A stretch of 64,000 nt of DNA from Candidatus Uhrbacteria bacterium (lineage in GTDB: Bacteria > Patescibacteriota > Patescibacteriia > UBA9934 > GWF2-40-263), in NCBI GenBank assembly GCA_014239775.1, contig JAAZYG010000022.1:2218-66217 (forward strand), given 5' to 3'. The notes beneath the pieces were generated by a model. That model did not search any database and was not told where the DNA came from. It was given only the letters and a program-made list of their open reading frames with translations. The position numbers and the translations under genes were made by a program. This document shows positions 1 through 64,000 of the stretch, in pieces. Within the stretch, counting starts at the first letter, position 1, and the number at the start of each line of letters is the position of its first letter.

Positions 1-1210
1 ACAAGCTGGTTTTATAAATCAGTCAATGTCAGGGGTTTACAGCTACTTACCTTTAGGTTTGAGAGTGTTAAATAAAATTAAACAGATTGTTCGTGAGGAA
101 ATGGACGCATTGGGTGCAAATGAAATATTAATGCCAGCACTTCATTCAAAGAACTTATATGACACAACAGAGAGATGGGACTCAATCGATGTACTGTTTA
201 AATTAAAAGGTAGTGGAAAAAAGGAATATGCTTTAGGTTCAACTCATGAAGAAGTTGTAACACCCCTAGTAAAGGAGTATGTAAAATCATATAAAGATTT
301 ACCTGTCGCTGTATATCAGATACAAGATAAGTTTCGAGATGAGCCAAGAGCAAAATCAGGACTTTTACGTGGACGTGAATTTTCAATGAAAGATTTGTAC
401 AGCTTTCATCTAACAGAGGAAGATTTTAATAAGTTTTATGAAAAGTCTAAAGAGTCATATTTAAATGTATTTAGTCGTTGCGGACTTGATGCTGTTGTTG
501 TTGAAGCAAGTGGTGGGGTATTTTCAAAATTCTCACATGAATTTCAGGTAAAGACTGAGTATGGTGAAGATACAATTTTTAATTGTAAATGTGGTTTTGC
601 ACAAAACAAAGAAATTGCAGAAGTAAAAGAAGATGATGATTGTCCAAAGTGCGGTACAGGAAAAATTCAAACATCAAAGTCTATTGAGGTTGGAAATATT
701 TTTCCTTTAAAAAATAGATTCACAAAAGCTTTTGGTTTTAAGGTTCAAGGACAAGATGGAAAGCAGACAGACATCTTGATGGGTTGCTATGGAATTGGTC
801 CGTCTCGTGTCATGGGTTCAGTTGTAGAGGTGCATCATGATGATAAAGGAATTGTGTGGCCAAAGGCAATTGCACCATTTAACGTACATCTTATTTCAAT
901 AAAAAATAAAGACGAAGCTATACAAGAAAAAATTATGGGAATATGTCAGTCATTGCATGATGAGCTGAATCAACTTGGTGTAGATGTACTGTGGGACGAT
1001 AGAGAAAATATATCAGCTGGTCAAAAATTTGCAGATGCAGACTTGATAGGGAATCCACTTAGAATAGTTGTTTCTGAAAAGACGTTGGCAGATAATTCTG
1101 TTGAATGGAAAGAGCGCCATGAATCTGAAAGTAAGTTAGTTAGTACGGAAAATGCAGTGAATAAAATTAAGATGTTTATAGATGCACCAGATAATTTAAC
1201 AAGTCATTAG
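1..1210 (+). CDS. proS: prolyl-tRNA synthetase (class II), 5' end outside window
   Basis: Motif FRDEPRAKSGLLRGREFSMKDLYSF matches ProRS class II motif 2. A C-terminal anticodon-binding-like region follows. The ORF runs off the window start, so the first in-window Met is probably internal. Confidence 0.85.
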   Translation, partial: QAGFINQSMSGVYSYLPLGLRVLNKIKQIVREEMDALGANEILMPALHSKNLYDTTERWDSIDVLFKLKGSGKKEYALGSTHEEVVTPLVKEYVKSYKDLPVAVYQIQDKFRDEPRAKSGLLRGREFSMKDLYSFHLTEEDFNKFYEKSKESYLNVFSRCGLDAVVVEASGGVFSKFSHEFQVKTEYGEDTIFNCKCGFAQNKEIAEVKEDDDCPKCGTGKIQTSKSIEVGNIFPLKNRFTKAFGFKVQGQDGKQTDILMGCYGIGPSRVMGSVVEVHHDDKGIVWPKAIAPFNVHLISIKNKDEAIQEKIMGICQSLHDELNQLGVDVLWDDRENISAGQKFADADLIGNPLRIVVSEKTLADNSVEWKERHESESKLVSTENAVNKIKMFIDAPDNLTSH

Positions 1211-1212
1211 TA

Positions 1213-1241
1213 TTGACAAAAATGTAAAAATAAGCAATTAT
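1213..1241 (+). promoter_or_regulatory. sigma70-like promoter candidate (TTGACA, 17 nt, AATTAT)
   Basis: TTGACA at about 1213-1218 and an A/T-rich -10 seventeen nt downstream. Lies right after the proS stop. Confidence 0.3.
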
Positions 1242-1371
1242 ACACAGGTATGAACAGATCTATATCTTACAACGGAACACAATTTACACATGCATATGCA
1301 ATGCTTGTGTGTGTTTTTGGTTTGCCGGGTAAAAAGGATCTGATGTAAGTTTTTATTGATATCAGTTTCTA

Positions 1372-1400
1372 AACAACTCGGGAAACCGGGTTGTTTTTTT
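1372..1400 (+). terminator. hairpin plus T-run (attenuator or terminator) immediately upstream of the MFS gene RBS
   Basis: AACAAC-tCGGgaaaCCGg-GTTGTT stem followed by TTTTTTT. Confidence 0.45.
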
Positions 1401-1438
1401 GTTCTTTAAATATACAAACAAACCAAATTGGAGTTTTG

Positions 1439-2611
1439 ATGAGAGTAGAAAAAATGTATTACACGTTTGGTGGTTTGCATATGTTTGGTATTGGTGTAAT
1501 TGCGCCAGCCTACTCACCGTATATGCTATCGATCGGATTATCCTTAGCAGAGATCTCGCTTGTTAATGCTGTTTTTTGGATTGTTATGATTTGCGCAGAG
1601 CTTCCAACAGGAATGCTTGCAGATGGCAAATCACGTGCATGGTCATTAAAATTTGGTGCATTATTTTTTGGTACAGGTGCCGCTGGGTATTCAATTGCAA
1701 CAGATGTTACAAGTGTTGCTTTGTCAGAAGCAGTTATTGGAATAGGTGCTTCTATGGTGTCTGGTGCAAAACAAGCATGGATTACTGATGCATTGGATAA
1801 GGTTGGTAGAAAAGAAGATGTGCGTAAAGTATTTGCAACAGATGCAATAATCACATCTTTTTTAATGATGGCAGGTGGCTTTATTGGAGCTTATATAGCC
1901 ACAATTAATTACAGATATATTTGGGGTCCACTTATTTTCTGTAATATTATTGCTGCAGCAATTGCACATAAAGCAATGAATGGAAAAGGTGAACCTAATG
2001 TAAGAGTTGATGAGTTTGTGGCATTAAGAAAAAGTATTGAGCATTTAAAGAAAAGCAGATCATTACAATGGGTCATTTCAATCACAATCTTGTCAGGCTG
2101 TGTTGTGTGTTTCAATCACTATTGGTCTATATACTTTAAGCCAATGGTTGGTCAGATCAACCTATCATGGATATGGGTATTCATTTATGTATCAATGATG
2201 CTGTCTGGCATGTATGTGCGTAATGTAAAAATAAGACCAGGGAAAGAGGTTGCACTAATCATAGGTTCAATTGTGATTTCTGGTAGTGGTTTAGTGCTGA
2301 TGTCTTATTTTAACGGTCTAATATTATCACTTACAGCGGTGGCAATTCATGAAATTGGTAGGGGGATATTTTTTCCATTAGTAGATGCATTTGTACAAAC
2401 AAGGGTACGTAGTTCATACAGGGCAACATTTGGTTCACTTCAGTCATTTATTGGAGGACTGGGATTTCCAATTGTGCTTTTATGTATGTGGCTTGCTGTG
2501 TCTGGAGAGCCAGAATCAAATAAGACAATCGATATGGTTTGGTCTGTATGTGGAAGTATTTTAATTGTTGGAGGGATTATTTTTTGGTTGTTTAGACCAA
2601 AAGAAAAATAA
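1439..2611 (+). CDS. MFS-type transporter (12-TM permease)
   Basis: Multi-TM hydrophobic protein with MFS-like loop motifs. Start moved to the ATG at 1439, which has GGAG 8 nt upstream; the ORF track begins at a TTG at 1391 inside the upstream hairpin. Confidence 0.7.
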   Translation: MRVEKMYYTFGGLHMFGIGVIAPAYSPYMLSIGLSLAEISLVNAVFWIVMICAELPTGMLADGKSRAWSLKFGALFFGTGAAGYSIATDVTSVALSEAVIGIGASMVSGAKQAWITDALDKVGRKEDVRKVFATDAIITSFLMMAGGFIGAYIATINYRYIWGPLIFCNIIAAAIAHKAMNGKGEPNVRVDEFVALRKSIEHLKKSRSLQWVISITILSGCVVCFNHYWSIYFKPMVGQINLSWIWVFIYVSMMLSGMYVRNVKIRPGKEVALIIGSIVISGSGLVLMSYFNGLILSLTAVAIHEIGRGIFFPLVDAFVQTRVRSSYRATFGSLQSFIGGLGFPIVLLCMWLAVSGEPESNKTIDMVWSVCGSILIVGGIIFWLFRPKEK

Positions 2612-2612
2612 C

Positions 2613-2670
2613 ACATTCAAGTGAATGTGTTTTTTATTTTAAAAACAGACCGTATAGGATCTGTTTTTAA
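2613..2670. terminator. two convergent hairpin terminators between the MFS and hup genes
   Basis: ACACATTCA/TGAATGTGT followed by T-run; then AAACAGAcc...ggATCTGTTTTT. Confidence 0.5.
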
Positions 2671-2678
2671 TATTTTTT

Positions 2679-2969
2679 TTATATTGATCGCTTTCCTTTG
2701 AGTGTGTCCTTCAGTGCCTTACCAGCCTTAAACTTAGGAACAATGACTGCAGGTATTTCGATTGATTCAGAAGGGTTTTGTGGGTTGACTCCCATTCGTC
2801 CTTTTCTTTCACGTGCACTAAATGTTCCAAAGCCTGCAATTGTAACATCCTCACCTCTTACAAGTGTTTTCGTTATTGTTTTTTCAAATGTGGCAATAAA
2901 ATCTTCAGCAAGTTTTTTTGATACATTTAGTTGCTCAGATAATTGTGCGGCAAGTTCTACTTTATTCAT
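2679..2969 (-). CDS. hup: HU/IHF-family DNA-binding protein
   Basis: 96 aa with HU signature FGTFSARERKGRMGVNPQNPSESIEIPA and a typical HU arm. Confidence 0.85.
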   Translation of the reverse strand: MNKVELAAQLSEQLNVSKKLAEDFIATFEKTITKTLVRGEDVTIAGFGTFSARERKGRMGVNPQNPSESIEIPAVIVPKFKAGKALKDTLKGKRSI

Positions 2970-3028
2970 ATATGCTAATTATTAACTAATCTACCGTAAG
3001 TATAGCAGAATATTTAATGTCAAACAAT

Positions 3029-4603
3029 CTATTTTGCATATTCAATAACTCGAGTTTCTCGTATAATAGTAATCTTAATTTCACCAGGATAACTAAGCTC
3101 CGCCTCAACTTTATTGGCAATATCTTTTGCTAGGTTGTATGCAGTTAAGTCATTAATTTTTTCTGGATGTACAAACACTCTGACTTGTCGTCCTGCCTGT
3201 ATTGCATATACTTTTTCAACACCGTCAAAGGAACCAGCTGTTTGTTCAAGTTCTTCCATTCTTTGAACAAATTGTTCAAGTGATTGTTTTCTGGCTCCAG
3301 GTCGCGCACCGCTAATAGCGTCACCCGCTTTAACAATTGCACCTTCTATTGTACGAGGCTTATCTTCATGGTGGGCAATTGATTGGTAACAAATTTCCTC
3401 AGGAAAACCAAATTTCTTCATTATATTATAACCTATTTCAGGATGAGCACCTTGCATGTCATGATCTACTGCTTTTCCAATATCATGAAATAGTCCACCT
3501 TTTTTACATACAAATACATTTGCACCAAGTTCTTCTGCAATCATTCCAGAGATCATGCCAACTTCAATTGAATGTTGTAATGCATTTTGTCCGTAACTGG
3601 TCCGGTACTTCATTCTTCCAAGAATTGAAATCAATTTAGGATCAATTGATGAAACAGGTATTCCTAATTGGTATAAAGCATCTTCTCCAGATTTTCTTAG
3701 ATCTTTTGTGAGTGCTTTTTTTGCATCTTGTACTGATTCTTCTATGCGTGCTGGGTGAATACGACCATCCTTTATTAATGAGTCAAGTGCAATTTTTGCA
3801 ACCTGACGTCTAATAGGGGAGAAGCCGCTAATTGTGATCATCTCAGGTGTGTCATCAACAATAATTTCTGTTCCTGTAAGCATTTCAATCGCTTTAATGT
3901 TTCGTCCTTCTTTTCCAATTATCCTACCCTTCATTTCATCATTCGGTAGACTAACCGATGTTGTTGTAGTATCAGTGCAAACAGAAGATGCGAACCTTGT
4001 TAATGCAAGTGATAAGATCTTTCTTGATGTTTTTTCAAGTTCCTCTTCAGAGGTTTGTTCAAGTTTCCTTACTCTATTCATTAATGCGTCTTGTTCATCA
4101 GATTCAATGATTTGTAATAGTTTTTCTTTTGCATCTTCTCTTGAAAGACCTGCAACTTCTTGTAATTTTGTGATTTGCTGCTCCTTAATATCACTTATCT
4201 TTATTTTAAGTTCATCTAGTTGTTTATTTTTTTCATCAAGTTGGGTTTTTTTATTTTCAAATTCCATCAACTTTTGATCAAACATGTTTTCGCGTTTTTC
4301 TATTCTTCTTTGTTGATCTTGTATATCTCTTCTTCTAGATTTTTCATCATTCTTTGCTTCATCTACAATCTTAATTGCCTTTTCTTTTGAGCGAATAATG
4401 ATTTCTTGTTCTTTGTTCTTAGCATCTTGAAGTAATTTTTGCTGTTTTGTTTTTGCATCTTCAAGCATTTTACTAGCACGATCCTCAGCATCATTGGCTG
4501 ATTTTTTGGCGGAAATTTTTCTCAATATATAGCCAAGTATCACACCAGTCACACTTGATATCAATGCTATAAAAATTATATTTATATTCATAAAACTTCT
4601 CAT
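3029..4603 (-). CDS. rny: ribonuclease Y
   Basis: N-terminal TM helix, long K/E coiled-coil, KH domain (GKEGRNIKAIE) and HD domain (HSIEVG...LFHDIGKA). The C-terminus RETRVIEYAK ends in TAG, as in characterised RNase Y. Confidence 0.9.
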   Translation of the reverse strand: MRSFMNINIIFIALISSVTGVILGYILRKISAKKSANDAEDRASKMLEDAKTKQQKLLQDAKNKEQEIIIRSKEKAIKIVDEAKNDEKSRRRDIQDQQRRIEKRENMFDQKLMEFENKKTQLDEKNKQLDELKIKISDIKEQQITKLQEVAGLSREDAKEKLLQIIESDEQDALMNRVRKLEQTSEEELEKTSRKILSLALTRFASSVCTDTTTTSVSLPNDEMKGRIIGKEGRNIKAIEMLTGTEIIVDDTPEMITISGFSPIRRQVAKIALDSLIKDGRIHPARIEESVQDAKKALTKDLRKSGEDALYQLGIPVSSIDPKLISILGRMKYRTSYGQNALQHSIEVGMISGMIAEELGANVFVCKKGGLFHDIGKAVDHDMQGAHPEIGYNIMKKFGFPEEICYQSIAHHEDKPRTIEGAIVKAGDAISGARPGARKQSLEQFVQRMEELEQTAGSFDGVEKVYAIQAGRQVRVFVHPEKINDLTAYNLAKDIANKVEAELSYPGEIKITIIRETRVIEYAK

Positions 4604-4842
4604 TGTTTTGAGAAGTTGAATAAATTACGCCGTTAAGACGTAATAGGTGTATACGGTTGTTATGATTTGCTTCCTATAATAAAAAACCTGACTTAATATT
4701 ATGTAAGTAGGTTATTTTAGTGCTAAATTTAGTAAAATCTCTAAAATTCATAGGAAAGTATTTCAAACCGCAACTTCAACTTCTGTAAAACTATTTAATA
4801 TCATTAGTTACTTTAAAAGATTATCAGAGGACATGTTCAATG

Positions 4843-5550
4843 TCAAAGTTTATCAAGAAATAAATTTATTGGTTGAATGTGTTTTTCTGTTCCTATTTTT
4901 TTAATTTCATCAATACTAAGTGATTCTAGGGCCGTGTAAGGACCTATTTGTGTGCGGTGCAGTTTTTCAACATAACCACCTGTACCAAGTTGTTTTCCTA
5001 AATCACGTGCAATTGCTCGTATATATGTTCCTGTAGAGCAATGTATTTTTACTTCTAAGGAATATTTATTTGAAGTTATTTTGTTGAATTTAAGTAATTC
5101 AAGACTGTAAATTGTTATTTTTCTTAATTTCGGTTTAACAGTTTTACCGCTTCTGGCAATTTCGTACATTTTTTTACCATTTATCTTGATTGCAGAATAT
5201 TGTGGTGGTTCTTGTTCTATTTCACCAGAGAATGCAGGTAATACTGTTGTTATATCTTCTTCTGTAATTTCATTATGAATAGGAACTTCAATTAGTTGGC
5301 CTGTTTTATCGTCTGTATCAGATGATTGTCCTATGATAAAAGTCGCTTCATATTTTTTATCTAAACCAACTAAGTTTTTCATTTCACGGGTCGCCTCTCT
5401 TGTTACGGCAACAATAAGTAGTCCAGTTGCAAATGGATCAAGGGTGCCCGCATGACCTACTCGTTTTTCATTGGTTAGTTTGCGGACCTGATTAACAACA
5501 TCGTGTGATGTAACATCTGTTTGTTTATTAATTAACAAAAAACCTTTCAT
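4843..5550 (-). CDS. truB: tRNA pseudouridine(55) synthase
   Basis: GHAGTLDPFATGLL catalytic Asp motif. Ends in TGA. Confidence 0.9.
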   Translation of the reverse strand: MKGFLLINKQTDVTSHDVVNQVRKLTNEKRVGHAGTLDPFATGLLIVAVTREATREMKNLVGLDKKYEATFIIGQSSDTDDKTGQLIEVPIHNEITEEDITTVLPAFSGEIEQEPPQYSAIKINGKKMYEIARSGKTVKPKLRKITIYSLELLKFNKITSNKYSLEVKIHCSTGTYIRAIARDLGKQLGTGGYVEKLHRTQIGPYTALESLSIDEIKKIGTEKHIQPINLFLDKL

Positions 5551-5605
5551 AGATTGACCTTTTTGGATTTTTTAGCTAAACTCCCAATCAGTTTTCGGTA
5601 AGAGT

Positions 5606-7666
5606 ATGCCGAATATATACCAGTGTCTACCAATATATATGAATATAACAGAATTAGCACGAAGACTAAGAGCAAATCCAGAAGAGCTAAGGCAAAAATT
5701 GCCAGAGCTCGGTTTTAGTTTTGGTAGAAAAGCAATAAAAATAGACACAAAACAAGCACATAAAATTATTGAGGCGTGGTCAGACATGAAGAGAAAAGAA
5801 CGTCTGGCTGAAAAAGTAGAGGCACAAAAAGCATTAGCACAAAGAAAGAAAGATACACCAAGAGAAGAATTGGAAGAGGTTAGAGTTACGGCAATTATTA
5901 CGGTTCGTGATTTTGCTTCACGATTACAGTTGCCTGTACCAAAACTAATGCAAGAGTTGATGAAAAATGGGATTCTAGCATCTATTAACCAAGAGATTGA
6001 TTTTGATACAGCATCTATTATTGCTGAGGATTTAGGATTTCGTGCAGAGCTAGAAGGTCAAGAGATTGATAACGATGAGGAAGGAATTGAAAAAATTTTA
6101 GAAAGTGTAGAAAAGGAAGACAGTGCAAATCTTGTTGAGCGTCCACCTGTTGTTGTTGTGATGGGTCACGTAGATCATGGAAAAACAAGATTGCTTGACG
6201 CAATACGTAATACAAACATAATTGACACAGAGGCCGGTGGAATTACTCAGCACATTGGTGCATATCAGGTAACAAGAAAAGACCAGCAGATTACTTTTAT
6301 TGATACACCAGGTCACGAAGCTTTTACTGTAATGAGGTCTCGTGGTGCAAAGGTTGCAGATATTGCGATTTTGGTTGTGGCAGTTGATGATGGTGTGCAA
6401 CCTCAAACAAAAGAAGCTATTAATATTATAAAATCAGCAAATCTTCCGTTTATAATTGCTTTAAACAAGATTGATAGAGAACAAGCTAATATAGAGAGGG
6501 TTAAAGGTGAGTTGGCAGAATTTGATTTAGTATCTGAAGACTGGGGAGGAAAAACCATAATGGTTCCAATATCTGCAAAACAAGAAACAAACATCGATAA
6601 TCTGTTGGATATGTTGTTGTTGGTGTATGACATGGAAAAGAAAAATATTGTCGCCAATCCAAAAAGAAAAGCAATCGGAACGGTAATTGAATCCAATGTT
6701 GATCCAGGCACAGGCCCTGTTGCAACAGTACTGGTTCAAAGTGGAACTTTAAAAATTACAGACACACTTGGTGTGCGGGGTAATTTATTTGGACGTGTAA
6801 GAAAGATGGTTGACTTTTCGGGCAGTGATTTAAAAGAGGCGGTACCATCTACCCCTGTAAAGATTATAGGTTGGAAATTAGCACCTGCTGTAGGTGATGT
6901 TATGGAGGTTCCAAAAAATGTAAAAGATTTGAAAAAGATTAAGTCTACTGACATGTCACTTAAGGCAACTGAGGAAGTTGCGTCTATGAAAGTTTTAACA
7001 ACTGATTCTAGTTCAGATTCAGAAGAAAAGAAATTTCTAAATATATTAATAAGGTCAGACGTACTGGGTTCATTAGAGGCAATATTGGGTATGCTTGATA
7101 AGATTAAGCATGAGGATGTTGGTGTAAAGGTTGTACAAAAAGGCCTAGGAAATATTACAGATGCTGATATTCTGAGTGCAGAGGCATCAGGTGCAATTGC
7201 TATAGGGTTTAATGTTGTTCCAACAACAAGTGCTAAAAGGCTTGCAAGAGAAAAGAAAGTTGATCTAAGAGAATATAAAATTATTTATAAATTATTTGAG
7301 GACATACTTGTTGATCTTGAAAAACATGTACCTTCAGAGACTGTAATCACAGAACATGGAATATTTGAGGTGTTAAAGAACTTCAAAAAAATAGATGGAG
7401 GTTATATTATTGGAGGACGTGTTAAGAAGGGTAAACTTATACCAGATCTAAAGTTGCGTTTAAAACGTGGCGATGAATATGTTGGTGAGGGTATTATAAA
7501 AAGTTTACAGCTTGGAAAATCTGAAATGAAAGAAGCGAATGAAGGGCAGGAGATAGGTGTTAATTATAAAGGAAAAGCAAGTCCAGAAGAAGGTGATCTT
7601 ATTGAGGCTTATACTGAAGAAAGGATCGCAAAAGAATTTATACTGGAAGGAATAAATCTAAGATAA
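5606..7666 (+). CDS. infB: translation initiation factor IF-2
   Basis: GTPase G1 motif [26 protein letters not shown] and C-terminal IF-2 beta-barrels. Start could instead be the ATG at 5639. Confidence 0.9.
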   Translation: MPNIYQCLPIYMNITELARRLRANPEELRQKLPELGFSFGRKAIKIDTKQAHKIIEAWSDMKRKERLAEKVEAQKALAQRKKDTPREELEEVRVTAIITVRDFASRLQLPVPKLMQELMKNGILASINQEIDFDTASIIAEDLGFRAELEGQEIDNDEEGIEKILESVEKEDSANLVERPPVVVVMGHVDHGKTRLLDAIRNTNIIDTEAGGITQHIGAYQVTRKDQQITFIDTPGHEAFTVMRSRGAKVADIAILVVAVDDGVQPQTKEAINIIKSANLPFIIALNKIDREQANIERVKGELAEFDLVSEDWGGKTIMVPISAKQETNIDNLLDMLLLVYDMEKKNIVANPKRKAIGTVIESNVDPGTGPVATVLVQSGTLKITDTLGVRGNLFGRVRKMVDFSGSDLKEAVPSTPVKIIGWKLAPAVGDVMEVPKNVKDLKKIKSTDMSLKATEEVASMKVLTTDSSSDSEEKKFLNILIRSDVLGSLEAILGMLDKIKHEDVGVKVVQKGLGNITDADILSAEASGAIAIGFNVVPTTSAKRLAREKKVDLREYKIIYKLFEDILVDLEKHVPSETVITEHGIFEVLKNFKKIDGGYIIGGRVKKGKLIPDLKLRLKRGDEYVGEGIIKSLQLGKSEMKEANEGQEIGVNYKGKASPEEGDLIEAYTEERIAKEFILEGINLR

Positions 7667-7683
7667 AATTTAATGTATATATT

Positions 7684-8001
7684 ATGGCGGAATTAAATCT
7701 TACTAAAGATAATTTTGAACAATCAGTTATACAGGCAGATAAGCCTGTAATGATAGATTTTTGGGCGCCATGGTGTGGGCCTTGCAAAGCAATGTCTCCT
7801 GTAATAGAGGAGCTGGCAAATGAAATGGATGATGCTTTGATAGGTAAGGTTAATGTGGATGATAATCCAGATTTAGCACAAAAGCATAATGTGTTATCAA
7901 TACCAACATTTATTATTTATAAAGGAGGTCAGGTTGTTGATCAGTTTTCTGGGTCAATGAGTAAGGGTGAATTAAAAGAGAAAATTGAAAAATATATTTG
8001 A
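7684..8001 (+). CDS. trxA: thioredoxin
   Basis: WAPWCGPCK active site in a 105 aa protein. Confidence 0.9.
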   Translation: MAELNLTKDNFEQSVIQADKPVMIDFWAPWCGPCKAMSPVIEELANEMDDALIGKVNVDDNPDLAQKHNVLSIPTFIIYKGGQVVDQFSGSMSKGELKEKIEKYI

Positions 8002-8002
8002 T

Positions 8003-8941
8003 ATGGATATTCAAAATCTTATAATAATAGGTTCGGGTCCTGCTGGGTATACAGCTGCAATTTATGCTGCAAGAGCTGAATTAAAACCATTATTATTTGA
8101 AGGAAGGCAGCTTGGAGGTCAGCCAGGTGGGCAACTAATGTTAACAACGGAGGTTGAGAATTATCCAGGGTTTCCAGAAGGGTTGACTGGGCCAGAGATG
8201 ATGGCAAACTTTAAAAAACAAGCAGAACGATTTAATACAGAGATAGTTAGTGACGATATTGTGGAAGTTGATTTTTCTGTGCGTCCATTTATTCTAAAAA
8301 CAGAGAATAAAGAATATAAAGCAAATTCAGTAATTATTTGTACTGGAGCACAAGCTGTGTGGCTGGGTGTAGAAGGTGAGCAAAAGTATCAGGGTGCAGG
8401 AGTCTCAGCATGTGCAACCTGTGATGGATTTTTCTTTAAGGATCAAGAAATTATTGTTGTTGGTGGTGGAGATTCTGCGATGGAAGAAGCAAATTTTTTA
8501 ACAAAATTTGCAAGTAAGGTTACTATTCTTGTTAGAAGAGACGAATTGAAAGCATCAAAGATCATGCAAAGGCGATCTATGGACAATGCAAAGATTAGTT
8601 TTTTATGGAATACTGAGGTACAAGAAGTTTTGGGTGATGGGAATAGAATGACAGGTGTAAAAATTATTAACAATCAAACAAAGGAGACATCAGAATTAAA
8701 TGCTGGAGGTTTATTTGTGGCAATAGGCCATAAACCAAATAGTGATATTTTTAAAGGCAAGATAGATCTTGATGAAAAGGGTTATATAGTAGTTGGGCAA
8801 GGTAATACAAAAACAAGTGTCGAGGGTATTTTTGCAGGAGGAGACATAATAGATTATATATACAGGCAAGCTGTTACAGCTGCAGGTACAGGTTGTATGG
8901 CTGCGCTGGACGCAGAACGGTATTTGTCATCTAAAGAATAA
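8003..8941 (+). CDS. trxB: thioredoxin-disulfide reductase
   Basis: FAD motif IIGSGPAGYTAA, redox CATCDG and NAD(P) motif GGGDSAMEEA. Start moved to the Met just after the trxA stop. Confidence 0.9.
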   Translation: MDIQNLIIIGSGPAGYTAAIYAARAELKPLLFEGRQLGGQPGGQLMLTTEVENYPGFPEGLTGPEMMANFKKQAERFNTEIVSDDIVEVDFSVRPFILKTENKEYKANSVIICTGAQAVWLGVEGEQKYQGAGVSACATCDGFFFKDQEIIVVGGGDSAMEEANFLTKFASKVTILVRRDELKASKIMQRRSMDNAKISFLWNTEVQEVLGDGNRMTGVKIINNQTKETSELNAGGLFVAIGHKPNSDIFKGKIDLDEKGYIVVGQGNTKTSVEGIFAGGDIIDYIYRQAVTAAGTGCMAALDAERYLSSKE

Positions 8942-8998
8942 AAATAGTAGAATAGGCGAGGTCAGAAAGGCCTCGTTTTTAATAGCAATAGAAAGCAC

Positions 8999-10216
8999 AT
9001 GATTATGTCTAATCCATTTAAAAATGCACTAAATCAACTGACGCGTGCAAATAAAGTACAAACATTTAGTAAAGAGTTTATAGAAAAGTTATTAATTCCA
9101 AATAATATAGTTGAGGTTTCAATTCCTGTAAAAATGGATGATGGATCAATGAAATCTTATGATGGATATCGTGTACAGTATAACAATGCAAGAGGTCCTT
9201 ATAAGGGGGGTATACGTTTTCATGAACAAGTAGATTTGGAGGAAGTTAAAGCATTGGCTTTTTGGATGGTACTGAAAGCGGCTGTGGTTAATATTCCAAC
9301 GGGCGGAGGAAAAGGTGGTGTAAAGGTGAATCCAAAAAAGTTATCAAATAAAGAGATTTAACTATTGTCTCGTGGTTGGATTAGGGCAATGGTTGAGTAT
9401 ATTGGGCCAGATAAAGATGTTCCAGCACCTGATGTAAATACAACCCCACAAATAATGGAATGGATGGCTGATGAATATGCAAAACTTACAGGTGACAATT
9501 CAGGTGCTGTAATTACTGGCAAACCACTTGGTAAGGGGGGTTCTGAAGGTAGGGATGTAGCAACTGCATTGGGTGGTTTCTACACATTTGAAGCACTCAA
9601 AGAACGTGTAAATTTATCAGAAAAATGTTCAGTTGTTATTCAGGGATTTGGTAACGCAGGTCAGCACGTAGCTAGTTTTTTTAATAACGCATCACATTCT
9701 GTAATGGCAGTGTCTGATTCTTCGGGTGCTATTTATAATGCAGAAGGATTGGATATACAAAAGTTAATAGAACATAAAAAGGAAACAGGATCTGTAGTTG
9801 GTTTTGAAGGTTCTAAGAATATTGAAAAAGTATTAGAAATAAATTGTGATGTATTAATACCAGCAGCATTGGAAAATCAGATCACATCTGAGAATGTGCA
9901 TAATATAAATACCAAATTAATTTTAGAGTTAGCAAATGGACCAACAACTCCAGAAGCAGATGACATTTTATTTGAAAAAGGTGTTGTAGTTGTACCAGAT
10001 ATTTTGGCAAATGCAGGAGGTGTTACAGTATCAACATTTGAGTGGGAACAGAATTTAAAAAATGAACATTGGTTAGAGCAAGATATTTTTGAAAAATTAC
10101 AAAAAATTATGCATCAGGAATCTGTAAATATTTATAATAAAGCACAGACACTTAAGACAGATCTAAGACGTGCTGCATTCATTGTTGCACTAGAACGTCT
10201 TGAGGATGCAATGTAA
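8999..10216 (+). pseudogene. Glu/Leu/Phe/Val dehydrogenase (GDH-like) interrupted by one in-frame TAA at 9359-9361
   Basis: N-terminal part has GGIRFH and the catalytic Gly-rich K-loop PTGGGKGG. C-terminal part has IGPDKDVPAPDV and the Rossmann motif VIQGFGNAGQ. Both parts are in the same frame and separated only by TAA (..KEI*LLSRGW..), with no frameshift. Confidence 0.6.
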
Positions 10217-10236
10217 AGTTGTTAATATTATTTTGT

Positions 10237-12627
10237 ATGAGTTTTAACCATCAAGAAATTGAAAAAAAATGGCAGAAGAAATGGGATGATACTCGTTCTG
10301 GAATTGTTAGTGAGAGTACAAATAAAAAAGACTCTCTCTATTATCTTATAATGTTCCCATATCCATCAGGGTCTGGTTTACATGTAGGTCATGTGGAGTC
10401 ATATGCTGCAATAGATATACTTGCAAGATATCAAAGGATGAAGGGAAAAAATGTAATGGTTCCAATTGGATATGATTCATTTGGACTTCCAGCAGAAAAT
10501 TATGCAATAAAGACAGGTGTTCATCCATCAAAAACCACAAAGACAGCAATTAACACATTTAGGCAGCAGATGAAGTCTGTTGGTTTAGCTTTTGATTGGG
10601 ATAGAGAAATTTCTACATCTGATCCTGAGTATTACAAATGGACACAGTGGTTATTTTTGTTATTTTATAAAAATGGTCTAGCATACAGAAAAAAATCAGC
10701 AGTTAATTGGTGTAATTCTTGTAGTACGGTTCTTGCTAATGAGCAGGTTGTTGCTGGTTGTTGTGAACGTTGTAAATCAGAGGTTGTTCAAAAAGATTTG
10801 GAGCAATGGTTTTTCAAAACAACAAAATATACAGAAGACTTGCTGTCTGGACTAGATGATTTGGATTGGCCATCAAAGATAAAAGCAATGCAAAAAAATT
10901 GGATAGGAAAGAGTGAGGGAACAAATATAAAATTTAAAATAAAAAATTCAAAATCACAAGTAGAGGTTTTTACAACAAGACCAGATACAATTTTTGGTGC
11001 AACTTATATTGTACTTGCTCCAGAGAATCCATTAGTAGATGAGATTGTATTAAAGGAACACAAGGAAGAAATAAGTAAATACACAAAAAATGCACAAAAA
11101 AAATCTGCACTTGAAAGAACAGAATTGCAAAAAATAAAAACAGGAGTGTTTACAGGTTCGTATGTTATAAATCCTGTAAACAATGAGGAGATTCCTGTAT
11201 GGGTAGCAGATTATGTAATGATGGGATATGGGACAGGTGCAATTATGGCTGTACCCGCTCATGATGAGAGAGATTTTGAATTTGCAGAAAAATACTCATT
11301 AGAAATAAGAAAGGTTGTTAAGTCCGATGATGACACAAAAGAAAGGTGTTTTTCAAAAGATGGTATTAGTTTAAATTCTGATTTTTTAAATGGATTAAAA
11401 ACCAGTGATGCAAAGAAAAAAATCATTAAATGGCTTTCAGAAAAAGAGGCTGGTGATTCAATGACAACTTATAGAATTCGTGATTGGTTAGTTTCTCGTC
11501 AAAGATATTGGGGCGCACCAATACCAATTATTTGGTGCGATAAATGTGGCGATGTTCCAGTAGAGGAAGAAAATTTACCTGTTCTATTACCAGAGGATGT
11601 AGATTTTAAACCAACGGGAGAATCGCCTTTGGTTGGATCAAAAACCTTTCATGATGTTAAGTGCCCAAAATGTGGTAATGATGCAAGACGCGAATCAGAT
11701 ACAATAGATACGTTCGTTGATTCATCTTGGTACCACCTTAGGTATTGTGATCCAAAAAATAAAAAAGTTTTTGCAGACAAGTCAAAGATAGACTACTGGT
11801 GTCCAGTTGATTTGTATATTGGTGGTGCAGAGCATGCTGTTATGCATTTATTGTATGCACGTTTTTTCGCACATGCTCTAAATGATCTTGGGTATATTAA
11901 ATTCAAGGAACCATTTACCAAGTTGCGTAATCAGGGATTGATTTTGGGTCCAGACGGAGAAAAGATGAGTAAGTCTAGCGGTAATGTTGTTAATCCAGAT
12001 ACTATAGTTTTAGAATATGGAGCTGATGCAATACGAATTTATGAAATGTTTATGGGGCCACTAGAAGATGAGAAACCATGGGATATAAAAGGTGTGGTTG
12101 GTATAAGGAGATTTTTAGATAGAGCCTGGAAGGTAAGATCTAAAATAAACAAAACTGAATCTGATGAGCTAGATAAATTGATGCACAAAACAATTAAGAA
12201 GGTTGGTGATGATTTTGAGGTTTTAAAATTCAATACAGCAATATCACAATTAATGATCATGACAAATGCAATGATGGAAGCAGAGTCTGTCACAAAAAAA
12301 ACATACCAAAGTTTTATTAAGCTGCTTGCACCACTTGCACCTCATTTGGCAGAAGAGGTGTGGGAAGAGTTGGGTAACACAAAAAGTGTGTTTAGTGATG
12401 GATGGCCAACGTACGATAAAGATAAATTAGTAGATGAAACAATTACATTGGCGATACAAATAAATGGAAAGATGCGTGCTACTATCATAATTAGTCCAAA
12501 TGCAAGTAAGGATGAAGCAAGATTAATCGCGTTGGATGATGAAAAAATAAATAGTTATATCAAGGGAAAAGATTTAAAAGAGATTATTTACGTACCAGGT
12601 AGAATAATGAATATAGTTGTAAAATAA
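10237..12627 (+). CDS. leuS: leucyl-tRNA synthetase
   Basis: HVGH (HIGH) and KMSKS motifs, an editing domain, and zinc-knuckle CNSC...CERC. ATG at 10237 is preferred over the upstream TTG. Confidence 0.9.
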   Translation: MSFNHQEIEKKWQKKWDDTRSGIVSESTNKKDSLYYLIMFPYPSGSGLHVGHVESYAAIDILARYQRMKGKNVMVPIGYDSFGLPAENYAIKTGVHPSKTTKTAINTFRQQMKSVGLAFDWDREISTSDPEYYKWTQWLFLLFYKNGLAYRKKSAVNWCNSCSTVLANEQVVAGCCERCKSEVVQKDLEQWFFKTTKYTEDLLSGLDDLDWPSKIKAMQKNWIGKSEGTNIKFKIKNSKSQVEVFTTRPDTIFGATYIVLAPENPLVDEIVLKEHKEEISKYTKNAQKKSALERTELQKIKTGVFTGSYVINPVNNEEIPVWVADYVMMGYGTGAIMAVPAHDERDFEFAEKYSLEIRKVVKSDDDTKERCFSKDGISLNSDFLNGLKTSDAKKKIIKWLSEKEAGDSMTTYRIRDWLVSRQRYWGAPIPIIWCDKCGDVPVEEENLPVLLPEDVDFKPTGESPLVGSKTFHDVKCPKCGNDARRESDTIDTFVDSSWYHLRYCDPKNKKVFADKSKIDYWCPVDLYIGGAEHAVMHLLYARFFAHALNDLGYIKFKEPFTKLRNQGLILGPDGEKMSKSSGNVVNPDTIVLEYGADAIRIYEMFMGPLEDEKPWDIKGVVGIRRFLDRAWKVRSKINKTESDELDKLMHKTIKKVGDDFEVLKFNTAISQLMIMTNAMMEAESVTKKTYQSFIKLLAPLAPHLAEEVWEELGNTKSVFSDGWPTYDKDKLVDETITLAIQINGKMRATIIISPNASKDEARLIALDDEKINSYIKGKDLKEIIYVPGRIMNIVVK

Positions 12628-12629
12628 AT

Positions 12630-13193
12630 ATGTTACCAGACAATGCAAAGAGTGTTTTTAAGGGAGAAATTTTTGAGATATTTCAATGGGAGCAAAAAAT
12701 GTACGATGATTCAATTGAGATTTTTGAAAAGATATCTAGACCGGATACTGTTGAGATAATTGCAATAACATCTGATGGCAAGATGATTATTCAAAATCAA
12801 GAACAACCAGATTCAACAAAGAGATTTTTGTCTGTGGTTGGTGGACGTGTTGATAAGGGTGAGAAACCATTTGATGCAGCAAAAAGAGAAATGCTAGAGG
12901 AGACTGGGTATTCTTCAGATGTCTGGATGGATTATTCTAAGGAAACACCATCTAAAAAAATGATATGGGATATATACGTGTATATTGCTAAGAACTGTAT
13001 CAAAACACATGATCAGAAATTGGATCCTGGAGAAAAAATTGATTTAATTTTTGTTGATATGGATGAGTTTCTAAGATTAGTTGATACAGGAGAGCTTAAA
13101 GGACTTAGTCCAGAATTGAAGCTTAAGTGTGTACGTGCAATATATGATCCTGGGTTAAGAGAACAACTTAAAAATGATTTTTTTGGAGGCTAA
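12630..13193 (+). CDS. NUDIX hydrolase
   Basis: Nudix box GGRVDKGEKPFDAAKREMLEETGY. Confidence 0.7.
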   Translation: MLPDNAKSVFKGEIFEIFQWEQKMYDDSIEIFEKISRPDTVEIIAITSDGKMIIQNQEQPDSTKRFLSVVGGRVDKGEKPFDAAKREMLEETGYSSDVWMDYSKETPSKKMIWDIYVYIAKNCIKTHDQKLDPGEKIDLIFVDMDEFLRLVDTGELKGLSPELKLKCVRAIYDPGLREQLKNDFFGG

Positions 13194-13252
13194 ACACCTC
13201 TTTTTATTTTAACTAGTCATAAATTAAACCTTTTGATAAGGTGCAACAGAAT

Positions 13253-14578
13253 ATGAATATTGTAATGATAGGAACAGGATATGTGGGTCTTACAACTGGT
13301 ATTGGATTTGCTAGTATTGGTCACAGAGTTGCATGCGTAGATAAAGATATAAAAAAGATATCAATGCTTGATGTAGGTAAGGTTCCTTTTTATGAACCAG
13401 AACTTTCTTTAAAAATGAAAGAGTTGCAAGAGTCAGGGAACATAATGTTTACATCAGATTTATCAAACGTAATAGCAAATGCTGACGTATTGGTTGTTGC
13501 TGTACAGACTCCACCAGCCGTTAATGGCCAGGCCGATCTGTCATATATAATGAAAGCAGCCGATGAGATTGGAAGGAGTCTTGATCATGAGGCTTTGATA
13601 GTTATAAAAAGTACAGTACCAGTTGGCACAACTGAAAAATTTATCGAGCGTGTAAAAACAAGTTTAAGGAACTGTGGGAGAGATGAGTTGGCTGATGTAA
13701 TTCAGATTGCATTTGTTCCAGAGTTTTTAAGGGAAGGTACAGCATTAAGTGATTTTCTTCGTCCCGATAGAATTGTGCTAGGTGCAAAAGACGAAGTGGC
13801 GTTTATTATACTTTCTAAGATGCATGAAAATATAAATACAAAAATAATCAAAACAACGATTGAGTCAGCAGAAATTATTAAGTATGCAGCCAATGCATTT
13901 TTAGCAACAAAAATTTCATTTATTAATGAGATCGCAAATATAGCAGAAATTACAGGTGGAAATATTATTGATATTGTTGCAGGTGTGGGCACTGATTCAC
14001 GCATAGGTCCAAAATTTTTAAATGCAGGTATTGGTTATGGAGGGTCTTGTTTTCCTAAAGATGTATCAGCTCTAAAACAAATAGCAGGTACTAATGGATA
14101 TGATTTTAAATTATTAAGTGCTGTAATAGAAACAAATAATCGACAACGAGATTTATTTTTTAAAAAAATACTATTAACATTAAGGGTGTTAAAAGGTAGG
14201 AGAATTGGTGTTTGGGGATTATCGTTTAAACCTAACACTGATGACATTCGTGAATCTGCTGCAATAGATTTGGTACAAAGATTGGTTGCATATGGTGCAG
14301 ATGTAAGTGTTTACGACCCAAAGGCCATGGAAAATTCAAAAAAGATTTTACCAGATTCGGTTGTGTTTTGTTCTACGCCAATTGATGCAGCGGAAGGTGT
14401 AGAGGCATTACTTGTTTTAACAGAGTGGCCAGAGTTTAAAAAAGTATCATTTGCAACCATGATAACAAGAATGGTTCGTCCACTAATTTTTGATGGTCGT
14501 AATTGCTTGATTGATATGAAATTAGAGAGTTCGGGATTTGAGTATCAGGGTGTTGGTTTATGTGGCTTAAAAAAATAA
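13253..14578 (+). CDS. UDP-glucose/GDP-mannose 6-dehydrogenase family protein
   Basis: N-terminal Rossmann motif MIGTGYVGL, catalytic GYGGSCFPKD and C-terminal UDP-binding domain. ATG at 13253 has AAGGTG upstream. Confidence 0.85.
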   Translation: MNIVMIGTGYVGLTTGIGFASIGHRVACVDKDIKKISMLDVGKVPFYEPELSLKMKELQESGNIMFTSDLSNVIANADVLVVAVQTPPAVNGQADLSYIMKAADEIGRSLDHEALIVIKSTVPVGTTEKFIERVKTSLRNCGRDELADVIQIAFVPEFLREGTALSDFLRPDRIVLGAKDEVAFIILSKMHENINTKIIKTTIESAEIIKYAANAFLATKISFINEIANIAEITGGNIIDIVAGVGTDSRIGPKFLNAGIGYGGSCFPKDVSALKQIAGTNGYDFKLLSAVIETNNRQRDLFFKKILLTLRVLKGRRIGVWGLSFKPNTDDIRESAAIDLVQRLVAYGADVSVYDPKAMENSKKILPDSVVFCSTPIDAAEGVEALLVLTEWPEFKKVSFATMITRMVRPLIFDGRNCLIDMKLESSGFEYQGVGLCGLKK

Positions 14579-16047
14579 TAAATTCTCCTTCAAAAAGTTT
14601 CGCCACAATTATGGCGATCTTTTGTTTTGGGATATTGTTTGGCCCTTTATTTTTATTTATAGAGATAAATTTTTTTATATCTATATTTAGTTTACTAATA
14701 AGTTTACTTGTTCTAAATAAAAATAGAATATATGGATTTTTATTAATTATTATTTTTATTTTTTTGTTTGGAGTATTTAGATATACTCAAAGTGAAGTTC
14801 CAAATCATATTACAAATGTATCTGAAAAAATAGGCAGGCCAGTAAGTATAGAAGGTGTTGTAAGCACCAATGTTGAAGACACAATAAACAACAAGAGAAT
14901 AATTATTGATGATGTAAGTATTGTGGGCAAAAAAACATTTGGAAAAATATTAGTTACAGCACCTCTGTATGTTGGTGCAGAATATAAAGACAAGATTAGT
15001 TTTACTTGTAGGCTAAAAATGCCAGAACCATTTAATGGATTTAGATATGACAAATATTTAGAGTCAAAAGGTATTTTAGCATTATGCCATTTTCCAAAAT
15101 ATATAGATTTGGTGGAGTATGGTGAATTTAATATTATAAAAGTAATATATTCAATCAAGCAAAATTTAACGACTCGTCTTAGTGGGCTTGTTCCAGCACC
15201 TCATTCAAACTTTCTTTCAGGATTATTATTTGGAGGTCAGTCGTCAATATCAAAAACCATACAAGATGATTTTTCAAAAACAGGTACATCTCATATATTA
15301 GCAGCATCAGGGTTTAATGTAGCAATTCTTTCAGTATTTTTATTATCTTGGATTTTGAAAACACGCATAGGAAGAAAAAAAGGTTTGTTATTAATTTTAT
15401 CAATGTTAATTCTGTATATGATCATTGCTGGGGCAACACCTTCAGTTGTAAGAGCTACACTTATGGGTTGCATGTTGGTATTACAAAAAATAGTAAACAG
15501 AAAGCCATATACAATAAATATCTTATTACTTGCGTTGTCTATAATGTTACTTATAAATCCAAGAATATTACTTGATGATGTAGGATTTCAATTATCGTTT
15601 GCAGCAACCATTGGGATAATGCTAATGACTAAAAATTGGATAGAAAGATTTAAGTTTTTACCAGAAAATTTTGGTATAAGAGATTCATTTGCAGCATCAA
15701 TGTCAGCCATAATATTTACTACACCTATATTGCTTTGGCATTTCGGAGCACTGTCAGTAGTATCTCCAATGGTCAATCTTATAATTTTACCAGCATTACC
15801 TTTTGTTATGAGCATTATAATTATAGGACTACTATTAAGTTTTGTTTCTTCTATTGTGGCAAAAATCGTTTTGCTTATAGCATGGGTATTTTCATATTCA
15901 ATATTGAGAATAATAAGTGTATATGCATCATTTGATTTTTCACAAATTGAATTTTCACATCAAAAAATAATATCTGTAATACTTGTCGTGATTATGGGTA
16001 TGTTCTGTTGGTATAAAAAAAAATATGCAAAAAAGAAGAGCACATAA
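14560..16047 (+). CDS. comEC: ComEC/Rec2 competence channel protein, N-terminal part (DUF4131 plus competence domain)
   Basis: Polytopic membrane protein. Competence-domain motif GLLFGGQSSISKTIQDDFSKTGTSHILAASGFNVAIL. Confidence 0.75.
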   Translation: MWLKKIINSPSKSFATIMAIFCFGILFGPLFLFIEINFFISIFSLLISLLVLNKNRIYGFLLIIIFIFLFGVFRYTQSEVPNHITNVSEKIGRPVSIEGVVSTNVEDTINNKRIIIDDVSIVGKKTFGKILVTAPLYVGAEYKDKISFTCRLKMPEPFNGFRYDKYLESKGILALCHFPKYIDLVEYGEFNIIKVIYSIKQNLTTRLSGLVPAPHSNFLSGLLFGGQSSISKTIQDDFSKTGTSHILAASGFNVAILSVFLLSWILKTRIGRKKGLLLILSMLILYMIIAGATPSVVRATLMGCMLVLQKIVNRKPYTINILLLALSIMLLINPRILLDDVGFQLSFAATIGIMLMTKNWIERFKFLPENFGIRDSFAASMSAIIFTTPILLWHFGALSVVSPMVNLIILPALPFVMSIIIIGLLLSFVSSIVAKIVLLIAWVFSYSILRIISVYASFDFSQIEFSHQKIISVILVVIMGMFCWYKKKYAKKKST

Positions 16048-16936
16048 ACGCTATTTACCTATAAATAATAAAAAAAAATACATAACACATGTATGTATAT
16101 TATTTTTATTTTCTGTATTTATTTTATTTAGTGCGATAGGTCGTGTGCGACTTGATTCAAACAATAAGTTGTCTGTATGGTTTTTTGATATTGGACAAGG
16201 TGACGCATCGTTTATCGAGACACCAGACAATAGGCAGATATTAATTGATGGTGGCCCAGATGGAACCATTCTGGATAAATTATCGTCTGTAATGTGGCCA
16301 TGGGACAATACAATTGATGTGGTAATAATTACGCACATGGACGCAGATCATGTAAATGGTTTAGTGTCAGTATTTGATAAGTATAAAATAGACACAGTTA
16401 TATATAGTGGTGCACTAACAAGTGGTGTTATGGGTCAATTTATTGAACAAAAAATAATTAATGAAAAATCTAGAGTCATAAATGCCAAATTTGGCTATGT
16501 TTATAATGTGAGTGATGTAGGAATACATATATTATGGCCACAAAAAAATATATCAGGTAAATTTATTAAAGATAAAAATAATAGTTCTATAGTTTTTGGC
16601 TTACAATATCAAAACACTGAGGTGCTATTTACTGGTGACATTGAGAAGGAGACAGAAAAATATATTCTGCCGTATATAAAGGATGTTGATGTGCTAAAGG
16701 TTGCACATCATGGTAGTAAGACGTCTTCTATAAATGATTTTTTAAAAAGAGCCAAGCCTGAATATTCTATAATATCTGTTGGTGAAAATAATAGGTATAA
16801 TCATCCAAATTATGGTGTGCTAGACAGATTGAAGGACATAGGATCATATATTTATAGAACAGATACTGATTCAGATATAATGATGATTATTGATTCATAT
16901 GGTTATAAAATTAAATCTAATCCCTTGCCTTTCTAA
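16025..16936 (+). CDS. ComEC-associated metallo-beta-lactamase domain protein (ComEC C-terminal domain encoded separately, frame +1)
   Basis: MBL motifs WFFDIGQGDA and ITHMDADHVNGL, with an N-terminal TM anchor. It overlaps the previous ORF by 23 nt across an A9 homopolymer. Confidence 0.75.
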   Translation: MQKRRAHKRYLPINNKKKYITHVCILFLFSVFILFSAIGRVRLDSNNKLSVWFFDIGQGDASFIETPDNRQILIDGGPDGTILDKLSSVMWPWDNTIDVVIITHMDADHVNGLVSVFDKYKIDTVIYSGALTSGVMGQFIEQKIINEKSRVINAKFGYVYNVSDVGIHILWPQKNISGKFIKDKNNSSIVFGLQYQNTEVLFTGDIEKETEKYILPYIKDVDVLKVAHHGSKTSSINDFLKRAKPEYSIISVGENNRYNHPNYGVLDRLKDIGSYIYRTDTDSDIMMIIDSYGYKIKSNPLPF

Positions 16937-16987
16937 GTATAAAATGATAATCTTACGCAAATTTATTTAACATAAGCCTAAAGCAAT

Positions 16988-17455
16988 ATGGCAGATTCAC
17001 AAAAAACATTAGTACTACTTAAGCCAGACGCATTACAAAGAGATTTACTTGGTCAAATCGTTACTCGATTTGAACGAAAGGGCATGAAAATAGTCGCTAT
17101 GAAGTTTATAAGATTATCAGAAGAAATGTTGTCAGAGCACTACTCACATTTAGCAGATAAACCATTTTTTGATAGCCTAAAAAAATTCATGATGCAAACA
17201 CCTGTAGTTGGAATGGTGCTTGAAGGGTATGATGCTGTTAATGAGATTAGAAAAATTGTCGGATCAACAAACCCCCGCGAAGCAGATGCTGGAACAATTA
17301 GAGCAGATTTTTCAATGAACGTTCCGTCAAATCTGGTACACGCTTCAGACTCACCAGAAGCTGCACAGTCTGAGATTGAGAGATTTTTTACAGATGCTGA
17401 AGTGTTTAATTACGAAAAAATTACCGATAAATATATTTTTGGAGAGGGAGTGTAA
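16988..17455 (+). CDS. ndk: nucleoside diphosphate kinase
   Basis: LVLLKPDALQR and the NxxHASD active-site His motif. Confidence 0.9.
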   Translation: MADSQKTLVLLKPDALQRDLLGQIVTRFERKGMKIVAMKFIRLSEEMLSEHYSHLADKPFFDSLKKFMMQTPVVGMVLEGYDAVNEIRKIVGSTNPREADAGTIRADFSMNVPSNLVHASDSPEAAQSEIERFFTDAEVFNYEKITDKYIFGEGV

Positions 17456-17465
17456 TACGAGTGGT

Positions 17466-17500
17466 AGCAGCGGTGCTTTGACGCCGCTGTTTTTATTTGG
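17466..17500 (+). terminator. rho-independent terminator after ndk
   Basis: CAGCGG(tgctttgacg)CCGCTG followed by TTTTTATTT. Confidence 0.5.
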
Positions 17501-17563
17501 TAGCATTCTTTTTGTGTTTACTAAATTAAGGTATACACAAATCCTGTGAGGAGGGAGATATAA

Positions 17564-17797
17564 ATGGAAGAAGTAAAGACTGGAATTATTGAGTCTGTAA
17601 AGCCACAAGGAGGTCTTGGGGTTCGGAAAAAGTATATTACCAGCTTGGAAGAGCTGGGGGTTATTGATAGAGCAATGTCTGATGTGTTTTTAATCTCAGG
17701 CACACCTGTCTCAGACATACATACATACGCAAGCATAGTTGCTCGTGGACTTGATTTGCAATTGCAGTTACCATCACCTCCACACCTAAAGGTCTAA
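17564..17797 (+). CDS. hypothetical small protein (77 aa) with strong RBS
   Basis: GAGGAGGG lies 9 nt upstream of the ATG. No recognisable motif. A hairpin plus T-run (AGGTCTAacTAGACCTTTTTT) follows its stop. Confidence 0.4.
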   Translation: MEEVKTGIIESVKPQGGLGVRKKYITSLEELGVIDRAMSDVFLISGTPVSDIHTYASIVARGLDLQLQLPSPPHLKV

Positions 17798-17884
17798 CTA
17801 GACCTTTTTTATTTTATTAAATATCTTGACTAAAACGTATATTTTATGTAGGTTGTTATGTGCTCTAGCTTAAGAGGGAGGCTC

Positions 17885-19009
17885 ATGAAAGAATGGATTG
17901 AATTACAGAAATGGCAGCAAGATTGGTTGCCAAGCACAAACAAACCAGCAGACTTTAAGGATTCTATAGAAAAGAGACTTCTATTACTAGAAAGATCTCC
18001 ATTTGTGGATCGATGGTCTTTTACTCAGGCAATTCAGGCGGTCCGTACTGCTCGTTACTTGCTCATTCAAAATTTTGCATACGGATTTACCAACGAGCTC
18101 CTGCTCGATTCAAGTATTGCATCCACTCCACATCTAAGCAGGTTGCTTACATTGGCACAGAGAGGAAGTGGTGTATTTGATGTACAGCGCCGTTTCGAAG
18201 CTTTGTCATTATTTGATCAGGCTCTTAGTGTGGCAAAGATTGAACGAGAAGATCCTCTTGAATCAATTGGTCATAATCTAGATCAATTCATTGATTTGTT
18301 GTCCGGTTCAATTTTTAGGAACGGGTATAGTAAAGTAAAAATTTATTCATACCATGATCCTGAAAATGAATATGAAGTACCAGCAGGTAATGTTGGTGTT
18401 GGAAAACAATTGCGACGTAGGGGAATGTCTCAAAAACTTCACAGGCTTACGTGTAGGCAGCAAAAAAACAAAGAAATTGTTTTTATGCATCACAGAATCA
18501 AAGATCCATTTAAGACATGGCTTAAGATGCAGAAACAAGTGATGGGAACATTTAGGTCTGAACCATATCAAATTCATGACAGATGTGGTTTGATGTTTAT
18601 TGTTCCAAGACGTAAAAGTGTGAAGATTATTGCAGATAAAATTATTAATCTTGCAATAAGAAATGGTGCTATTATTTGCGAAACATTTCAATCCAATTAC
18701 GGAAAGAGTGAGTTCGTAGATCCACCAAACAATGCATCGTCATCCAGATATAAGGTGGCAAAAGTATGCATTCATTGGAACGGTCATTTTATTGAGTTAC
18801 AATTCATGACCTTCTATGATTATTTTTCAAGCACCAGATCACTTTCTGATGTTAATCATGAACTTTATAAACTCAAACAGTCTTATCAATGTTTTTTCCC
18901 ATTGATTTGGCCAAAAGAAGTTTATGGAATCGACTGGAACAATGGCAGTATAATAAGTCAGATGACCAGATGGAAAAAAGCGCAGATTGGATGGTGTGTC
19001 AAAGACTAA
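17885..19009 (+). CDS. divergent RelA/SpoT-homolog (RSH)-like protein: degenerate HD-like N-terminus plus synthetase-like nucleotidyltransferase motifs
   Basis: HHRIKDPFKTWLKMQK aligns to GRVKRLYSLYKKMTK of the Rel at 62171-63670. HDRCGLMFIV aligns to DLIAIRIIV. YKVAKVCIHWNGHFIELQFMTF...HELYKLKQ aligns to YQSLHTTVFTDNGEIVEFQIRT...AHWRYKQ. N-terminal SPFVDRWSFTQAIQAVRTARYLL resembles the HD motif region HPFITHPVAVAYKLA but lacks the histidines. Strong RBS GAGGGAGG precedes the ATG at 17885 (the ORF track starts at the upstream ATG 17858). Confidence 0.5.
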   Translation: MKEWIELQKWQQDWLPSTNKPADFKDSIEKRLLLLERSPFVDRWSFTQAIQAVRTARYLLIQNFAYGFTNELLLDSSIASTPHLSRLLTLAQRGSGVFDVQRRFEALSLFDQALSVAKIEREDPLESIGHNLDQFIDLLSGSIFRNGYSKVKIYSYHDPENEYEVPAGNVGVGKQLRRRGMSQKLHRLTCRQQKNKEIVFMHHRIKDPFKTWLKMQKQVMGTFRSEPYQIHDRCGLMFIVPRRKSVKIIADKIINLAIRNGAIICETFQSNYGKSEFVDPPNNASSSRYKVAKVCIHWNGHFIELQFMTFYDYFSSTRSLSDVNHELYKLKQSYQCFFPLIWPKEVYGIDWNNGSIISQMTRWKKAQIGWCVKD

Positions 19010-19012
19010 TAA

Positions 19013-19064
19013 ATACTTATTTTTTAAGTATCTCAAACAGTTTATTTAATTGAACTGTTTTTTT
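19013..19064 (+). terminator. two tandem hairpins after the RSH-like gene
   Basis: ATACTTattttttAAGTAT, then AAACAGTT(tatttaattg)AACTGTTTTTTT. Confidence 0.5.
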
Positions 19065-19072
19065 ATAGGATC

Positions 19073-19201
19073 ATGTGGAAAAAACTGTGGATTATTCTGT
19101 GTATCACAAGTGGACTATTCACCCTTTTAAAACTTGCAAGAATTTGTGAATATGGTAATTTTAATTATGCCTTACGGATAGGTGGGTACACTAAAAGATA
19201 A
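19073..19201 (+). CDS. small hydrophobic peptide candidate (42 aa)
   Basis: Encodes MWKKLWIILCITSGLFTLLKLARICEYGNFNYALRIGGYTKR, with one predicted TM helix. AGGA lies only 2 nt from the ATG. Not in the ORF track because it is under 60 aa. Confidence 0.2.
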   Translation: MWKKLWIILCITSGLFTLLKLARICEYGNFNYALRIGGYTKR

Positions 19202-19638
19202 ATCAATAATTAGGTCTGTGAATGCCAAGCTTAGGCAGGGCAAAAGGACACTATAAGGTTTAAACTGTTTAAATGTGGACGACATGGTGGTCAGACAAGC
19301 TGCTATCATCGCCGCAGAACAGTAGATGATAATTCGAGGATGTGCAATTTATCGACTACATCAAAACCTATAAAAAATATAACTTTAATAATTACCCATC
19401 TCACCGTTAGGCGCGAATAAGTTACACTGGGATACAGTGTGGCCCAGAGGATCACGATTGCTTTTGCATGAATAATCCAACCGGCCACAGTGCATCTCAG
19501 TTTTATTTTACACAAATTTTATAATCGAAGTGTTGGGTGGTTATTTAAATCTATTTCAGTAAGTATTTTCAAAAGTGGATCTGCATAAGCAAAAATAATT
19601 ATTGATGATAAATAGTTTGTTTGTTATAGTTTTTTTGT

Positions 19639-20748
19639 GTGATAAAAGAAAGAGTCAAACAATTTATAAGATACAAACAAGTCAAGAAGTTTGTTGAGAA
19701 AAATGAACGTGTACTACTACCAGCAATGTTGATTGTTGGTGTTGCAGTTGATTTTATAACTTTCAGATCAATTCAAATTAGTGTAGCGTTTTCAATTCTC
19801 TTTGTATACACAATTGTTGCAGGAGCTACGATTGTGTTTTTAAATTTATATAAAGAACATTGGAGTCTGAATCCAAACTTAATTACACGGTATTATAGAC
19901 TTGTTGCACCGCTCATTATTCAGTTCACGTTCGGTGCTCTTTTGAGCGCTTCGCTTATATTTTATTGGTTTAGTGGTGCGCTTTCTATAAGCTGGCCATT
20001 CATTCTAATTATAGCAATATTAATTGTTTCAAATGATGTTTTTAGGGAGCACTATTTAAAACCTACAGTTCAGATTTCTGTATACTTTTTTATTATCTTC
20101 TCGATAATCTCATTAATACTTCCATTCCTGCTTAACTCAATTAGTCCATGGATTTTTCTTATAAGTGGTTTGGTGGCATTTGGAATTATTTATTTATTTG
20201 TTAATCAGCTTTCAAAAAGATCTCTCCTTGTTTTGGAACATCGTTCTATACTTTTAAAGAGTATTAGTATAATTTTTATTCTTATGAACGGTTTGTATTT
20301 TTTTAATGTATTACCTCCAATTCCGCTAGCATTAAGAGATGCGGGTGTTTATCATAGCCTTCAACGCATACAAGGATCCTATTATCTAGACACTGAACCA
20401 GAATCTGTTATTGAAAAGATTGTGCCAGGACAAATAATTCATGTACAAGGCTCAAAAAGCATTTATGTTTTTTCATCGATCTTTGCACCAGCAGACTTGA
20501 ATACAACAATTGTGCATGATTGGGAATTTTTTGATGCAACTAAGCGAGAGTGGATAAGTAAAAGCAAGCCAAGCTACAAAATTTCAGGAGGACGTGAGGG
20601 TGGTTACCGTGGGTTTTCTAGTGCGGTTATTGTGCCCGGTAAATGGCGTGTAAGTGTTCAGACATTGAGAGGGCAAACACTTGGGCGCGTAAAATTTAAA
20701 GCTATTTATGCTGAGGATGTACTTGAGTATAAACAAATAATCAAATAA
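19639..20748 (+). CDS. membrane protein with C-terminal soluble beta-rich domain (DUF-like)
   Basis: GTG start. Several TM helices, then the domain ...GGREGGYRGFSSAVIVPGKWRVSVQTLRGQTLGRVKFKAIY. Confidence 0.6.
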   Translation: MIKERVKQFIRYKQVKKFVEKNERVLLPAMLIVGVAVDFITFRSIQISVAFSILFVYTIVAGATIVFLNLYKEHWSLNPNLITRYYRLVAPLIIQFTFGALLSASLIFYWFSGALSISWPFILIIAILIVSNDVFREHYLKPTVQISVYFFIIFSIISLILPFLLNSISPWIFLISGLVAFGIIYLFVNQLSKRSLLVLEHRSILLKSISIIFILMNGLYFFNVLPPIPLALRDAGVYHSLQRIQGSYYLDTEPESVIEKIVPGQIIHVQGSKSIYVFSSIFAPADLNTTIVHDWEFFDATKREWISKSKPSYKISGGREGGYRGFSSAVIVPGKWRVSVQTLRGQTLGRVKFKAIYAEDVLEYKQIIK

Positions 20749-20803
20749 GATCTTGTATAGATCTAATGGTTTTAAGAAAAAAATATCCAAATAATTACAT
20801 TTT

Positions 20804-22585
20804 ATGAAAATACCAAATTTTTTTCGTGAATTTACAAAGTCTCAATCAGAAGAAGAAAAGAAGCAATATAAAAAGAAGATGAAAAAACGTGGTGAGCAAT
20901 ATAAAGAAGAGCAAAAAGACTTAAAATTAGAACAAAGAAGAAAAGAGGAAAAGCTGGCGAATACAGAACAAGAACTGAAAGATTTTCGATTAAATTTAAA
21001 AAAGTCCGAGAGAGAATTGCAGGAACTTACAAAACAGCTTGATGGTATAAATGAAACAGCGCTTTCTAAAATTCTTGGAATTTTTAAAATTAAAGCTTTA
21101 GAATCTGAAATAAAAAAGGGCAAAGTTAATTTTGATACTTTTGGATTCGAAGCTGAATCTGCTGAGATTACAATCGATGAATTAAAGAGAGCACTTGATG
21201 ATATTCAGAAGCAATTAAAAAAGAGTAGAGATGGTGTTGAAAAAGAAACTTCAGAAATCATGATTGACTTTTTTGAACGAGAGCGAAAAAAATGGGAAGA
21301 CGCACCTTATACACCAGAAGAAATCGGTAAAAATTTCTCAGAAGAACATTTAGCCAGTCTTTCTTTGAATGATTATGCATTGTTAATGAAACGATTTCCA
21401 TCTGAAATGGTAACACATGTAACAAGACAAGGGGTTCGTGATCATGTGGGTCATATGTGGCACAATCTTGGTCAGGATGAATATCACAATTCATTTATTG
21501 AGTTGATTACAGACGGAAGGCTTAAAAGTGTCATGAGTATTCGTATGAAAGATGATATGTCTCATGAGGCGTTTATTAAAGCATTTCATTTAGATCGTTT
21601 TGATGATGCAAAAGAGGCTCATGAGTATATAGATAGAGAAACAAATTTAAATAATCAAGGTACACAAAGTTCATATGCAGATGCACTATCTATACATTTT
21701 GCTGCACAAGAAGTTGCGGATACATACTATGGTGCTGAAACAGGAAATGAGATATTTGTAGTATACCCATCACTGCATATTGATTCACAATATTACTATA
21801 GAGGGAATTTAAGAGAAGGGGGCGGTGGATATTGGAATGATCAATGGGTTTGGGCAAATGAAGAAAACGGAATGGATATAAATGCAGGAATGGTTTTTAT
21901 TCCATCTGATGCACAGGTCGATCCTGAAAACGGAAGTCAGTATAAGATTGATAAAGAAGGTGTTGCAAAAAGAGATGTTGACAACCTAGAATCATTAACT
22001 GCATTAATAGAATCAGATATAATAGAAGAGTTGTTTGAAGAATTGTGTGCTGTAGAGAACGTGAGAAGTTCAAGACGGGGTATGTATACATATGAAAGTG
22101 ATTTTGATAAAGCAAAAAAGATAATTGTAGAGAAAATGGGTATTAGTGATATCACAATGACAAATATTTTGCTTGATTATACTTCTGTAGTAAGTTTAGG
22201 CTCATTACGTTCTAGGAAAGTAAATCAACATCTTGAACAACGAGAGTTGGATGCGGGACTTGATAAGATCTTAAGAAGCAATCAAGTTATATTTGAACGT
22301 CCTGATAAAACAGTTGCATCAGTTGAATACTGGGAAAATTATTTTGATGAGCATCCAGAAATAAAACCATCAAAGATTGTGTATTATAAAGGAGGAGATC
22401 CAACGCAAGCTCTGCAACAATGGAAAAGAGATAATGGATTATCAAAAAAATCCGAACCTGGAGAATTGCAACAGTTAGAAAAATCAGATACTGAAAAAAT
22501 CACAAAAGGAATGGATAGGTATAAGTCCTTAGCTCATGATGCAATAGATAAATATTTTGATTCAGAACAGCAAGACGCTGCATAA
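20804..22585 (+). CDS. hypothetical 593 aa protein: N-terminal K/E coiled-coil plus large uncharacterised domain
   Basis: Long clean ORF with native-like A/T-rich codon usage. No catalytic motif recognised. Confidence 0.65.
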   Translation: MKIPNFFREFTKSQSEEEKKQYKKKMKKRGEQYKEEQKDLKLEQRRKEEKLANTEQELKDFRLNLKKSERELQELTKQLDGINETALSKILGIFKIKALESEIKKGKVNFDTFGFEAESAEITIDELKRALDDIQKQLKKSRDGVEKETSEIMIDFFERERKKWEDAPYTPEEIGKNFSEEHLASLSLNDYALLMKRFPSEMVTHVTRQGVRDHVGHMWHNLGQDEYHNSFIELITDGRLKSVMSIRMKDDMSHEAFIKAFHLDRFDDAKEAHEYIDRETNLNNQGTQSSYADALSIHFAAQEVADTYYGAETGNEIFVVYPSLHIDSQYYYRGNLREGGGGYWNDQWVWANEENGMDINAGMVFIPSDAQVDPENGSQYKIDKEGVAKRDVDNLESLTALIESDIIEELFEELCAVENVRSSRRGMYTYESDFDKAKKIIVEKMGISDITMTNILLDYTSVVSLGSLRSRKVNQHLEQRELDAGLDKILRSNQVIFERPDKTVASVEYWENYFDEHPEIKPSKIVYYKGGDPTQALQQWKRDNGLSKKSEPGELQQLEKSDTEKITKGMDRYKSLAHDAIDKYFDSEQQDAA

Positions 22586-23330
22586 TATTATGCATCTTAA
22601 AAGAACAAAATTGGCAAATGGAATAATTGCAGATTTTCTACCCCCAAAAAAATCATCGAACAAAGTTATGATTTTATGTGATGGAATGCCTTCAATGCCT
22701 TCAAAGAAAAAAACAATGCAATGGTTTTCTAAAAAAGGTTTTTGGGTTATAAATCCAAGGTACCGTGGCACATGGGAGAGTTCTGGAGCTTTTCTAGATC
22801 ATCCACCAGAACAAGACGTACTCGATGTAATAGAAGGTCTAAGTAAGGGACTTATTAGTATTTGGGAGGACAAAATATATAAGATTAAAGCAAAAAAAAT
22901 TTTTGTTATTGGAAGTAGTTTTGGTGGCACTGCTGCACTAATGTCATCAATGTCTGATAAGGTTGATGGTGTAGTTGCAATATCACCGGTAGTTGATTGG
23001 ACAGATAATTCAGAATCAGAACCGATGGATCATTTAGAGAAAATTATAAGAGATGGATATAAAGAGGCGTATAGATTTAATACAGAAGACTGGATTAGAT
23101 TATCAGAAGGTAAATTTTTTCAGCCAATGGATAATGTAAAAAAAATGAATCCAAAAAAAATATTTGTGATATATTCTAAAGACGATAAAGTTGTATCTAA
23201 CGTCTCTATAGATAAATTTATAGAAAATCTGGATTGTAAAAGTATAATGAAAAAAAAGGGAGGACATTTGTCTTTTTCTGTAATTACAAAATGGCCCTTG
23301 TCAAAAAAGATGATAAATTTTTTAGTTTAA
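22557..23330 (+). CDS. alpha/beta hydrolase (S9/esterase-like)
   Basis: Nucleophile elbow GSSFGG (GxSxG) plus downstream Asp and His regions. Overlaps the previous ORF by 29 nt. Confidence 0.7.
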   Translation: MIQNSKTLHNIMHLKRTKLANGIIADFLPPKKSSNKVMILCDGMPSMPSKKKTMQWFSKKGFWVINPRYRGTWESSGAFLDHPPEQDVLDVIEGLSKGLISIWEDKIYKIKAKKIFVIGSSFGGTAALMSSMSDKVDGVVAISPVVDWTDNSESEPMDHLEKIIRDGYKEAYRFNTEDWIRLSEGKFFQPMDNVKKMNPKKIFVIYSKDDKVVSNVSIDKFIENLDCKSIMKKKGGHLSFSVITKWPLSKKMINFLV

Positions 23331-23338
23331 TATTTTGT

Positions 23339-23728
23339 ATGAGTACGAAAAAAAATGGAATTGATAAATATGTAATAATTGCGTACTACACTTTAATGCC
23401 ATGGTTGGTGTTTGTGTATCTTTTTGATTACATAAGACAACTGGAAAGTATAAGTTATTTTGTCGCACATTACGCATTGGTTGTTATATTATTCGGAGTA
23501 TCTTTTTTATTATATTTCAATAAAAGAAAACAAGATGATCCATTTCAAGTTGCAATGATAGCAACATTGTCATTTCTTGTTTTTGAATGTGTGCTTGTAC
23601 AGTTGGTTGGAAAGGTTGATTATGTAAGTTTAAATTATGTCGATTGGTTTATTCCAATGTTTATAATGACAACCACTATTTACTTTGTAGGTAAACACAA
23701 AACGAATAAAAAAAAATATAAAAAATAA
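23339..23728 (+). CDS. small polytopic membrane protein, family member A (paralog of 27239..27598)
   Basis: Shares SYFVAHYALVV and LNYVDWFIPMFI with the 27239 ORF (SYVFWHYTSVV and LNYTDWILPMF). Start taken at the ATG after the hydrolase stop. Confidence 0.5.
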   Translation: MSTKKNGIDKYVIIAYYTLMPWLVFVYLFDYIRQLESISYFVAHYALVVILFGVSFLLYFNKRKQDDPFQVAMIATLSFLVFECVLVQLVGKVDYVSLNYVDWFIPMFIMTTTIYFVGKHKTNKKKYKK

Positions 23729-23747
23729 AAGGGCAACGCCCTTTTTT
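23727..23747. terminator. bidirectional terminator AAAAGGGCaacGCCCTTTTTT
   Basis: Perfect GC hairpin flanked by A-run and T-run, between convergent genes. Confidence 0.6.
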
Positions 23748-23760
23748 AAGTATACACAAG

Positions 23761-23985
23761 CTACATTTTGAGTGGTATGTCTGGAAGACCAGCTGCTTCA
23801 AGTATCTTTGAAATAAAGTATATTGTAATTCCTCCTACGGAGGTTGCTCCAAGAGCAGTCCCTATTCCAAAAAACAAACCAAACAAAAAACGTCTACTTA
23901 GTTTATTTTGTTTTTCAAGTAATTCATTTCCAATTTTTAGTTGTTTAGCAATGTCTGTTGAAGGATCTTTTTTTTGTGAAGGCAT
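23761..23985 (-). CDS. small membrane protein (74 aa)
   Basis: N-terminal amphipathic segment then the Gly-rich TM helix FLFGLFFGIGTALGATSVGGITIYFI. The mirror + strand ORF looks less protein-like. Confidence 0.4.
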   Translation of the reverse strand: MPSQKKDPSTDIAKQLKIGNELLEKQNKLSRRFLFGLFFGIGTALGATSVGGITIYFISKILEAAGLPDIPLKM

Positions 23986-24025
23986 ACTATAAATAGTGTA
24001 TCATAACTATATATAAATATTATAT

Positions 24026-24394
24026 ATGAATTTACCTACATTTTTATTTGATGGAAACTGCGGATTCTGTAAGCATTGGGTGTCACGTTGGAAAAAACAT
24101 ACAGAGGATAGAGTTGAATACAGACCATTTCAAGAAGCGTCAAAAGATTTTCCAAACATAAAAAATGAAGAGTATTTAAAGTCATCTCAATTTATTAATT
24201 TAAACGGAGATGTATTTTCTGGTGCGTATGGTGTTGCGATGTTATTAAGTCATTCAAAGAAACATAGGTGGTTTCTATTTTTATATAAGTACCTACCATT
24301 ATTTGGCTTGATTTCAGAGTTTATCTATAAGCAAATTTCTTCATGTAGGAATTGTGCAGAAAAATTTACAAACATGCTAAAAAAGAAAAAATAA
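24026..24394 (+). CDS. DCC-family thiol-disulfide oxidoreductase (DUF393)
   Basis: N-terminal FDGNCGFCKHW (DxxCxxC) motif typical of the DCC family. Confidence 0.65.
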   Translation: MNLPTFLFDGNCGFCKHWVSRWKKHTEDRVEYRPFQEASKDFPNIKNEEYLKSSQFINLNGDVFSGAYGVAMLLSHSKKHRWFLFLYKYLPLFGLISEFIYKQISSCRNCAEKFTNMLKKKK

Positions 24395-24398
24395 TTTT

Positions 24399-24602
24399 AT
24401 GTCACAGTCAGATTATTATAAGGTAAGTGGTTTTGTATTTTTAATTGTGGATGTAATGCATTGTGTAAGAATATACAAAGACATATCAGTACAAGTGGCT
24501 GGTTTTAGTCTGCCAATGTGGATTTCATATGTTGTTGTTTTGTTTGTGTCAATATTGGCGGCGTATTCATTTAAATTTGCAAGTGTAAATAAGCACAACT
24601 AG
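24399..24602 (+). CDS. hypothetical small membrane protein (67 aa)
   Basis: Two hydrophobic segments. Immediately follows the DCC gene. Confidence 0.3.
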   Translation: MSQSDYYKVSGFVFLIVDVMHCVRIYKDISVQVAGFSLPMWISYVVVLFVSILAAYSFKFASVNKHN

Positions 24603-24686
24603 AAAAATCTATAGCGTTTATATATGGACGTATGTTGTACTTTGTGTTATTTTCGTTTAGCCAAACTATAAACATAGGAGAATTAA

Positions 24687-25634
24687 ATGGCAAAATCAAA
24701 AACGTCTTCTGCCAACTTGCAGTTGGTTCTAGGGAAGTTTAGTACGAAGATTAAGCTTTTTAGAATACTTGTTCCAGCTAATGCGCCAACACCGATAATT
24801 ACACACTCATGCAGGAGCGAGGTGAGTGTTGTAAATAGATGTAATGACTGCTTCAAAATTGTAAGAATTACAGGGGTACAAAAAAAGGGTGTTGCTCGTG
24901 CTCGTGCTGCTACTGAGCCAAAAGACAAACATTGTCCGCATTGTAAATCGACAACTCCATTTAGTGAAGTGGTTGTGTGTGGAACTTGCGACACAGATGT
25001 GGATTTAAATCAATTGGAGGATAGGCTTCAGTTGGGAAATCAAACAGTACCAATCACAAAAGATCAATTACAGGCATGGCAAACCTTACTTCCACAATCA
25101 AAGGTTATGCGTCCAGTAATGATGTTGCCATCAAGTAGAGTTGGTTCATATTTTCGCGATGAAGCATATGAGGTTGTTCCTGACAAGGGTAGTGCTGCAG
25201 CGTTTGCGTTGTGGTTAAAATATTTAACCAAAAAGCGTCAAGCACTCATTGTTCATTTTTCTATAAAGAAAAATTTCAAAACAGGAGCATTGTATACTGT
25301 TTTGTTTAAGAGTGAACCAAAACTTATATTGCATACATTACATTATGTAGACGAAGTAAATCTTGAGCAGTTTGATGTACCAGACGTACCAAGCGATCTG
25401 TTTGATCAGTTTCATAATCTAGTACAGCCATTACGTCGTAGTTTGCGTGATCCTTTAATTTTACAACATCCACAACGTATTGCATTTAATGAGTTGTTTA
25501 TGAAAGGTGAAAATGCCGGAAAGGTTGAGATTAAAAGGCTTGGTGCACTGCCTGGGGAGTTGGAAGCAGTGGCTAAAAGTATTGGTGAGCGTCTTGCACC
25601 ACCAAAAAAATCACGAAAAAGTACAAAAAAATAA
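24687..25634 (+). CDS. hypothetical protein with three C-x2-C pairs and basic C-terminal tail
   Basis: AGGAGAA RBS. CNDC...CPHC...CGTCD cluster in the N-terminal third. Ends KKSRKSTKK. GC is noticeably higher than in neighbours. Confidence 0.55.
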   Translation: MAKSKTSSANLQLVLGKFSTKIKLFRILVPANAPTPIITHSCRSEVSVVNRCNDCFKIVRITGVQKKGVARARAATEPKDKHCPHCKSTTPFSEVVVCGTCDTDVDLNQLEDRLQLGNQTVPITKDQLQAWQTLLPQSKVMRPVMMLPSSRVGSYFRDEAYEVVPDKGSAAAFALWLKYLTKKRQALIVHFSIKKNFKTGALYTVLFKSEPKLILHTLHYVDEVNLEQFDVPDVPSDLFDQFHNLVQPLRRSLRDPLILQHPQRIAFNELFMKGENAGKVEIKRLGALPGELEAVAKSIGERLAPPKKSRKSTKK

Positions 25635-25667
25635 AATCGTAATTACGTGCCATGGGCATACTCAATA

Positions 25668-25697
25668 CTTCTAAATAAATAGAAGTATTTTTTTGTG
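25668..25697 (+). terminator. rho-independent terminator ATACTTCTAaataaaTAGAAGTATTTTTTT
   Basis: 9-bp stem plus T7. Confidence 0.55.
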
Positions 25698-25779
25698 TAA
25701 ATTACAACCATCTTAACAAGTTGTAAAAAATATGGTAACGTTTTGCCCGTTTATATCTAAAATTTAAGTACGACCATCT

Positions 25780-27186
25780 ATGTTGAAATTATTTGAGAAT
25801 ATATTTACGCAAAAGACACGTGGAAGAATATTTGTGCTGTCATTTTTAGCTCTAATTATAGGTCAGAAAGTATTTGCATCTGTAAGTACCACAGAAGGTC
25901 ATGGAGCAAGCATGACACTGATGTGGATTGCGGTGATATTAATTATTGCCAAGATCGCTGGTCTTGTAGAAAAGTTTGGTCAACCAGCAGTTTTGGGGGA
26001 GTTGGTCATGGGTGTCATATTGGGTAATTTATTTATGGTAGGCATTGATGTGTTTGAACCAATAAAACACGATGAGATACTACGATTTTTGTCAGAGCTT
26101 GGTGTAATTATTTTGTTATTTCAAATAGGACTTGAATCTAACATACAAGAGATGCGAAAGGTTGGTGGACGTGCATTACTAGTTGCGATAGTGGGAGTAT
26201 TGGCTCCATTTATATTAGGTGCTTATATGGTAGGTCCGTGGTTAATGCCTGGACTTGATCAGACTGCATATTTGTTTTTAGGTGCAGCACTTACAGCTAC
26301 ATCTGTTGGTATTACCGCGCGTGTTTTTAAAGATTTAGGTAAACTTAATATAAAAGAGGCTCAAATTGTTTTAGGTGCAGCTGTATTTGATGATGTTTTT
26401 GGGTTAATCATACTTGCTATTGTAAGTGCTATTGCAACAGTTGGAGCTGTAAGTTTCGGAATTGTTTCAACAATTGTATTTAAAGCAGTTGTTTTCCTAA
26501 TTGGGTCAATTGCGTTAGGCGCAATATTTGCATCACGTCTTGGAAAGTTTTTATCAAAAGTACACACAGGTGTTGGAATGAAATTTACGTTGGCAATAGC
26601 CTTCTGTTTACTGTTTGCCTATTTAGCAGGTTTGATTGGTTTAGCACCAATCATCGGTGCATTTGCTGCAGGACTTGTATTAGATCCGGTGCATTTTAGA
26701 AACTTTAAGGCTCCCAAGATGGTTCTGGATGTACGTAAAGTTGTAAATAATCATATTCGTGAAGAGCATGATGACGTTGTGTTACGTACAGAAATGAACA
26801 AAGTCATCGATCATCATTCACACAGACATATAGAAGATTTAATAGAACCTATTGCGTATTTCCTAGTTCCTATATTTTTTATTCTAACAGGAATGGAGGT
26901 GTCGCTTGATACGTTTTCAAATCCAAATATATTATGGGTAGCATTAATAATTTCGGTGGTTGCAATAGCTGGAAAATATGTTTCTGGTTATTTTGCAGGT
27001 GATGTAAACAAAAAGATAGTTGGTATAGGAATGATTCCACGTGGAGAGGTTGGGTTAATATTTGCAGCCATAGGAAAAGGACTTGGTGTTCTAAACAATG
27101 ACCTATTTTCAGTAATTATAGTGATGGTTATTTTAACTACTTTGGTGGCACCACCACTTCTAGCAAAGCAACTAAAGAGTATGTAA
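25780..27186 (+). CDS. cation:proton antiporter (CPA1/CPA2, Na+/H+ exchanger family)
   Basis: 12-13 TM helices with a typical CPA fold motif pattern and a hydrophilic His-rich insert. Confidence 0.75.
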   Translation: MLKLFENIFTQKTRGRIFVLSFLALIIGQKVFASVSTTEGHGASMTLMWIAVILIIAKIAGLVEKFGQPAVLGELVMGVILGNLFMVGIDVFEPIKHDEILRFLSELGVIILLFQIGLESNIQEMRKVGGRALLVAIVGVLAPFILGAYMVGPWLMPGLDQTAYLFLGAALTATSVGITARVFKDLGKLNIKEAQIVLGAAVFDDVFGLIILAIVSAIATVGAVSFGIVSTIVFKAVVFLIGSIALGAIFASRLGKFLSKVHTGVGMKFTLAIAFCLLFAYLAGLIGLAPIIGAFAAGLVLDPVHFRNFKAPKMVLDVRKVVNNHIREEHDDVVLRTEMNKVIDHHSHRHIEDLIEPIAYFLVPIFFILTGMEVSLDTFSNPNILWVALIISVVAIAGKYVSGYFAGDVNKKIVGIGMIPRGEVGLIFAAIGKGLGVLNNDLFSVIIVMVILTTLVAPPLLAKQLKSM

Positions 27187-27190
27187 AAAA

Positions 27191-27219
27191 AAGAAAGGGC
27201 TTGGACCCTTTCTTTTTTT
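27191..27219 (+). terminator. rho-independent terminator AAGAAAGGGcttggaCCCTTTCTTTTTTT
   Basis: Perfect 9-bp stem plus T-run. Confidence 0.6.
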
Positions 27220-27238
27220 ATGTCATCATATTTTATAT

Positions 27239-27598
27239 ATGGTGATTCTATATCAATATTTAACTGTTATTATACATACAATAGTTGCATGGGTACTTAT
27301 TGAGGTGTTTGTAAACAACGCACACAGGCTTAAGCGTGCGTCATATGTATTTTGGCACTATACGTCAGTTGTGGCGGCATTTTCTATTGTATTTTTTTCT
27401 TATTATAAATATTTCAATCATTTTGATGTATTTAAGGTAACCATGATCACACTTGTTACATTATTGGTGCTAGAATTGATTATATTTCGATATTTATACA
27501 GTGGTGATCGTTGGTTTTTAAATTACACAGACTGGATTTTGCCTATGTTTTTGTCAGTGAGTACAGTGTATTTACTGAGCCAATTAGTATTAGTATAA
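27239..27598 (+). CDS. small polytopic membrane protein, family member B (paralog of 23339..23728)
   Basis: See family member A. The conserved NYxDW(I/F)xPMF motif lies in the last TM region. Confidence 0.5.
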   Translation: MVILYQYLTVIIHTIVAWVLIEVFVNNAHRLKRASYVFWHYTSVVAAFSIVFFSYYKYFNHFDVFKVTMITLVTLLVLELIIFRYLYSGDRWFLNYTDWILPMFLSVSTVYLLSQLVLV

Positions 27599-27667
27599 TA
27601 TGAATTCAATCTTAATATTAATGACAGGTATTGACGAATCATCTGTACAGAGTATCCTGTCGTCGTT

Positions 27668-28978
27668 ATGGATTTACTAAAAGTTACAGGAGGTGCACCG
27701 CTAAATGGCGAGATTGCACTATCAGGCGCTAAAAATGCAGCGTCAAAAATGATGATTGCCAGCTTGCTTACAGATGAGCAGGTTGTTTTGCATAATGTTC
27801 CAAAGCAAAGAGAGACGGCCATTACTGAAGATATTGTGAATAGTCTGGGTTCAAAAACTGAATGGAAAAAAAATAATGATCATTCTTTGGTGTTACATGC
27901 AAAAGATATTCAGAGTAATGAAATAAGTAAATTGTCAAAAAAGAATAGGATCAGCATTCTTACATTGGCACCTTTGTTACACCGGATAGGAGAGGCATTT
28001 GTTCCGGTTCCTGGTGGAGATAAGATTGGCCCAAGGCCAGTCAACTTTCACGTGCAGACATTAGAAAAAATGGGTGCAAAAATCAAGAAGAAATCTGACG
28101 GGTATCATGCATCGGTTAAAAAACGATTAAAAGGTGCTTTGATAGAGTTGCCGTATCCATCAGTTGGTGCAACCGAAACTGCGATACTGGCAGGTGTATT
28201 AGCAGAAGGTCGTACAACAATAAGAAATGCAGCAAGTGAACCAGAGGTTAAGGAGTTGGTTATGATGTTGCAAAACATGGGTGCTATAATTCAAAAGAAT
28301 GCTGGTCGATCTATTGAAATATTAGGAGTAGAAAAACTTCATGGAACTGAAGCGACTGTGATGCCAGATAGAATAGAAGCTGCTTCATATGCATGTATGG
28401 CTTTGGGGACACGTGGCGAGATCTTTGTTAAAAATGCTCAACATGAGCATATGGTTACATTTTTAAATACAGTTCGTAGGATAGGGGGGGAATACAAGGT
28501 GCAAAGAGATGGTATTCTTTTTAAAGGAGTTGGTGATTATAAAGGCATTGAATTAGAGACAGATACACACCCTGGTTTCATGACAGACTGGCAGCAGCCA
28601 TTAATTGTCGTGTTAACACAGGCAACAGGTACATCTGTTGTTCATGAGACAGTGTATGAGGCACGATTTGGGTATACAGAAGCATTAAAAAAAATGGGTG
28701 CCAACATAACTTTATTTAGCAATTGTTTAGGAGAGATAGATTGTAGATTTAAGGGTCAAAATTACAGACACTCAGCTGTTATAAATGGCCCATCACCAAT
28801 GTATGCTGCAGAAGTTGTTGTGCCAGACATTAGGGCTGGACTTGCATATGTTGTGGCTGCAATGGTTGCAGACGGGACATCCACGTTGAAGGGTATTGAT
28901 CATTTAGATAGGGGCTACGAGCGCTTAGAAGAAAAACTGAAGGGAGTAGGTGCTAAAATTGAGAGGGTTACAAAATAA
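27668..28978 (+). CDS. murA: UDP-N-acetylglucosamine 1-carboxyvinyltransferase
   Basis: N-terminus KVTGGAPLNGEIALSGAKNAA and EPT-family fold repeats. 436 aa. Confidence 0.9.
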   Translation: MDLLKVTGGAPLNGEIALSGAKNAASKMMIASLLTDEQVVLHNVPKQRETAITEDIVNSLGSKTEWKKNNDHSLVLHAKDIQSNEISKLSKKNRISILTLAPLLHRIGEAFVPVPGGDKIGPRPVNFHVQTLEKMGAKIKKKSDGYHASVKKRLKGALIELPYPSVGATETAILAGVLAEGRTTIRNAASEPEVKELVMMLQNMGAIIQKNAGRSIEILGVEKLHGTEATVMPDRIEAASYACMALGTRGEIFVKNAQHEHMVTFLNTVRRIGGEYKVQRDGILFKGVGDYKGIELETDTHPGFMTDWQQPLIVVLTQATGTSVVHETVYEARFGYTEALKKMGANITLFSNCLGEIDCRFKGQNYRHSAVINGPSPMYAAEVVVPDIRAGLAYVVAAMVADGTSTLKGIDHLDRGYERLEEKLKGVGAKIERVTK

Positions 28979-28999
28979 ATTTGTTATAATGATTTAGTT

Positions 29000-29677
29000 A
29001 TGTTTTTAAATATATTATTTACATCACCGGCACTTGCCTTGGCATGGGTGGCTGCAATATTTGCATCACTAACAATACATGAATTTTCACATGCTCTAGT
29101 TGGTAAATTAAGAGGTGATAAAACTGCTGAAAGAGAAGGTCGTCTTACATTAAATCCTGTATCACACATTGATTTAATGGGTCTTATTCCTTTATTTATT
29201 TTTGGATTCGGTTGGGCAAAACCTGTACCGTTTAATCCTTATAATTTAAAAAATCCAAAATGGGACAGTGTTCTTATCGCACTTGCTGGTCCATTTTCAA
29301 ATTTAATACTCGCAATATCAAGTGCCGTTGCATTTAGATTATTAATAGGATCGCTAGGAAGTTATAATTTATTATCAGTATTTTTATTTCTGATGATTCT
29401 TATAAATTTATTTTTGATGTTTTTCAATGTTGTTCCAGTTCATCCATTAGATGGCTCTAAGTTGTTCTTTGCATTATTTGATGCGCCAAAATATGCAAAC
29501 ATGAGAAAGGTTGTTGCCCAGCGTGGTCCGCAGGTGTTGATGATTGCTATTTTTCTATCAATACTTACAAATGCAAATATTTTCTTTTTTGTAAGTGAGC
29601 CAGCATTTTTTGTGTGTGATGCACTGATTGGTCAAAGTTGTGGTGGATTTTTTGGAACTGTATTTTCTAGTTTATAA
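29000..29677 (+). CDS. site-2 protease family (peptidase M50) membrane metalloprotease
   Basis: HEFSHALV (HExxH) in the first TM region and a second Zn-ligand region in a later TM helix. Confidence 0.7.
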   Translation: MFLNILFTSPALALAWVAAIFASLTIHEFSHALVGKLRGDKTAEREGRLTLNPVSHIDLMGLIPLFIFGFGWAKPVPFNPYNLKNPKWDSVLIALAGPFSNLILAISSAVAFRLLIGSLGSYNLLSVFLFLMILINLFLMFFNVVPVHPLDGSKLFFALFDAPKYANMRKVVAQRGPQVLMIAIFLSILTNANIFFFVSEPAFFVCDALIGQSCGGFFGTVFSSL

Positions 29678-29683
29678 AAAAAA

Positions 29684-29701
29684 GACCCGTGTTTACGGGT
29701 C
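29684..29701 (-). terminator. terminator GACCCGTgtttACGGGTC with U-run on the minus-strand reading
   Basis: A8 precedes the hairpin on the + strand, which is a T-run after the hairpin for the minus-strand paralog gene. Confidence 0.5.
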
Positions 29702-29720
29702 AGGAGCAACTGCTTTATAT

Positions 29721-30770
29721 TTAGCTGTTGTCCAAGAGTAGACGTACGCCGCTTTGTTTAGCAGCAGCCTGTAGTAGTCGTGCTGTAGCAGCGTGAACGT
29801 TGTTAAGTCGTTTACCAGAACGAATTGTTTCCATTAGTTCTTTGGCGGCGTGTTCACCTATTCGAGCATCTGATTCACAAACTGTGATAAGTGCATTTTT
29901 TACTGCATGCATCAGCTCGCCATTAGTTCCTTCAGGAAGGAATATACCGCTTTGATTAGCGAGTGTTAACAGTTCTTTATGTACTGTCGGTTCAACTTCA
30001 GTGGGACTCGCATTTACACCACCCATCCATTCAATAGCAGCAGCAAACACATCTTTTGGATTGATTAATTGATTGCCATTATTTGTCGTTGAGACAGAGA
30101 TGGACGTTTTCATATATTGGTGTATTGCACCACTTAGGAAAGGCCGGTTTCCGCATGTTGAACAAACAGCAGAATCAATATTGAAGGCCATAGCTAAAAC
30201 ACTAAAACTTTCATTACAGCGTTGGCAGTTTTTGATCCACCACATATTGTCGAAGTCCCAGTCTGTTATGTTAGGGACAATGCCTTTACTAGCAATTCGA
30301 CTTAGATCGTGCTCATCTATGTTAACCAGCAAGCTCCAAGGGTCGTAGCGCCCATTCTCAATCACATCAATGCCATCACGATCTTCGCAGAGCATCCAGC
30401 TTATGCTAGACATTTTGCATCTAGATACGTGATTGCCAATCATTACAATTGCCATTTCGATATCGTCGCCAACAACCTTGCCTACAAATTGGTCATCACG
30501 TTGGTTTTTTGTATTTGGTACATACCAAAGTGAGTAGATTCGATGGACACCTCGTGTCTGTTTACGAGCTTTTAGGTAGTAACGACGGAAGTGTGGTTGC
30601 TGTGCTGGGCTGTTTATTGTTCGGAATCGAGCAATTACAGATTCTGCTGTATCGTATTTGTTGTGTTTGATTAGGTCGCTCAACACAACATTTCTTCCTT
30701 CTAAAGGATGCACCCATCCTAATGGAATTGTTGGTAATGTTACACCAACTTTTATTAGCGAATGAGTCAA
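29721..30770 (-). CDS. Cys-rich hypothetical protein P1 (349 aa), paralog of P2
   Basis: Shares with P2 the blocks R(R/K)xYL...R(I/L), IE(N/M)GR(Y/F)D...LL and G(I/V)(V/L)...DFD, and a C-x2-C-x18-21-C-x2-C zinc-ribbon (CQRC...CSTC). Begins with TTG per the ORF track. Confidence 0.65.
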   Translation of the reverse strand: MTHSLIKVGVTLPTIPLGWVHPLEGRNVVLSDLIKHNKYDTAESVIARFRTINSPAQQPHFRRYYLKARKQTRGVHRIYSLWYVPNTKNQRDDQFVGKVVGDDIEMAIVMIGNHVSRCKMSSISWMLCEDRDGIDVIENGRYDPWSLLVNIDEHDLSRIASKGIVPNITDWDFDNMWWIKNCQRCNESFSVLAMAFNIDSAVCSTCGNRPFLSGAIHQYMKTSISVSTTNNGNQLINPKDVFAAAIEWMGGVNASPTEVEPTVHKELLTLANQSGIFLPEGTNGELMHAVKNALITVCESDARIGEHAAKELMETIRSGKRLNNVHAATARLLQAAAKQSGVRLLLDNS

Positions 30771-30811
30771 TTTATCATACCTCCTTTGCCTTTGTAGTTA
30801 TTTTTGTCTCA

Positions 30812-32011
30812 TTATTTTAAATCTACAACATCTTTTTTATCATCGAAATGTTCTTCCCAGATTGTTGTTAGGATATCCTCTAAATAGTGAGGAAAATCTC
30901 CAATTACTGATTGAACATCTGATAACTCTAAAATGTTTTCGGGTTTTACCTGTGTGCACAGTAGAAGTCTCTCAATTTCGGATACTCTTTCAGTTGCATC
31001 TTCAAATTGGCTCTGTGCTCGACGCCAGTCGGAGATAAGCCACTTTCTATATTCATTATCTGGCAGATGATTCACACGTGCTTGCGGCAGTTCCCCATAC
31101 TCTAGTCGTTGGATTCGATTCGAGAAGTGTCTACCAACACTCTTAATAAACAGAGCTTTAATATCCGGTATTTTGAGTAATTTGTATAGACTTTTTTCGT
31201 AGAGTAAAGAAATGAGTTGGTGTGAAATATCATTATGATTTACACCCTCGATAGTCATTACTGTTCTGTGTTTGATAAGTTGTGAAAATGCAGGTGTTGC
31301 AACTGTTTCTATAAACCATAGTTCAATAGGAGCATAATCGGCAGGTTTGGCTGGTAGAACTGATCTTGTGTTTTGCAAACGCTGAGCCAGAGTTAATGCT
31401 GCTCCTATATCTACAAAAGCATTTTTACCCCAACCAGAGCATGTACACTTATCACAATTCATCCATTCAGGGACAAGTATTAGCAGATCCTTACCAAAGG
31501 AGATTTGTCGGCATTTAGGACACGTGTGACTTGTAATCAAACAGTCGAAATCAAGCGCACCCATTTTAATAGATACATCAAGAACGCCTGTTGAAACAAG
31601 TTGACGTAATCTGTCTGGGTGTTGAGGTAGTAAGTCTACTATGTCGAACCGACCCATCTCAATGAGTTCTAATAGTTCAAAATCAGCATACAATTCCCAT
31701 CGAACACCTGTTAAAACTTGCCTTTGATTTATGTTTGCAATAGTAGCTTTTACAACATCGATTTCTACTGGATTTTTGAAGACCTGAATTGTTGGGTCAG
31801 TACTTTTGTCTTTTCGAGGAAGCTTTGTAACCTGTCGGAGTCTAACTCGATCTCCAAAACCCTTTTCAAGATAATAGATTTTACGAGAATGACACCATTC
31901 TGCGCGCATAACTTCTCTAAACTTCCAAAAGATATTTGGTAAATCAAAATTAATGTCTTCTGTTGTTAAGGAGCCAGGTTGAACCCGACTCAAGGTCGTG
32001 ATATCTGTCAT
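30812..32011 (-). CDS. Cys-rich hypothetical protein P2 (399 aa), paralog of P1
   Basis: ATG start. LDFD followed by CPKC...CDKCTCSGWGKN. Divergent from rpsL. Confidence 0.65.
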   Translation of the reverse strand: MTDITTLSRVQPGSLTTEDINFDLPNIFWKFREVMRAEWCHSRKIYYLEKGFGDRVRLRQVTKLPRKDKSTDPTIQVFKNPVEIDVVKATIANINQRQVLTGVRWELYADFELLELIEMGRFDIVDLLPQHPDRLRQLVSTGVLDVSIKMGALDFDCLITSHTCPKCRQISFGKDLLILVPEWMNCDKCTCSGWGKNAFVDIGAALTLAQRLQNTRSVLPAKPADYAPIELWFIETVATPAFSQLIKHRTVMTIEGVNHNDISHQLISLLYEKSLYKLLKIPDIKALFIKSVGRHFSNRIQRLEYGELPQARVNHLPDNEYRKWLISDWRRAQSQFEDATERVSEIERLLLCTQVKPENILELSDVQSVIGDFPHYLEDILTTIWEEHFDDKKDVVDLK

Positions 32012-32099
32012 TTTTCACCTCATCGGGTTGTATTCCTATTTTATCAGGAACTGAAAAATATATACAAAAATATTGGTTTTGTCAATACATCAGCAGTGC

Positions 32100-32140
32100 G
32101 TAGATAAATGTTGACCTATTTTTAACAAAATGTTATCCTT
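32100..32140 (+). promoter_or_regulatory. probable rpsL promoter region (TTGACC ... TATCCT)
   Basis: GTTGACCtatttttaacaaaatgtTATCCT lies about 25 nt upstream of the rpsL ATG. Confidence 0.3.
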
Positions 32141-32157
32141 CCGACGCAAATATTATT

Positions 32158-32577
32158 ATGCCTACAGTAAATCAATTGATCAGAAAAGGTAGAAAATCTA
32201 AGTCTACCAAGTCTACGTCACCTGCGATGCAGTTTACGTACGATTCACTACATAGAAAAAAGACTCCTTACAAAAAAGGTAGTCCTTTTAAGCGTGGTGT
32301 TTGTATAAAAGTGACAACAATGACTCCAAAAAAACCTAACTCTGCTATACGAAAAGTTGCACGTGTACGTCTTTCAAATGGAATGGAGGCAAACGCTTAT
32401 ATTCCAGGTGAGGGTCATAACTTGCAGGAGCATTCGATTGTAATGATTAGGGGTGGTCGAGTAAAAGATCTTCCGGGTGTTAGATATCACGTAGTTCGTG
32501 GTGTTTATGACACACAGAGTGTTGAAGGAAGAATGCAAAGTAGGTCTAAGTACGGTGCAAAACGTGCAAAAAAATAA
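32158..32577 (+). CDS. rpsL: 30S ribosomal protein S12
   Basis: [13 protein letters not shown]...PKKPNSA(I/L)RKVARVRL is the canonical S12 sequence. Confidence 0.95.
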
Positions 32578-32712
32578 ACGTATAAAATAAACGTACTACC
32601 ACATTGGTATGCATTTTATTTTAAGCGTTTATTAATTATAAAATTTAATTAATTTAGTGGAGTACTTTGTTCGCACAAAGGAATATAATCCATTAAGAAT
32701 AAGTCAAAAAAT

Positions 32713-33180
32713 ATGCGAGGTAAAAAAGCCACAAAACGAAAGATACTACCAGATCCAAAATTTGGTAATGTGTATATTGCGAAGTTGATTAATTACATAA
32801 TGAAGGATGGAAAGAAGACAATTGCACAACGTATTGTTTATGATGCACTTGAGTTAATAAGTGAAAGAACAAAACAGGATGCTATTGAAGTTTTTGATTT
32901 AGCAATAAAAAACGTAATGCCATCTCTAGAAGTTAAGAGCAAGCGTGTTGGTGGTGCAAACTATCAAATACCAATGCCTGTAAGAGGAGAAAGACGTCAC
33001 ATGCTTACATATCGTTGGATTATTGCTGCAGCACGTGCAAAGAAAGGTAAGCCAATGTCAGTAAAATTAGCTGAAGAGTTAATTGCTGCATCAAATAACG
33101 AGGGGGATGCTATTAAAAAGAAAACAGACGTTCAAAAAATGGCTGAAGCAAACCGTGCTTTTGCTCATTTTGCTCGATAA
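32713..33180 (+). CDS. rpsG: 30S ribosomal protein S7
   Basis: KRVGGANYQIPMPV and other typical S7 segments. Confidence 0.95.
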   Translation: MRGKKATKRKILPDPKFGNVYIAKLINYIMKDGKKTIAQRIVYDALELISERTKQDAIEVFDLAIKNVMPSLEVKSKRVGGANYQIPMPVRGERRHMLTYRWIIAAARAKKGKPMSVKLAEELIAASNNEGDAIKKKTDVQKMAEANRAFAHFAR

Positions 33181-33191
33181 AATAATAAAAT

Positions 33192-35276
33192 ATGCCACGT
33201 GAATATCCATTAGATAAAATTAGAAATTTCGGAATTTTTGCCCATATTGATGCAGGTAAAACAACTGTATCAGAACGTATTTTATTTTATACAGGCCGTA
33301 AGCACAAAATTGGTGAGGTGCATGAAGGTGGTGCAACTATGGACTGGATGGAGCAGGAGCAGGAAAGAGGTATTACAATCACAGCTGCTGCAACTACATG
33401 TTTTTGGAAGGACCATAGTTTAAATTTAATCGATACCCCAGGACACATTGATTTTACTGTTGAGGTAAAACGTTCAATGAGAGTTCTTGATGGAGGTGTG
33501 GCTGTTTTTGATGGTGTTGCAGGTGTTGAACCTCAGTCTGAAACAAACTGGAGGTATGCAGATGATTACGATATTCCAAGAATTGTATTTATAAATAAAT
33601 TAGATAGGACAGGTGCAGATTTTTTTAAAGATTTAGACTCAATTCATGATCGTCTTACAAAAAATGCATATCCAATACAGTTACCAATTGGTGCTGAGGG
33701 TGATTTTGTTGGTGTTGTAGATTTGATTAAAATGAAAGCTTTTATCTACAAAGATGATTTGGGAAAAGATATTGAAGAAACAGAGATTCCAGATGATTTG
33801 AAGGAATTGTCTGATGAGTGGAGAGGAAAGTTGATGGAGGCTGTTGCAGAAAACGACGAGGATTTAATGAATAAGTATCTTGGTGGAGAGGAGGTGAGTG
33901 TGGAAGAAATCAATAAAGTTATACGAAAAGCAACAATTGCAAATGATTTTATTCCAGTAATGTGTGGATCTGCACTGAAAAATAAAGGTGTACAGATTTT
34001 ACTTGATGCAATAGTTAATTTCTTACCAAGCCCATTGGACGTGCCTGACATTACAGGAGTAGATCCAGATGATGAGGAGAAGGTGGTAGAAAGAAAAGCT
34101 GATGATAGTTCACCTTTTTCTGCTCTAGCATTCAAGATCGCTGCTGATCCATTTGTTGGAAAACTTGCTTTTTTCCGTGTTTATTCAGGATCAGTAAAGG
34201 CTGGTTCATATATTTTAAATAGTTCTATAGGTAAAAAAGAGAGAGTTGGTAGGATTGTTGTGTTGCATGCAAATTCACGTGAGGAAGTATCTGAAGTGCA
34301 TGCTGGAGGTATCGCGGCAATGGTTGGTCTAAAAGAAACTTATACAGGTCATACTTTATGTGATATAGAGAATCCAATATTATTAGAATCAATTACATTT
34401 CCTGAGCCTGTTATTTCTATTGCAATTGAGCCAAAGACAAAAGTCGATCAAGAAAAGATGGCGTTAGCATTGCAAAAATTAGCTGAGGAAGATCCTACAT
34501 TTAAGATTCGTACTGATGAGGAAACAAATCAGGTCATTATTTCAGGAATGGGAGAACTTCACTTGGATATTATTGTTGATCGCCTAAAACGTGAATTTAG
34601 TGTTGAGTGTAGTGTTGGTAAGCCCCAGGTTTCATATCGTGAAACAATTAAGACAAACGCAGAAGGTGAGGGAAAGTTTATTCGTCAGTCTGGTGGACGT
34701 GGTCAGTATGGTCACTGTCTTGTAAAGATTGAAAAACTAGAACCTGGTGCTGGTGTTGAATTCGAGGAGATTATTAAAGGTGGTTCAATTCCAAGAGAAT
34801 ATTTCAATGCTATTGAAAAAGGAATTCGTGAAGCAGCAGACAGAGGTGTTATGGCCGGTTATCCATTACTTGATGTAAAGGTAACTTTATATGATGGGTC
34901 TTTTCATGATGTAGATTCTTCAGAAGCTGCGTTTAAAATCGCTGGCTCAATGGCATTCCAAGATGCAGCAAAGAAAGCAGGTATTGAATTGCTTGAGCCT
35001 ATGATGAAGGTTGAAAGTATTACACCAGAAGATTACATGGGTACAGTTGTTGGAGATTTGAATTCAAAACGTGGTCAAATTCAGGAAATGTCAGATCGTT
35101 CAGGTGTAAAGGTTGTATCAGCGTTTGTGCCACTTGCAGAAATGTTTGGTTATGCAACTACATTAAGATCTTTGTCTCAAGGTAGAGCTAGCTACTCAAT
35201 GGAATTTGATCATTATAGTGCTGTACCATCAAATGTTTCAAAAGAAATTGTTGAAAAAAGAGGTGGTAAAGCGTAA
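33192..35276 (+). CDS. fusA: elongation factor G
   Basis: [17 protein letters not shown] and NKLD GTPase motifs plus EF-G domains II-V. 694 aa. Confidence 0.95.
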
Positions 35277-35295
35277 GTAAATAAAACTAAATTAA

Positions 35296-35325
35296 AACGA
35301 GACTTAAGTTGTCTCGTTTTTTTTG
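35296..35325. terminator. bidirectional terminator AAACGAGACttaagtTGTCTCGTTTTTTTT
   Basis: 9-bp stem with flanking A-run and T-run, between fusA and the convergent methyltransferase gene. Confidence 0.6.
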
Positions 35326-35339
35326 TACTTATAATTAAT

Positions 35340-35915
35340 TTAAACAATATATAAATATATTCCAGATTTTTCTTGTACTGGTTTCCAGTTTGGAAAATTA
35401 AATGCATTAGACACTATTCTTGATCCAGGTTTTAGCTCGTTTTTAAGTTTTAATTTAAGTTTATTCATTGCTGGTGATGTTTGGTATAGCAACACAACAT
35501 CTGTATTTTTTAAATCAGCATCCCAAAAAGATTCTTTTAATATTTCTATTTTTTTACTAAATCCAAGTTTGTTAATTTTTCTAATAGATCTTTTTATAAG
35601 ACCAGGATGCAGTTCATACCCTGTAGCAGATTTTGCACCAACCTTTATTGCTTCTATAAGTAGTATGCCATCACCTGAACCCATATCGACAACATGATCT
35701 GTGGGTGATATTTTAGCCATAGAAATCATGGTTATAGCTTTTTCTTGTGTGGATGGAATGTATGGAGCTCCACCGTGAAAAATTGGAATCAACATTCCAC
35801 CAAACCAATAAATGGCCAGTAAATTAGCTGCAATTATAAGGGTTGCCATTAAAACAAAAATAAAAAAAATAGGGTCCATATGAATTATTTTGTACCACAT
35901 CACATCTTGGAACAA
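35340..35915 (-). CDS. class I SAM-dependent methyltransferase with N-terminal TM helix
   Basis: Motif I VVDMGSGDGILLIEA. The start may be the internal Met at about 35879 (MDPIFF), abutting the divergent kinase gene. Confidence 0.65.
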   Translation of the reverse strand: MFQDVMWYKIIHMDPIFFIFVLMATLIIAANLLAIYWFGGMLIPIFHGGAPYIPSTQEKAITMISMAKISPTDHVVDMGSGDGILLIEAIKVGAKSATGYELHPGLIKRSIRKINKLGFSKKIEILKESFWDADLKNTDVVLLYQTSPAMNKLKLKLKNELKPGSRIVSNAFNFPNWKPVQEKSGIYLYIV

Positions 35916-36899
35916 TATGGTATAGGTAAAGTTAATAGTATATCTAAAATTGGAAATGGATTAATTCACGAAACTTTTTCAATAAATTCATCTAGTGGAC
36001 AGTATATCATTCAAAAGTTAAATGCAGTACTTGCAACAAAGGAGATCGCAGAAGATTTTTTAAGTATCACCAAGTATTTAGAATCCAAAAATATTTTGGC
36101 ACCAAAATGTGTACTTACAAAAAATGGTAAAGTTTTAGCTAAATTAGAGGGTAAATCGTGGAGAATGCAAACACAAATTGAAGGAGAGGTGTACTCAGGA
36201 ATAGATGATTATGAAATGTTGTACGAAGCTGGGTTTTTACTCGGAGGTTTTCACAGGGTGTTAAATAACTGTAATATTAATTTTCGATCAAATTTAATCT
36301 TGCATCAAACAAAAACCATATATCAAAGATTACTGGATTCAGAATGTAAATATACATGTGATACTACAGATGTAAAAGAAAGTCTGGTCTTTTTAAAAAA
36401 GGAAATGCCAAAATATTTTTTGCCAAACACACTTCCAGTACGTGTGATACATGGCGATCCAAAAATTTCAAATATTATATTTAACAACAAAAAAGCAGTA
36501 GCTTTAATTGATCTAGATACCTGTAACAAACAAAATATACTGGTTGAATTAGGTGATGCGTTTAGATCTTGGTGCGGAGGTACAGAAGATGATGATATGA
36601 ATTACTTTGATGTTGAAAAATTTAAATATGCATGGCATGGATATTTTGATGGGTCTGTTGGCATGTTAAGTATTCAAGAAAAAAGTTTAATTATTAGGTC
36701 TATTGGAACTATCACCTTAGAACTTGCGAGTAGGTTTTTAACTGATTATTTTGAGGATTCGTATTTTGGTTGGGATAATATTCGATATAAAACAAGAAAA
36801 GATCATAATTTGGCAAGATGTTTAGGGCAATTAGCTCAATTTAAATCTTATAAAACTAATAAAATGCATCTAGAAGAGATGATAATGAGCAAAACTTGA
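35880..36899 (+). CDS. APH/ChoK-fold phosphotransferase (aminoglycoside / homoserine-kinase-II-like kinase)
   Basis: N-terminal LEQYGIGKVNSISKIGNGLIHETF, Brenner motif IHGDPKISNIIF and IDLDT. Confidence 0.7.
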   Translation: MNYFVPHHILEQYGIGKVNSISKIGNGLIHETFSINSSSGQYIIQKLNAVLATKEIAEDFLSITKYLESKNILAPKCVLTKNGKVLAKLEGKSWRMQTQIEGEVYSGIDDYEMLYEAGFLLGGFHRVLNNCNINFRSNLILHQTKTIYQRLLDSECKYTCDTTDVKESLVFLKKEMPKYFLPNTLPVRVIHGDPKISNIIFNNKKAVALIDLDTCNKQNILVELGDAFRSWCGGTEDDDMNYFDVEKFKYAWHGYFDGSVGMLSIQEKSLIIRSIGTITLELASRFLTDYFEDSYFGWDNIRYKTRKDHNLARCLGQLAQFKSYKTNKMHLEEMIMSKT

Positions 36900-36932
36900 C
36901 ACTACTGAGAAGTTAGTTAAAATGCCGATAAT

Positions 36933-37412
36933 ATGAAAGATCAATTTAAAAGAATAATAGATTTGGTTCGCAAAACTGGTGACACAATGGTGGTTACAGA
37001 TACTAATGGAGAGGATGTGTATGTTGTAATGGATCTAGATAATTACGAACTATTAATAGATAGTTTAGATAATTATGAAATAGAGGATTTTGATGAAGAT
37101 GATGATTATGAATCAGAACGTGCGAATGATTTTAATGTTGAAGAGGATTTAGCAGAAAATGTGTCTGAAACAACTCAAAGTGTACCTAAGGAGCAAAGCG
37201 TACCTGCTATATGGGATTCAATGCAATCTGCAACAGACAAAGGTCAAACTTGGGATATCTCAAAGTTAAATGAAAAAGAAATGGCTGATTTAGAAGAAAA
37301 ATTTGAGGAATTTGCTGCAAGAAATGTAAAGGAGGCCATAGAAGAAACAGCCAACATAACAGATGTAAATGATTTTGATGAAGAGGAGTTTTATTTGGAG
37401 CCAATAGAGTAA
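36933..37412 (+). CDS. highly acidic protein with YefM/Phd-like N-terminal domain
   Basis: N-terminal VVTDTNGEDVYVVMDLDNYELLIDSL resembles the YefM [22 protein letters not shown] region. The remaining roughly 110 aa are D/E-rich. Confidence 0.55.
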   Translation: MKDQFKRIIDLVRKTGDTMVVTDTNGEDVYVVMDLDNYELLIDSLDNYEIEDFDEDDDYESERANDFNVEEDLAENVSETTQSVPKEQSVPAIWDSMQSATDKGQTWDISKLNEKEMADLEEKFEEFAARNVKEAIEETANITDVNDFDEEEFYLEPIE

Positions 37413-37489
37413 TTTTAGCTCATTTTAGCTAAGGAATAAGGTAGTAAGTACATTCTTGCAAAAATGCTAACAAACCCCAGGTCTAAGAC

Positions 37490-37518
37490 TTGCATGTTTC
37501 AAAAGGTTTTGTTATACT
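37490..37518 (+). promoter_or_regulatory. tuf promoter: TTGCAT, 17 nt, TGtTATACT (extended -10)
   Basis: Near-consensus -35 and -10 with a TGn element, about 55 nt upstream of the tuf ATG. Confidence 0.45.
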
Positions 37519-37575
37519 TGCGCACGTCTTTGTAAACAAATTAAACACTAAATTAAGGTAAATTATTATACATTT

Positions 37576-38769
37576 ATGGCTGAAGTTTTCGACAGGTCAA
37601 AGCCTCATGTTAACGTTGGAACAATTGGTCACGTTGACCATGGAAAAACAACAACAACAGCGGCTCTATTGGCTGTTTTAAATGCAAAAGGAATGTCTGC
37701 TCAAACAAAGGGAGTAGATGATCTAGACAAGGCTCCTGAGTCAAAATCACGTGGTATTACAATCGCAACAGCGCATTGTGAATATGAATCTGACAACCGT
37801 CACTATGCTCACGTTGATTGTCCAGGTCATGCTGATTACATTAAGAACATGATAACAGGTGCTGCACAGATGGATGGTGCAATTTTAGTAGTATCAGCTG
37901 CTGACGGTCCAATGCCTCAGACTCGTGAGCATATTTTGCTTGCTCGTCAGGTGGGTGTACCTTCAATTGTTGTTTTCTTGAATAAAGTTGACCAAGTTGA
38001 TGACCCAGAACTTATTGATCTAGTTGAAGAAGAAGTGCGTGATCTATTAAAGCAGTATGAGTATCCTGGTGATGAAATTCCAGTGATACGTGGATCTGCT
38101 CTAAAAGCACTAGAGAATCCAACTGATGAAGCAGCAACAAAGCCAATAATGGATCTAGTTGAAGCTTTGGATACATACATTCCACAACCAGAACGTGATA
38201 CAGACAAGCCACTTCTTATGCCTATTGAGGATGTTTTCTCAATTGAAGGTAGAGGAACAGTTGTTACAGGTCGTATCGAACGTGGAACAATTAAAATCAA
38301 CGAAGAGGTTGCTATTGTTGGTATAAAAGAAGAGCCAATAAAAACTATTGTTACTGGAATTGAAATGTTCAATAAGCAGTTAACAGAAGGTCTTGCTGGT
38401 GATAATGCTGGAATTTTGCTTCGTGGTGTTAAAAAAGATGAGGTTGAGCGTGGAATGGTGCTTGCGGTTCCAGGTTCGATTACACCTCACACAGAATTTG
38501 AAGCTAAAGTTTATGCTCTTACAAAAGAAGAGGGTGGGCGACACAAACCTTTCTTTAAAGGATATAAGCCACAGTTTTTTATCAGGACAACAGACGTAAC
38601 AGGTGATGTTACTTTACCTGAGGGAACTGAGATGGTTATGCCAGGAGATACAACAAATTTAACAGTTACATTAATTCAGCCGGTTGCTCTTGAGGAGAAC
38701 ATGTCATTTGCTATACGTGAGGGTGGGCGAACTGTAGGTGCTGGAATAATAACTAAGATCCTAAAATAA
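37576..38769 (+). CDS. tuf: elongation factor Tu
   Basis: [17 protein letters not shown] and NKVD motifs. 397 aa. Confidence 0.95.
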
Positions 38770-38779
38770 ATATTAAACC

Positions 38780-38805
38780 TTGAGAGGTGGGAAACCACCT
38801 CTCAA
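38780..38805 (+). terminator. intercistronic hairpin TTGAGAGGTGGgaaaCCACCTCTCAA between tuf and rpsJ (weak U-tract)
   Basis: Perfect 11-bp stem with GAAA loop. Followed by TCGTTCTTTC rather than a clean T-run. Confidence 0.4.
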
Positions 38806-39161
38806 TCGTTCTTTCATCTAAAACTGTGAGTAAAGAAACAACCAAAAAAGAAGAAGAAAAGTCACGTATTCGCATCAAGATCAAAGCTTACGATAATAAA
38901 ATTATCGATCAAGCTACTCAGACTATTATTAAGACAGCTGAGAGATCAGGCGCAAAGATAATTGGTCCAGTACCATTACCAACGGAGACACGTAAATATA
39001 CAGTGAACAAATCAACATTTGTGCACAAGGATTCGCGTGAACAATACGAGATGAGAGTACATAAGCGATTGATTGATATCTCAGAACCAACTGAGAGAAC
39101 TATTGACTCATTAATGAGTTTAAACTTGCCATCAGGAGTAGATGTAGAGATTAAAACCTAA
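38787..39161 (+). CDS. rpsJ: 30S ribosomal protein S10 (N-terminal K/E extension)
   Basis: [40 protein letters not shown] is the canonical S10 core. The track start (GTG at 38787) lies inside the upstream hairpin, so the true start is more likely the GTG at about 38826. Confidence 0.85.
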
Positions 39162-39442
39162 ATAAATTAAGTTGTTTACAACTTACAAGTCACATTCAGT
39201 TTTATTACTGGCTGTAAGCTGTAAGTTGTAAACATGTAAGGAAGCGATAATCGAACCTGGAAGAAAGATCCCGTGTAAATAGATGTCTATTGGGAAAACC
39301 TTCCATCGGATTTAATTAAGCGCTTACGGAGAGTTTGCCAATTAAATAAAATTTTACAATCCTTCACAAGAATTTACTTAACGCTGAAGGTCAGGAGCCG
39401 TTTTCAAAGTTTTCTTTGGAATCGACTTCTGACTTTTATAAT

Positions 39443-40069
39443 ATGACATTCATAATCGGAAGAAAAATAGAGATGACACAGCAATTTAAGGATGATGGAA
39501 CAGTTGTTCCGGTTACCTTGATTAAGGCTGAGAAAAATATTGTGACACAGATTCGTGATATGGAAACTGACGGATATTCAGCTGTTCAACTAGGCACAGA
39601 AACATCCAACAAACTAAACAAGCCAGATGCAGGTCATGTAAAAGATGTAGAACCACTAAAAACACTACGTGAATTTAGGGTTGATAATACAGATCTTAAA
39701 ATAGGTGATCAGATCGATGTGGCTTCTTTTGAGCCGGGTACAAAAGTTGACGTAACAGGTTGTTCAAAAGGTAGGGGTTTTGCTGGTGTAATGAAGCGAC
39801 ATAATTTTTCTGGTGGAAATGCAACACATGGTAACAAGGACATGCAAAGAAAGCCTGGTTCGATTGCTTCTCATCCACAGGGTAAAGTTATTCGTGGACA
39901 AAAAATGCCTGGTCGTATGGGAAATGATCAAGTTACAGTTAAAAACTTAGAAGTAATCTCAACAGACAGCAATAAAAATATTATTGCTATTAAAGGTGCT
40001 GTTCCTGGAGCAAGAGGTGGTTTAATTTTAATTCGTGCACGTGATGGTAAAACAATATGGCAACGATAA
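39443..40069 (+). CDS. rplC: 50S ribosomal protein L3
   Basis: GRKIEMTQQF... with the typical L3 core. Start taken at the internal ATG matching L3 N-termini. Confidence 0.9.
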   Translation: MTFIIGRKIEMTQQFKDDGTVVPVTLIKAEKNIVTQIRDMETDGYSAVQLGTETSNKLNKPDAGHVKDVEPLKTLREFRVDNTDLKIGDQIDVASFEPGTKVDVTGCSKGRGFAGVMKRHNFSGGNATHGNKDMQRKPGSIASHPQGKVIRGQKMPGRMGNDQVTVKNLEVISTDSNKNIIAIKGAVPGARGGLILIRARDGKTIWQR

Positions 40070-40689
40070 AAATTTATAATACACAAGGTCAGGAAACTGA
40101 GCAGGTTGAATTAGAATCTTCATTGTTTGCTGTAAAAGTTAATCCAGCATTGGTTCATGAGGTTGTGGTTGCACAAACTGCAAATTCAAGAGCAGCAATT
40201 GCTCACACCAAAGACAGGAGTGATGTTGTTGGAAGTGGTAAAAAACCATGGAAGCAGAAAGGTACGGGACGTGCTCGTCACGGTTCTCGTTATTCACCGC
40301 TTTGGAAAGGTGGAGGAATAACTTTTGGTCCACGAAACGACAGAAACTTTTCTAAAAAGATAAATAGAAAAGCCAAGCATAAAGCTTTGGCAATGGTATT
40401 AACAGATAAGGTTGCAAGTAATAGATTTATTGTTGTCGATTCACTACCAGTAGAAAATGGTAAGACTAAAATTCTTGTAGATATTTTGGCAAAGCTACCA
40501 GTGGATGGAAAAAAGACTTTGATTGTTGCTTCACCCGAGAATAAAATGGTTGCAACAGCATCAAAGAATATCAAGAAAGTTACTGCAATATCAGCTAATT
40601 CTATCAATGTTGTAGATTTACTAAAGCATGATTTTACACTGATAAGTAAAGAGGCTTTGGCAAAAATAACTGAAATTCACAAACGATAA
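40057..40689 (+). CDS. rplD: 50S ribosomal protein L4
   Basis: Typical L4 fold sequence with KPWKQKGTGRAR. Confidence 0.9.
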   Translation: MATIKIYNTQGQETEQVELESSLFAVKVNPALVHEVVVAQTANSRAAIAHTKDRSDVVGSGKKPWKQKGTGRARHGSRYSPLWKGGGITFGPRNDRNFSKKINRKAKHKALAMVLTDKVASNRFIVVDSLPVENGKTKILVDILAKLPVDGKKTLIVASPENKMVATASKNIKKVTAISANSINVVDLLKHDFTLISKEALAKITEIHKR

Positions 40690-40693
40690 GTAT

Positions 40694-41182
40694 ATGGGAA
40701 TTTTCGATAAAATTAAATTCAAAAAAAACAAAGACGGTAAGACTGTTAAAAAAACAGAGAAGGCTGTTGTTTCTGATTCTGCAAAAAAAGAAGAAAAAGA
40801 AAAAGAGGTTGCAAAGGCGGTTGATGTGGTGAAAAAAACAGAAGGTAAAACAGAAGGTAAAAAGGTTGCAAAGGCAAAGTTGAGAAAGAAGGTTGTTTCT
40901 GGAGCAAGAAATGTTGTAATCAATCCTTTAATTACTGAAAAAAGTGCACGTCTTGCATCAGAAGATAAGTATGTGTTTGCAGTTGATCCACGATCAAATC
41001 AGATTGAGATCAAAAGTGCAATTAGTAATATGTACGGAATAATGCCCGTAAGTGTAAATGTACTAAATGTAAAAGGTAAAAAGGTGCGTTTTGGAAGAAG
41101 AAAAGGAAAGAGAAAGGATTGGAAGAAAGCAATTGTTACATTGCCAAAGGGTAAAAAAATTGATGTTTACGAAGGAGTATAA
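40694..41182 (+). CDS. rplW: 50S ribosomal protein L23 with about 60 aa K/E-rich N-terminal extension
   Basis: Core NPLITEKSARL...VFAVDPRSNQIEIK, preceded by repeats TEGKTEGKKVAKAK. Confidence 0.9.
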   Translation: MGIFDKIKFKKNKDGKTVKKTEKAVVSDSAKKEEKEKEVAKAVDVVKKTEGKTEGKKVAKAKLRKKVVSGARNVVINPLITEKSARLASEDKYVFAVDPRSNQIEIKSAISNMYGIMPVSVNVLNVKGKKVRFGRRKGKRKDWKKAIVTLPKGKKIDVYEGV

Positions 41183-41185
41183 AAT

Positions 41186-42034
41186 ATGCCAGTAAAGAGA
41201 TACAAACCAACAACACCAGGAAGACGCATTTCAAGCGTTGACACTTTTGAGGATGTTACAACTAGTAAGCCTGAAAAAAAGTTGACGATTAAGAAAAAAC
41301 GTAATGCTGGTCGAACAAGAGGTAAAATAACTGTTCGTCACAGAGGTGGTGGTGCAAAACAAAGAATCCGTTTAATAGATTTTAAGCGAGAAAAGTTTGA
41401 AGTACCAGCCAAAGTTGCTTCAATCGAGTATGATCCAAACAGAGGAGCTCGTATTGCATTATTGTTTTATGCTGATGGAGAAAAGAGGTATATGGTTGCT
41501 CCAGTAGGTTTAAAAGTTGGCGATGAAGTAACTTCATCAAAGGGAAAAGGTGAGATCCAGACTGGTAACAGAATGCAACTACAGTATATGCCGATCGCAA
41601 TACATGTTTACAACATAGAGTTATTGCCAGGCAAAGGTGGTCAGTTAGTAAGAGGCGCAGGTGCTTCAGCACAGCTAATGGCTGTAGAAGGTGCACATGC
41701 AACAATAAAATTACCATCAGGTGAGGTAAGAATGGTCCTAAAGACATGTATGGCAACAATTGGCCAGGCATCAAATCCAGATAGACGATTAATTCGTTGG
41801 GGTAAAGCTGGTAGAATGAGGCATCGTGGAATTAGGCCAACGGTTCGTGGAAAAGCCATGAATCCATGTGATCACCCTCATGGTGGTGGAGAGGGTGCAA
41901 GTCCAATTGGACTTAAGCGTCCAAAGACTCCTACTGGTAAAGCAGCACTTGGTGTGAAGACTCGTAGGAAGAGAGCGTCAGATAAACTTATAATTAAGCG
42001 TAGGAAGAAAGGCCGATTTGTCGGCGGAAAATAG
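41186..42034 (+). CDS. rplB: 50S ribosomal protein L2
   Basis: GRNxxGxITxRHRGGG and C-terminal HPHGGGEG motifs. Confidence 0.95.
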
Positions 42035-42037
42035 TAT

Positions 42038-42313
42038 ATGCCTAGAAGTCTAAAAAAAGGACCTTATGTACACCCAAAGCTTCTTAAAAAACTTTCAAAG
42101 TTGAAGCAAGGTGATCAGACTCCAATTAAAACTTGGGCTCGTGCATCAACCATCACACCTGAGATGGTAGGGTTTACGTTTGCTGTTCATAACGGCAGGG
42201 ACTTTATAAAAGTTCGTGTTGTTGAGAATATGGTAGGTCATAAATTAGGTGAATTCTCTCCTACACGTAAATTTATACGTCACGGTGGTAAGCTCCAAAA
42301 GGTAAGTAAATAA
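42038..42313 (+). CDS. rpsS: 30S ribosomal protein S19
   Basis: [11 protein letters not shown]...HNGR is the S19 signature. Confidence 0.95.
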
Positions 42314-42316
42314 TAT

Positions 42317-42757
42317 ATGGAAGTAAAAGCTAAAGCACGATATATCCGTATGTCGCCACGAAAAGTTCGTTTGGTACTAGATGTTGTACGTAACATGGCT
42401 GTTGATAAGGCCAGGGTACAGTTGAAGTTCATGAATAAGCGAGCAGCAAGGCCTGTGTTGAAACTTCTTGAATCTGCAATTGCAAATGCAGAGCATAACT
42501 TTAAATTAAACAGAGACAACTTGTTTATAAAAGAAATTTATGCTGATCAAGGACCAACACTGCACAGATTCCGAGCGCGTGCGTTCGGTCGGGCTTCAGC
42601 TATCCGAAAAAGATCTTCACATATATCAATTGTTATTGCTGACAGGAACAAAGAAGTAAAAGTTGATAAGGAAGAAAAGATTACTGAAAAAGAAAAACCA
42701 GTATCAACAAAAAAGGTTGAAAAAACATCTAAAAAAGAACAAAAGGTAAATAAATAA
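42317..42757 (+). CDS. rplV: 50S ribosomal protein L22 with K/E-rich C-terminal extension
   Basis: RYIRMSPRKVRLV...ADQGPT core, followed by a KE-rich tail. Confidence 0.9.
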   Translation: MEVKAKARYIRMSPRKVRLVLDVVRNMAVDKARVQLKFMNKRAARPVLKLLESAIANAEHNFKLNRDNLFIKEIYADQGPTLHRFRARAFGRASAIRKRSSHISIVIADRNKEVKVDKEEKITEKEKPVSTKKVEKTSKKEQKVNK

Positions 42758-42758
42758 T

Positions 42759-43409
42759 ATGGGTCAAAAAGTGCATCCAAAAATTTTTAGAATAGGAATC
42801 ACAAGGACTTGGGATGGTTTGTGGTTTGCAAATAAAAAGAACTACAAAAAATTTCTTGAGGAAGATGTCAAGATTCGTATTCTTCTAAAAAAAGAATTAA
42901 AAGATGCTTTGGTTGATCGCATAGAGATTGAGCGCTCACGTGAAGAGGTTAAAATAACAATTCATTCTGCAAAACCCGGCGTGATTATTGGAAGAGCTGG
43001 TGCTGGGATTGAGGCGTTAAATAAAAAATTAAAGAAGAATTTTTACAGAGGAAGACGTGTAAAATTAAGTATAAACGTAAAAGAAGTTTCACAACCATCA
43101 TTGTCAGCAAACGTAATTGGTCAGCAGATTGCTGCAGATCTTGAAAGACGCATGCCTTTTAGAAGGATTATGAAAGGTGCGATTGAAAGAGTAATGAAAG
43201 CAAATGCACTGGGAGTAAAGGTTTCTATAGGTGGTCGTTTAAACGGGGCTGATATTGCCAGAGTCGAGGTTTTATCAAAAGGTAAAATTCCATTGCATAC
43301 ATTACGTGCTGACATAGATTATGCTTCTGTAAGAGCAGGTACTATCTATGGTGCATTGGGAATAAAAGTTTGGATTAATCGCGGAGAAGTATTCGAAGGA
43401 AAAAAGTAA
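42759..43409 (+). CDS. rpsC: 30S ribosomal protein S3
   Basis: [14 protein letters not shown] and a KH-domain core. Confidence 0.95.
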
Positions 43410-43410
43410 T

Positions 43411-43827
43411 ATGTTGATTCCAAAAAAAGTAAAACATAGAAAATGGCATAAGGGTCGTGGTCGCAATAAACGTATTGCTTCAAGAAAAACTGATTTAGCA
43501 TTTGGAACCATCGGGCTAAAGGCTACAACAGGTGCATGGGTTACATCACGACAAATTGAGTCTGCGCGTAGAGCAATGACAAGGGCTGTAAAACGTGGTG
43601 GTAAAATCTGGATCAGAATTTTCCCCAATAAACCAGTTACTTCAAAAGGTTCTGAAATGCCTATGGGAAAAGGTAAAGGTGCAGTTGATCACTATGTGTC
43701 TGTGGTAAGACCAGGAACAATCATGTTTGAGATGGCCGGAGTGGATGATGAATTAGCAAGAAGCGCACTCGCTTTAGCTGCATACAAGCTTCCTGTAAAG
43801 ACAAAAATTGTTACTAAAGGTTTATAA
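43411..43827 (+). CDS. rplP: 50S ribosomal protein L16
   Basis: [16 protein letters not shown] is the L16 N-terminus. Confidence 0.95.
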
Positions 43828-43831
43828 GTAT

Positions 43832-44038
43832 ATGGATGCAAAAACAATACGCTCAAAAACAGATAAAGGTTTAGTAAAAGAGCTAGAGGATGCGCAGGCG
43901 CACCTAAAAGAATTAAAATTCAGAGTCTCTGCAAATCAGCTGAAAAATGTAAGAGATATCAGAAAGACTAAAAATATAATAGCTAGAATTAAAACAATTC
44001 TTAAAGAAAAGAAAGCTGAAGAACAGAATAAAAAATAA
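43832..44038 (+). CDS. rpmC: 50S ribosomal protein L29
   Basis: About 68 aa helical protein in the expected position. Start moved to the Met just after the rplP stop. Confidence 0.8.
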   Translation: MDAKTIRSKTDKGLVKELEDAQAHLKELKFRVSANQLKNVRDIRKTKNIIARIKTILKEKKAEEQNKK

Positions 44039-44292
44039 TGTTTATGTCAGAAACAACACAGAGTAAAAATAAAAGAAAATTTACAGGCACAGTCGTTTCA
44101 TCCAATATGGATAAGACGATAGTGGTTCGTGTTGATAGGACAATGGTGCACCCTAAATACCAAAAAAGGTACGTGCGTAGTAAAAAGTATCAAGTTCATG
44201 ATGCTTTAAATACTCACAAAGCTGGTGATACTGTTACATTTATGGAGTGTCGTCCTATGTCTAAAAATAAACGTTGGAGATTAGCGAAATAA
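44038..44292 (+). CDS. rpsQ: 30S ribosomal protein S17
   Basis: [18 protein letters not shown]...HPKYQK is the S17 OB-fold signature. Confidence 0.9.
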
Positions 44293-44296
44293 TCAT

Positions 44297-44668
44297 ATGG
44301 TTCAAGATGAGTCAATGCTAAAAGTTGCAGATAATTCAGGCGCGAAGAGACTAAAAGTCATTCGTGTTCTTGGTGGTTTTAAAAAAAGATATGCCAGGAT
44401 TGGTGAAATTGTAACTGCAACAGTAAAAGAAGCGGTTCCACACGCAAACGTAAAAAAGAGTGATATTGTTACTGCTGTTATTGTGCGTTCTAGAAAAGAG
44501 ATAAGAAGAAAGAACGGAACTTATATAAGATTTGATGAGAACGCAGCTGTAATAGTTGATAAGAAAACAAAAGAACCAAAAGGTACACGTATCTTTGGTC
44601 CCGTTGCCCGTGAATTACGTGAGGCTGGATATAATAAGATTATTTCATTAGCCCCTGAGGTTTTATAA
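44297..44668 (+). CDS. rplN: 50S ribosomal protein L14
   Basis: [18 protein letters not shown] is the canonical L14 N-terminus. Confidence 0.95.
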
Positions 44669-44672
44669 ATAT

Positions 44673-44996
44673 ATGAAGATCAAAACAGGTGATAAAGTAA
44701 AAGTGCTCGCTGGAAAAGATCGGGGCAAAGAAGGAAAGATCTTACAGGTATTTCCTAAGATTAGTCGTGTTGTTGTTGATGGTATCAACATGATGACACG
44801 TCATCTTAGAGGTGGAGGAGATAGACCCGGACAAAAGATTCAATTTCCAGGAACAATGCATGTATCTAATGTACAGTTGATTTCTGCAAAGAGCGGCAAG
44901 AAAGGACGTGTTGGATACAAGTTTATTGAAAAAGATGGACAAAAAACCAAGATAAGAGTAATTCGTAAGGGTGGTTCTGCAGAAGATGCAGAATAA
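44673..44996 (+). CDS. rplX: 50S ribosomal protein L24
   Basis: KIKTGDKVKVLAGKDRGKEGKI is a KOW motif. Confidence 0.9.
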   Translation: MKIKTGDKVKVLAGKDRGKEGKILQVFPKISRVVVDGINMMTRHLRGGGDRPGQKIQFPGTMHVSNVQLISAKSGKKGRVGYKFIEKDGQKTKIRVIRKGGSAEDAE

Positions 44997-45001
44997 AATA
45001 T

Positions 45002-45538
45002 ATGTTGAAGGAATTATACAAAAAGGAAATTATACCAAAATTACAGGAAGAGTTTGGTTATAAAAATATAATGGCTGTACCTACAATAAAAACAGTAACT
45101 CTTAATGTTGGTTTAGGAAAAGGTCTTAAAGATGCACAGTATTTGGATACAATCGAGAAAACACTTACTAAGATTTCAGGACAAAAACCAATTCATACAA
45201 AGGCACGTAAATCTATTGCTGGATTTAAAATCAGAGAAGGTGCTGTGATTGGTATGAAGGTTACAATGCGCGGTAATAGAATGTGGGAATTTTTAGATAA
45301 GCTTTTCAATGTTTCATTAGCACGTGTAAGAGATTTCCGTGGGTTATCACCAAAAGCATTTGATGGACAGGGTAATTATTCAATGGGATTTAAAGAGCAT
45401 ACAGCTTTCCCGGAGATTAGCCCTGATGAGATTGACAGAATTCATGGACTACAGGTGACCATAAGTACAAATGCAGAGACAGATAAAGAAGCGGAGTCAT
45501 TGCTAAGACATGCTGGTCTACCCCTAAAAAAGAAATAA
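45002..45538 (+). CDS. rplE: 50S ribosomal protein L5
   Basis: L5 signature FRGL...GNYSMG. Confidence 0.95.
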   Translation: MLKELYKKEIIPKLQEEFGYKNIMAVPTIKTVTLNVGLGKGLKDAQYLDTIEKTLTKISGQKPIHTKARKSIAGFKIREGAVIGMKVTMRGNRMWEFLDKLFNVSLARVRDFRGLSPKAFDGQGNYSMGFKEHTAFPEISPDEIDRIHGLQVTISTNAETDKEAESLLRHAGLPLKKK

Positions 45539-45569
45539 TTAATTGTACAAATTTCAATATTTAATAAGT

Positions 45570-45755
45570 ATGGCAACAGAGAATCAAATTGCTAAATCAA
45601 AAAAGAAACCAAAATTCTCAACACGTTCTGTGAATAGGTGTTGGCGTTGTGGTAGAAACAGAAGTTTCATGAGAGATTTCGATTTATGTCGTATTTGTTT
45701 CAGAGAGCTTGCTAATAATGGAGAAATTCCAGGTGTGAAAAAATCTAGTTGGTAA
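45570..45755 (+). CDS. rpsN: 30S ribosomal protein S14 type Z (zinc-binding, 61 aa)
   Basis: CWRCGR...CRICFRE matches the four-Cys Zn-ribbon of S14Z. The internal ATG gives the canonical 61 aa. Confidence 0.9.
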
Positions 45756-45759
45756 AATT

Positions 45760-46152
45760 ATGATAACTGATCCTATTTCAGACATGTTAACACGTATACG
45801 AAATGCTCAACTTGTTAAAAAACAAGATGTTGTTTTGCCGTATTCAAATATAAAATTTCATATTGCTAAAATTCTTGAAAAAGAAAGCTATGTGTCAAAA
45901 GTTGAACATGTTACAGAACAAAAATTTCCAAAAATCAAAATCGAATTAAAGTATAAGGGTGTAAAACCTGCAATTCAAGTTATAAAACGAGTGAGTAAAC
46001 CTGGTTGTAGAATTTATGCTAAATCAGATTCTTTACCAAATGTACTTTCAGGCTTAGGTGTGGCAATCATATCAACACCTAATGGACTCATGACTAATAA
46101 AGAGGCGCGAGCACGCCATCTCGGGGGAGAGGTTATCTGCGAAATATCATAA
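45760..46152 (+). CDS. rpsH: 30S ribosomal protein S8
   Basis: DPISDMLTRIRNA is the S8 N-terminus. Confidence 0.95.
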   Translation: MITDPISDMLTRIRNAQLVKKQDVVLPYSNIKFHIAKILEKESYVSKVEHVTEQKFPKIKIELKYKGVKPAIQVIKRVSKPGCRIYAKSDSLPNVLSGLGVAIISTPNGLMTNKEARARHLGGEVICEIS

Positions 46153-46153
46153 T

Positions 46154-46711
46154 ATGTCACGTGTAGGAAAAAAAATAATTGAAATCCCTTCTGGTGTTGA
46201 AGTAAAGATAGATGGAAATCATATCCTTGTTAAAGGACCAAAAGGTGAACTGGATAGGGTTGTAAACTCCGTTGTTACTTTAAAGCTGGATGATGCAGAT
46301 GGTGTAAAGCAAGTTTCCGCATCTGTGGTTAATGAAGAAAACCATAAAGAAAGAGCTCAATGGGGCACAGCAAGAGCACTTATTTCCAACATGGTGATAG
46401 GTGTAACAGATGGTTTTACAAAAGAGCTAGAAGTTAATGGTGTTGGGTATAAGGTTAACATGCAAGGCAATACAGTTGTATTAAATGTAGGTTACTCACA
46501 CGAAGTTAGGTATGAATTACCAGAAGGAATTGAGGGTGTTGTAGAAGGAAATAAAATTACCATAAAAGGCAGGGATAAACAGGTTGTTGGCGAAGTTGCT
46601 GCTAATATTAGAAAAGTTAGAAAGCCAGAACCTTATAAAGGTAAAGGAATTAAGTATGTAGATGAGATAATTCGTCGAAAGGCCGGAAAAGCACAAAAAA
46701 CCGGTGAATAA
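46154..46711 (+). CDS. rplF: 50S ribosomal protein L6
   Basis: MSRVGKKIIEIPSGVEV and the two-domain L6 pattern. Confidence 0.95.
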   Translation: MSRVGKKIIEIPSGVEVKIDGNHILVKGPKGELDRVVNSVVTLKLDDADGVKQVSASVVNEENHKERAQWGTARALISNMVIGVTDGFTKELEVNGVGYKVNMQGNTVVLNVGYSHEVRYELPEGIEGVVEGNKITIKGRDKQVVGEVAANIRKVRKPEPYKGKGIKYVDEIIRRKAGKAQKTGE

Positions 46712-46714
46712 TAT

Positions 46715-47071
46715 ATGGAAAATAAAACCAAGATCAAACACATAAAAATGAAACGAAGGTCACATAGAACTAGGGCTAAAATTAAGGGCACCTCAGACAG
46801 ACCTCGTTTGACCGTAAAAAGAAGTTTGAAGCATATTTATGCTCAAATTATCAATGATGCAACAGGTAAGACTCTTGCAGCAGTTTCTGATGCGGATATT
46901 AAGGAAAAGAAAAAACCAGTAGAGCTAGCTAAAGAGGTTGGTTTACTTCTTGGGAGTAAGGCTGAAAAAGTTGGTGTCAAAGAAGTGGTGTTTGACAGGG
47001 GTTCATATAAATATCATGGGCGCGTCGCGTCTTTAGCAGACGGTGCACGTGAAGCCGGACTGAAATTTTAA
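46715..47071 (+). CDS. rplR: 50S ribosomal protein L18
   Basis: [20 protein letters not shown]...[18 protein letters not shown]. Confidence 0.9.
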
Positions 47072-47138
47072 TGTTATTACTGCAGAAAAAAATACAAAAC
47101 AAACAACAAATAATCGTCCAGGTACAAGTGGTAAATTT

Positions 47139-47774
47139 GTGCCAAAAAAAGATGGTAAACCAGGAAACAACAAAAGACGTGGTCGCGGAAGAGGACGTGG
47201 TCCAAAGCGTGAAGTAAAAGAGTTTGAGCAAAAGATTCTTGATCTGTCTCGTGTGACTCGTGTTACAGCTGGTGGTAAGCGTATGTCATTTAGGTGCGCG
47301 CTTGTTATTGGTGATAAAAAAGGGCGTGTTGGTTTGGGTGTTGCAAAAGGTGCTGATGTACAGATTGCAATAGAAAAAGCATACAAGCAAGCAAAGAAAA
47401 AGGTTGTTACTGTGCCAATTTACAATGAGACAATTCCTCATAGTGTATTAATGAAATATTGCTCAGCATTGGTGTTATTAAAACCAGCTCCAAAAGGAAC
47501 CGGTTTAAAATCAGGTGGTGCAATGAGAATGATTCTAGAGTTTGCTGGTGTACCAAATGCTGTTAGTAAGATATTAAACTCAAACAATAAAATAAACCTA
47601 GCAAGAGCAACAATAGAAGCAATAAAAGAATTAAGAACCATTGATACGTCCAAAACTGATAAAGGTTCAAAAAAGAAAGTTATTAAAAAAGCAGTCGAGA
47701 CAAAAAATGAAGAGCAGGTTGTATCAGAAGAAAAGACTGAAACTAAAAAAGCAACAAAAAAGGTAGCTGAATAA
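47139..47774 (+). CDS. rpsE: 30S ribosomal protein S5 (GTG start, Arg/Gly-rich N-terminus, K/E C-terminal extension)
   Basis: Core LSRVTRVTAGGKRMSFRCALVIGDKKGRVGLGVAKG. rplO follows directly, so no L30 gene lies between. Confidence 0.9.
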   Translation: MPKKDGKPGNNKRRGRGRGRGPKREVKEFEQKILDLSRVTRVTAGGKRMSFRCALVIGDKKGRVGLGVAKGADVQIAIEKAYKQAKKKVVTVPIYNETIPHSVLMKYCSALVLLKPAPKGTGLKSGGAMRMILEFAGVPNAVSKILNSNNKINLARATIEAIKELRTIDTSKTDKGSKKKVIKKAVETKNEEQVVSEEKTETKKATKKVAE

Positions 47775-47778
47775 AAAT

Positions 47779-48228
47779 ATGCCATTGACACTTCATAATC
47801 TTAAACCAAAAAAAGGATCAAGAAAGACCAAGAAAAGAGTTGGTCGTGGTTTGGGTTCAACAGGACGATACTCAGGCCGAGGTATTAAGGGTCAGAGGTC
47901 ACGTTCAGGTGGAAAATCTGGATTACAACTTAGGGGGTTACGTGGAATAATGCTTTCAACTCCAAAGAAAAAAGGGTTTAACAGCAATCGTCCAAAGCCG
48001 GTCGTTTTAAATCTGTCAGATTTAAACAAAGTTTTTAAAGACGGTTCAAAAGTAACACCAAAGATTCTTCAAACAAGGAAACTGATCGATAAAATTTCAA
48101 ACGGTGTTAAGATTTTAGGAAACGGTTCAATAGCAATAAAAATAACATTATCAGGCTGTACAGTTTCAATGGCAGCTAAACAAAAAATAGAAACAGCTGG
48201 AGGAACTGTAATTGTCGACAAAAAATAA
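47779..48228 (+). CDS. rplO: 50S ribosomal protein L15
   Basis: LHNLKPKKGSRKTKKRVGRGLGSTGRYSGRG is the L15 N-terminus. Confidence 0.9.
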   Translation: MPLTLHNLKPKKGSRKTKKRVGRGLGSTGRYSGRGIKGQRSRSGGKSGLQLRGLRGIMLSTPKKKGFNSNRPKPVVLNLSDLNKVFKDGSKVTPKILQTRKLIDKISNGVKILGNGSIAIKITLSGCTVSMAAKQKIETAGGTVIVDKK

Positions 48229-48231
48229 ATT

Positions 48232-49494
48232 ATGCAAACTCTATTAAAGATTTGGAAAACAAAAGATGTTCGAAACAGTGTTTTGTTTGTCATCTACATG
48301 CTGATTTTGTTTAGAGTTACAGCCCATATTCCAGTTCCAGGTGTAGACACATCAGTTCTGAAAGATATTTTCTCTGGAAATCAATTATATGGATTGATGA
48401 ACATATTTTCAGGAGGTACTCTAGAGAATTTTTCAGTTATGGCAATGGGTGTTATGCCGTATATTACGGCATCAATTATTTTCCAATTATTAGGAATGAT
48501 TGTTCCAACAATTGAGGAAATGCAAAAAGAAGAGCAGGGTAGGCAAAAGATTAACCAATGGACACGTCTTATGACAATTCCATTGTCTGCAATTCAGGCG
48601 TATGGTTTAATATTGCTATTATCTCAAAGTGGACAGTTTTTTACAGACACATCACAAGCAACAGTGCTATTCGCCATACTGTGTATGACGACTGGTACAA
48701 TTTTCTTGATGTGGATCGGTGAATTGATAACTGAAAAGAACATAGGTAACGGTATTTCCATACTAATTTTAGCTGGTATTATCGCAGGTTTACCTACATT
48801 TATAAGTCAGTCCTTGTCTGTATATGATAGAAGTCAGTTGGTAACAATGATTGTTTTTATAGCAATGGTAATTGTAACAGTTGTAAGTATTGTGATGATG
48901 AATGAGGCTCAGAGAAATATACCAGTACAGTATGCACGACACGTACGAGGGTCAAAAAATTCAGGTGCAGTTACATCACACATTCCATTACGGTTAAATA
49001 TGGGTGGTGTGATTCCAATAATTTTTGCTATTTCAATCATTTTATTTCCTACTGTAATTGCACAATTCTTTATAGGTGCAAAAACAGAAATGCTGAGAAA
49101 TATTGCAACAAGCACTCTAGCACTATTTCAGAACCAGTTGTTTTATGGAATTTCATTCTTTGTGCTAGTATTCGCTTTCGCTTACTTTTACACTGCGGTT
49201 ATTTTCCATCCAGATCAGGTTGCTGAAAATATACAAAAGCAAGGTGGGTTTATTCCAGGCATAAGACCAGGGAAACAGACAGCAGATTATCTCGGATGGG
49301 TAACAAATAGAATATTGTTATTAGGAGCATCATTTTTAGGTCTTGTAGCAATATTACCGTTAATAGTTCAGGTGTTTACAGGCAATGCCAATTTGGTTAT
49401 TGGTGGTACATCAATACTAATTATTGTAGCTGTAATGATAGATTCTATTAAGCAAGTTGAAGCACAACTTACAATGAGAGAGTACGAAATGTAA
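48232..49494 (+). CDS. secY: preprotein translocase subunit SecY
   Basis: 10-TM protein with the SecY signature regions. 420 aa. Confidence 0.95.
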   Translation: MQTLLKIWKTKDVRNSVLFVIYMLILFRVTAHIPVPGVDTSVLKDIFSGNQLYGLMNIFSGGTLENFSVMAMGVMPYITASIIFQLLGMIVPTIEEMQKEEQGRQKINQWTRLMTIPLSAIQAYGLILLLSQSGQFFTDTSQATVLFAILCMTTGTIFLMWIGELITEKNIGNGISILILAGIIAGLPTFISQSLSVYDRSQLVTMIVFIAMVIVTVVSIVMMNEAQRNIPVQYARHVRGSKNSGAVTSHIPLRLNMGGVIPIIFAISIILFPTVIAQFFIGAKTEMLRNIATSTLALFQNQLFYGISFFVLVFAFAYFYTAVIFHPDQVAENIQKQGGFIPGIRPGKQTADYLGWVTNRILLLGASFLGLVAILPLIVQVFTGNANLVIGGTSILIIVAVMIDSIKQVEAQLTMREYEM

Positions 49495-49500
49495 TAGTAT

Positions 49501-49525
49501 AAACAGGGCTCCGGCCCTGTTTTTT
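49501..49525 (+). terminator. rho-independent terminator AAACAGGGCtccgGCCCTGTTTTTT after secY
   Basis: Perfect 9-bp GC-rich stem plus T6, inside the ribosomal cluster. Confidence 0.55.
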
Positions 49526-49568
49526 GATTACTCGACTTAATTTACTACTTTGTTATACTGTTTTCTGT

Positions 49569-50201
49569 ATGAGCAACGAATCAAGAAAAATAATATTAAT
49601 GGGTCCACAAGGAAGCGGTAAAGGCACTCAAGCAAAATTAATATCAGACAAACTTGGTATACCAGATTTTGCAATGGGGCAGTTAATAAGAGATGAAGTA
49701 TCTAATAAAACTGAGTTTGGAAAAAAATTAAATGAAATTATAATAAAGGGAGAGTTGGTTTCAGATGTAGATGCTGCAAATTTATTAAAATTACGCCTAC
49801 AAAGCAAAGATACAGAAAATGGCTATGTACTTGATGGCTATCCAAGAAATATGGATCAGTACAATGCATTTAATTTTGATAAACCAACGCATGTGATTTT
49901 AATTGACATACAAATTGAAGAATCTTTGCGTAGATTAGGTTCAAGGGTTACGTGTGATGTTTGTGGTCAGATAGATAGTCTTAAAAATGGTATTAATATA
50001 GGTGACAGTTGTGTGTGTGGAGGAATTTGGGTGCAAAGAGCAGATGATAAAAAAGAAGCTATCGAGCGAAGATTGGATATTTATAAAAAAGATACAGCAC
50101 CTGTAATTAACAAGTATGAAGAGCAAGGTGCGGTGTATAAAGTGGATGGATCAGGAAGTGTAGATAAGGTACATGATTTAATAATGAAAATAATTACATA
50201 A
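49569..50201 (+). CDS. adk: adenylate kinase (zinc-lid type)
   Basis: P-loop GPQGSGKGTQ and LID with CDVCG...CVCGG. The internal ATG is preferred because the track start overlaps the secY terminator. Confidence 0.9.
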   Translation: MSNESRKIILMGPQGSGKGTQAKLISDKLGIPDFAMGQLIRDEVSNKTEFGKKLNEIIIKGELVSDVDAANLLKLRLQSKDTENGYVLDGYPRNMDQYNAFNFDKPTHVILIDIQIEESLRRLGSRVTCDVCGQIDSLKNGINIGDSCVCGGIWVQRADDKKEAIERRLDIYKKDTAPVINKYEEQGAVYKVDGSGSVDKVHDLIMKIIT

Positions 50202-50202
50202 T

Positions 50203-50982
50203 ATGGCATTCACAAAAACAGAGGATGAAATTCAAAAAATGCGTGAGGGCGGTGCTTTACTTTCCAGTGCATTAAAAGCAGCTGTAGATGCAGTGAGACC
50301 AGGTATAAAAATAAATGAACTAGATAAAATAGGTGAAGAAGTGATTCTGGCTGGTGGAGGAAAACCTTCTTTTAAAGGATATAAAACAAGACCAACAGAC
50401 ACGCCATTTCCAAGTACAATATGTATTTCTATAAACAGTGAGGTTGTTCATGGGTGTGGAGATAGGGAAGTTGTATTACAAGAAGGTGATGTTGTTGGTC
50501 TAGATATAGGTTGCTGGTATAAGGGGTTGTGTACAGACATGGCTGTAACAGTTCCTGTAGGTGAAATATCAGACGATGTAAAAAAACTACTACAGGTTAC
50601 AAAGGAGTCTATGTATAAGGGGGTTGAGAACGCAAAAGTTGGAAACAATGTTAAAGATATTAGCCAGGCAATAGAAGATCATATTACTCCACATGAATAC
50701 GGTATTGTACGTGCACTTGTGGGTCATGGTGTTGGTCATGAAGTTCATGAGGCACCTCATGTTCCAAATTTTGTTTCAAAGATGTATAACAAAATTAAGT
50801 TGGTTGATGGTATGTGTATAGCAATAGAGCCAATGGTTGGACTTGGTGGTTCACACGAGATTGAGACAGCAGATGATGGTTGGGCAATTTTAATGAAAGA
50901 TGGTTCAATAAGTGGCCATTTTGAGGTGACAATTGCTATTACAAATAATGGAACAGAAATTTTAACACCGCTACCTGTTTAG
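50203..50982 (+). CDS. map: methionine aminopeptidase type I
   Basis: Metal ligands in VHG..D...D...H...E...E context (HGVGHEVHE). Confidence 0.9.
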   Translation: MAFTKTEDEIQKMREGGALLSSALKAAVDAVRPGIKINELDKIGEEVILAGGGKPSFKGYKTRPTDTPFPSTICISINSEVVHGCGDREVVLQEGDVVGLDIGCWYKGLCTDMAVTVPVGEISDDVKKLLQVTKESMYKGVENAKVGNNVKDISQAIEDHITPHEYGIVRALVGHGVGHEVHEAPHVPNFVSKMYNKIKLVDGMCIAIEPMVGLGGSHEIETADDGWAILMKDGSISGHFEVTIAITNNGTEILTPLPV

Positions 50983-50983
50983 T

Positions 50984-51376
50984 ATGAGAATATTAGGAAT
51001 TGATTATGGAGATAAAAAAATTGGATTAGCTTTCGGTGATAGTAGTATTGCTGTTGCGGTACCTCTTGATGTTGTGCCAAACATGGGAGATGAAACAATT
51101 AGAGTGTTTACTGAAAAAGTAAAAGAAGATGATATTGATGTAATAGTTGTCGGTACTCCACTTGCAACAGGCGACCATCATAATTCTGATCAGCTTAAGA
51201 AGACAAGAGATTTTATAGAAAAATTAAAAGTAGCAATAAATATTCCAGTAATAGAAGAAGATGAGGCATATACAACAGCAGAAAGCTTAAGGCTACAAAA
51301 AGAAGAAGGTGCTCAGGCACAAGAAGATGCGCTGGCAGCAATGTTGATAATACGTTCTTACATGGGAAGAAACTAA
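50984..51376 (+). CDS. ruvX: Holliday-junction resolvase-like RuvX/YqgF (pre-16S rRNA nuclease)
   Basis: MRILGIDYGDKKIGLAFGD is the RNase H-like YqgF N-terminus. Confidence 0.8.
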   Translation: MRILGIDYGDKKIGLAFGDSSIAVAVPLDVVPNMGDETIRVFTEKVKEDDIDVIVVGTPLATGDHHNSDQLKKTRDFIEKLKVAINIPVIEEDEAYTTAESLRLQKEEGAQAQEDALAAMLIIRSYMGRN

Positions 51377-51380
51377 AAAC

Positions 51381-52157
51381 ATGTCACTTATATATCAGAC
51401 AAAAGGAATTGTATTATCATCACGTGAGTTTCGTGAGTCAGATCGTTGGTACAAAGTGTATACACAAGATGGTGGAAAAGTAGAATTTTTAGCGCGTGGT
51501 GGCAGCAAATCTCTTGCAAAGCTGACTCCGCATTTAGAGATGGTTGCAGAGTCTGATTTTATGTTAGTTCAAGGCAGGCATTATAAAATACTAGCCGGTG
51601 TTGAGCGAAGAAGGTCTTTTGCAAACATATACGACAATTTATTTAAAATGACATTAGCCAAGAACGCACTTCATCTTGTAGATATTGGTACGTGTGCTGA
51701 CGAAGATGATTCAGCTGTGTATGAGTTGCTAAAAAACTGGCTAAATTTTATTAATGAAACAAATGAGTTTAGTAGAGGAAGAGCAAGTTTTTTATTAGGT
51801 TCATTTGCATGGAATTTAATGGCAATAACAGGGTATCTTCCAGAATTACACCGATGTCTGTCGTGTAGAGATGCTATCCAGGGGGGTATGTATAAATGGC
51901 ACGGTTTACGTGGAGGGGTGGTTTGTGAAAGATGTATAGACAAAAATACTGAACATTGGTTTGCGTCACGTCAAATATCAGATCAGACAATAAAGTTAAT
52001 AAGGTTTTCTTTGCAAGAATCATTTATAAATCAATTAAATCCTCACATAAGCGGACAGTTGTTGGATGATTTTCATGAAGTCACAGAGTCGTTTATTGTG
52101 TCTCATTTCCCAACGATTCCAGCAAATTCAATCCGAGCAAGTTGCTCATTAATATAA
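51381..52157 (+). CDS. recO: DNA repair protein RecO
   Basis: N-terminal OB-fold and C-terminal zinc motif CLSCRD...CERC. Confidence 0.75.
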   Translation: MSLIYQTKGIVLSSREFRESDRWYKVYTQDGGKVEFLARGGSKSLAKLTPHLEMVAESDFMLVQGRHYKILAGVERRRSFANIYDNLFKMTLAKNALHLVDIGTCADEDDSAVYELLKNWLNFINETNEFSRGRASFLLGSFAWNLMAITGYLPELHRCLSCRDAIQGGMYKWHGLRGGVVCERCIDKNTEHWFASRQISDQTIKLIRFSLQESFINQLNPHISGQLLDDFHEVTESFIVSHFPTIPANSIRASCSLI

Positions 52158-52210
52158 GGTTGAAAGTATTCAGATTATTGTCTAAACTAGAATGTGTTAT
52201 AGAAAAAATT

Positions 52211-53509
52211 ATGATTGAAACTACAATTTCTGACATATCAGAACATATAGGTGAGCAAGTAAAACTAAGTGGATGGGCGTATAATTTTCGTTCTAGTGGC
52301 AAAATATTCTTTCTACAGTTAAGGGACGGTACGGGTCGTATACAGGCTGTATATGTAAAAAATGACTTAACAGATGAACAGTGGGATAGATTACAAGACA
52401 TAAACATAGAATCATCTATACGTGTTATTGGTACTGTAAAACAGGACGATCGATCACCAACCGGATTTGAGTTGGGTGGTATGGACATAGAAATAATAAA
52501 TCTTTCAAAAGATGATTATCCTATTAGCAAAAAAGAACATGGACCAGATTTCTTGCTAGATAACAGGCATCTTTGGTTAAGATCAAATAAACAGTGGGCG
52601 ATCCAAAAAATTAGAAATACAATCATTCAGTCTACATACGAGTACATGAATGATAATGGTTTTATAAAATTTGATTCTCCTATTTTAACACCGAGCGCTT
52701 GTGAGGGAACAACAGAATTATTTGAAGTAGAATATTTCGATAGTGGAAATGCTTATTTGTCGCAGTCAGGACAGCTTTATTTAGAGGCGGGTATAATGAG
52801 CTTAAGAAGATGTTTTGATTTTGGTCCAGTATTTCGAGCTGAGAAATCTAAAACAAGAAGGCACTTAACTGAGTTTTGGATGATGGATGCAGAAGCTGCT
52901 TTTGTTGGTCATGATGAAAACATAAAAATTCAAGAAGAACTAATTATAAAAATAGTTAAAGATGTTTTAGAAAAAAATTCAGATGAATTAAAGGCTCTAG
53001 AACGAGATGTTGAACCATTGAAAAAAGTTAAAGCACCATTTATAAGATTGACTTATAAAGATGCAATTACAAAATTACAAGAATTGGGCAGTGACATTGG
53101 TGACTCTGATGATCTGGGTGCAGATGATGAGACAATGCTTACAAAAGAGTATGAGAAACCAATCTTCATAGAGCGGTATCCTGCAGAAGTAAAAGCCTTT
53201 TACATGAAACGTGATCCAGAAAATCCAGCACTAGTATTGAATAACGACTTATTAGCACCAGAGGGTTATGGTGAAATCATAGGTGGATCAGAAAGGGAAG
53301 ACAACTATGATGAATTGTTAGAGCGCATAAAAGAAGACGGCTTGCCACTCGAAGAGTTTCAATGGTATCTAGATTTAAGACGTTATGGATCAGTTCAGCA
53401 TTCAGGTTTTGGTTACGGTCTTGAGCGTATAGTAACTTGGATATGTGGCATACATCACCTAAGAGAAACAATTCCTTTCCCAAGAATGATTAATAGAAAA
53501 ACACCATAA
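52211..53509 (+). CDS. asnS: asparaginyl-tRNA synthetase
   Basis: Class IIb anticodon-binding OB domain, motif 2 FRAEKSKTRRHLTEFWMMD and motif 3 GFGYGLERIVTW. C-terminus IPFPRM. Confidence 0.85.
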   Translation: MIETTISDISEHIGEQVKLSGWAYNFRSSGKIFFLQLRDGTGRIQAVYVKNDLTDEQWDRLQDINIESSIRVIGTVKQDDRSPTGFELGGMDIEIINLSKDDYPISKKEHGPDFLLDNRHLWLRSNKQWAIQKIRNTIIQSTYEYMNDNGFIKFDSPILTPSACEGTTELFEVEYFDSGNAYLSQSGQLYLEAGIMSLRRCFDFGPVFRAEKSKTRRHLTEFWMMDAEAAFVGHDENIKIQEELIIKIVKDVLEKNSDELKALERDVEPLKKVKAPFIRLTYKDAITKLQELGSDIGDSDDLGADDETMLTKEYEKPIFIERYPAEVKAFYMKRDPENPALVLNNDLLAPEGYGEIIGGSEREDNYDELLERIKEDGLPLEEFQWYLDLRRYGSVQHSGFGYGLERIVTWICGIHHLRETIPFPRMINRKTP

Positions 53510-53511
53510 AT

Positions 53512-54915
53512 ATGAAACGTACATGGATTAAAAATACAACTGATAAAATAGGCGAAACTATTAGAATAAACGGCTGGGTTAATACCATACGAGAAATGGG
53601 AGATAATTTGTTGTTTATTGATTTACGTGATGGAACAGGATTGGTTCAGCTTGTTTGTTATAAACCAGACATGGATGAGGCAACAATTGAAATTGTGCAT
53701 TCATTAAAATCAGAATTTGTTTTAGAGGCAATAGGTGAAGTAAAGAAGCGTGGCGAAAAACAGATTAACACTGATTTGGAAACAGGCACTATCGAGGTTG
53801 GTGTAACATCAATTAAAATTTTAAATAAATCTAAGACACCTCCATTTGAAATAGATAAGGACACATCGTCTGTAAATGAGGAGCTAAGAATGAAATATAG
53901 ATATCTAGATCTTAGGACAAAAAGAATGCAGAGAAATATAAGAACAAGAGATAGTATCATAACTTTTTTGCGTGGGTATATGCATGAGAATGATTTTGTT
54001 GAAATAGAGACACCTATTTTAATGAAGGGTACGCCAGAAGGTGCTAGGGAATTTATGGTTCCAGCAAGGCTACATCCCGGAAAATTTTATGTACTTCCAC
54101 AATCACCACAGCAATTTAAACAATTAGCAATGGTTGCTGGTTTTGAAAGATACTTTCAATTAGCACGTTGTTTTAGAGATGAGGATCAGAGAGGTGACAG
54201 ACAGCCAGAGTTTACGCAGCTTGATTTTGAAATGTCATTTGTAACACGTAATGAAGTGCTGGACTATACAGAAAAAATGTTTATTGCAATGATTGAAAAA
54301 TTATTTCCTGAGAAAAAAATCACATCAAAACCTTTTCCACGTTTAACTCATGCTGAATCAATTAAAAAATATGGTACAGACAAACCAGACTTAAGGGAGA
54401 ATAAAGATGATCCAAATGAATTGGCTTTTGGTTGGGTGGTAGACTTTCCAATGTTTGAAACATTAGAAGATGGGACAATTCAGTCAATGCATCATCCGTT
54501 CTGTGCAATTCATCCTGAAGATATTCAAAAATTAGATTCAGACCCAATGAGTGTTAGAGCAGATGCATATGATTTATTTCTAAACGGGTATGAGTTATCA
54601 AGTGGTAGTATAAGAATTCACGAAAGAGAAATGCAGAAAAAGATTTTTGATATTTTGGGTATATCACCTAAGGAACAAGAAGAGAAATTTGGACATATGC
54701 TTGAGGCGTTTTAGTTCGGTGCGCCACCACATGGTGGATTTGCTCCGGGCATTGATCGAATAGTAATGTTAATGGTAAACGAACCAAATATAAGAGAAGT
54801 TATACCATTTGCTAAAACTGGTGATGCTAGGGACCCAATGATGGGCGCACCTTCAGTGCTTGAGGATAAGAGATTGTCAGAAGTTCATATACAAAAAATT
54901 AATAAAAAAAGCTAA
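53512..54915 (+). pseudogene. aspS: aspartyl-tRNA synthetase interrupted by one in-frame TAG at 54712-54714 (frame unchanged)
   Basis: Upstream part carries the OB domain, motif 2 FRDEDQRGDRQPEFTQLDFEMSF and the flipping-loop region. After TAG the same frame continues [19 protein letters not shown]...IPFAKT (motif 3). The TAG sits where homologs have Lys/Tyr (..ALKYGTPPHAG..). Confidence 0.6.
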
Positions 54916-54954
54916 TATTAGCTAAAAAAACCAGATTATATTTATGGTTTTTTT
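54910..54954 (+). terminator. terminator region after aspS (AGCTAATATTAGCT palindrome plus AAAAAAACCA..TGGTTTTTTT hairpin)
   Basis: Two adjacent inverted repeats followed by a T-run. Confidence 0.45.
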
Positions 54955-54989
54955 ATTTTGATCAAAGCGTAAATTTAGGTTAAAATAAC

Positions 54990-55691
54990 ATGGATATGTC
55001 TTTTGAAGTGAAACTAAATCAATACGCAGGACCTTTACAAGTCCTACTTGAATTAATAGAAAAAGATGAGTTACCAATCACAGAGGTGTCACTTGCAGAA
55101 GTGACAGATGATTATATTCGCCATGTAAATAAACATCAACCAGATTCAGATGAATTGGCTGATTTTATTGTAATAGCATCGAGATTACTTTTAATTAAAT
55201 CACGCGCCATCCTACCATCAGTTGAAGAGGAAGAAGTACCTGAATCAACATTGGCACTTCAGCTGCGTTTGTATAAATTATTTGTTGATGCATCAAACAA
55301 TTTAAGCGCACTTCATCAGAGTGACAATGAATCATTTTCACGCTTAAAATCAGATGTGATTAAAAAACCAAATTTTAATTTTCCAGAAGGTCTTACTGTA
55401 GATTCATTAGAGAAAAGTTTTATCATTTTATTAAAAAGACTGGAGCCATATTTTAGTTTAAAAAGAGTGGCATTAGAAAGAATTGCAACAGTTCAAGAAA
55501 GAATGAAGGAAATACACGATTCAATTTTAGACAGATCCAGACTAACCTTTAAATACATGATTACAAAGAGTCGTTCCAAAGTTGATATAGTTGTAAGTTT
55601 TTTAGCACTTCTTGAGTTGGTAAAACAAAATATTATCCATACAGTTCAATCAGACACATTTTCAGACATAGAAATAAAACGTATAGATTAA
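54990..55691 (+). CDS. scpA: segregation and condensation protein A
   Basis: N-terminal FEVKLNQYAGPLQVLLELIEKDEL is the ScpA signature. Confidence 0.8.
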   Translation: MDMSFEVKLNQYAGPLQVLLELIEKDELPITEVSLAEVTDDYIRHVNKHQPDSDELADFIVIASRLLLIKSRAILPSVEEEEVPESTLALQLRLYKLFVDASNNLSALHQSDNESFSRLKSDVIKKPNFNFPEGLTVDSLEKSFIILLKRLEPYFSLKRVALERIATVQERMKEIHDSILDRSRLTFKYMITKSRSKVDIVVSFLALLELVKQNIIHTVQSDTFSDIEIKRID

Positions 55692-55693
55692 TT

Positions 55694-56242
55694 ATGATCG
55701 TAACAAAACTAGAAGCAATTTTATTTGCAATAGCAAAACCCATATCAATAAAAAAATTATCTAAGCAACTAGATGTTTCACAAGAGATTATTATTCAATC
55801 AATAGAAGATGTGAAGATAAGATTTAATACACCAGAATCAGGAATACATTTAATCGAACAAGATGGTGATATTCAATTTACAACAAATCCAGTGTCATCT
55901 AAGGATGTTGCATTATTTTTAAAGCAGGCAGAAAGTGGTCCGCTAACCAGACCTTCGTTGGAGGCGCTTACAGTCATTGCATATAGAGGTCCAATAACAA
56001 AACCAGAAATTGAACAAATCAGAGGAATAAACTGCAGTCTTATAATCAGAAATTTATTAATACGAGGTCTGATTGATGAAAAAGAGGACAGGGAACGACT
56101 TCAGCCAGTTTACAGTTTATCTATGAAATTTATAAAAACATTGGGAATAAACAAAATAAGTGATTTACCAGAGTATGAGTCATTTAATAGTAATGAGCAG
56201 ATTGATAATTTAATAGAGCAGACAAATACAGAAGACGCATGA
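55694..56242 (+). CDS. scpB: segregation and condensation protein B
   Basis: Tandem winged-helix pattern LEAILFA...LEALTVIAYRGPITKPEIEQIRG. Confidence 0.8.
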   Translation: MIVTKLEAILFAIAKPISIKKLSKQLDVSQEIIIQSIEDVKIRFNTPESGIHLIEQDGDIQFTTNPVSSKDVALFLKQAESGPLTRPSLEALTVIAYRGPITKPEIEQIRGINCSLIIRNLLIRGLIDEKEDRERLQPVYSLSMKFIKTLGINKISDLPEYESFNSNEQIDNLIEQTNTEDA

Positions 56243-57204
56243 TTATAAAATTATTAACACAAGCAGTAATTGCCACAACGCTACTTAATTTATTTCCAGT
56301 TGATGCAAAAGACTTGGAACAATTAGTACAAAATGGTGAGAACATAGAGGTATCAACATACACAGCCTTTGATTTTAAGGATGCCAATTCTTTAAGTTCA
56401 AATATAGTAGAAACAGCGCCTGTAAAAGTAAAAAAGAACAGCATGGGGGTTGTAACAAGTGCTGTTAGTGCGGTTGTTGTTGATCAGAAAACAAATACTA
56501 TATTATTTAAAAAAAATATAGATGCACCACGTTCAATTGGTAGTATCACAAAACTAATGACAGCACATGTATTTTTAAAAACGCAGCCAGATTTAGAAAA
56601 AACAATAAAATTAATTTATAAGGATTTACAGTTTGGGGGAACACAGCATTTATCTATGGAGGATGAATATAAAATTAAGGATATCTTAATGGCTAGTTTA
56701 ATAAGTTCTGATAATACAGCAACTCAAGCCCTTGTGCGTCTTTCTAATTTGAATCAAGGTGATTTTATTGCAGCAATGAATGAAGAAGCTGCAAATATGG
56801 GTATGCAGAGAACGACTTTTGTTGATGCAACTGGTCTTTCATCAAAAAACCAATCTGTAGTTACAGATATTGTTAAGATGCTAAATGCAATAAGTAAAAA
56901 TGAAATCATTACAAATGCAACACAAAAAAGTAATACGATAATATATGGTTTATCTGGTGATTCATTCAATTTAAAAAATACAAATGAGTTATTAACTACT
57001 TTTATAAATTCAGATCCGTATCAAATAGAGCTTGCAAAAACAGGTTTTCTACCAGAGGCTGGTTATTGTTTAGGCTCAGTTTTTTCAAATAAAAATAAGG
57101 ATAGAATACTTATTGTAGTTTTAGGATCAGATTCTAAAGATGGACGTTTTCAAGATGTGAAATCCTTAGCTGTTTGGTCATATAATACTTATAGTTGGAA
57201 TTAA
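56239..57204 (+). CDS. D-alanyl-D-alanine carboxypeptidase (peptidase S11, PBP5-like)
   Basis: SITK (SxxK), SSDN (SxN) and KTGF (KTG) motifs in the correct order and spacing. Confidence 0.75.
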   Translation: MIIKLLTQAVIATTLLNLFPVDAKDLEQLVQNGENIEVSTYTAFDFKDANSLSSNIVETAPVKVKKNSMGVVTSAVSAVVVDQKTNTILFKKNIDAPRSIGSITKLMTAHVFLKTQPDLEKTIKLIYKDLQFGGTQHLSMEDEYKIKDILMASLISSDNTATQALVRLSNLNQGDFIAAMNEEAANMGMQRTTFVDATGLSSKNQSVVTDIVKMLNAISKNEIITNATQKSNTIIYGLSGDSFNLKNTNELLTTFINSDPYQIELAKTGFLPEAGYCLGSVFSNKNKDRILIVVLGSDSKDGRFQDVKSLAVWSYNTYSWN

Positions 57205-57699
57205 ATGACTGATATAATAGTAAACATTTTTAGTAAGTTGAGTTTAGAGGTGGCAACAGTATTGCTGGCAACTTTACCATTTACAGAATTGAGAGCTTCT
57301 ATACCTGTGGCGATTACTGTGTTTGGATTTAGTGCTATTAAGGCAACATTACTTTCATTTATTGGAAATATAATACCAATATTTTTGATATTACTATTTT
57401 TACCATCTATAGTAAGATTTGCCGAAAAGAATTCACAATTACTAAAAGTATTTTTAGATAAATACTTTAGGACTCTTGAAAAAAAATATAAATACAAATA
57501 TGAAAAGTATGGATCTGTAATTTTATTTGCATTTGTGGCAGTTCCTCTTCCAGGGTCAGGGGCATGGACCGCATCTATATTGGCTGTTTTATTTAAAATA
57601 AGACCAAAATATAGTATACCAAGCATAATTGCTGGATTATTTATTTCAGCAATATTGGTTTTATATATAACTAGGGGTGGAATAGTATTGTTTACGTAG
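57205..57699 (+). CDS. small membrane protein, putative small multidrug-export family
   Basis: 4 TM helices with VPLPGSGAWTASILA motif. Confidence 0.45.
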   Translation: MTDIIVNIFSKLSLEVATVLLATLPFTELRASIPVAITVFGFSAIKATLLSFIGNIIPIFLILLFLPSIVRFAEKNSQLLKVFLDKYFRTLEKKYKYKYEKYGSVILFAFVAVPLPGSGAWTASILAVLFKIRPKYSIPSIIAGLFISAILVLYITRGGIVLFT

Positions 57700-57700
57700 T

Positions 57701-58876
57701 ATGTTAATAGCTATAGATGCAACTACAATTTGTGATAATGATGGCGGTGTTGGTGCAGGAATCGAACATTATACATGGTCAATAGTATTTAATCTTATCA
57801 GGTTAAATACTTCACATAAATTTTTAATTATTATTCCAAAAGAATTTTCAGTAATCAGACGCAATCAACTAATGGAAGGCGTTGATAGGGTGGAGTGTAT
57901 GGAAATACTTGGACCAAAAATAAAGTTTTTAAGTAGGCATGTTGTTTTACCTTTAATCTTCTTGTTTAAAAAGGTAGATGTATTATTTTCACCATTTGGG
58001 CAAATACCATTATTCTTTAGGGGTAAAAGCATAATAACAATTCATGATGTAATGATATATACAAATCCAGAATGGTTTAATGAAGAGCAAAAAAAAGAAT
58101 TTTCAACAAGAATCGTTGTACCAAATTCAATTGAAAAAGCAGATAATATTATTTGTGTTTCAAATGCAACAAAGATTGCATTAAATAACTTATTTCCAAT
58201 AACAATAGAAAAGTCTGTGGTTGTCTATGAAGGAGTGAGTGTTCCTTATGCTGAAGAGGTGAATATTGTAAATGACAGATTTCCTTTTGATAAAGATTAT
58301 GTTTTATTTTTGGGAACAGTAGAACCAAGGAAGAATTTAGTGAATGCATTTAAAGCGTTTAATAAATTTTTAGAGGATCACATCGAGCAAGTTGATAATG
58401 TTAGATTTATTGTTGCAGGAAGACGTGGTTGGAAAACAGAGGAAGTAGATAATATGCTAATGAAAGTTAATAAAAAATGGTCACATATTGAGCCAAATGG
58501 TGTGATTCAGTTTTTAGGTGCTGTTACAGAAGAAGAAAAGTGGATTTTATTGAGACGTGCATCAGTTTTAATTTTTACTTCATTTGGCGAAGGGTTTGGG
58601 CTACCTATTTTAGAGGCTATGAGTGTTGGTGTGCCCGTAATAAGTAGCAGGGAGGGGTCGCTTGAAGAGATAGGTGGCGATGTTCCAATATATACGGATC
58701 CAGAAGATTTGGAGGCAATGTCCTTTGCAATTGCACAGTGCTTACTTTTACCAGAAGGTGTAGTTAATTTAAGGAATGATGGGTACAGACATGTAGAAAA
58801 ATATAATTGGAAGGATACAGCAAAAAAGACACTTAAAATTATTCAAGAAACAAAAAACTTTCCAGAAGGAAAGTGA
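57701..58876 (+). CDS. GT4-family glycosyltransferase
   Basis: C-terminal EGFGLPILEAMSVGVPVISS (E-x7-E region) typical of GT-B GT4 enzymes. Confidence 0.8.
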   Translation: MLIAIDATTICDNDGGVGAGIEHYTWSIVFNLIRLNTSHKFLIIIPKEFSVIRRNQLMEGVDRVECMEILGPKIKFLSRHVVLPLIFLFKKVDVLFSPFGQIPLFFRGKSIITIHDVMIYTNPEWFNEEQKKEFSTRIVVPNSIEKADNIICVSNATKIALNNLFPITIEKSVVVYEGVSVPYAEEVNIVNDRFPFDKDYVLFLGTVEPRKNLVNAFKAFNKFLEDHIEQVDNVRFIVAGRRGWKTEEVDNMLMKVNKKWSHIEPNGVIQFLGAVTEEEKWILLRRASVLIFTSFGEGFGLPILEAMSVGVPVISSREGSLEEIGGDVPIYTDPEDLEAMSFAIAQCLLLPEGVVNLRNDGYRHVEKYNWKDTAKKTLKIIQETKNFPEGK

Positions 58877-58878
58877 TT

Positions 58879-59343
58879 TTATAGCTTTGTTTGTAAATAT
58901 GCTATGAGAACTATTTGAGCAAGTAATGCATAGTATAATGGGACATCACCCTTTCGTTTTACAAAGAAATCATGGAAAAAAAAGTGCAATTTATTAAACC
59001 ACTCAAGAAGAGGTGTTTTTGTTATTTCATATACTCCGATTATTAAATCTGGCAGCACACTTCCTACTATACCCCAGCTAAAAGTATTCATTGATGCAAT
59101 GTCACGAGTATTGGCAAGTATTAATACAAAAAATAACGCAATAATTCCATCTATCACCACATATGCTACTGCACGTTTTCTGTTAACTTTATGTATTTTA
59201 TAATTATCCGCTAGTCCTGTATCACCATGGGGCACCATATCAATAGCAAAATGCGATATGAACCCTAAAATAAAAGCCCATACAGGATTTCCCACAGCAT
59301 GGCCTATTACAGCACCTAATGTTGCATGAGTTGTAAGTGTCAT
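58879..59343 (-). CDS. membrane-bound metal-dependent hydrolase (YdjM/DUF457-like)
   Basis: Small polytopic protein with conserved His/Asp positions (HFAIDMVPHGD). Confidence 0.45.
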   Translation of the reverse strand: MTLTTHATLGAVIGHAVGNPVWAFILGFISHFAIDMVPHGDTGLADNYKIHKVNRKRAVAYVVIDGIIALFFVLILANTRDIASMNTFSWGIVGSVLPDLIIGVYEITKTPLLEWFNKLHFFFHDFFVKRKGDVPLYYALLAQIVLIAYLQTKL

Positions 59344-59427
59344 AAGTCACGAAGATTATAGCATGTAGGTGCTCTTGTTGCCAGATATAGGCATTTTTGT
59401 TAACATTTTATCCGCTAGCAAAAATTA

Positions 59428-59512
59428 GCCGATGTGGCGGAACTGGTATACGCGCACGACTCAAAATCGTGTGAGGAAACTCATGTGGGTTCGATCCCCA
59501 CCATCGGCACCA
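59428..59512 (+). tRNA. tRNA-Leu (anticodon CAA), type II with long variable arm, encoded CCA
   Basis: Acceptor GCCGATG/CATCGGC, anticodon stem CACGA/TCGTG with loop CTCAAAA, variable hairpin TGAG-GAAA-CTCA, T-arm GTGGG-TTCGATC-CCCAC. Confidence 0.85.
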
Positions 59513-59513
59513 A

Positions 59514-59548
59514 ACTAAAATCCGCAGCTTGCCTGCGGATTTTAGTTT
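59514..59548. terminator. bidirectional terminator CTAAAATCCGCAGcttgcCTGCGGATTTTAG
   Basis: Perfect 13-bp stem with A/T-rich ends, immediately after tRNA-Leu. Confidence 0.6.
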
Positions 59549-59596
59549 GGTGGGGAGGTTATGCAAGAAGAAATGTATTTATTTGGTTTTTAATTT

Positions 59597-59794
59597 TTAT
59601 TTTCGAAATGATTTTAGTCGTGTAATAATTCCAATAATAATACCTAGATATATAAAAATATTTCCAATAGGTATTAATCCAAATGGCTCAATAAGTCTTC
59701 CGTCTACAGCAACTTCTGACCCTATGATTTTAAAGGTTATTATGGAGGAGATCCCCAATAATATCAGTGTAATTGATATCCAGTATTTTTTCAT
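59597..59794 (-). CDS. hypothetical small hydrophobic protein (65 aa)
   Basis: Two predicted TM helices. Bracketed by two strong terminators. No clear SD sequence. Confidence 0.3.
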   Translation of the reverse strand: MKKYWISITLILLGISSIITFKIIGSEVAVDGRLIEPFGLIPIGNIFIYLGIIIGIITRLKSFRK

Positions 59795-59830
59795 AACATA
59801 AGTAGAATAATTCTATCACTCTAAACAGCA

Positions 59831-59867
59831 CAACACAAAAACCGCAGACATGCTGCGGCTTTTGTGT
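59831..59867. terminator. bidirectional terminator CAACACAAAAaCCGCAGacatgCTGCGGcTTTTGTGTTG
   Basis: Long inverted repeat directly 3' of the minus-strand tRNA-Met. Confidence 0.55.
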
Positions 59868-59944
59868 TGGTGGCTGGAGTGGGTCTCGAACCCACGACCT
59901 CGGGCTTATGAGTCCCGCGCTCTAACCGACTGAGCTACCCAGCC
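59868..59944 (-). tRNA. tRNA-Met (CAT), elongator-type (G1:C72); tRNA-Ile2 (lysidine) cannot be excluded
   Basis: Reverse complement is GGCTGGGTAGCTCAGTCGGTTAGAGCGCGGGACTCATAAGCCCGAGGTCGTGGGTTCGAGACCCACTCCAGCCACCA, a good cloverleaf with CCA encoded. Confidence 0.8.
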
Positions 59945-60059
59945 TTTTCTAACAAACGACGAAAGAATAACAAAAATAAGAGAATTTTGCAAGGAGAGCT
60001 TTCTCTAAAAGTTTGATGTTTTTTATTTGATTTAAGCTTTTTTTTTGTGCTATATTGGC

Positions 60060-60088
60060 TTGACAAAATCACAATAATGTGTTAATTT
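60060..60088 (+). promoter_or_regulatory. near-consensus promoter TTGACA, 17 nt, TGtTAATTT driving the ncRNA candidate
   Basis: Perfect -35, 17-nt spacer and extended -10. Confidence 0.4.
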
Positions 60089-60094
60089 AGCGTC

Positions 60095-60252
60095 AATCTT
60101 GAGTCAAATAGAATTCTAGAATTCTACGCAGATGATTGCGTTTGATGACCCAAGGGTTGTATTACCTGAATCATATTGGGAGTACGACATGCGCTAAGCT
60201 GTACTTAGTTAGTCGCGTGCTAAGCCCACTAATTTATTAGTGGGCTTTTTAT
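60095..60252 (+). ncRNA. candidate small RNA (about 155 nt) of unknown family with intrinsic terminator
   Basis: Promoter upstream. 18-bp perfect palindrome TAGAATTCTAGAATTCTA at 60109-60126. Internal hairpins ACGCAgatgatTGCGT and ACCCAAG...TTGGGAG. Terminator AAGCCCACTAAtttaTTAGTGGGCTTTTT. No protein-like ORF. Confidence 0.3.
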
Positions 60253-60323
60253 TTTATTTTTTGTTTTTGTATTTTTCTAATTAAATCGTTTGACATAAAC
60301 AAGAATATTTATTATTCTTTTGC

Positions 60324-60400
60324 CGCGGGGTAGAGCAGTCTGGCAGCTCGTTGGGCTCATAACCCAAAGGTCACCGGTTCAAATCCGGTCCCCGCAACCA
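60324..60400 (+). tRNA. initiator tRNA-fMet (CAT)
   Basis: C1:A72 acceptor mismatch and three G:C pairs closing the anticodon stem (TTGGG-CTCATAA-CCCAA). T-arm ACCGG-TTCAAAT-CCGGT. CCA encoded. Confidence 0.85.
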
Positions 60401-60520
60401 AAAATGACTCAGATTAAATTCTGGGTCTTTTTTGTATATAATTTTACTTTCATCAAAACAAAAAATCCTATATAATAACCACATATAAGTGGGGTTGTTT
60501 TTTATTCCTACCTATTATTT

Positions 60521-61294
60521 ATGGCTCATATTATATCTGTAGTTAACCAAAAGGGAGGAGTTGGTAAAACAACAACAACATTAAATTTAGCGGCGTATCT
60601 TGCTCATTTGGGCAAGTTTGTTTTGTTGGTTGATATAGATCCACAAGCAAATGCAACTTCAGGTTTAGGCGTGGATCACAATACATTACCAAGAGGTATT
60701 TATGAGGCAATTGTAGGCTCTCATTCTGCAAGAAATTTAATACATGAAACAGAGCATGATGGTTTGAAGATACTTCCTGCAACGCAAGCTTTGGCAGGTG
60801 CTTCTGTTGAATTAGTAAATGCTGAAGAACGAGAACATTACTTACGTAAAGCGTTACTCGAAGTAAAAAATGATTACGATTACATTTTAATAGACAACCC
60901 ACCATCACTAGGCATGCTTACATTAAATGGTTTGGTTGCAGCAGATTCAGTTTTGATACCTGTTCAAGCAGAATACTATGCACTAGAGGGATTAACGCAG
61001 CTCTTGAACACAATAAATCTTGTGCGTGATAATTTGAGACCGGATTTAGATATAATGGGAGCAATTATTACAATGTATGATTCACGAACAAAACTTTCAA
61101 AAGAAGTACTTGAAGAATTGTATAGATTTTTTCCAGATAAAATTTTTAGATCTGTGATACCTCGCTCTGTGAGACTTGCTGAAGCACCATCGTTTGGAAA
61201 AACAATTTTAGGATATGAACCGTCATCAAAGGCGGCAACGGCATATCATAGATTAGCAAAAGAATTTATAATGCGAGATGAAGGTAAACTTTAA
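60521..61294 (+). CDS. parA: chromosome partitioning ATPase ParA/Soj
   Basis: Deviant Walker A VVNQKGGVGKTTTT. Confidence 0.9.
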   Translation: MAHIISVVNQKGGVGKTTTTLNLAAYLAHLGKFVLLVDIDPQANATSGLGVDHNTLPRGIYEAIVGSHSARNLIHETEHDGLKILPATQALAGASVELVNAEEREHYLRKALLEVKNDYDYILIDNPPSLGMLTLNGLVAADSVLIPVQAEYYALEGLTQLLNTINLVRDNLRPDLDIMGAIITMYDSRTKLSKEVLEELYRFFPDKIFRSVIPRSVRLAEAPSFGKTILGYEPSSKAATAYHRLAKEFIMRDEGKL

Positions 61295-61295
61295 T

Positions 61296-62147
61296 ATGAG
61301 CGCAAGACCAGTACTTGGAAGGGGGTTGGGTGCCTTGATTCCACAAAAAAAATCTTTAACGGAACAAATTATACCTGAAGCAAGACAGGAGATTCTTGAT
61401 GTTGAGATAAATAAAATTAAAACAAACCCACGACAACCGCGTAAATATTTTTCACCAAGTGATTTAGAGGATCTTATTAATTCCATTCAAGAATATGGAA
61501 TCCTTCAACCACTGATTGTAACAAAGATAAAAGATGGCTATGAGTTAATTGCAGGTGAACGTAGGTTAAGAGCATCAACTACATTAGGTCTCAATACGGT
61601 TCCAGCCATAGTTCGCAATGCCACAGACCAAGAAAAATTAGAATTAGCTTTAATTGAGAATATACAAAGAGCTGATTTAAATGTGATCGAGGAGGCTATA
61701 GCGTATAAGGCATTGATGGATGAATTTAATTTATCACAAAATGATGTTGCTAAAAGGGTTGGTAAAAGCAGGCCTGTTGTTGCTAATGCAATAAGGTTAC
61801 TAGATCTACCAGAAAATATTTTAGATGCATTGATTGATGGTAGGATTTATAAAAGTCACGCTCGTGCACTTCTTGCAGAAACTGATTCAACAAAGCAAGA
61901 TCAGATGTTTAGAAAAATGTTAAAGGGCGAGATGACTGCAGTAGAAGCTGAATCAAAAGCAACAGGATTAATGCCAAAGCGACAAAAAAAAGGTAAAGAT
62001 CCAAATATAATTGCACACGAAAAAAGGTTAAGAGAGATATTAGGCACAAAAGTTTCAATTAATGAATCTGCAGGAAAAGGAGCTGTTACATTATATTTTT
62101 ACTCAAGAGAGGAGTTGATGGATTTGTTAGATGTTATAACAGAATAA
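61296..62147 (+). CDS. parB: chromosome partitioning protein ParB/Spo0J
   Basis: ParB box GERRLRAS and HTH region. Start taken at the Met after the parA stop. Confidence 0.9.
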   Translation: MSARPVLGRGLGALIPQKKSLTEQIIPEARQEILDVEINKIKTNPRQPRKYFSPSDLEDLINSIQEYGILQPLIVTKIKDGYELIAGERRLRASTTLGLNTVPAIVRNATDQEKLELALIENIQRADLNVIEEAIAYKALMDEFNLSQNDVAKRVGKSRPVVANAIRLLDLPENILDALIDGRIYKSHARALLAETDSTKQDQMFRKMLKGEMTAVEAESKATGLMPKRQKKGKDPNIIAHEKRLREILGTKVSINESAGKGAVTLYFYSREELMDLLDVITE

Positions 62148-62172
62148 AAATAGGGCTCATGGCCCTATTTTT
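62146..62172. terminator. bidirectional terminator AAAAATAGGGCtcatgGCCCTATTTTT between parB and rel
   Basis: Perfect stem with symmetric A-run and T-run, between convergent genes. Confidence 0.6.
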
Positions 62173-63670
62173 ATTTTTTACCTCTTTCTCTTCCTTTAAG
62201 AACTTCTGCAAACCAACCTTTAACTGTGTTTTTGGTGGCTTCTTTTATTTTGTTTCTAGCATGTCTAGTTTTAACAAATTTCATCCAATCTGGATTAGGT
62301 CCTTTTCTATTTTTATCAGTTAAAATTTCAATAATATCACCAGAATTTAGTACAGTATCTAGATTTTTCATTATGTCATTAATTCTTGCTGACACACATT
62401 TATTTCCTACTTCAGAATGAATTGCGTATGCAAAATCTACAGGCGTTGCTCCTTCAGGTAGATCAATTACATCACCCTGTGGGGTAAAAACAAATATACG
62501 ATCATTAAAGACGTCTATTTTCATGAACTCAAGTTGCTCTAAAAAGTCTTTTTTTGTTTCTAGTTCTTTTTGAATTTGAGCTAGTTCCTCAATCCATCTG
62601 GTATTTTTATTATCAAGTGATCCATCTTGTTTGTACCTCCAATGTGCCGCTACTCCATATTCAGCCAATTCATGCATTTCAGTTGTCCTGATTTGAAACT
62701 CAACTATCTCGCCATTGTCTGTAAAGACTGTTGTATGAAGCGATTGGTAACCGTTTGGTTTTGGTTGTGCAAGATAATCCTTAATACGACCAGGAACAGG
62801 TCTCCATTTTTGGTGTAACATTCCGAGCACTGAATAACATTCCTCTACATCGTTTACAATAATTCTAATGGCAATTAAATCATATATTTTACTCAAGTCA
62901 CCATGGTATTTGGTCATTTTTTTATAAAGACTATAAAGTCGTTTTACACGTCCGTGCACCTGAACTTCTTTATGTGATGAGTGTAGTAATACTTTTTCTG
63001 TTTCATCAATTATTCTACTTACATATGCACCTTTTTCGCGAACTTTAATATCCATGATTGTTTTCATTCTTTCATATTCTTTTGGTTGTAGATATGCAAA
63101 AGATTGATCCTCAAGTTCACCTTTAAATTCACTCATACCCAAACGGCTGGCGATGGGCGCAAAAATCTCTAAAGATTCACGTGCAATACGTTCTTGTTTA
63201 TGTTTAGGTTGGCCGTATAGTGTCTGTAGGTTATGTAGTCGATCTGCAAATTTCATAAAAACTACACGCACATCACTTGCCATGGCTAAAAACATTTTCT
63301 GTAAATTTTCTGCATATCTCTCTACTCCACGGTATTTTACAGATTGCTTTAGTTTGGTGACGTTATAAACCAATGACGCAATATCATCACCAAATAATTT
63401 TTTTAAATCTTCAATTTCAAAATCTGTATCTTCAACAATATCGTGTAGCAATCCGGCCATAACAACATTTAAATGCAAACCCATATCAGCTAATTTATAA
63501 GCTACAGCTACAGGATGCGTTATAAATGGATGACCAGTTAATCTCATCTCACCTTCATGTGCCTTTCTTGCCATTTCATAAGCACTACGTAGTGTTTTTA
63601 TGTCAGGATTAACATAGTTTCTTTCAACCAAATCCTCTAATTCTTCATATGTATATACAATTGCACTCAT
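62171..63670 (-). CDS. rel: short bifunctional-type Rel (RSH): HD hydrolase, synthetase and TGS domains, lacking the distal C-terminal domains
   Basis: HD motif HPVAVAYKLADMGL...AGLLHDIVEDT. Synthetase motifs GRVKRLYSLYKKM, DLIAIRIIV and YQSLHTTV...EFQIRT...AHWRYK. TGS-like VFTPQGDVIDLPEGATPVDFAYAIHSEVG. 499 aa. Confidence 0.9.
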   Translation of the reverse strand: MSAIVYTYEELEDLVERNYVNPDIKTLRSAYEMARKAHEGEMRLTGHPFITHPVAVAYKLADMGLHLNVVMAGLLHDIVEDTDFEIEDLKKLFGDDIASLVYNVTKLKQSVKYRGVERYAENLQKMFLAMASDVRVVFMKFADRLHNLQTLYGQPKHKQERIARESLEIFAPIASRLGMSEFKGELEDQSFAYLQPKEYERMKTIMDIKVREKGAYVSRIIDETEKVLLHSSHKEVQVHGRVKRLYSLYKKMTKYHGDLSKIYDLIAIRIIVNDVEECYSVLGMLHQKWRPVPGRIKDYLAQPKPNGYQSLHTTVFTDNGEIVEFQIRTTEMHELAEYGVAAHWRYKQDGSLDNKNTRWIEELAQIQKELETKKDFLEQLEFMKIDVFNDRIFVFTPQGDVIDLPEGATPVDFAYAIHSEVGNKCVSARINDIMKNLDTVLNSGDIIEILTDKNRKGPNPDWMKFVKTRHARNKIKEATKNTVKGWFAEVLKGRERGKK

Positions 63671-63771
63671 ACTTATAGTAAGATACAGTTAGATAATATA
63701 ACTGTAAAGGTTGTTATGGTCATTGACCAGCATATTCATTATGCTAAACTTACAAAGAATTAATAAGACAT

Positions 63772-64000
63772 ATGACAAGCAGAGAAAGAGAGTTTCCGCA
63801 ACATGATTCTGATTCTGAAACTGAACATTGGCATTCACACGAACTACCATCAGAAGGTGATGGGTCAATAGATGTGAAAACGACCAGAATAGAAGTTGAA
63901 GAGGAGTACGATTCTGCAGAAGCACTTGCAGAAGCAGAAAGAATTGCTGCAGAGCATGAATCTGATTTGCACGGTGATGTTAGAAGAGTTGTTCATACAA
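63772..64000 (+). CDS. hypothetical acidic protein, 3' end outside window
   Basis: Open frame from the ATG at 63772 to the window end, encoding MTSREREFPQHDSDSETEHWHSHELPSEGDG... Not in the ORF track because no stop lies within the window. Confidence 0.35.
   Translation, partial: MTSREREFPQHDSDSETEHWHSHELPSEGDGSIDVKTTRIEVEEEYDSAEALAEAERIAAEHESDLHGDVRRVVHT

Follow-up and report, generated by a model that had tools for sequence, protein, structure and literature searches.

The 374-aa open reading frame at 17885-19009 (+ strand) of the window, by which we mean the whole 64,000-nucleotide stretch of Candidatus Uhrbacteria DNA analyzed here, encodes a second, highly divergent RelA/SpoT-homolog (RSH) synthetase-like protein, as the initial annotation had proposed; sequence profiles and structure agree on this point. 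The gene is real and conserved, and belongs to an unannotated Patescibacteria family that is a variant of the RSH synthetase fold. Our preferred reading, to which we give a probability of roughly 0.6, is that the product is an RSH-fold, probably active ATP-dependent pyrophosphokinase that is vertically inherited, associated with ndk, and outside any small-ORF system. RSH enzymes are at the center of stress and growth-rate regulation in bacteria, and the alarm nucleotide (p)ppGpp is the product of RSH synthetases; if active, the family would represent a new branch of alarmone or nucleotide-pyrophosphokinase biology.

The ATG at 17885 was taken as the start because the homologs all begin at the column of M1, and for the same reason an alternative ATG at 17858 was ruled out. 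Twelve close homologs were found, and a search of 1.84 billion cluster representatives returned 265 representatives at E ≤ 1e-3; the family comprises no fewer than 265 clusters (50% identity), its members here coming from Candidatus Uhrbacteria/Patescibacteria. Relative to the 98.4%-identical strain L031, the gene carries 10 substitutions, nine of them at third codon positions (eight synonymous and two nonsynonymous; P ≤ 0.0012 against neutrality), and we conclude that it is under purifying selection.

The Pfam RelA_SpoT profile matches the window protein weakly, in register (E = 0.14, residues 203-314 on profile positions 1-96), at 12.9 bits against the PF04607 gathering threshold of 27, and only two of the 12 close members matched it, also weakly. 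Distant members gave stronger in-register matches (E = 1.9e-4 and 1.8e-3; best score 22.1 bits). With a profile built from 150 family sequences, the only significant matches were nine distinct Rel/RelA sequences of the PDB (E = 7.9e-6 to 1.5e-3). When aligned by hhalign with the genome's own Rel, the family scored 91.9% probability (E = 7e-7, residues 155-329 on Rel 192-347), and domain-wise it scored 94% (E = 1.5e-7), while three negative-control pairings yielded 0.1-0.4%. That Rel is present at 62171-63670 as annotated, with HD_4, RelA_SpoT, and TGS domains, its strand being the minus strand. The AF2 model of the 374-aa protein (pLDDT 89.4, pTM 0.87) had RSH proteins as all of its best 16 Foldseek matches, with low TM-scores (0.25-0.45) and 8-17% identity in the structural alignments. 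Residues about 150-330 are thus homologous to the RSH SYNTH domain both by profile methods and by fold, and the sub-threshold Pfam score together with the low TM-scores places the family at the edge of the RSH superfamily.

RSH diversity has been cataloged with HMMs, yielding 30 SAS subfamilies (PMC7229694). Every member of the present family that we saw lacks a Pfam annotation of the catalytic region, and the sole member with a source name is labeled “hypothetical protein”; because the family also falls below the RelA_SpoT threshold, such catalogs may have missed it.

Three regions can be distinguished in the protein, all on the + strand: an all-helical, family-specific N-terminal domain (aa 1-147; 17885-18325), the RelA/SpoT synthetase-like nucleotidyltransferase core (aa about 149-329; 18329-18871), and a family-specific C-terminal helical extension (aa 330-374; 18872-19006) whose P343 and W351 belong to the most strongly conserved positions. 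The N-terminus had been likened to an HD pseudo-hydrolase, a suggestion we do not sustain: an HD domain, active or degenerate (PF13328/PF01966), is unsupported there by hhalign (0.4%) or by structure, and the region was not HD-like in any test.

The ordered synthetase motif blocks, in contrast, correspond column for column to those of the window's Rel in the profile-profile alignment. In the 374-aa protein they are R204-x-K206...K214, D232, N282/S285/S286, E304-x-Q306, and H325-x-x-Y328-K329. Conservation was assessed over 150 diverse members, each 15-49% identical to the window protein. The donor-ATP block R-x-K-x(7)-K (R204, 94%; K206, 100%; K214, 95%) aligns with G-R-V-K...K-K-M of Rel, D232 (100%) with the D of Y-D-L-I-A-I-R, and E304 (99%), two residues before Q306 (75%), with the E-F-Q-I-R-T block; the N..S and H-x-x-Y-K blocks are likewise in register, and N282, S285, Y328, and P343 are each at least 90% conserved. 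Of the equivalent residues in FaRel2, R64, K66, and K74 bind the triphosphate, D90 Mg2+, and Y128 the acceptor base, and in RSH enzymes the donor-motif residues hold ATP as the pyrophosphate donor (PMC11782079). The catalytic Asp/Glu and the R-x-K motif are therefore conserved, and the active-site residues are the best-conserved positions of the family, so that the term “degenerate” used in the initial annotation does not apply. With the donor-ATP residues, D232, and E304 retained in at least 94% of the 150 members, an active pyrophosphokinase appears likely.

Comparison with characterized enzymes sets the family apart. Relative to the small synthetases RelQ (YjbM/SAS1) and RelP (YwaC/SAS2), with which it shares 11-16% identity, the protein has ~150 extra N-terminal helical residues and ~45 extra C-terminal residues, falls below the Pfam threshold, belongs to a family without the conserved acceptor-stacking Tyr and the D-x-x-G-x-R arginine, and is encoded at a fixed position beside ndk. 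Its best profile and structural matches are to the synthetase domain of long bifunctional Rel (B. subtilis 8acu/6yxa, RelSeq 1vj7, and the window's Rel), and the match extends into the helix before the SYNTH core, where a YHDP block falls on a YLNP block. Unlike long Rel, however, it lacks the HD hydrolase (hhalign 0.4%), the TGS domain, and other C-terminal regulatory domains, and its gene is monocistronic.

The gene follows ndk, which encodes a 155-aa nucleoside diphosphate kinase (16988-17455, +) whose counterparts in related loci carry Pfam NDK. By tblastn, ndk lies directly upstream in all 19 close loci (68-81% identity), and it does so also for the distant members P0072, P0033, P0060, P0094, P0077, and P0090, from four further sequence clusters; overall, it was directly upstream in 26/26 loci from five of seven clusters, and absent beside members of the other two (P0145 and P0156; P0105). 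The pair occurs in three different wider contexts. In most loci ComEC and MBL are retained upstream, forming a conserved chromosomal block (ComEC-MBL-ndk-gene), while the region upstream of ndk differs entirely in L023/L024 (L32/NusB/RNase III) and in L027 (MgtC). Downstream genes vary among the loci examined, with no conserved partner, and no relatives were found in phage, plasmid, or viral-contig collections. We conclude that this is a monocistronic, vertically inherited chromosomal gene. The ndk linkage may point to coupling with the NDP/NTP pool; however, as ComEC-MBL is mostly kept, ndk has its own terminator, and members of two clusters lack ndk, the adjacency could instead be inherited gene order.

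On the acceptor side the family departs from RSH. In characterized alarmone synthetases and FaRel2, a Tyr stacks on the acceptor base (PMC11782079). This G-loop Tyr of the Y-x-S-x-H block is not kept: in the alignment, the Tyr of Rel falls on the non-conserved A284 and the His on the non-conserved R288, although N282 and S286 pair with the N and S residues of P-N-G-Y-Q-S-L-H in Rel. The family carries instead an N-x-x-S-S-x-x-Y-K-x-x-K block, and in place of the D-x-x-G-x-R arginine, five positions beyond the catalytic Asp, it has Met or Leu. Five residues past A284, in a loop of lower model confidence, there is a family Tyr (Y289) that may functionally replace the stacking Tyr. Judging from the sequence, the enzyme would pass the β-γ pyrophosphate of ATP to an acceptor's 3'-OH (the acceptor most likely being a purine nucleotide) and would serve as a housekeeping or regulatory small-alarmone-synthetase-like enzyme alongside the bifunctional Rel. 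Its N-terminal helical domain and C-terminal helices are predicted to pack on the catalytic core, probably regulating activity. Since no conserved Tyr occupies the position aligned with the acceptor-stacking residue, a substrate different from GDP/GTP may serve as acceptor. Distant branches of the family bear a C-terminal NUDIX domain with an intact RE-x-x-EE box, suggesting that the product is a nucleoside polyphosphate removable by a Nudix hydrolase. The family is retained, with invariant catalytic residues, in Uhrbacteria-type genomes despite their reduction, and the enzyme, if active, would offer a handle on nucleotide-supply sensing by ultra-small symbionts.

These features admit a bolder version, which we put forward tentatively and consider doubtful: that this is a previously unrecognized, ndk-coupled Patescibacteria pyrophosphokinase family making a non-canonical messenger, with an acceptor other than GDP/GTP (the guanine-stacking Tyr being replaced by the family-specific N-x-x-S-S...K loop) and with the Nudix fusions acting as an “off” switch. 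If true, ultra-small symbiotic bacteria would possess a second alarmone-type signaling pathway parallel to Rel.

The same loss of the aligned Tyr and of the D-x-x-G-x-R Arg means that the family could use another acceptor or even another chemistry. A catalytically different nucleotidyltransferase, one using an RSH-like scaffold for nucleotidyl transfer or for a non-nucleotide acceptor (a protein, a cell-envelope precursor, or an RNA end) and merely syntenic with ndk, seems to us somewhat less probable again. Replacement of the G-loop Tyr and the His of Y-x-S-x-H by the family block, and the sub-threshold RelA_SpoT score, would fit such an enzyme; yet the R-x-K...K motif on the helix after β1, E-x-Q, and H-x-x-Y-K are all conserved in register with RSH, where the donor residues hold ATP specifically as a pyrophosphate donor (PMC11782079), RSH proteins account for all the best matches in sequence and in structure, and the NUDIX fusions suit a nucleotide-polyphosphate product.

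The sequences flanking the gene bear on whether it acts with small-ORF partners. Downstream of ndk, the scanner called an intrinsic terminator with a T-run (17466-17506, +; hairpin 17466-17491) in which a promoter-like pair is embedded (TTGACG at 17478, TAGCAT to 17506); a TTGAC box in or near the ndk terminator is also found in L011-L013. There follows a 77-aa ORF (17564-17797, +) with a strong Shine-Dalgarno sequence, GGAGGGAG, 6 nt before its ATG, closed by a scanner-called, intrinsic-terminator-like hairpin (17788-17807, +). The enzyme gene then has a promoter-like site of its own, read from the sequence (17826-17854, +: TTGACT, 17 nt, TAGGTT); its -10 is uncertain, the scanner made no call there, and strain L031 has a 4-nt deletion within it (17848-17851). 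The TTGACT -35-like box (17826-17831), however, is matched by TTGAC(A/T) at the same place in most of 20 upstream regions, where the usual order is a terminator, a TTGACA-type -35 box, about 45 nt, GGAGG, and the gene. The Shine-Dalgarno sequence GAGGGAGG (17874-17881, +) stands 3 nt before the ATG, and a GGAGG-type sequence occurs in nearly all orthologous loci. The promoter-like sequence and strong ribosome-binding site of the initial annotation are thus borne out, as is the upstream one of its two terminators; the downstream one (19035-19066, +), read from the sequence, is a weak AT-rich hairpin of 7-8 bp with a T-run that the scanner did not call and that may terminate the enzyme gene. The elevated GC content that was also claimed is marginal (gene 0.369, window mean 0.350; long ORFs 0.354 ± 0.031, ndk 0.368).

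The 77-aa ORF exists and is well provided for translation, as had been noted, but no homologous locus has it: it was missing in 30/30 related loci compared and in viral contigs, its only relative being in strain L031. There the frame is open with 14 substitutions, six of them nonsynonymous (P = 0.008-0.04 against neutrality). For codon usage the ORF scores 0.30, as compared with 0.37 ± 0.12 for real genes. It has no match in Pfam, NCBIfam, or PHROG, the sole profile match being a sub-threshold PADLOC AbiEi hit (E = 0.032, 33 residues). It is probably a real coding gene, lineage-restricted and fast-evolving, and is not a conserved partner of the enzyme.

The proposal that the three ORFs form a module, with the enzyme as a toxSAS-type toxin, does not survive these comparisons. 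On this proposal the protein would be a (pp)pApp synthetase or tRNA 3'-CCA pyrophosphokinase toxin of a toxin-antitoxin or defense system, neutralized by the 77- or 42-aa product or in cis by its own N- or C-terminal helical domain, as in fused CapRel. It shares the RSH SYNTH fold with the toxSAS enzymes CapRel, FaRel2, FaRel, PhRel, and Tas1, and has an intact donor site; some toxSAS modify ATP/ADP or the tRNA CCA end in place of a guanosine acceptor (PMC11782079, PMC7229694), and the G-loop here is non-canonical; CapRel bears a cis-acting regulatory domain, and the packing of extra helical domains on the core is compatible with CapRelSJ46 cis-inhibition (PMC11782079); and a small, strongly translated ORF with an AbiEi-like match, albeit sub-threshold, lies directly upstream. 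Against this, neither small ORF was found beside the enzyme gene in 27 related loci (26 as DNA, one as a gene table), so that the conserved bi- or tricistronic arrangement of toxSAS with an antitoxin gene is lacking at these loci; a terminator separates the 77-aa ORF from the enzyme gene; no downstream partner is conserved; the gene sits within a conserved core-genome block of small genomes; and neither phage, plasmid, and viral-contig collections nor PADLOC returned a match. Nor does the locus resemble AbiEii/MenT-type toxins with AbiEi antitoxins: the enzyme has RSH-specific motifs and no PADLOC or Pfam match to AbiEii (DUF1814), the small ORF is not conserved alongside, and the AbiE pairing of AbiEii with a wHTH AbiEi was not found. 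We consider a toxin role improbable, and the analysis removes a false toxin-antitoxin lead. Least probable of all is that the protein is a degenerate second RSH, a pseudo-enzyme or regulatory scaffold able to bind nucleotides or alarmones but not to catalyze, since pseudo-enzymes typically lose catalytic and substrate-binding residues, whereas here, despite the missing G-loop Tyr and a sequence extremely far removed from RSH (structural alignments give 8-17% identity), the catalytic Asp/Glu and triphosphate-binding Arg/Lys are the most conserved positions over the 150 members (15-49% identity).

The supposed 42-aa hydrophobic ORF (19073-19201) is an artefact rather than a gene: it shares sequence with the promoter and 5'-terminal part of an unclassified, conserved noncoding RNA (ncRNA) that the analysis reveals next to the enzyme gene. 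In a six-locus alignment, three TGTGGATAA-like (DnaA-box-like) repeats precede a conserved promoter (19074-19161, +); motif matches fall at 19074 and 19086, and the promoter boxes, read from the aligned sequences, are TTGCAA (19134-19139) and TG-n-TAATTT (to 19161). The structured core of about 250 nt (19168-19418, +) was found by nhmmer at E = 3e-27 to 1e-21 in loci whose proteins share only about 45% identity, and an additional search found further copies. An Rfam search returned no family for it. Its 5' and 3' ends pair as a 19-bp closing helix, in which 95.9% of cells are paired (at most 47.5% when slid) and seven pairs are changed on both sides, with covariation exceeding that of 500/500 shuffles. 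The ncRNA is a separate gene, outside the enzyme module. By folding, a long hairpin with a U-run lies 3' of the core (19424-19510, +) and is its probable terminator; by eye, a hairpin followed by a T-run also succeeds the core in the L001, L009, L011, L013, and L016 copies.

Residues ~150-330 of the enzyme, the 374-residue RelA/SpoT-homologue (RSH) synthetase-like protein, are tied to the RSH synthetase domain by three independent tests. Pfam RelA_SpoT matched the protein at E 0.14 (12.9 bits against a cut-off of 27), with residues 203-314 in register with profile positions 1-96, and NCBIfam, PADLOC, and PHROGs gave no match to it. Across these four libraries, the enzyme and the two small ORFs (77 and 42 codons) that the initial annotation had placed beside it yielded only this weak match and a sub-threshold AbiEi match (E 0.032), the sole trace of an AbiE-like toxin-antitoxin system, which was rejected. 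Close relatives numbered 12 (36-48% identity), and when 1.84 billion cluster representatives were searched with a profile, 265 proteins were recovered at E ≤ 1e-3, 58 of these at E ≤ 1e-30; the third of the word-index protein searches, which used the family alignment, added a single member, P0156. Against PDB sequences, the only significant matches of a profile of 150 family sequences were to nine distinct Rel/RelA proteins (E 7.9e-6 to 1.5e-3). This larger profile was needed, as the sole match of a 12-sequence profile, to a HIN domain, was spurious.

Alignment of the enzyme family with Rel, the genome's own bona fide RelA/SpoT enzyme, and 59 relatives of Rel placed residues 155-329 on Rel 192-347 (hhalign, 91.9%, E 7e-7). 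When aligned domain by domain, the synthetase pairing reached 94% (E 1.5e-7), compared with only 0.1-0.4% for three mismatched domain pairings. R204-x-K206...K214 fell opposite G-R-V-K...K-K-M of Rel, D232 opposite the Asp of Y-D-L-I-A-I-R, N282 and S286 opposite the N and S of P-N-G-Y-Q-S-L-H, E304-x-Q306 opposite E-F-Q-I-R-T, and H325-x-x-Y328-K329 opposite H-W-R-Y-K. The motif blocks are thus in register, and the initial annotation was right in reading an ordered set of synthetase motifs common to both proteins; this alignment and the PDB matches also bear out its placing of the protein among RSH families. The enzyme is very probably a homologue of the RSH fold. Because it falls below the Pfam RelA_SpoT threshold, we class the family as a variant RSH synthetase fold, new and unannotated, and outside any named SAS subfamily. 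Where precomputed Pfam domains were listed for relatives, none covered the catalytic region, and the sole relative with a source name is labelled 'hypothetical protein'. Neither such a family nor linkage between an RSH gene and ndk (nucleoside diphosphate kinase) in CPR bacteria turned up in full-text literature searches; genome-scan matches place the relatives of the window in Candidatus Uhrbacteria/Patescibacteria.

The best-conserved positions among the 150 members (15-49% identity to the enzyme) are the catalytic ones: K206 and D232 (both 100%), E304 (99%), Y328 (97%), K214 (95%), and R204 (94%), so that the catalytic Asp/Glu and the R-x-K motif are retained. The counterparts of these Arg and Lys residues grip the triphosphate of the donor ATP in FaRel2, RelP, RelQ, and Rel, where the Asp holds Mg2+ (PMC11782079). 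Relative to L031, the locus of a 98.4%-identical strain, the enzyme gene carries 10 substitutions, nine at third codon positions and two changing an amino acid (P ≤ 0.0012 against neutrality). Judged from its sequence, the enzyme is an RSH SYNTH-fold protein whose predicted donor-ATP and Mg2+ site is intact and under selection, not the decaying pseudo-enzyme implied by the earlier term "degenerate". The acceptor side is changed. The non-conserved A284 lies opposite the acceptor-base-stacking Tyr of characterised RSH synthetases, and R288 opposite the His; the Arg of the RSH motif D-x-x-G-x-R is Met or Leu in this family, and the N282-x-x-S285-S286...K293 loop is the family's own. The acceptor may therefore be other than GDP/GTP.

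Residues 1-147 are all-helical in the predicted structure model. The proposal that they resemble an HD domain, as in a pseudo-hydrolase, found no support: hhalign gave 0.4%, and none of 12 members had a Pfam HD match. Modelled alone to test for a pseudo-HD fold, the N-terminal domain reached only pLDDT 50, unusable for fold search, and it probably relies on the core to pack against. Rel itself (62171-63670) is real, with HD_4, RelA_SpoT, and TGS matches, with the amendment that it lies on the minus strand. Its 499 residues (HD, SYNTH, TGS) lack the distal C-terminal regulatory domains of a typical Rel/RelA (~730 residues); a similar length was seen in 120 of the 120 matches listed for its relatives.

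The enzyme gene lies in an ORF at 17858-19009 (+). All homologues begin at the Met matching position 17885, and the enzyme is therefore 374 residues long; the strong ribosome-binding site previously noted, GAGGGAGG, is indeed present 3 nt 5' of this ATG. Upstream lie ndk (16988-17455, +), a terminator-like hairpin (17466-17491), the 77-aa ORF (17564-17797, +, preceded by a strong SD), another terminator-like hairpin (17788-17807), and a TTGACT box at 17826. At most loci, the hairpin and T-run terminator of ndk is followed at once by a TTGAC(A/T) -35 box, a -10 box, ~45 nt, and GGAGG; the enzyme gene therefore has its own promoter-like site, as first proposed, and it forms its own transcription unit. 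A 4-nt indel (GTAG, 17848-17851) relative to L031 lies inside the putative -10 region, so that either (i) the -10 assignment is uncertain, or (ii) expression differs between the strains. Of the terminators thought to flank the module, the upstream hairpin at 17788-17807 stood, but the downstream one was an AT-rich hairpin and T-run not called by the scanner. The reported elevation in GC was marginal (0.369, against 0.354 ± 0.031 for long ORFs of the window, whose overall GC is 35%), and ndk has the same GC as the enzyme gene.

The conserved partner of the enzyme is ndk, not the small ORFs. It is the gene directly upstream in all 19 fetched loci of close relatives, usually at a gap of ~100 nt, and the adjacency is fixed within a wider block, UDP-glucose dehydrogenase-ComEC-MBL-ndk-enzyme gene, beyond which the downstream genes vary. 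The 150 family sequences were clustered by identity, and linkage in distant clusters was assessed by 10 individual look-ups. Four further clusters have members directly downstream of ndk (P0060; P0072 and P0094; P0077; P0090), and ndk was absent beside two (P0145 and P0156; P0105). Everything 5' of ndk differs for P0072 and P0094 (L32/NusB/RNase III; MgtC), and the ndk-enzyme pair thus survives rearrangement. Directly 3' of the enzyme gene, three loci carry an ORF of 150-190 aa (L004 5025-5483, L010 7137-7655, L017 5845-6411) that has no Pfam match, contains the motif G-x-I-T-L-x-[QE]-A twice, and is absent from the window; no similarity was found that would make 19.0-19.6 kb of the window a decayed copy of ORFs downstream of homologues.

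No homologue of the 77-aa ORF was found in related loci, viral contigs, or any profile library, save the same ORF in L031 (695-925), and its proposed role as a partner is not family-wide. Two small ORFs that precede distant members, of 76 aa (L020) and 61 aa (L027), proved unrelated to it on comparison. Between the two strains it differs by 14 substitutions in 234 nt (6.0%), against 0.9% for the enzyme gene and none for ndk; six of the 14 are non-synonymous, the frame is open (P = 0.008-0.04 against neutrality), and its synonymous changes by themselves reach ~5 times the density seen in the enzyme gene. Such a divergence hot spot suggests recombination or a different history for the insert. 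With a codon-usage score between the gene and non-gene distributions, the ORF is probably a real, young, and fast-evolving gene, inserted in this lineage between the ndk terminator and the enzyme promoter. The same slot holds a conserved membrane ORF of ~300 aa in two other loci (L010 4961-5881, L017 3659-4558), and insertion into the ndk-enzyme spacer appears to have recurred. Within the ndk terminator hairpin (17466-17506 in the window; also L011-L013), either the loop or the 3' arm contains a TTGAC(A/G) -35-like box, and a -10-like hexamer comes immediately after the T-run, an arrangement of terminator-embedded promoter; in the window, this putative promoter would drive the 77-aa ORF.

The stretch once assigned to a 42-aa hydrophobic sORF is not a gene for a protein, and the idea of three co-occurring ORFs falls with it. 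Instead, 19061-19424 is conserved as DNA (nhmmer E 3e-27 to 1e-21; 71% identity over 254 nt) among loci whose proteins are only ~45% identical, and contains three TGTGGATAA-like repeats followed by a promoter conserved as TTGCA / TG-n-TAnnnT and, after it, an RNA. This conserved ncRNA of ~170-250 nt runs from 19168 to 19418, probably to ~19510 (+), and has copies in L001 (11575-11827), L009 (7303-7474), L011 (10416-10620), L012 (8504-8737), L013 (8087-8310), L014 (7820-8053), and L016 (5772-5999). Counting the window, about nine distinct loci have a copy, on the strand of the enzyme gene and 0.05-5.6 kb 3' of it; one of these is a partial match only. The 5' end (GCCUUACGG-AUAGGUGGGU) pairs with the 3' end (ACCCAUCU-CA-CCGUUAGGC) in a 19-bp closing helix, in which 95.9% of cells are paired, against at most 47.5% in slid controls; seven pairs are changed on both sides, and covariation exceeded that of 500 of 500 shuffles. 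The interior is multi-hairpin, and half of the copies end in ...GGC-N-CCA. Past the core, the window has a hairpin and T-run resembling an intrinsic terminator, as do five copies inspected by eye (L001, L009, L011, L013, L016). The ncRNA matched no Rfam family (cmscan at relaxed thresholds, window and L001), and neither Rfam nor ARAGORN identified a tmRNA, RNase P, SRP, or 6S RNA. The ncRNA accounts for the supposed sORF and for ~310 nt (19202 to ~19510) of the 437-nt gap to the next gene. Its three tandem repeats (19074-19118, ~12 nt apart, directly 5' of the promoter, and likewise in L001, L009, L012, and L013) match TTATCCACA, the DnaA-box consensus, in reverse complement and could be sites for DnaA or another regulator; no GC-skew switch was seen there.

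We estimate at roughly 65% the probability that the enzyme is an active pyrophosphokinase, a reading drawn from its sequence features. It would transfer pyrophosphate from ATP to the 3'-OH of a nucleotide-type acceptor, operating alongside the bifunctional Rel; the extra helical domains may be regulatory, and the adjacency to ndk may couple it to NDP/NTP supply. Because of NUDIX fusions in the family, its product would be a small nucleoside polyphosphate rather than a macromolecular target; that this product is of the (p)ppGpp or (p)ppApp type is a tentative reading, a little short of an even chance. The fused proteins (P0114, P0145, P0146, and P0157; L021/L022 5001-7220) form a distant branch, the ~730-740-aa members of Cluster-1, with an extra C-terminal NUDIX domain (Pfam E 1e-10 to 5e-7) whose Nudix box has one extra residue and an intact RE-x-x-EE catalytic box. 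It is unlikely that the same scaffold performs another transferase chemistry, a reading for which the altered acceptor loop leaves room. The toxSAS-type toxin-antitoxin module first suggested, with the small ORFs as antitoxin or partner, is highly improbable: no partner gene is conserved, phage, plasmid, and viral-contig searches with the gene and module DNA gave no match that would indicate a mobile context, and in structure the enzyme lies nearer to Rel, RelQ, and RelP, with CapRel and Tas1 more distant; a cis-inhibited, CapRel-like design also fits poorly with the core-genome synteny. Least probable is an inactive scaffold, against which the conservation pattern of the catalytic residues argues.

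In L021, the NUDIX-fused gene lies between photolyase and pyruvate kinase genes on an 811-kb scaffold. Seven of the loci (L007, L009, L010, L012, L013, L016, and L018) come from GTDB representative MAGs titled 'uncultured Gammaproteobacteria bacterium'; these carry the Uhrbacteria-type ComEC-MBL-ndk-enzyme block, with ndk 68-81% identical to that of the window, and their titles are probably mislabelled.

Follow-up and report, generated by a model that had tools for sequence, protein, structure and literature searches.

Paralogous zinc-ribbon proteins P1 and P2 belong to an undescribed family limited to CPR/Patescibacteria

A large part of bacterial diversity belongs to the ultra-small CPR/Patescibacteria, in which roughly half of the genes lack an assigned function. 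The window that we analyzed, a stretch of 64,000 nucleotides from a contig of Candidatus Uhrbacteria, contains two adjacent minus-strand genes next to rpsL, which raises the question of what their products, P2 and P1, are and what they might do together.

The P2-P1 locus and its distribution

P2 and P1 are genuine genes on the minus strand and have a promoter and a terminator of their own, as can be seen from the following features.

30812..32011, minus strand: P2 gene, open reading frame of 399 aa with an ATG start, upstream member of the pair
29721..30770, minus strand: P1 gene, open reading frame of 349 aa with a TTG start, downstream paralogue
32057..32085, minus strand: sigma-70-like promoter of the pair, TTGACA-17-TATATT (consensus scan, 11/12 match)
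32016..32021, minus strand: Shine-Dalgarno-like GAGGTG before the P2 ATG (sequence)
30780..30785, minus strand: AGGAGG Shine-Dalgarno of P1 in the 41-nt spacer between the two genes, 9 nt upstream of the TTG start (sequence)
29674..29701, minus strand: intrinsic terminator, hairpin GACCCGT-AAAC-ACGGGTC and then T8, at the end of the pair (terminator scan, sequence)

The terminator has a 7-bp stem with five GC pairs upstream of its T8 run. On the plus strand, a weaker site (32111-32139) precedes rpsL and stands back to back with this promoter; rpsL, rpsG, and fusA, beginning at 32158, are divergent from the pair. The N terminus of P1 matches that of homologues starting with M-x-D-L-I-R. P2 homologues show 27-46% identity. 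Promoter, ribosome-binding sites, and terminator being thus located in the sequence, the preliminary description of this DNA was right to see in the pair a transcription unit of its own, and also right that GC is modestly above the background (0.421 for P1, z=2.3; 0.382 for P2, z=1.0). Its term “Cys-rich” is inaccurate, since the proteins have 7 and 8 Cys (~2%), and the conserved ones are the four in the ribbon only.

The P1/P2 family is undescribed and limited to CPR/Patescibacteria. It is tiny, with 84 matches among 1.84 billion cluster representatives, all of its named members are from a few lineages of CPR/Patescibacteria, and a full-text literature search did not find a description of it. 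A further homologue search with the alignment of 67 sequences gave, among the 8000 candidates to which it was limited, four members that were already known. With the search patterns used, the pair was found in 6 of 185,579 GTDB species and at 6 metagenome loci, both of which are lower bounds because this search used a narrower family alignment. At each of the 17 distinct loci, the P1-like gene comes immediately after the P2-like one. The two genes are translationally coupled in most loci, overlapping by 4-22 nt in nine of the 10 called pairs; the window pair has no overlap, its spacer bearing the AGGAGG listed above. Such co-translation suggests a fixed stoichiometry of the two proteins.

Gene context is variable. 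The location of the pair beside the str operon had been noted earlier, divergent from rpsL “where rpoBC normally sits.” While rpsL, rpsG, and fusA are indeed divergent next door, the rpoBC part is incidental, and the positional argument fails to generalize because the pair adjoins ileS, a Mur ligase, rpsI, or NUDIX/topA in other lineages. No neighboring gene recurs across independent contexts, so none points to a pathway. A link with tRNA or rRNA genes was rejected: those for tRNA occur near the pair at approximately chance density, and their positions reflect synteny.

These data bear on the idea that the pair is an accessory conflict module, either an anti-phage or anti-host defense or a selfish two-gene cassette, composed of an effector and a sensor or regulator. 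Being about biological role, this idea leaves room for an enzymatic mechanism. It would fit the sporadic and rare occurrence of the pair, its different genomic sites in different lineages, its orientation on the strand opposite nearly all neighbors, the GC3 of P1 (0.34, the highest among the 63 window ORFs), and a divergence faster than that of core genes, with 46-49% identity between the window and locus L001 vs. 60-88% for translation genes. However, ordinary non-essential genes, Ku among them (48%), diverge at the same rate, and the neighbors are housekeeping genes. Moreover, neither PADLOC nor PHROGs gave a match beyond chance level in 67 family members, PADLOC returning just two Cas12 matches (E 0.05-0.1). 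A mobile element was rejected on the grounds that no terminal or direct repeats flank the pair and that no copies are found in phage and plasmid collections or, with the patterns tried, in IMG/VR. Synteny holds among Falkowbacteria, Kuenenbacteria, and related lineages, and also between the window and L001. It indicates vertical inheritance and counts against a conflict module, an idea that we regard as distinctly unlikely.

Shared module and zinc ribbon

By sequence comparison, P1 and P2 are paralogues. They align in BLASTP with an E-value of 4e-7 (23% identity over 240 aa), and when the two subfamily profiles are compared by hhalign, residues 40-207 of P1 match residues 20-190 of P2 with a probability of 99.9% and an E-value of 1.6e-31 over 165 columns. 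The tandem paralogy proposed earlier is thereby borne out, and the collinear blocks on which it was based are real (RRYYL/RKIYYL, IENGRYD/IEMGRFD, and GIV..WDFD/GVL..LDFD in P1/P2). The shared module and its main elements are as follows.

31442..31954, minus strand: shared module in P2, residues 20-190 (hhalign range; secondary structure from the model)
30150..30653, minus strand: shared module in P1, residues 40-207 (hhalign range; secondary structure from the model)
31643..31654, minus strand: GRFD of P2, residues 120-123, end of beta5; G, R, and D kept in 39/39 P2-like proteins
30342..30353, minus strand: GRYD of P1, residues 140-143; G, R, and D each in 27/28 P1-like proteins
31544..31555, minus strand: LDFD of P2, residues 153-156 (family WDFD motif); D154 and D156 kept in 39/39 P2-like proteins
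30249..30260, minus strand: WDFD of P1, residues 171-174; among P1-like proteins D172 in 26/28 and D174 in 21/28
31445..31522, minus strand: zinc ribbon of P2, C164-x2-C167-x18-C186-x2-C189 (sequence)
30153..30227, minus strand: zinc ribbon of P1, C182-x2-C185-x17-C203-x2-C206, with the P1-specific motif NIDSA.C..CG.RPFLS

AlphaFold2 models were obtained for P2 (pLDDT 88, pTM 0.87) and P1 (pLDDT 89.7, pTM 0.85), and the confidence of both indicates that P1 and P2 are folded proteins. In these models, the shared module consists of a helix, a beta1-beta2-beta3-alpha-beta4-beta5 unit, a pair of short helices, a loop with the (W/L)DFD motif, and the zinc ribbon. P2 is thus organized into an N-terminal alpha/beta domain, a C4 zinc ribbon, and a C-terminal helical domain. 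P1 has the same N-terminal module and ribbon, while its helical C terminus differs, and it carries a specific N-terminal LPxLP...PLEGxN extension.

Each protein has a C4 ribbon as previously claimed, with four Cys in two CxxC knuckles on predicted beta-hairpins, and short strands lie beside the knuckles in the model of P1. Without exception, all four Cys are retained across the family (67/67 members). The spacing is x17 and x18, slightly below the claimed x18-21, and ranges from 16 to 24 residues across the family. The ribbons of P1 and P2 would probably bind zinc. They resemble C4 ribbons such as Zn_ribbon_8/FmdB, RNA polymerase subunit P, and eL43/eS27 in having two CxxC 17-18 residues apart, but account for only ~25 of 350-400 residues, the remainder of P1/P2 being without counterpart. 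An HNH reading of the knuckles was discarded because a beta-beta-alpha-Me finger needs more than the 17 to 18 residues that lie between them.

Comparison with known families and folds

Searches of Pfam, NCBIfam, PHROGs, PADLOC, and PDB sequences yielded generic zinc-ribbon noise only. The best Pfam ribbon matches (E=0.028-0.034) are under the curated cut-offs (gathering score of 34 bits), and there was no match for P1 or P2 in PHROGs and PADLOC-DB 2.0. Likewise, Foldseek returned no neighbor for P1 in the PDB or for P2 in the PDB and BFVD (best E 0.23-1.0). The earlier view that no known family can be assigned therefore holds; the profile searches gave no housekeeping family, and the ribbon and first Asp of the DFD motif are conserved. 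When a profile of the N-terminal domain alone was run against PDB sequences, the sole match was a type III polyketide synthase with a whole-sequence E-value of 6.7e-4, which came from a duplicated fusion construct and is spurious, the per-domain E-values being at least 5.

The preliminary description had loosely likened the h-D-F-D motif and zinc knuckle to Pol-beta-type nucleotidyltransferases or to primase-like enzymes, for which we considered the AEP and the DnaG-type TOPRIM primases. The D-x-D does adjoin the zinc ribbon, both of its Asp are invariant in P2-like proteins, and P2 from the window bears SGWG after the ribbon. AEP enzymes have a DxD (motif I), SGxGxH (motif II), and hD (motif III), while TOPRIM domains have a conserved Glu and a DxD. 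However, the SGWG occurs in the window P2 alone, and 20 other P2-like sequences lack it. As for the Pol-beta signature hG[GS]-x9-13-[DE]h[DE]h, several members have Asp in place of the Gly that lies 9-12 residues ahead of DFD, and the residue after this position is V, I, or L, never G or S. The DFD segment is a coil between helices in both models rather than a beta-strand, and the predicted beta-beta-beta-alpha-beta-beta order is not the alternating beta-alpha arrangement of a TOPRIM/Rossmann-like beta-alpha-beta core. Furthermore, none of the 67 members matched NTP_transf, AEP, or TOPRIM families in Pfam or NCBIfam, and Foldseek returned no such structure from the PDB, which is rich in all three. 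The proposed likeness does not survive these comparisons, and we consider it extremely improbable. Other motif readings were also rejected. The NADFDGD of two-barrel RNA polymerases, a D-x-D-x-D triad on a double-psi beta-barrel, was dismissed because the position two after D156 is hydrophobic (L/I/M) family-wide, DFD lies outside the beta domain, and the lone RNA polymerase match (7s01_A) has an E-value of 1.9 and an rmsd of 16 Å. The motif positions of PD-(D/E)xK and GIY-YIG nucleases do not fit.

Could the N-terminal domain be a highly diverged version of a known nuclease fold, either RNase H-like or SNase/OB-like? Among the weak Foldseek matches are, for P1, RNase HI (3h08, 1kvb), retroviral RNase H (3p1g, 3v1o), a DDE transposase (6xg8), EndoV, and Cas12, and for P2 an RT p51 chain and the C-terminal half of UvrC, targets which we take to share an RNase H-like fold. 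In addition, beta-beta-beta-alpha-beta-beta followed by two helices is the order of the OB/SNase fold, whose five strands close into a barrel, and P1/P2 have in common with these nucleases a small alpha/beta domain bearing a set of acidic, His, and Arg residues. However, the RNase H-like matches are all weak (E of at least 0.2, probability of at most 0.25, TM of at most 0.31), and the topology departs from that of RNase H past beta4, with beta4 and beta5 forming a tight hairpin instead of being parallel and separated by a helix. No OB or SNase structure was returned from the PDB despite its hundreds of SNase entries, and the catalytic motif positions of P1/P2 correspond to those of neither group; in RNase H-like nucleases, a DEDD-type carboxylate set is placed on beta1, alpha1, the end of beta4, and the C-terminal helix. 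We regard a known nuclease fold as quite unlikely.

RecO, which consists of an OB fold, a helical domain, and a C4 zinc finger, offers a similar domain order, with a five-stranded beta domain (helix between strands 3 and 4), helices, Cys4, and a helical bundle, and one family member has a sub-threshold RecO_C match (E=0.0053). However, P1/P2 are 100-150 residues longer, paired, and acidic, with a conserved acidic cluster that is absent from RecO, and RecO chains in the PDB gave neither a profile nor a Foldseek match.

Conserved residues and possible function

The two subfamilies differ in which polar residues they keep. In P2-like proteins, E106, D123, D154, and D156 are each conserved in 39/39 sequences, and H162, E/D49, D72, and D126 each in 38/39. 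The P1-like equivalents are found in 17/28 (E106), 27/28 (D123), 26/28 (D154), 21/28 (D156), 0/28 (H162), 9/28 (E/D49), 17/28 (D72), and 15/28 (D126) sequences, although P1-like proteins are not more divergent overall (mean column identity of 38% vs. 35% for P2-like). In the DFD motif, the first Asp is present in at least 90% of members, while the second is strict in P2-like proteins only. Basic residues of the P2-like proteins with a conservation of at least 90% are R32, R43, R66, K69, R104, and R121. The sole near-invariant charged residues common to both subfamilies are R32, R121, D123, and D154; the others near-invariant in both are Cys, Gly, hydrophobic, or aromatic.

A polar set that is strict in P2-like and relaxed in P1-like proteins suggests a catalytic and an accessory paralogue, probably of a metal-dependent enzyme. 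We therefore tentatively propose, judging from sequence, that P2 and P1 might be the two subunits of a metal-dependent enzyme working as an obligate hetero-oligomer, a proposal that may well prove wrong. The two proteins would form a single complex acting on a phosphate-bearing substrate, most plausibly nucleic acid. The active site would be in P2, formed by E106, D123, D126, D154, D156, and H162 and flanked by R32, R43, R66, K69, R104, and R121, while P1, as a partly degenerate paralogue, would support it structurally or in substrate binding. That the two proteins form a physical complex, bind zinc, and catalyze a reaction is inferred, as is the kind of substrate. Pairs of catalytic and structural paralogues are known, such as the subunits of crenarchaeal tRNA-splicing endonuclease and Trm61/Trm6, and the likeness lies in adjacent paralogous genes with one strict and one relaxed polar set. 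The analogy is one of logic only, as those families are related to P1/P2 neither in sequence nor in fold.

The main alternative is a zinc-ribbon adaptor or regulator without catalytic activity, a scaffold for a protein or nucleic-acid partner such as a transcription, translation, or repair factor, in which the conserved Arg and Asp would form salt bridges within the structure or a surface for binding. Only two Arg and two Asp are near-invariant and charged in both subfamilies, and these pairs could simply be structural salt bridges. In addition, Foldseek detected no catalytic fold, zinc ribbons are common interaction modules, and the strand order of the shared module is that of OB-type binding domains (beta1-beta2-beta3-alpha-beta4-beta5). 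However, eight acidic/His positions are near-exceptionless in P2-like proteins and relaxed in P1. A residue set that only one paralogue preserves is more what one expects of an active site than of fold stability, which both would need. We consider an adaptor possible, if on the unlikely side.

A bolder form of the enzyme proposal, which is unlikely in all its parts together, is that the pair represents a novel fold and a CPR-confined hetero-oligomeric zinc-ribbon phosphotransfer enzyme or nuclease, with P2 catalytic and P1 degenerate, in a lineage-specific nucleic-acid transaction. If true, its role could be, for example, the processing of the intron- and insertion-rich rRNAs of CPR or a new kind of defense.

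What makes the module worth pursuing is that it is well delimited, with strict pairing and gene order, confident predicted structures, and no relative in four family libraries or the PDB, and that the asymmetry in residue conservation singles out specific mutations for testing. An enzyme would mean a catalytic scaffold not seen before and, possibly, an additional step in the nucleic-acid metabolism or conflict biology of CPR; placement in a known superfamily by a more sensitive fold search would make the pair an ordinary, well-annotated divergent member.

No fold or sequence relative backs any particular chemistry for the pair. Both proteins are mildly acidic (median pI ~6), which is atypical for constitutive nucleic-acid binders and counts against a nucleic-acid enzyme. 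P1-like proteins also have invariant residues of their own, namely L12, P13, D199, R209, and P210.

The P2/P1 operon in the window

The region at 29684-32157 carries two minus-strand ORFs, the adjacent paralogues P2 and P1, which form a unit with its own promoter, ribosome-binding sites and terminator.

Features of the P2/P1 unit (window positions)
32085-32057, minus strand: promoter, near-consensus TTGACA-17-TATATT
ahead of P2: GAGGTG ribosome-binding site
30812-32011, minus strand: P2, ORF of 399 aa, ATG start
41-nt P2-P1 spacer, 9 nt ahead of the P1 TTG: AGGAGG
29721-30770, minus strand: P1, ORF of 349 aa, TTG start
29701-29684, minus strand: strong intrinsic terminator, 7-bp stem with 5 GC pairs, then a T8 run

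The terminator is strong, as the preliminary description had claimed; the GC enrichment noted there for both genes holds for P1 (0.421, z = 2.3), whose GC3 of 0.34 (z = 3.2) is the highest of 63 window ORFs, and less so for P2 (0.382, z = 1.0). Transcription of the pair runs away from rpsL-rpsG-fusA (from 32158) and converges with that of an M50-family peptidase gene (29000-29677) downstream of murA; the strand it occupies holds only 7 of the 63 larger window ORFs. No ORF of rpoB or rpoC size is present anywhere in the 64-kb window.

Elsewhere, three non-ribosomal genes (35340-37412) lie between fusA and tuf, interrupting the str/S10 region.

Genes between fusA and tuf (window positions)
35340-35915, minus strand: small SAM methyltransferase, PrmA/RrnaAD-like
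35880-36899: APH-family phosphotransferase
36933-37412: 159-aa protein with a Phd/YefM antitoxin-like N-terminus

The methyltransferase and Phd-like genes are syntenic in L001, the locus most closely related to the window; the APH gene is not. A Ku homologue (24687-25634) adjoining a DCC1-like thiol-disulfide oxidoreductase (24026-24394) is conserved in L001 with 48% identity, which suggests that this small-genome CPR bacterium is capable of NHEJ. A Na+/H+ exchanger (25780-27186) is absent from L001. A small tRNA cluster (59428-60400) comprises tRNA-Leu(CAA) and two tRNA-Met(CAT), with genes on opposite strands.

A rare family encoded as gene pairs

As for the proposed tandem paralogy, it is strengthened by two comparisons. 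P1 and P2 align pairwise with 23% identity over 240 residues (E = 4e-7), and hhalign matches the P1-like profile (28 sequences) to the long P2-like profile (21 sequences) with a probability of 99.9% (E = 1.6e-31, 165 columns). Since this alignment pairs residues 40-207 of P1 with 20-190 of P2, the shared module consists of the N-terminal domain and the C4 zinc ribbon, whose four Cys are invariant in all 67 aligned members. No relationship between the C-terminal helical domains was detectable by hhalign of the subfamily profiles.

The family is small. A word-seeded search of 5.8 billion clusters returned 3 and 6 non-self relatives for P1 and P2, respectively (27-49% identity), the named ones belonging to Candidatus Falkowbacteria, Kuenenbacteria and one contig labelled Planctomycetota. 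When 1.84 billion cluster representatives were searched exhaustively with a profile, 84 proteins scored E<=1e-3 and 81 of them E<=1e-10, and no tail led into any larger family. Three groups are seen: P1-like (~330-365 aa), long P2-like (~385-440 aa) and short P2-like (~340-375 aa).

At every recovered locus, a long or short P2-like gene is directly followed by a P1-like gene on the same strand; JGI, ENA, NCBI and Logan assemblies together with GTDB genomes supply 17 distinct pairs of this kind. Of the 10 pairs with called genes, 9 show a 4-22 nt overlap between the two; the sole exception is the window, with its 41-nt spacer and strong SD for P1. No consistent third gene was found beside the pair across the compared loci. 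With high confidence, we take P1 and P2 to be subunits of a single inferred complex that are translated together and belong to an undescribed CPR-restricted family. Some pair-bearing contigs (loci L013 and L015, protein P0003) carry the label "uncultured Gammaproteobacteria" (TPA MAGs) or "Planctomycetota", probably through binning or annotation errors, because every other named carrier is a CPR bacterium. L013 is syntenic, gene for gene, with another pair-bearing locus, the JGI metagenome contig L009 (55-83% identity).

The surroundings of the pair vary between lineages, with synteny preserved inside each lineage group.

Gene neighbourhoods of the pair
window and L001: rpsL/M50/murA
Falkowbacteria and Kuenenbacteria: ileS, tRNA-Ala
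L009 and L013: glycosyltransferases, Mur ligase
a further lineage: rpsI
L016: ParB/NUDIX/topA

The window and L001 copies of the pair are 46-49% identical, compared with 60-88% for translation proteins and 42-48% for non-essential genes such as Ku or a small methyltransferase. There are no repeats flanking the pair, no copies in IMG/VR (three peptide patterns), and no tblastn matches for P2 in a phage collection or for P1 in a plasmid collection. The picture is of a rare accessory operon that CPR bacteria inherit vertically and that evolves moderately fast.

Conserved residues, structural models and putative function

Besides the ribbon Cys, the residues conserved at >=90% in the 67 sequences are R32, I91, W105, G120, R121, D123, L127, W153, D154 and F155 (P2 numbering). 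When members are split by subfamily, polar residue retention is clearly asymmetric.

Polar residues (P2 numbering): P2-like proteins; P1-like equivalent
E106: 39/39; 17/28
D123: 39/39; 27/28
D154: 39/39; 26/28
D156: 39/39; 21/28
H162: 38/39; 0/28 (R/K/T/Q there)
E/D49: 38/39; 9/28
D72: 38/39; 17/28
D126: 38/39; 15/28

R43, R66, K69 and R104 are likewise retained at >=90% in P2-like proteins. The P1-like set is not more divergent overall (mean column identity of 38% versus 35%) and has constraints of its own: L12, P13, D199, R209 and P210, an NIDSA.C..CG.RPFLS ribbon and an N-terminal LPxLP...PLEGxN extension. Such a pattern is expected when one paralogue retains the active site while its counterpart becomes a specialised partner. 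Both proteins are mildly acidic (median pI ~6). The most likely mechanism, which we put forward tentatively, is a metal-dependent enzyme acting on a phosphate-bearing, probably nucleic-acid, substrate, in which P2 would be the catalytic and P1 the accessory subunit, and the two ribbons might help in substrate or subunit binding. A non-catalytic adaptor, whose conserved Arg and Asp would be structural, is a possible if doubtful alternative.

The preliminary description had seen a loose likeness to Pol-beta nucleotidyltransferases or primases. This is contradicted by the lack of conservation of the Gly and SGxG motifs, by the predicted coil of the DFD segment and by the absence of profile or fold matches to these families, making such an activity very improbable. 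An RNAP-type NADFDGD reading was also rejected, the third Asp being absent.

P1 and P2 gave only sub-threshold generic zinc-ribbon matches in Pfam, NCBIfam, PHROGs and PADLOC, in line with the earlier failure to assign a family, and all 67 members had no match above threshold in Pfam, NCBIfam or PADLOC (generic zinc ribbon at most). A defence or conflict role, which would be compatible with catalysis, is unlikely. Among all PDB chain sequences, neither phmmer nor profile searches went beyond ribbon-level matches (E>=0.024); the sole match of the N-terminal-domain profile, to a polyketide synthase, was spurious.

AlphaFold2 models built with the 67-sequence alignment are confident for both P2 (pLDDT 88.0, pTM 0.87) and P1 (pLDDT 89.7, pTM 0.85). 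In both, a helix is followed by three strands, another helix and a two-strand hairpin; two short helices then lead to the WDFD loop, behind which come the ribbon and a 6-8-helix bundle. Foldseek found nothing significant for P2 in the PDB (best E = 1.0) or BFVD (best E = 0.33), or for P1 in the PDB (best E = 0.23). Weak matches recur to RNase H-like folds (RNase HI, retroviral RNase H, DDE transposase, EndoV, RT p51, UvrC C-terminal half; TM <=0.31). The tight beta4-beta5 hairpin of the models does not fit this fold. Their beta1-beta2-beta3-alpha-beta4-beta5 order is also that of OB/SNase-type domains, no structures of which were among the Foldseek matches. A very divergent nuclease of either type, whose chemistry would overlap with that of the metal-dependent enzyme we favour, is improbable.

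By every library and fold search run (sequence libraries, PDB, BFVD), the family lies outside described families and systems. Consequently, we rate it as categorically new as a protein family and, judging by Foldseek against the PDB and BFVD, possibly as a fold. A caveat is that uncharacterised families are common in CPR genomes, as illustrated by surveys of function-unknown genes in uncultivated taxa. The present case is a clean one that lends itself to experiment, with defined residues to mutate; its function is still putative, and it has no bearing yet on a long-standing question.

Other features of pair-bearing loci

The P1-like genes of higher-GC loci contain long minus-strand antisense ORFs (L013, 8031-8789; L020, 9213-9878; L028, 10139-10993) that cross-match one another in BLASTP. 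Conservation of the sense frame, and not a coding role of their own, most likely accounts for these; the low-GC window has no antisense ORF of >=60 aa with similarity.

In L001, three extra genes (12426-15759) separate the P1 homologue from the M50 gene, at a position corresponding to window 29678-29720; their products are two proteins of 214-242 aa and 556 aa and an M48 peptidase. A small class I methyltransferase (~180-190 aa) occurs <=8 kb from the pair in two synteny groups that otherwise differ, a recurrence that could be chance cross-matching among SAM methyltransferases. The Falkowbacteria/Kuenenbacteria group has a conserved block, 1-8 kb from the pair, of an MJ0043_C-domain protein (~428 aa) and an NTP_transferase (IspD-like).

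Recurrent genes near the pair
small methyltransferase: window 35340-35915; L001 6138-6686; L007 14822-15370; L026 13798-14343
MJ0043_C/NTP_transferase block: L004 17200-20604 (CofD too); L020 5047-7102; L026 15745-18183

Finally, L020 1-4811 (= L012) holds, ~3 kb upstream of a P2/P1 pair, a 23S rRNA gene that is split by a group I intron and carries three LAGLIDADG endonuclease ORFs; 5S rRNA comes next.
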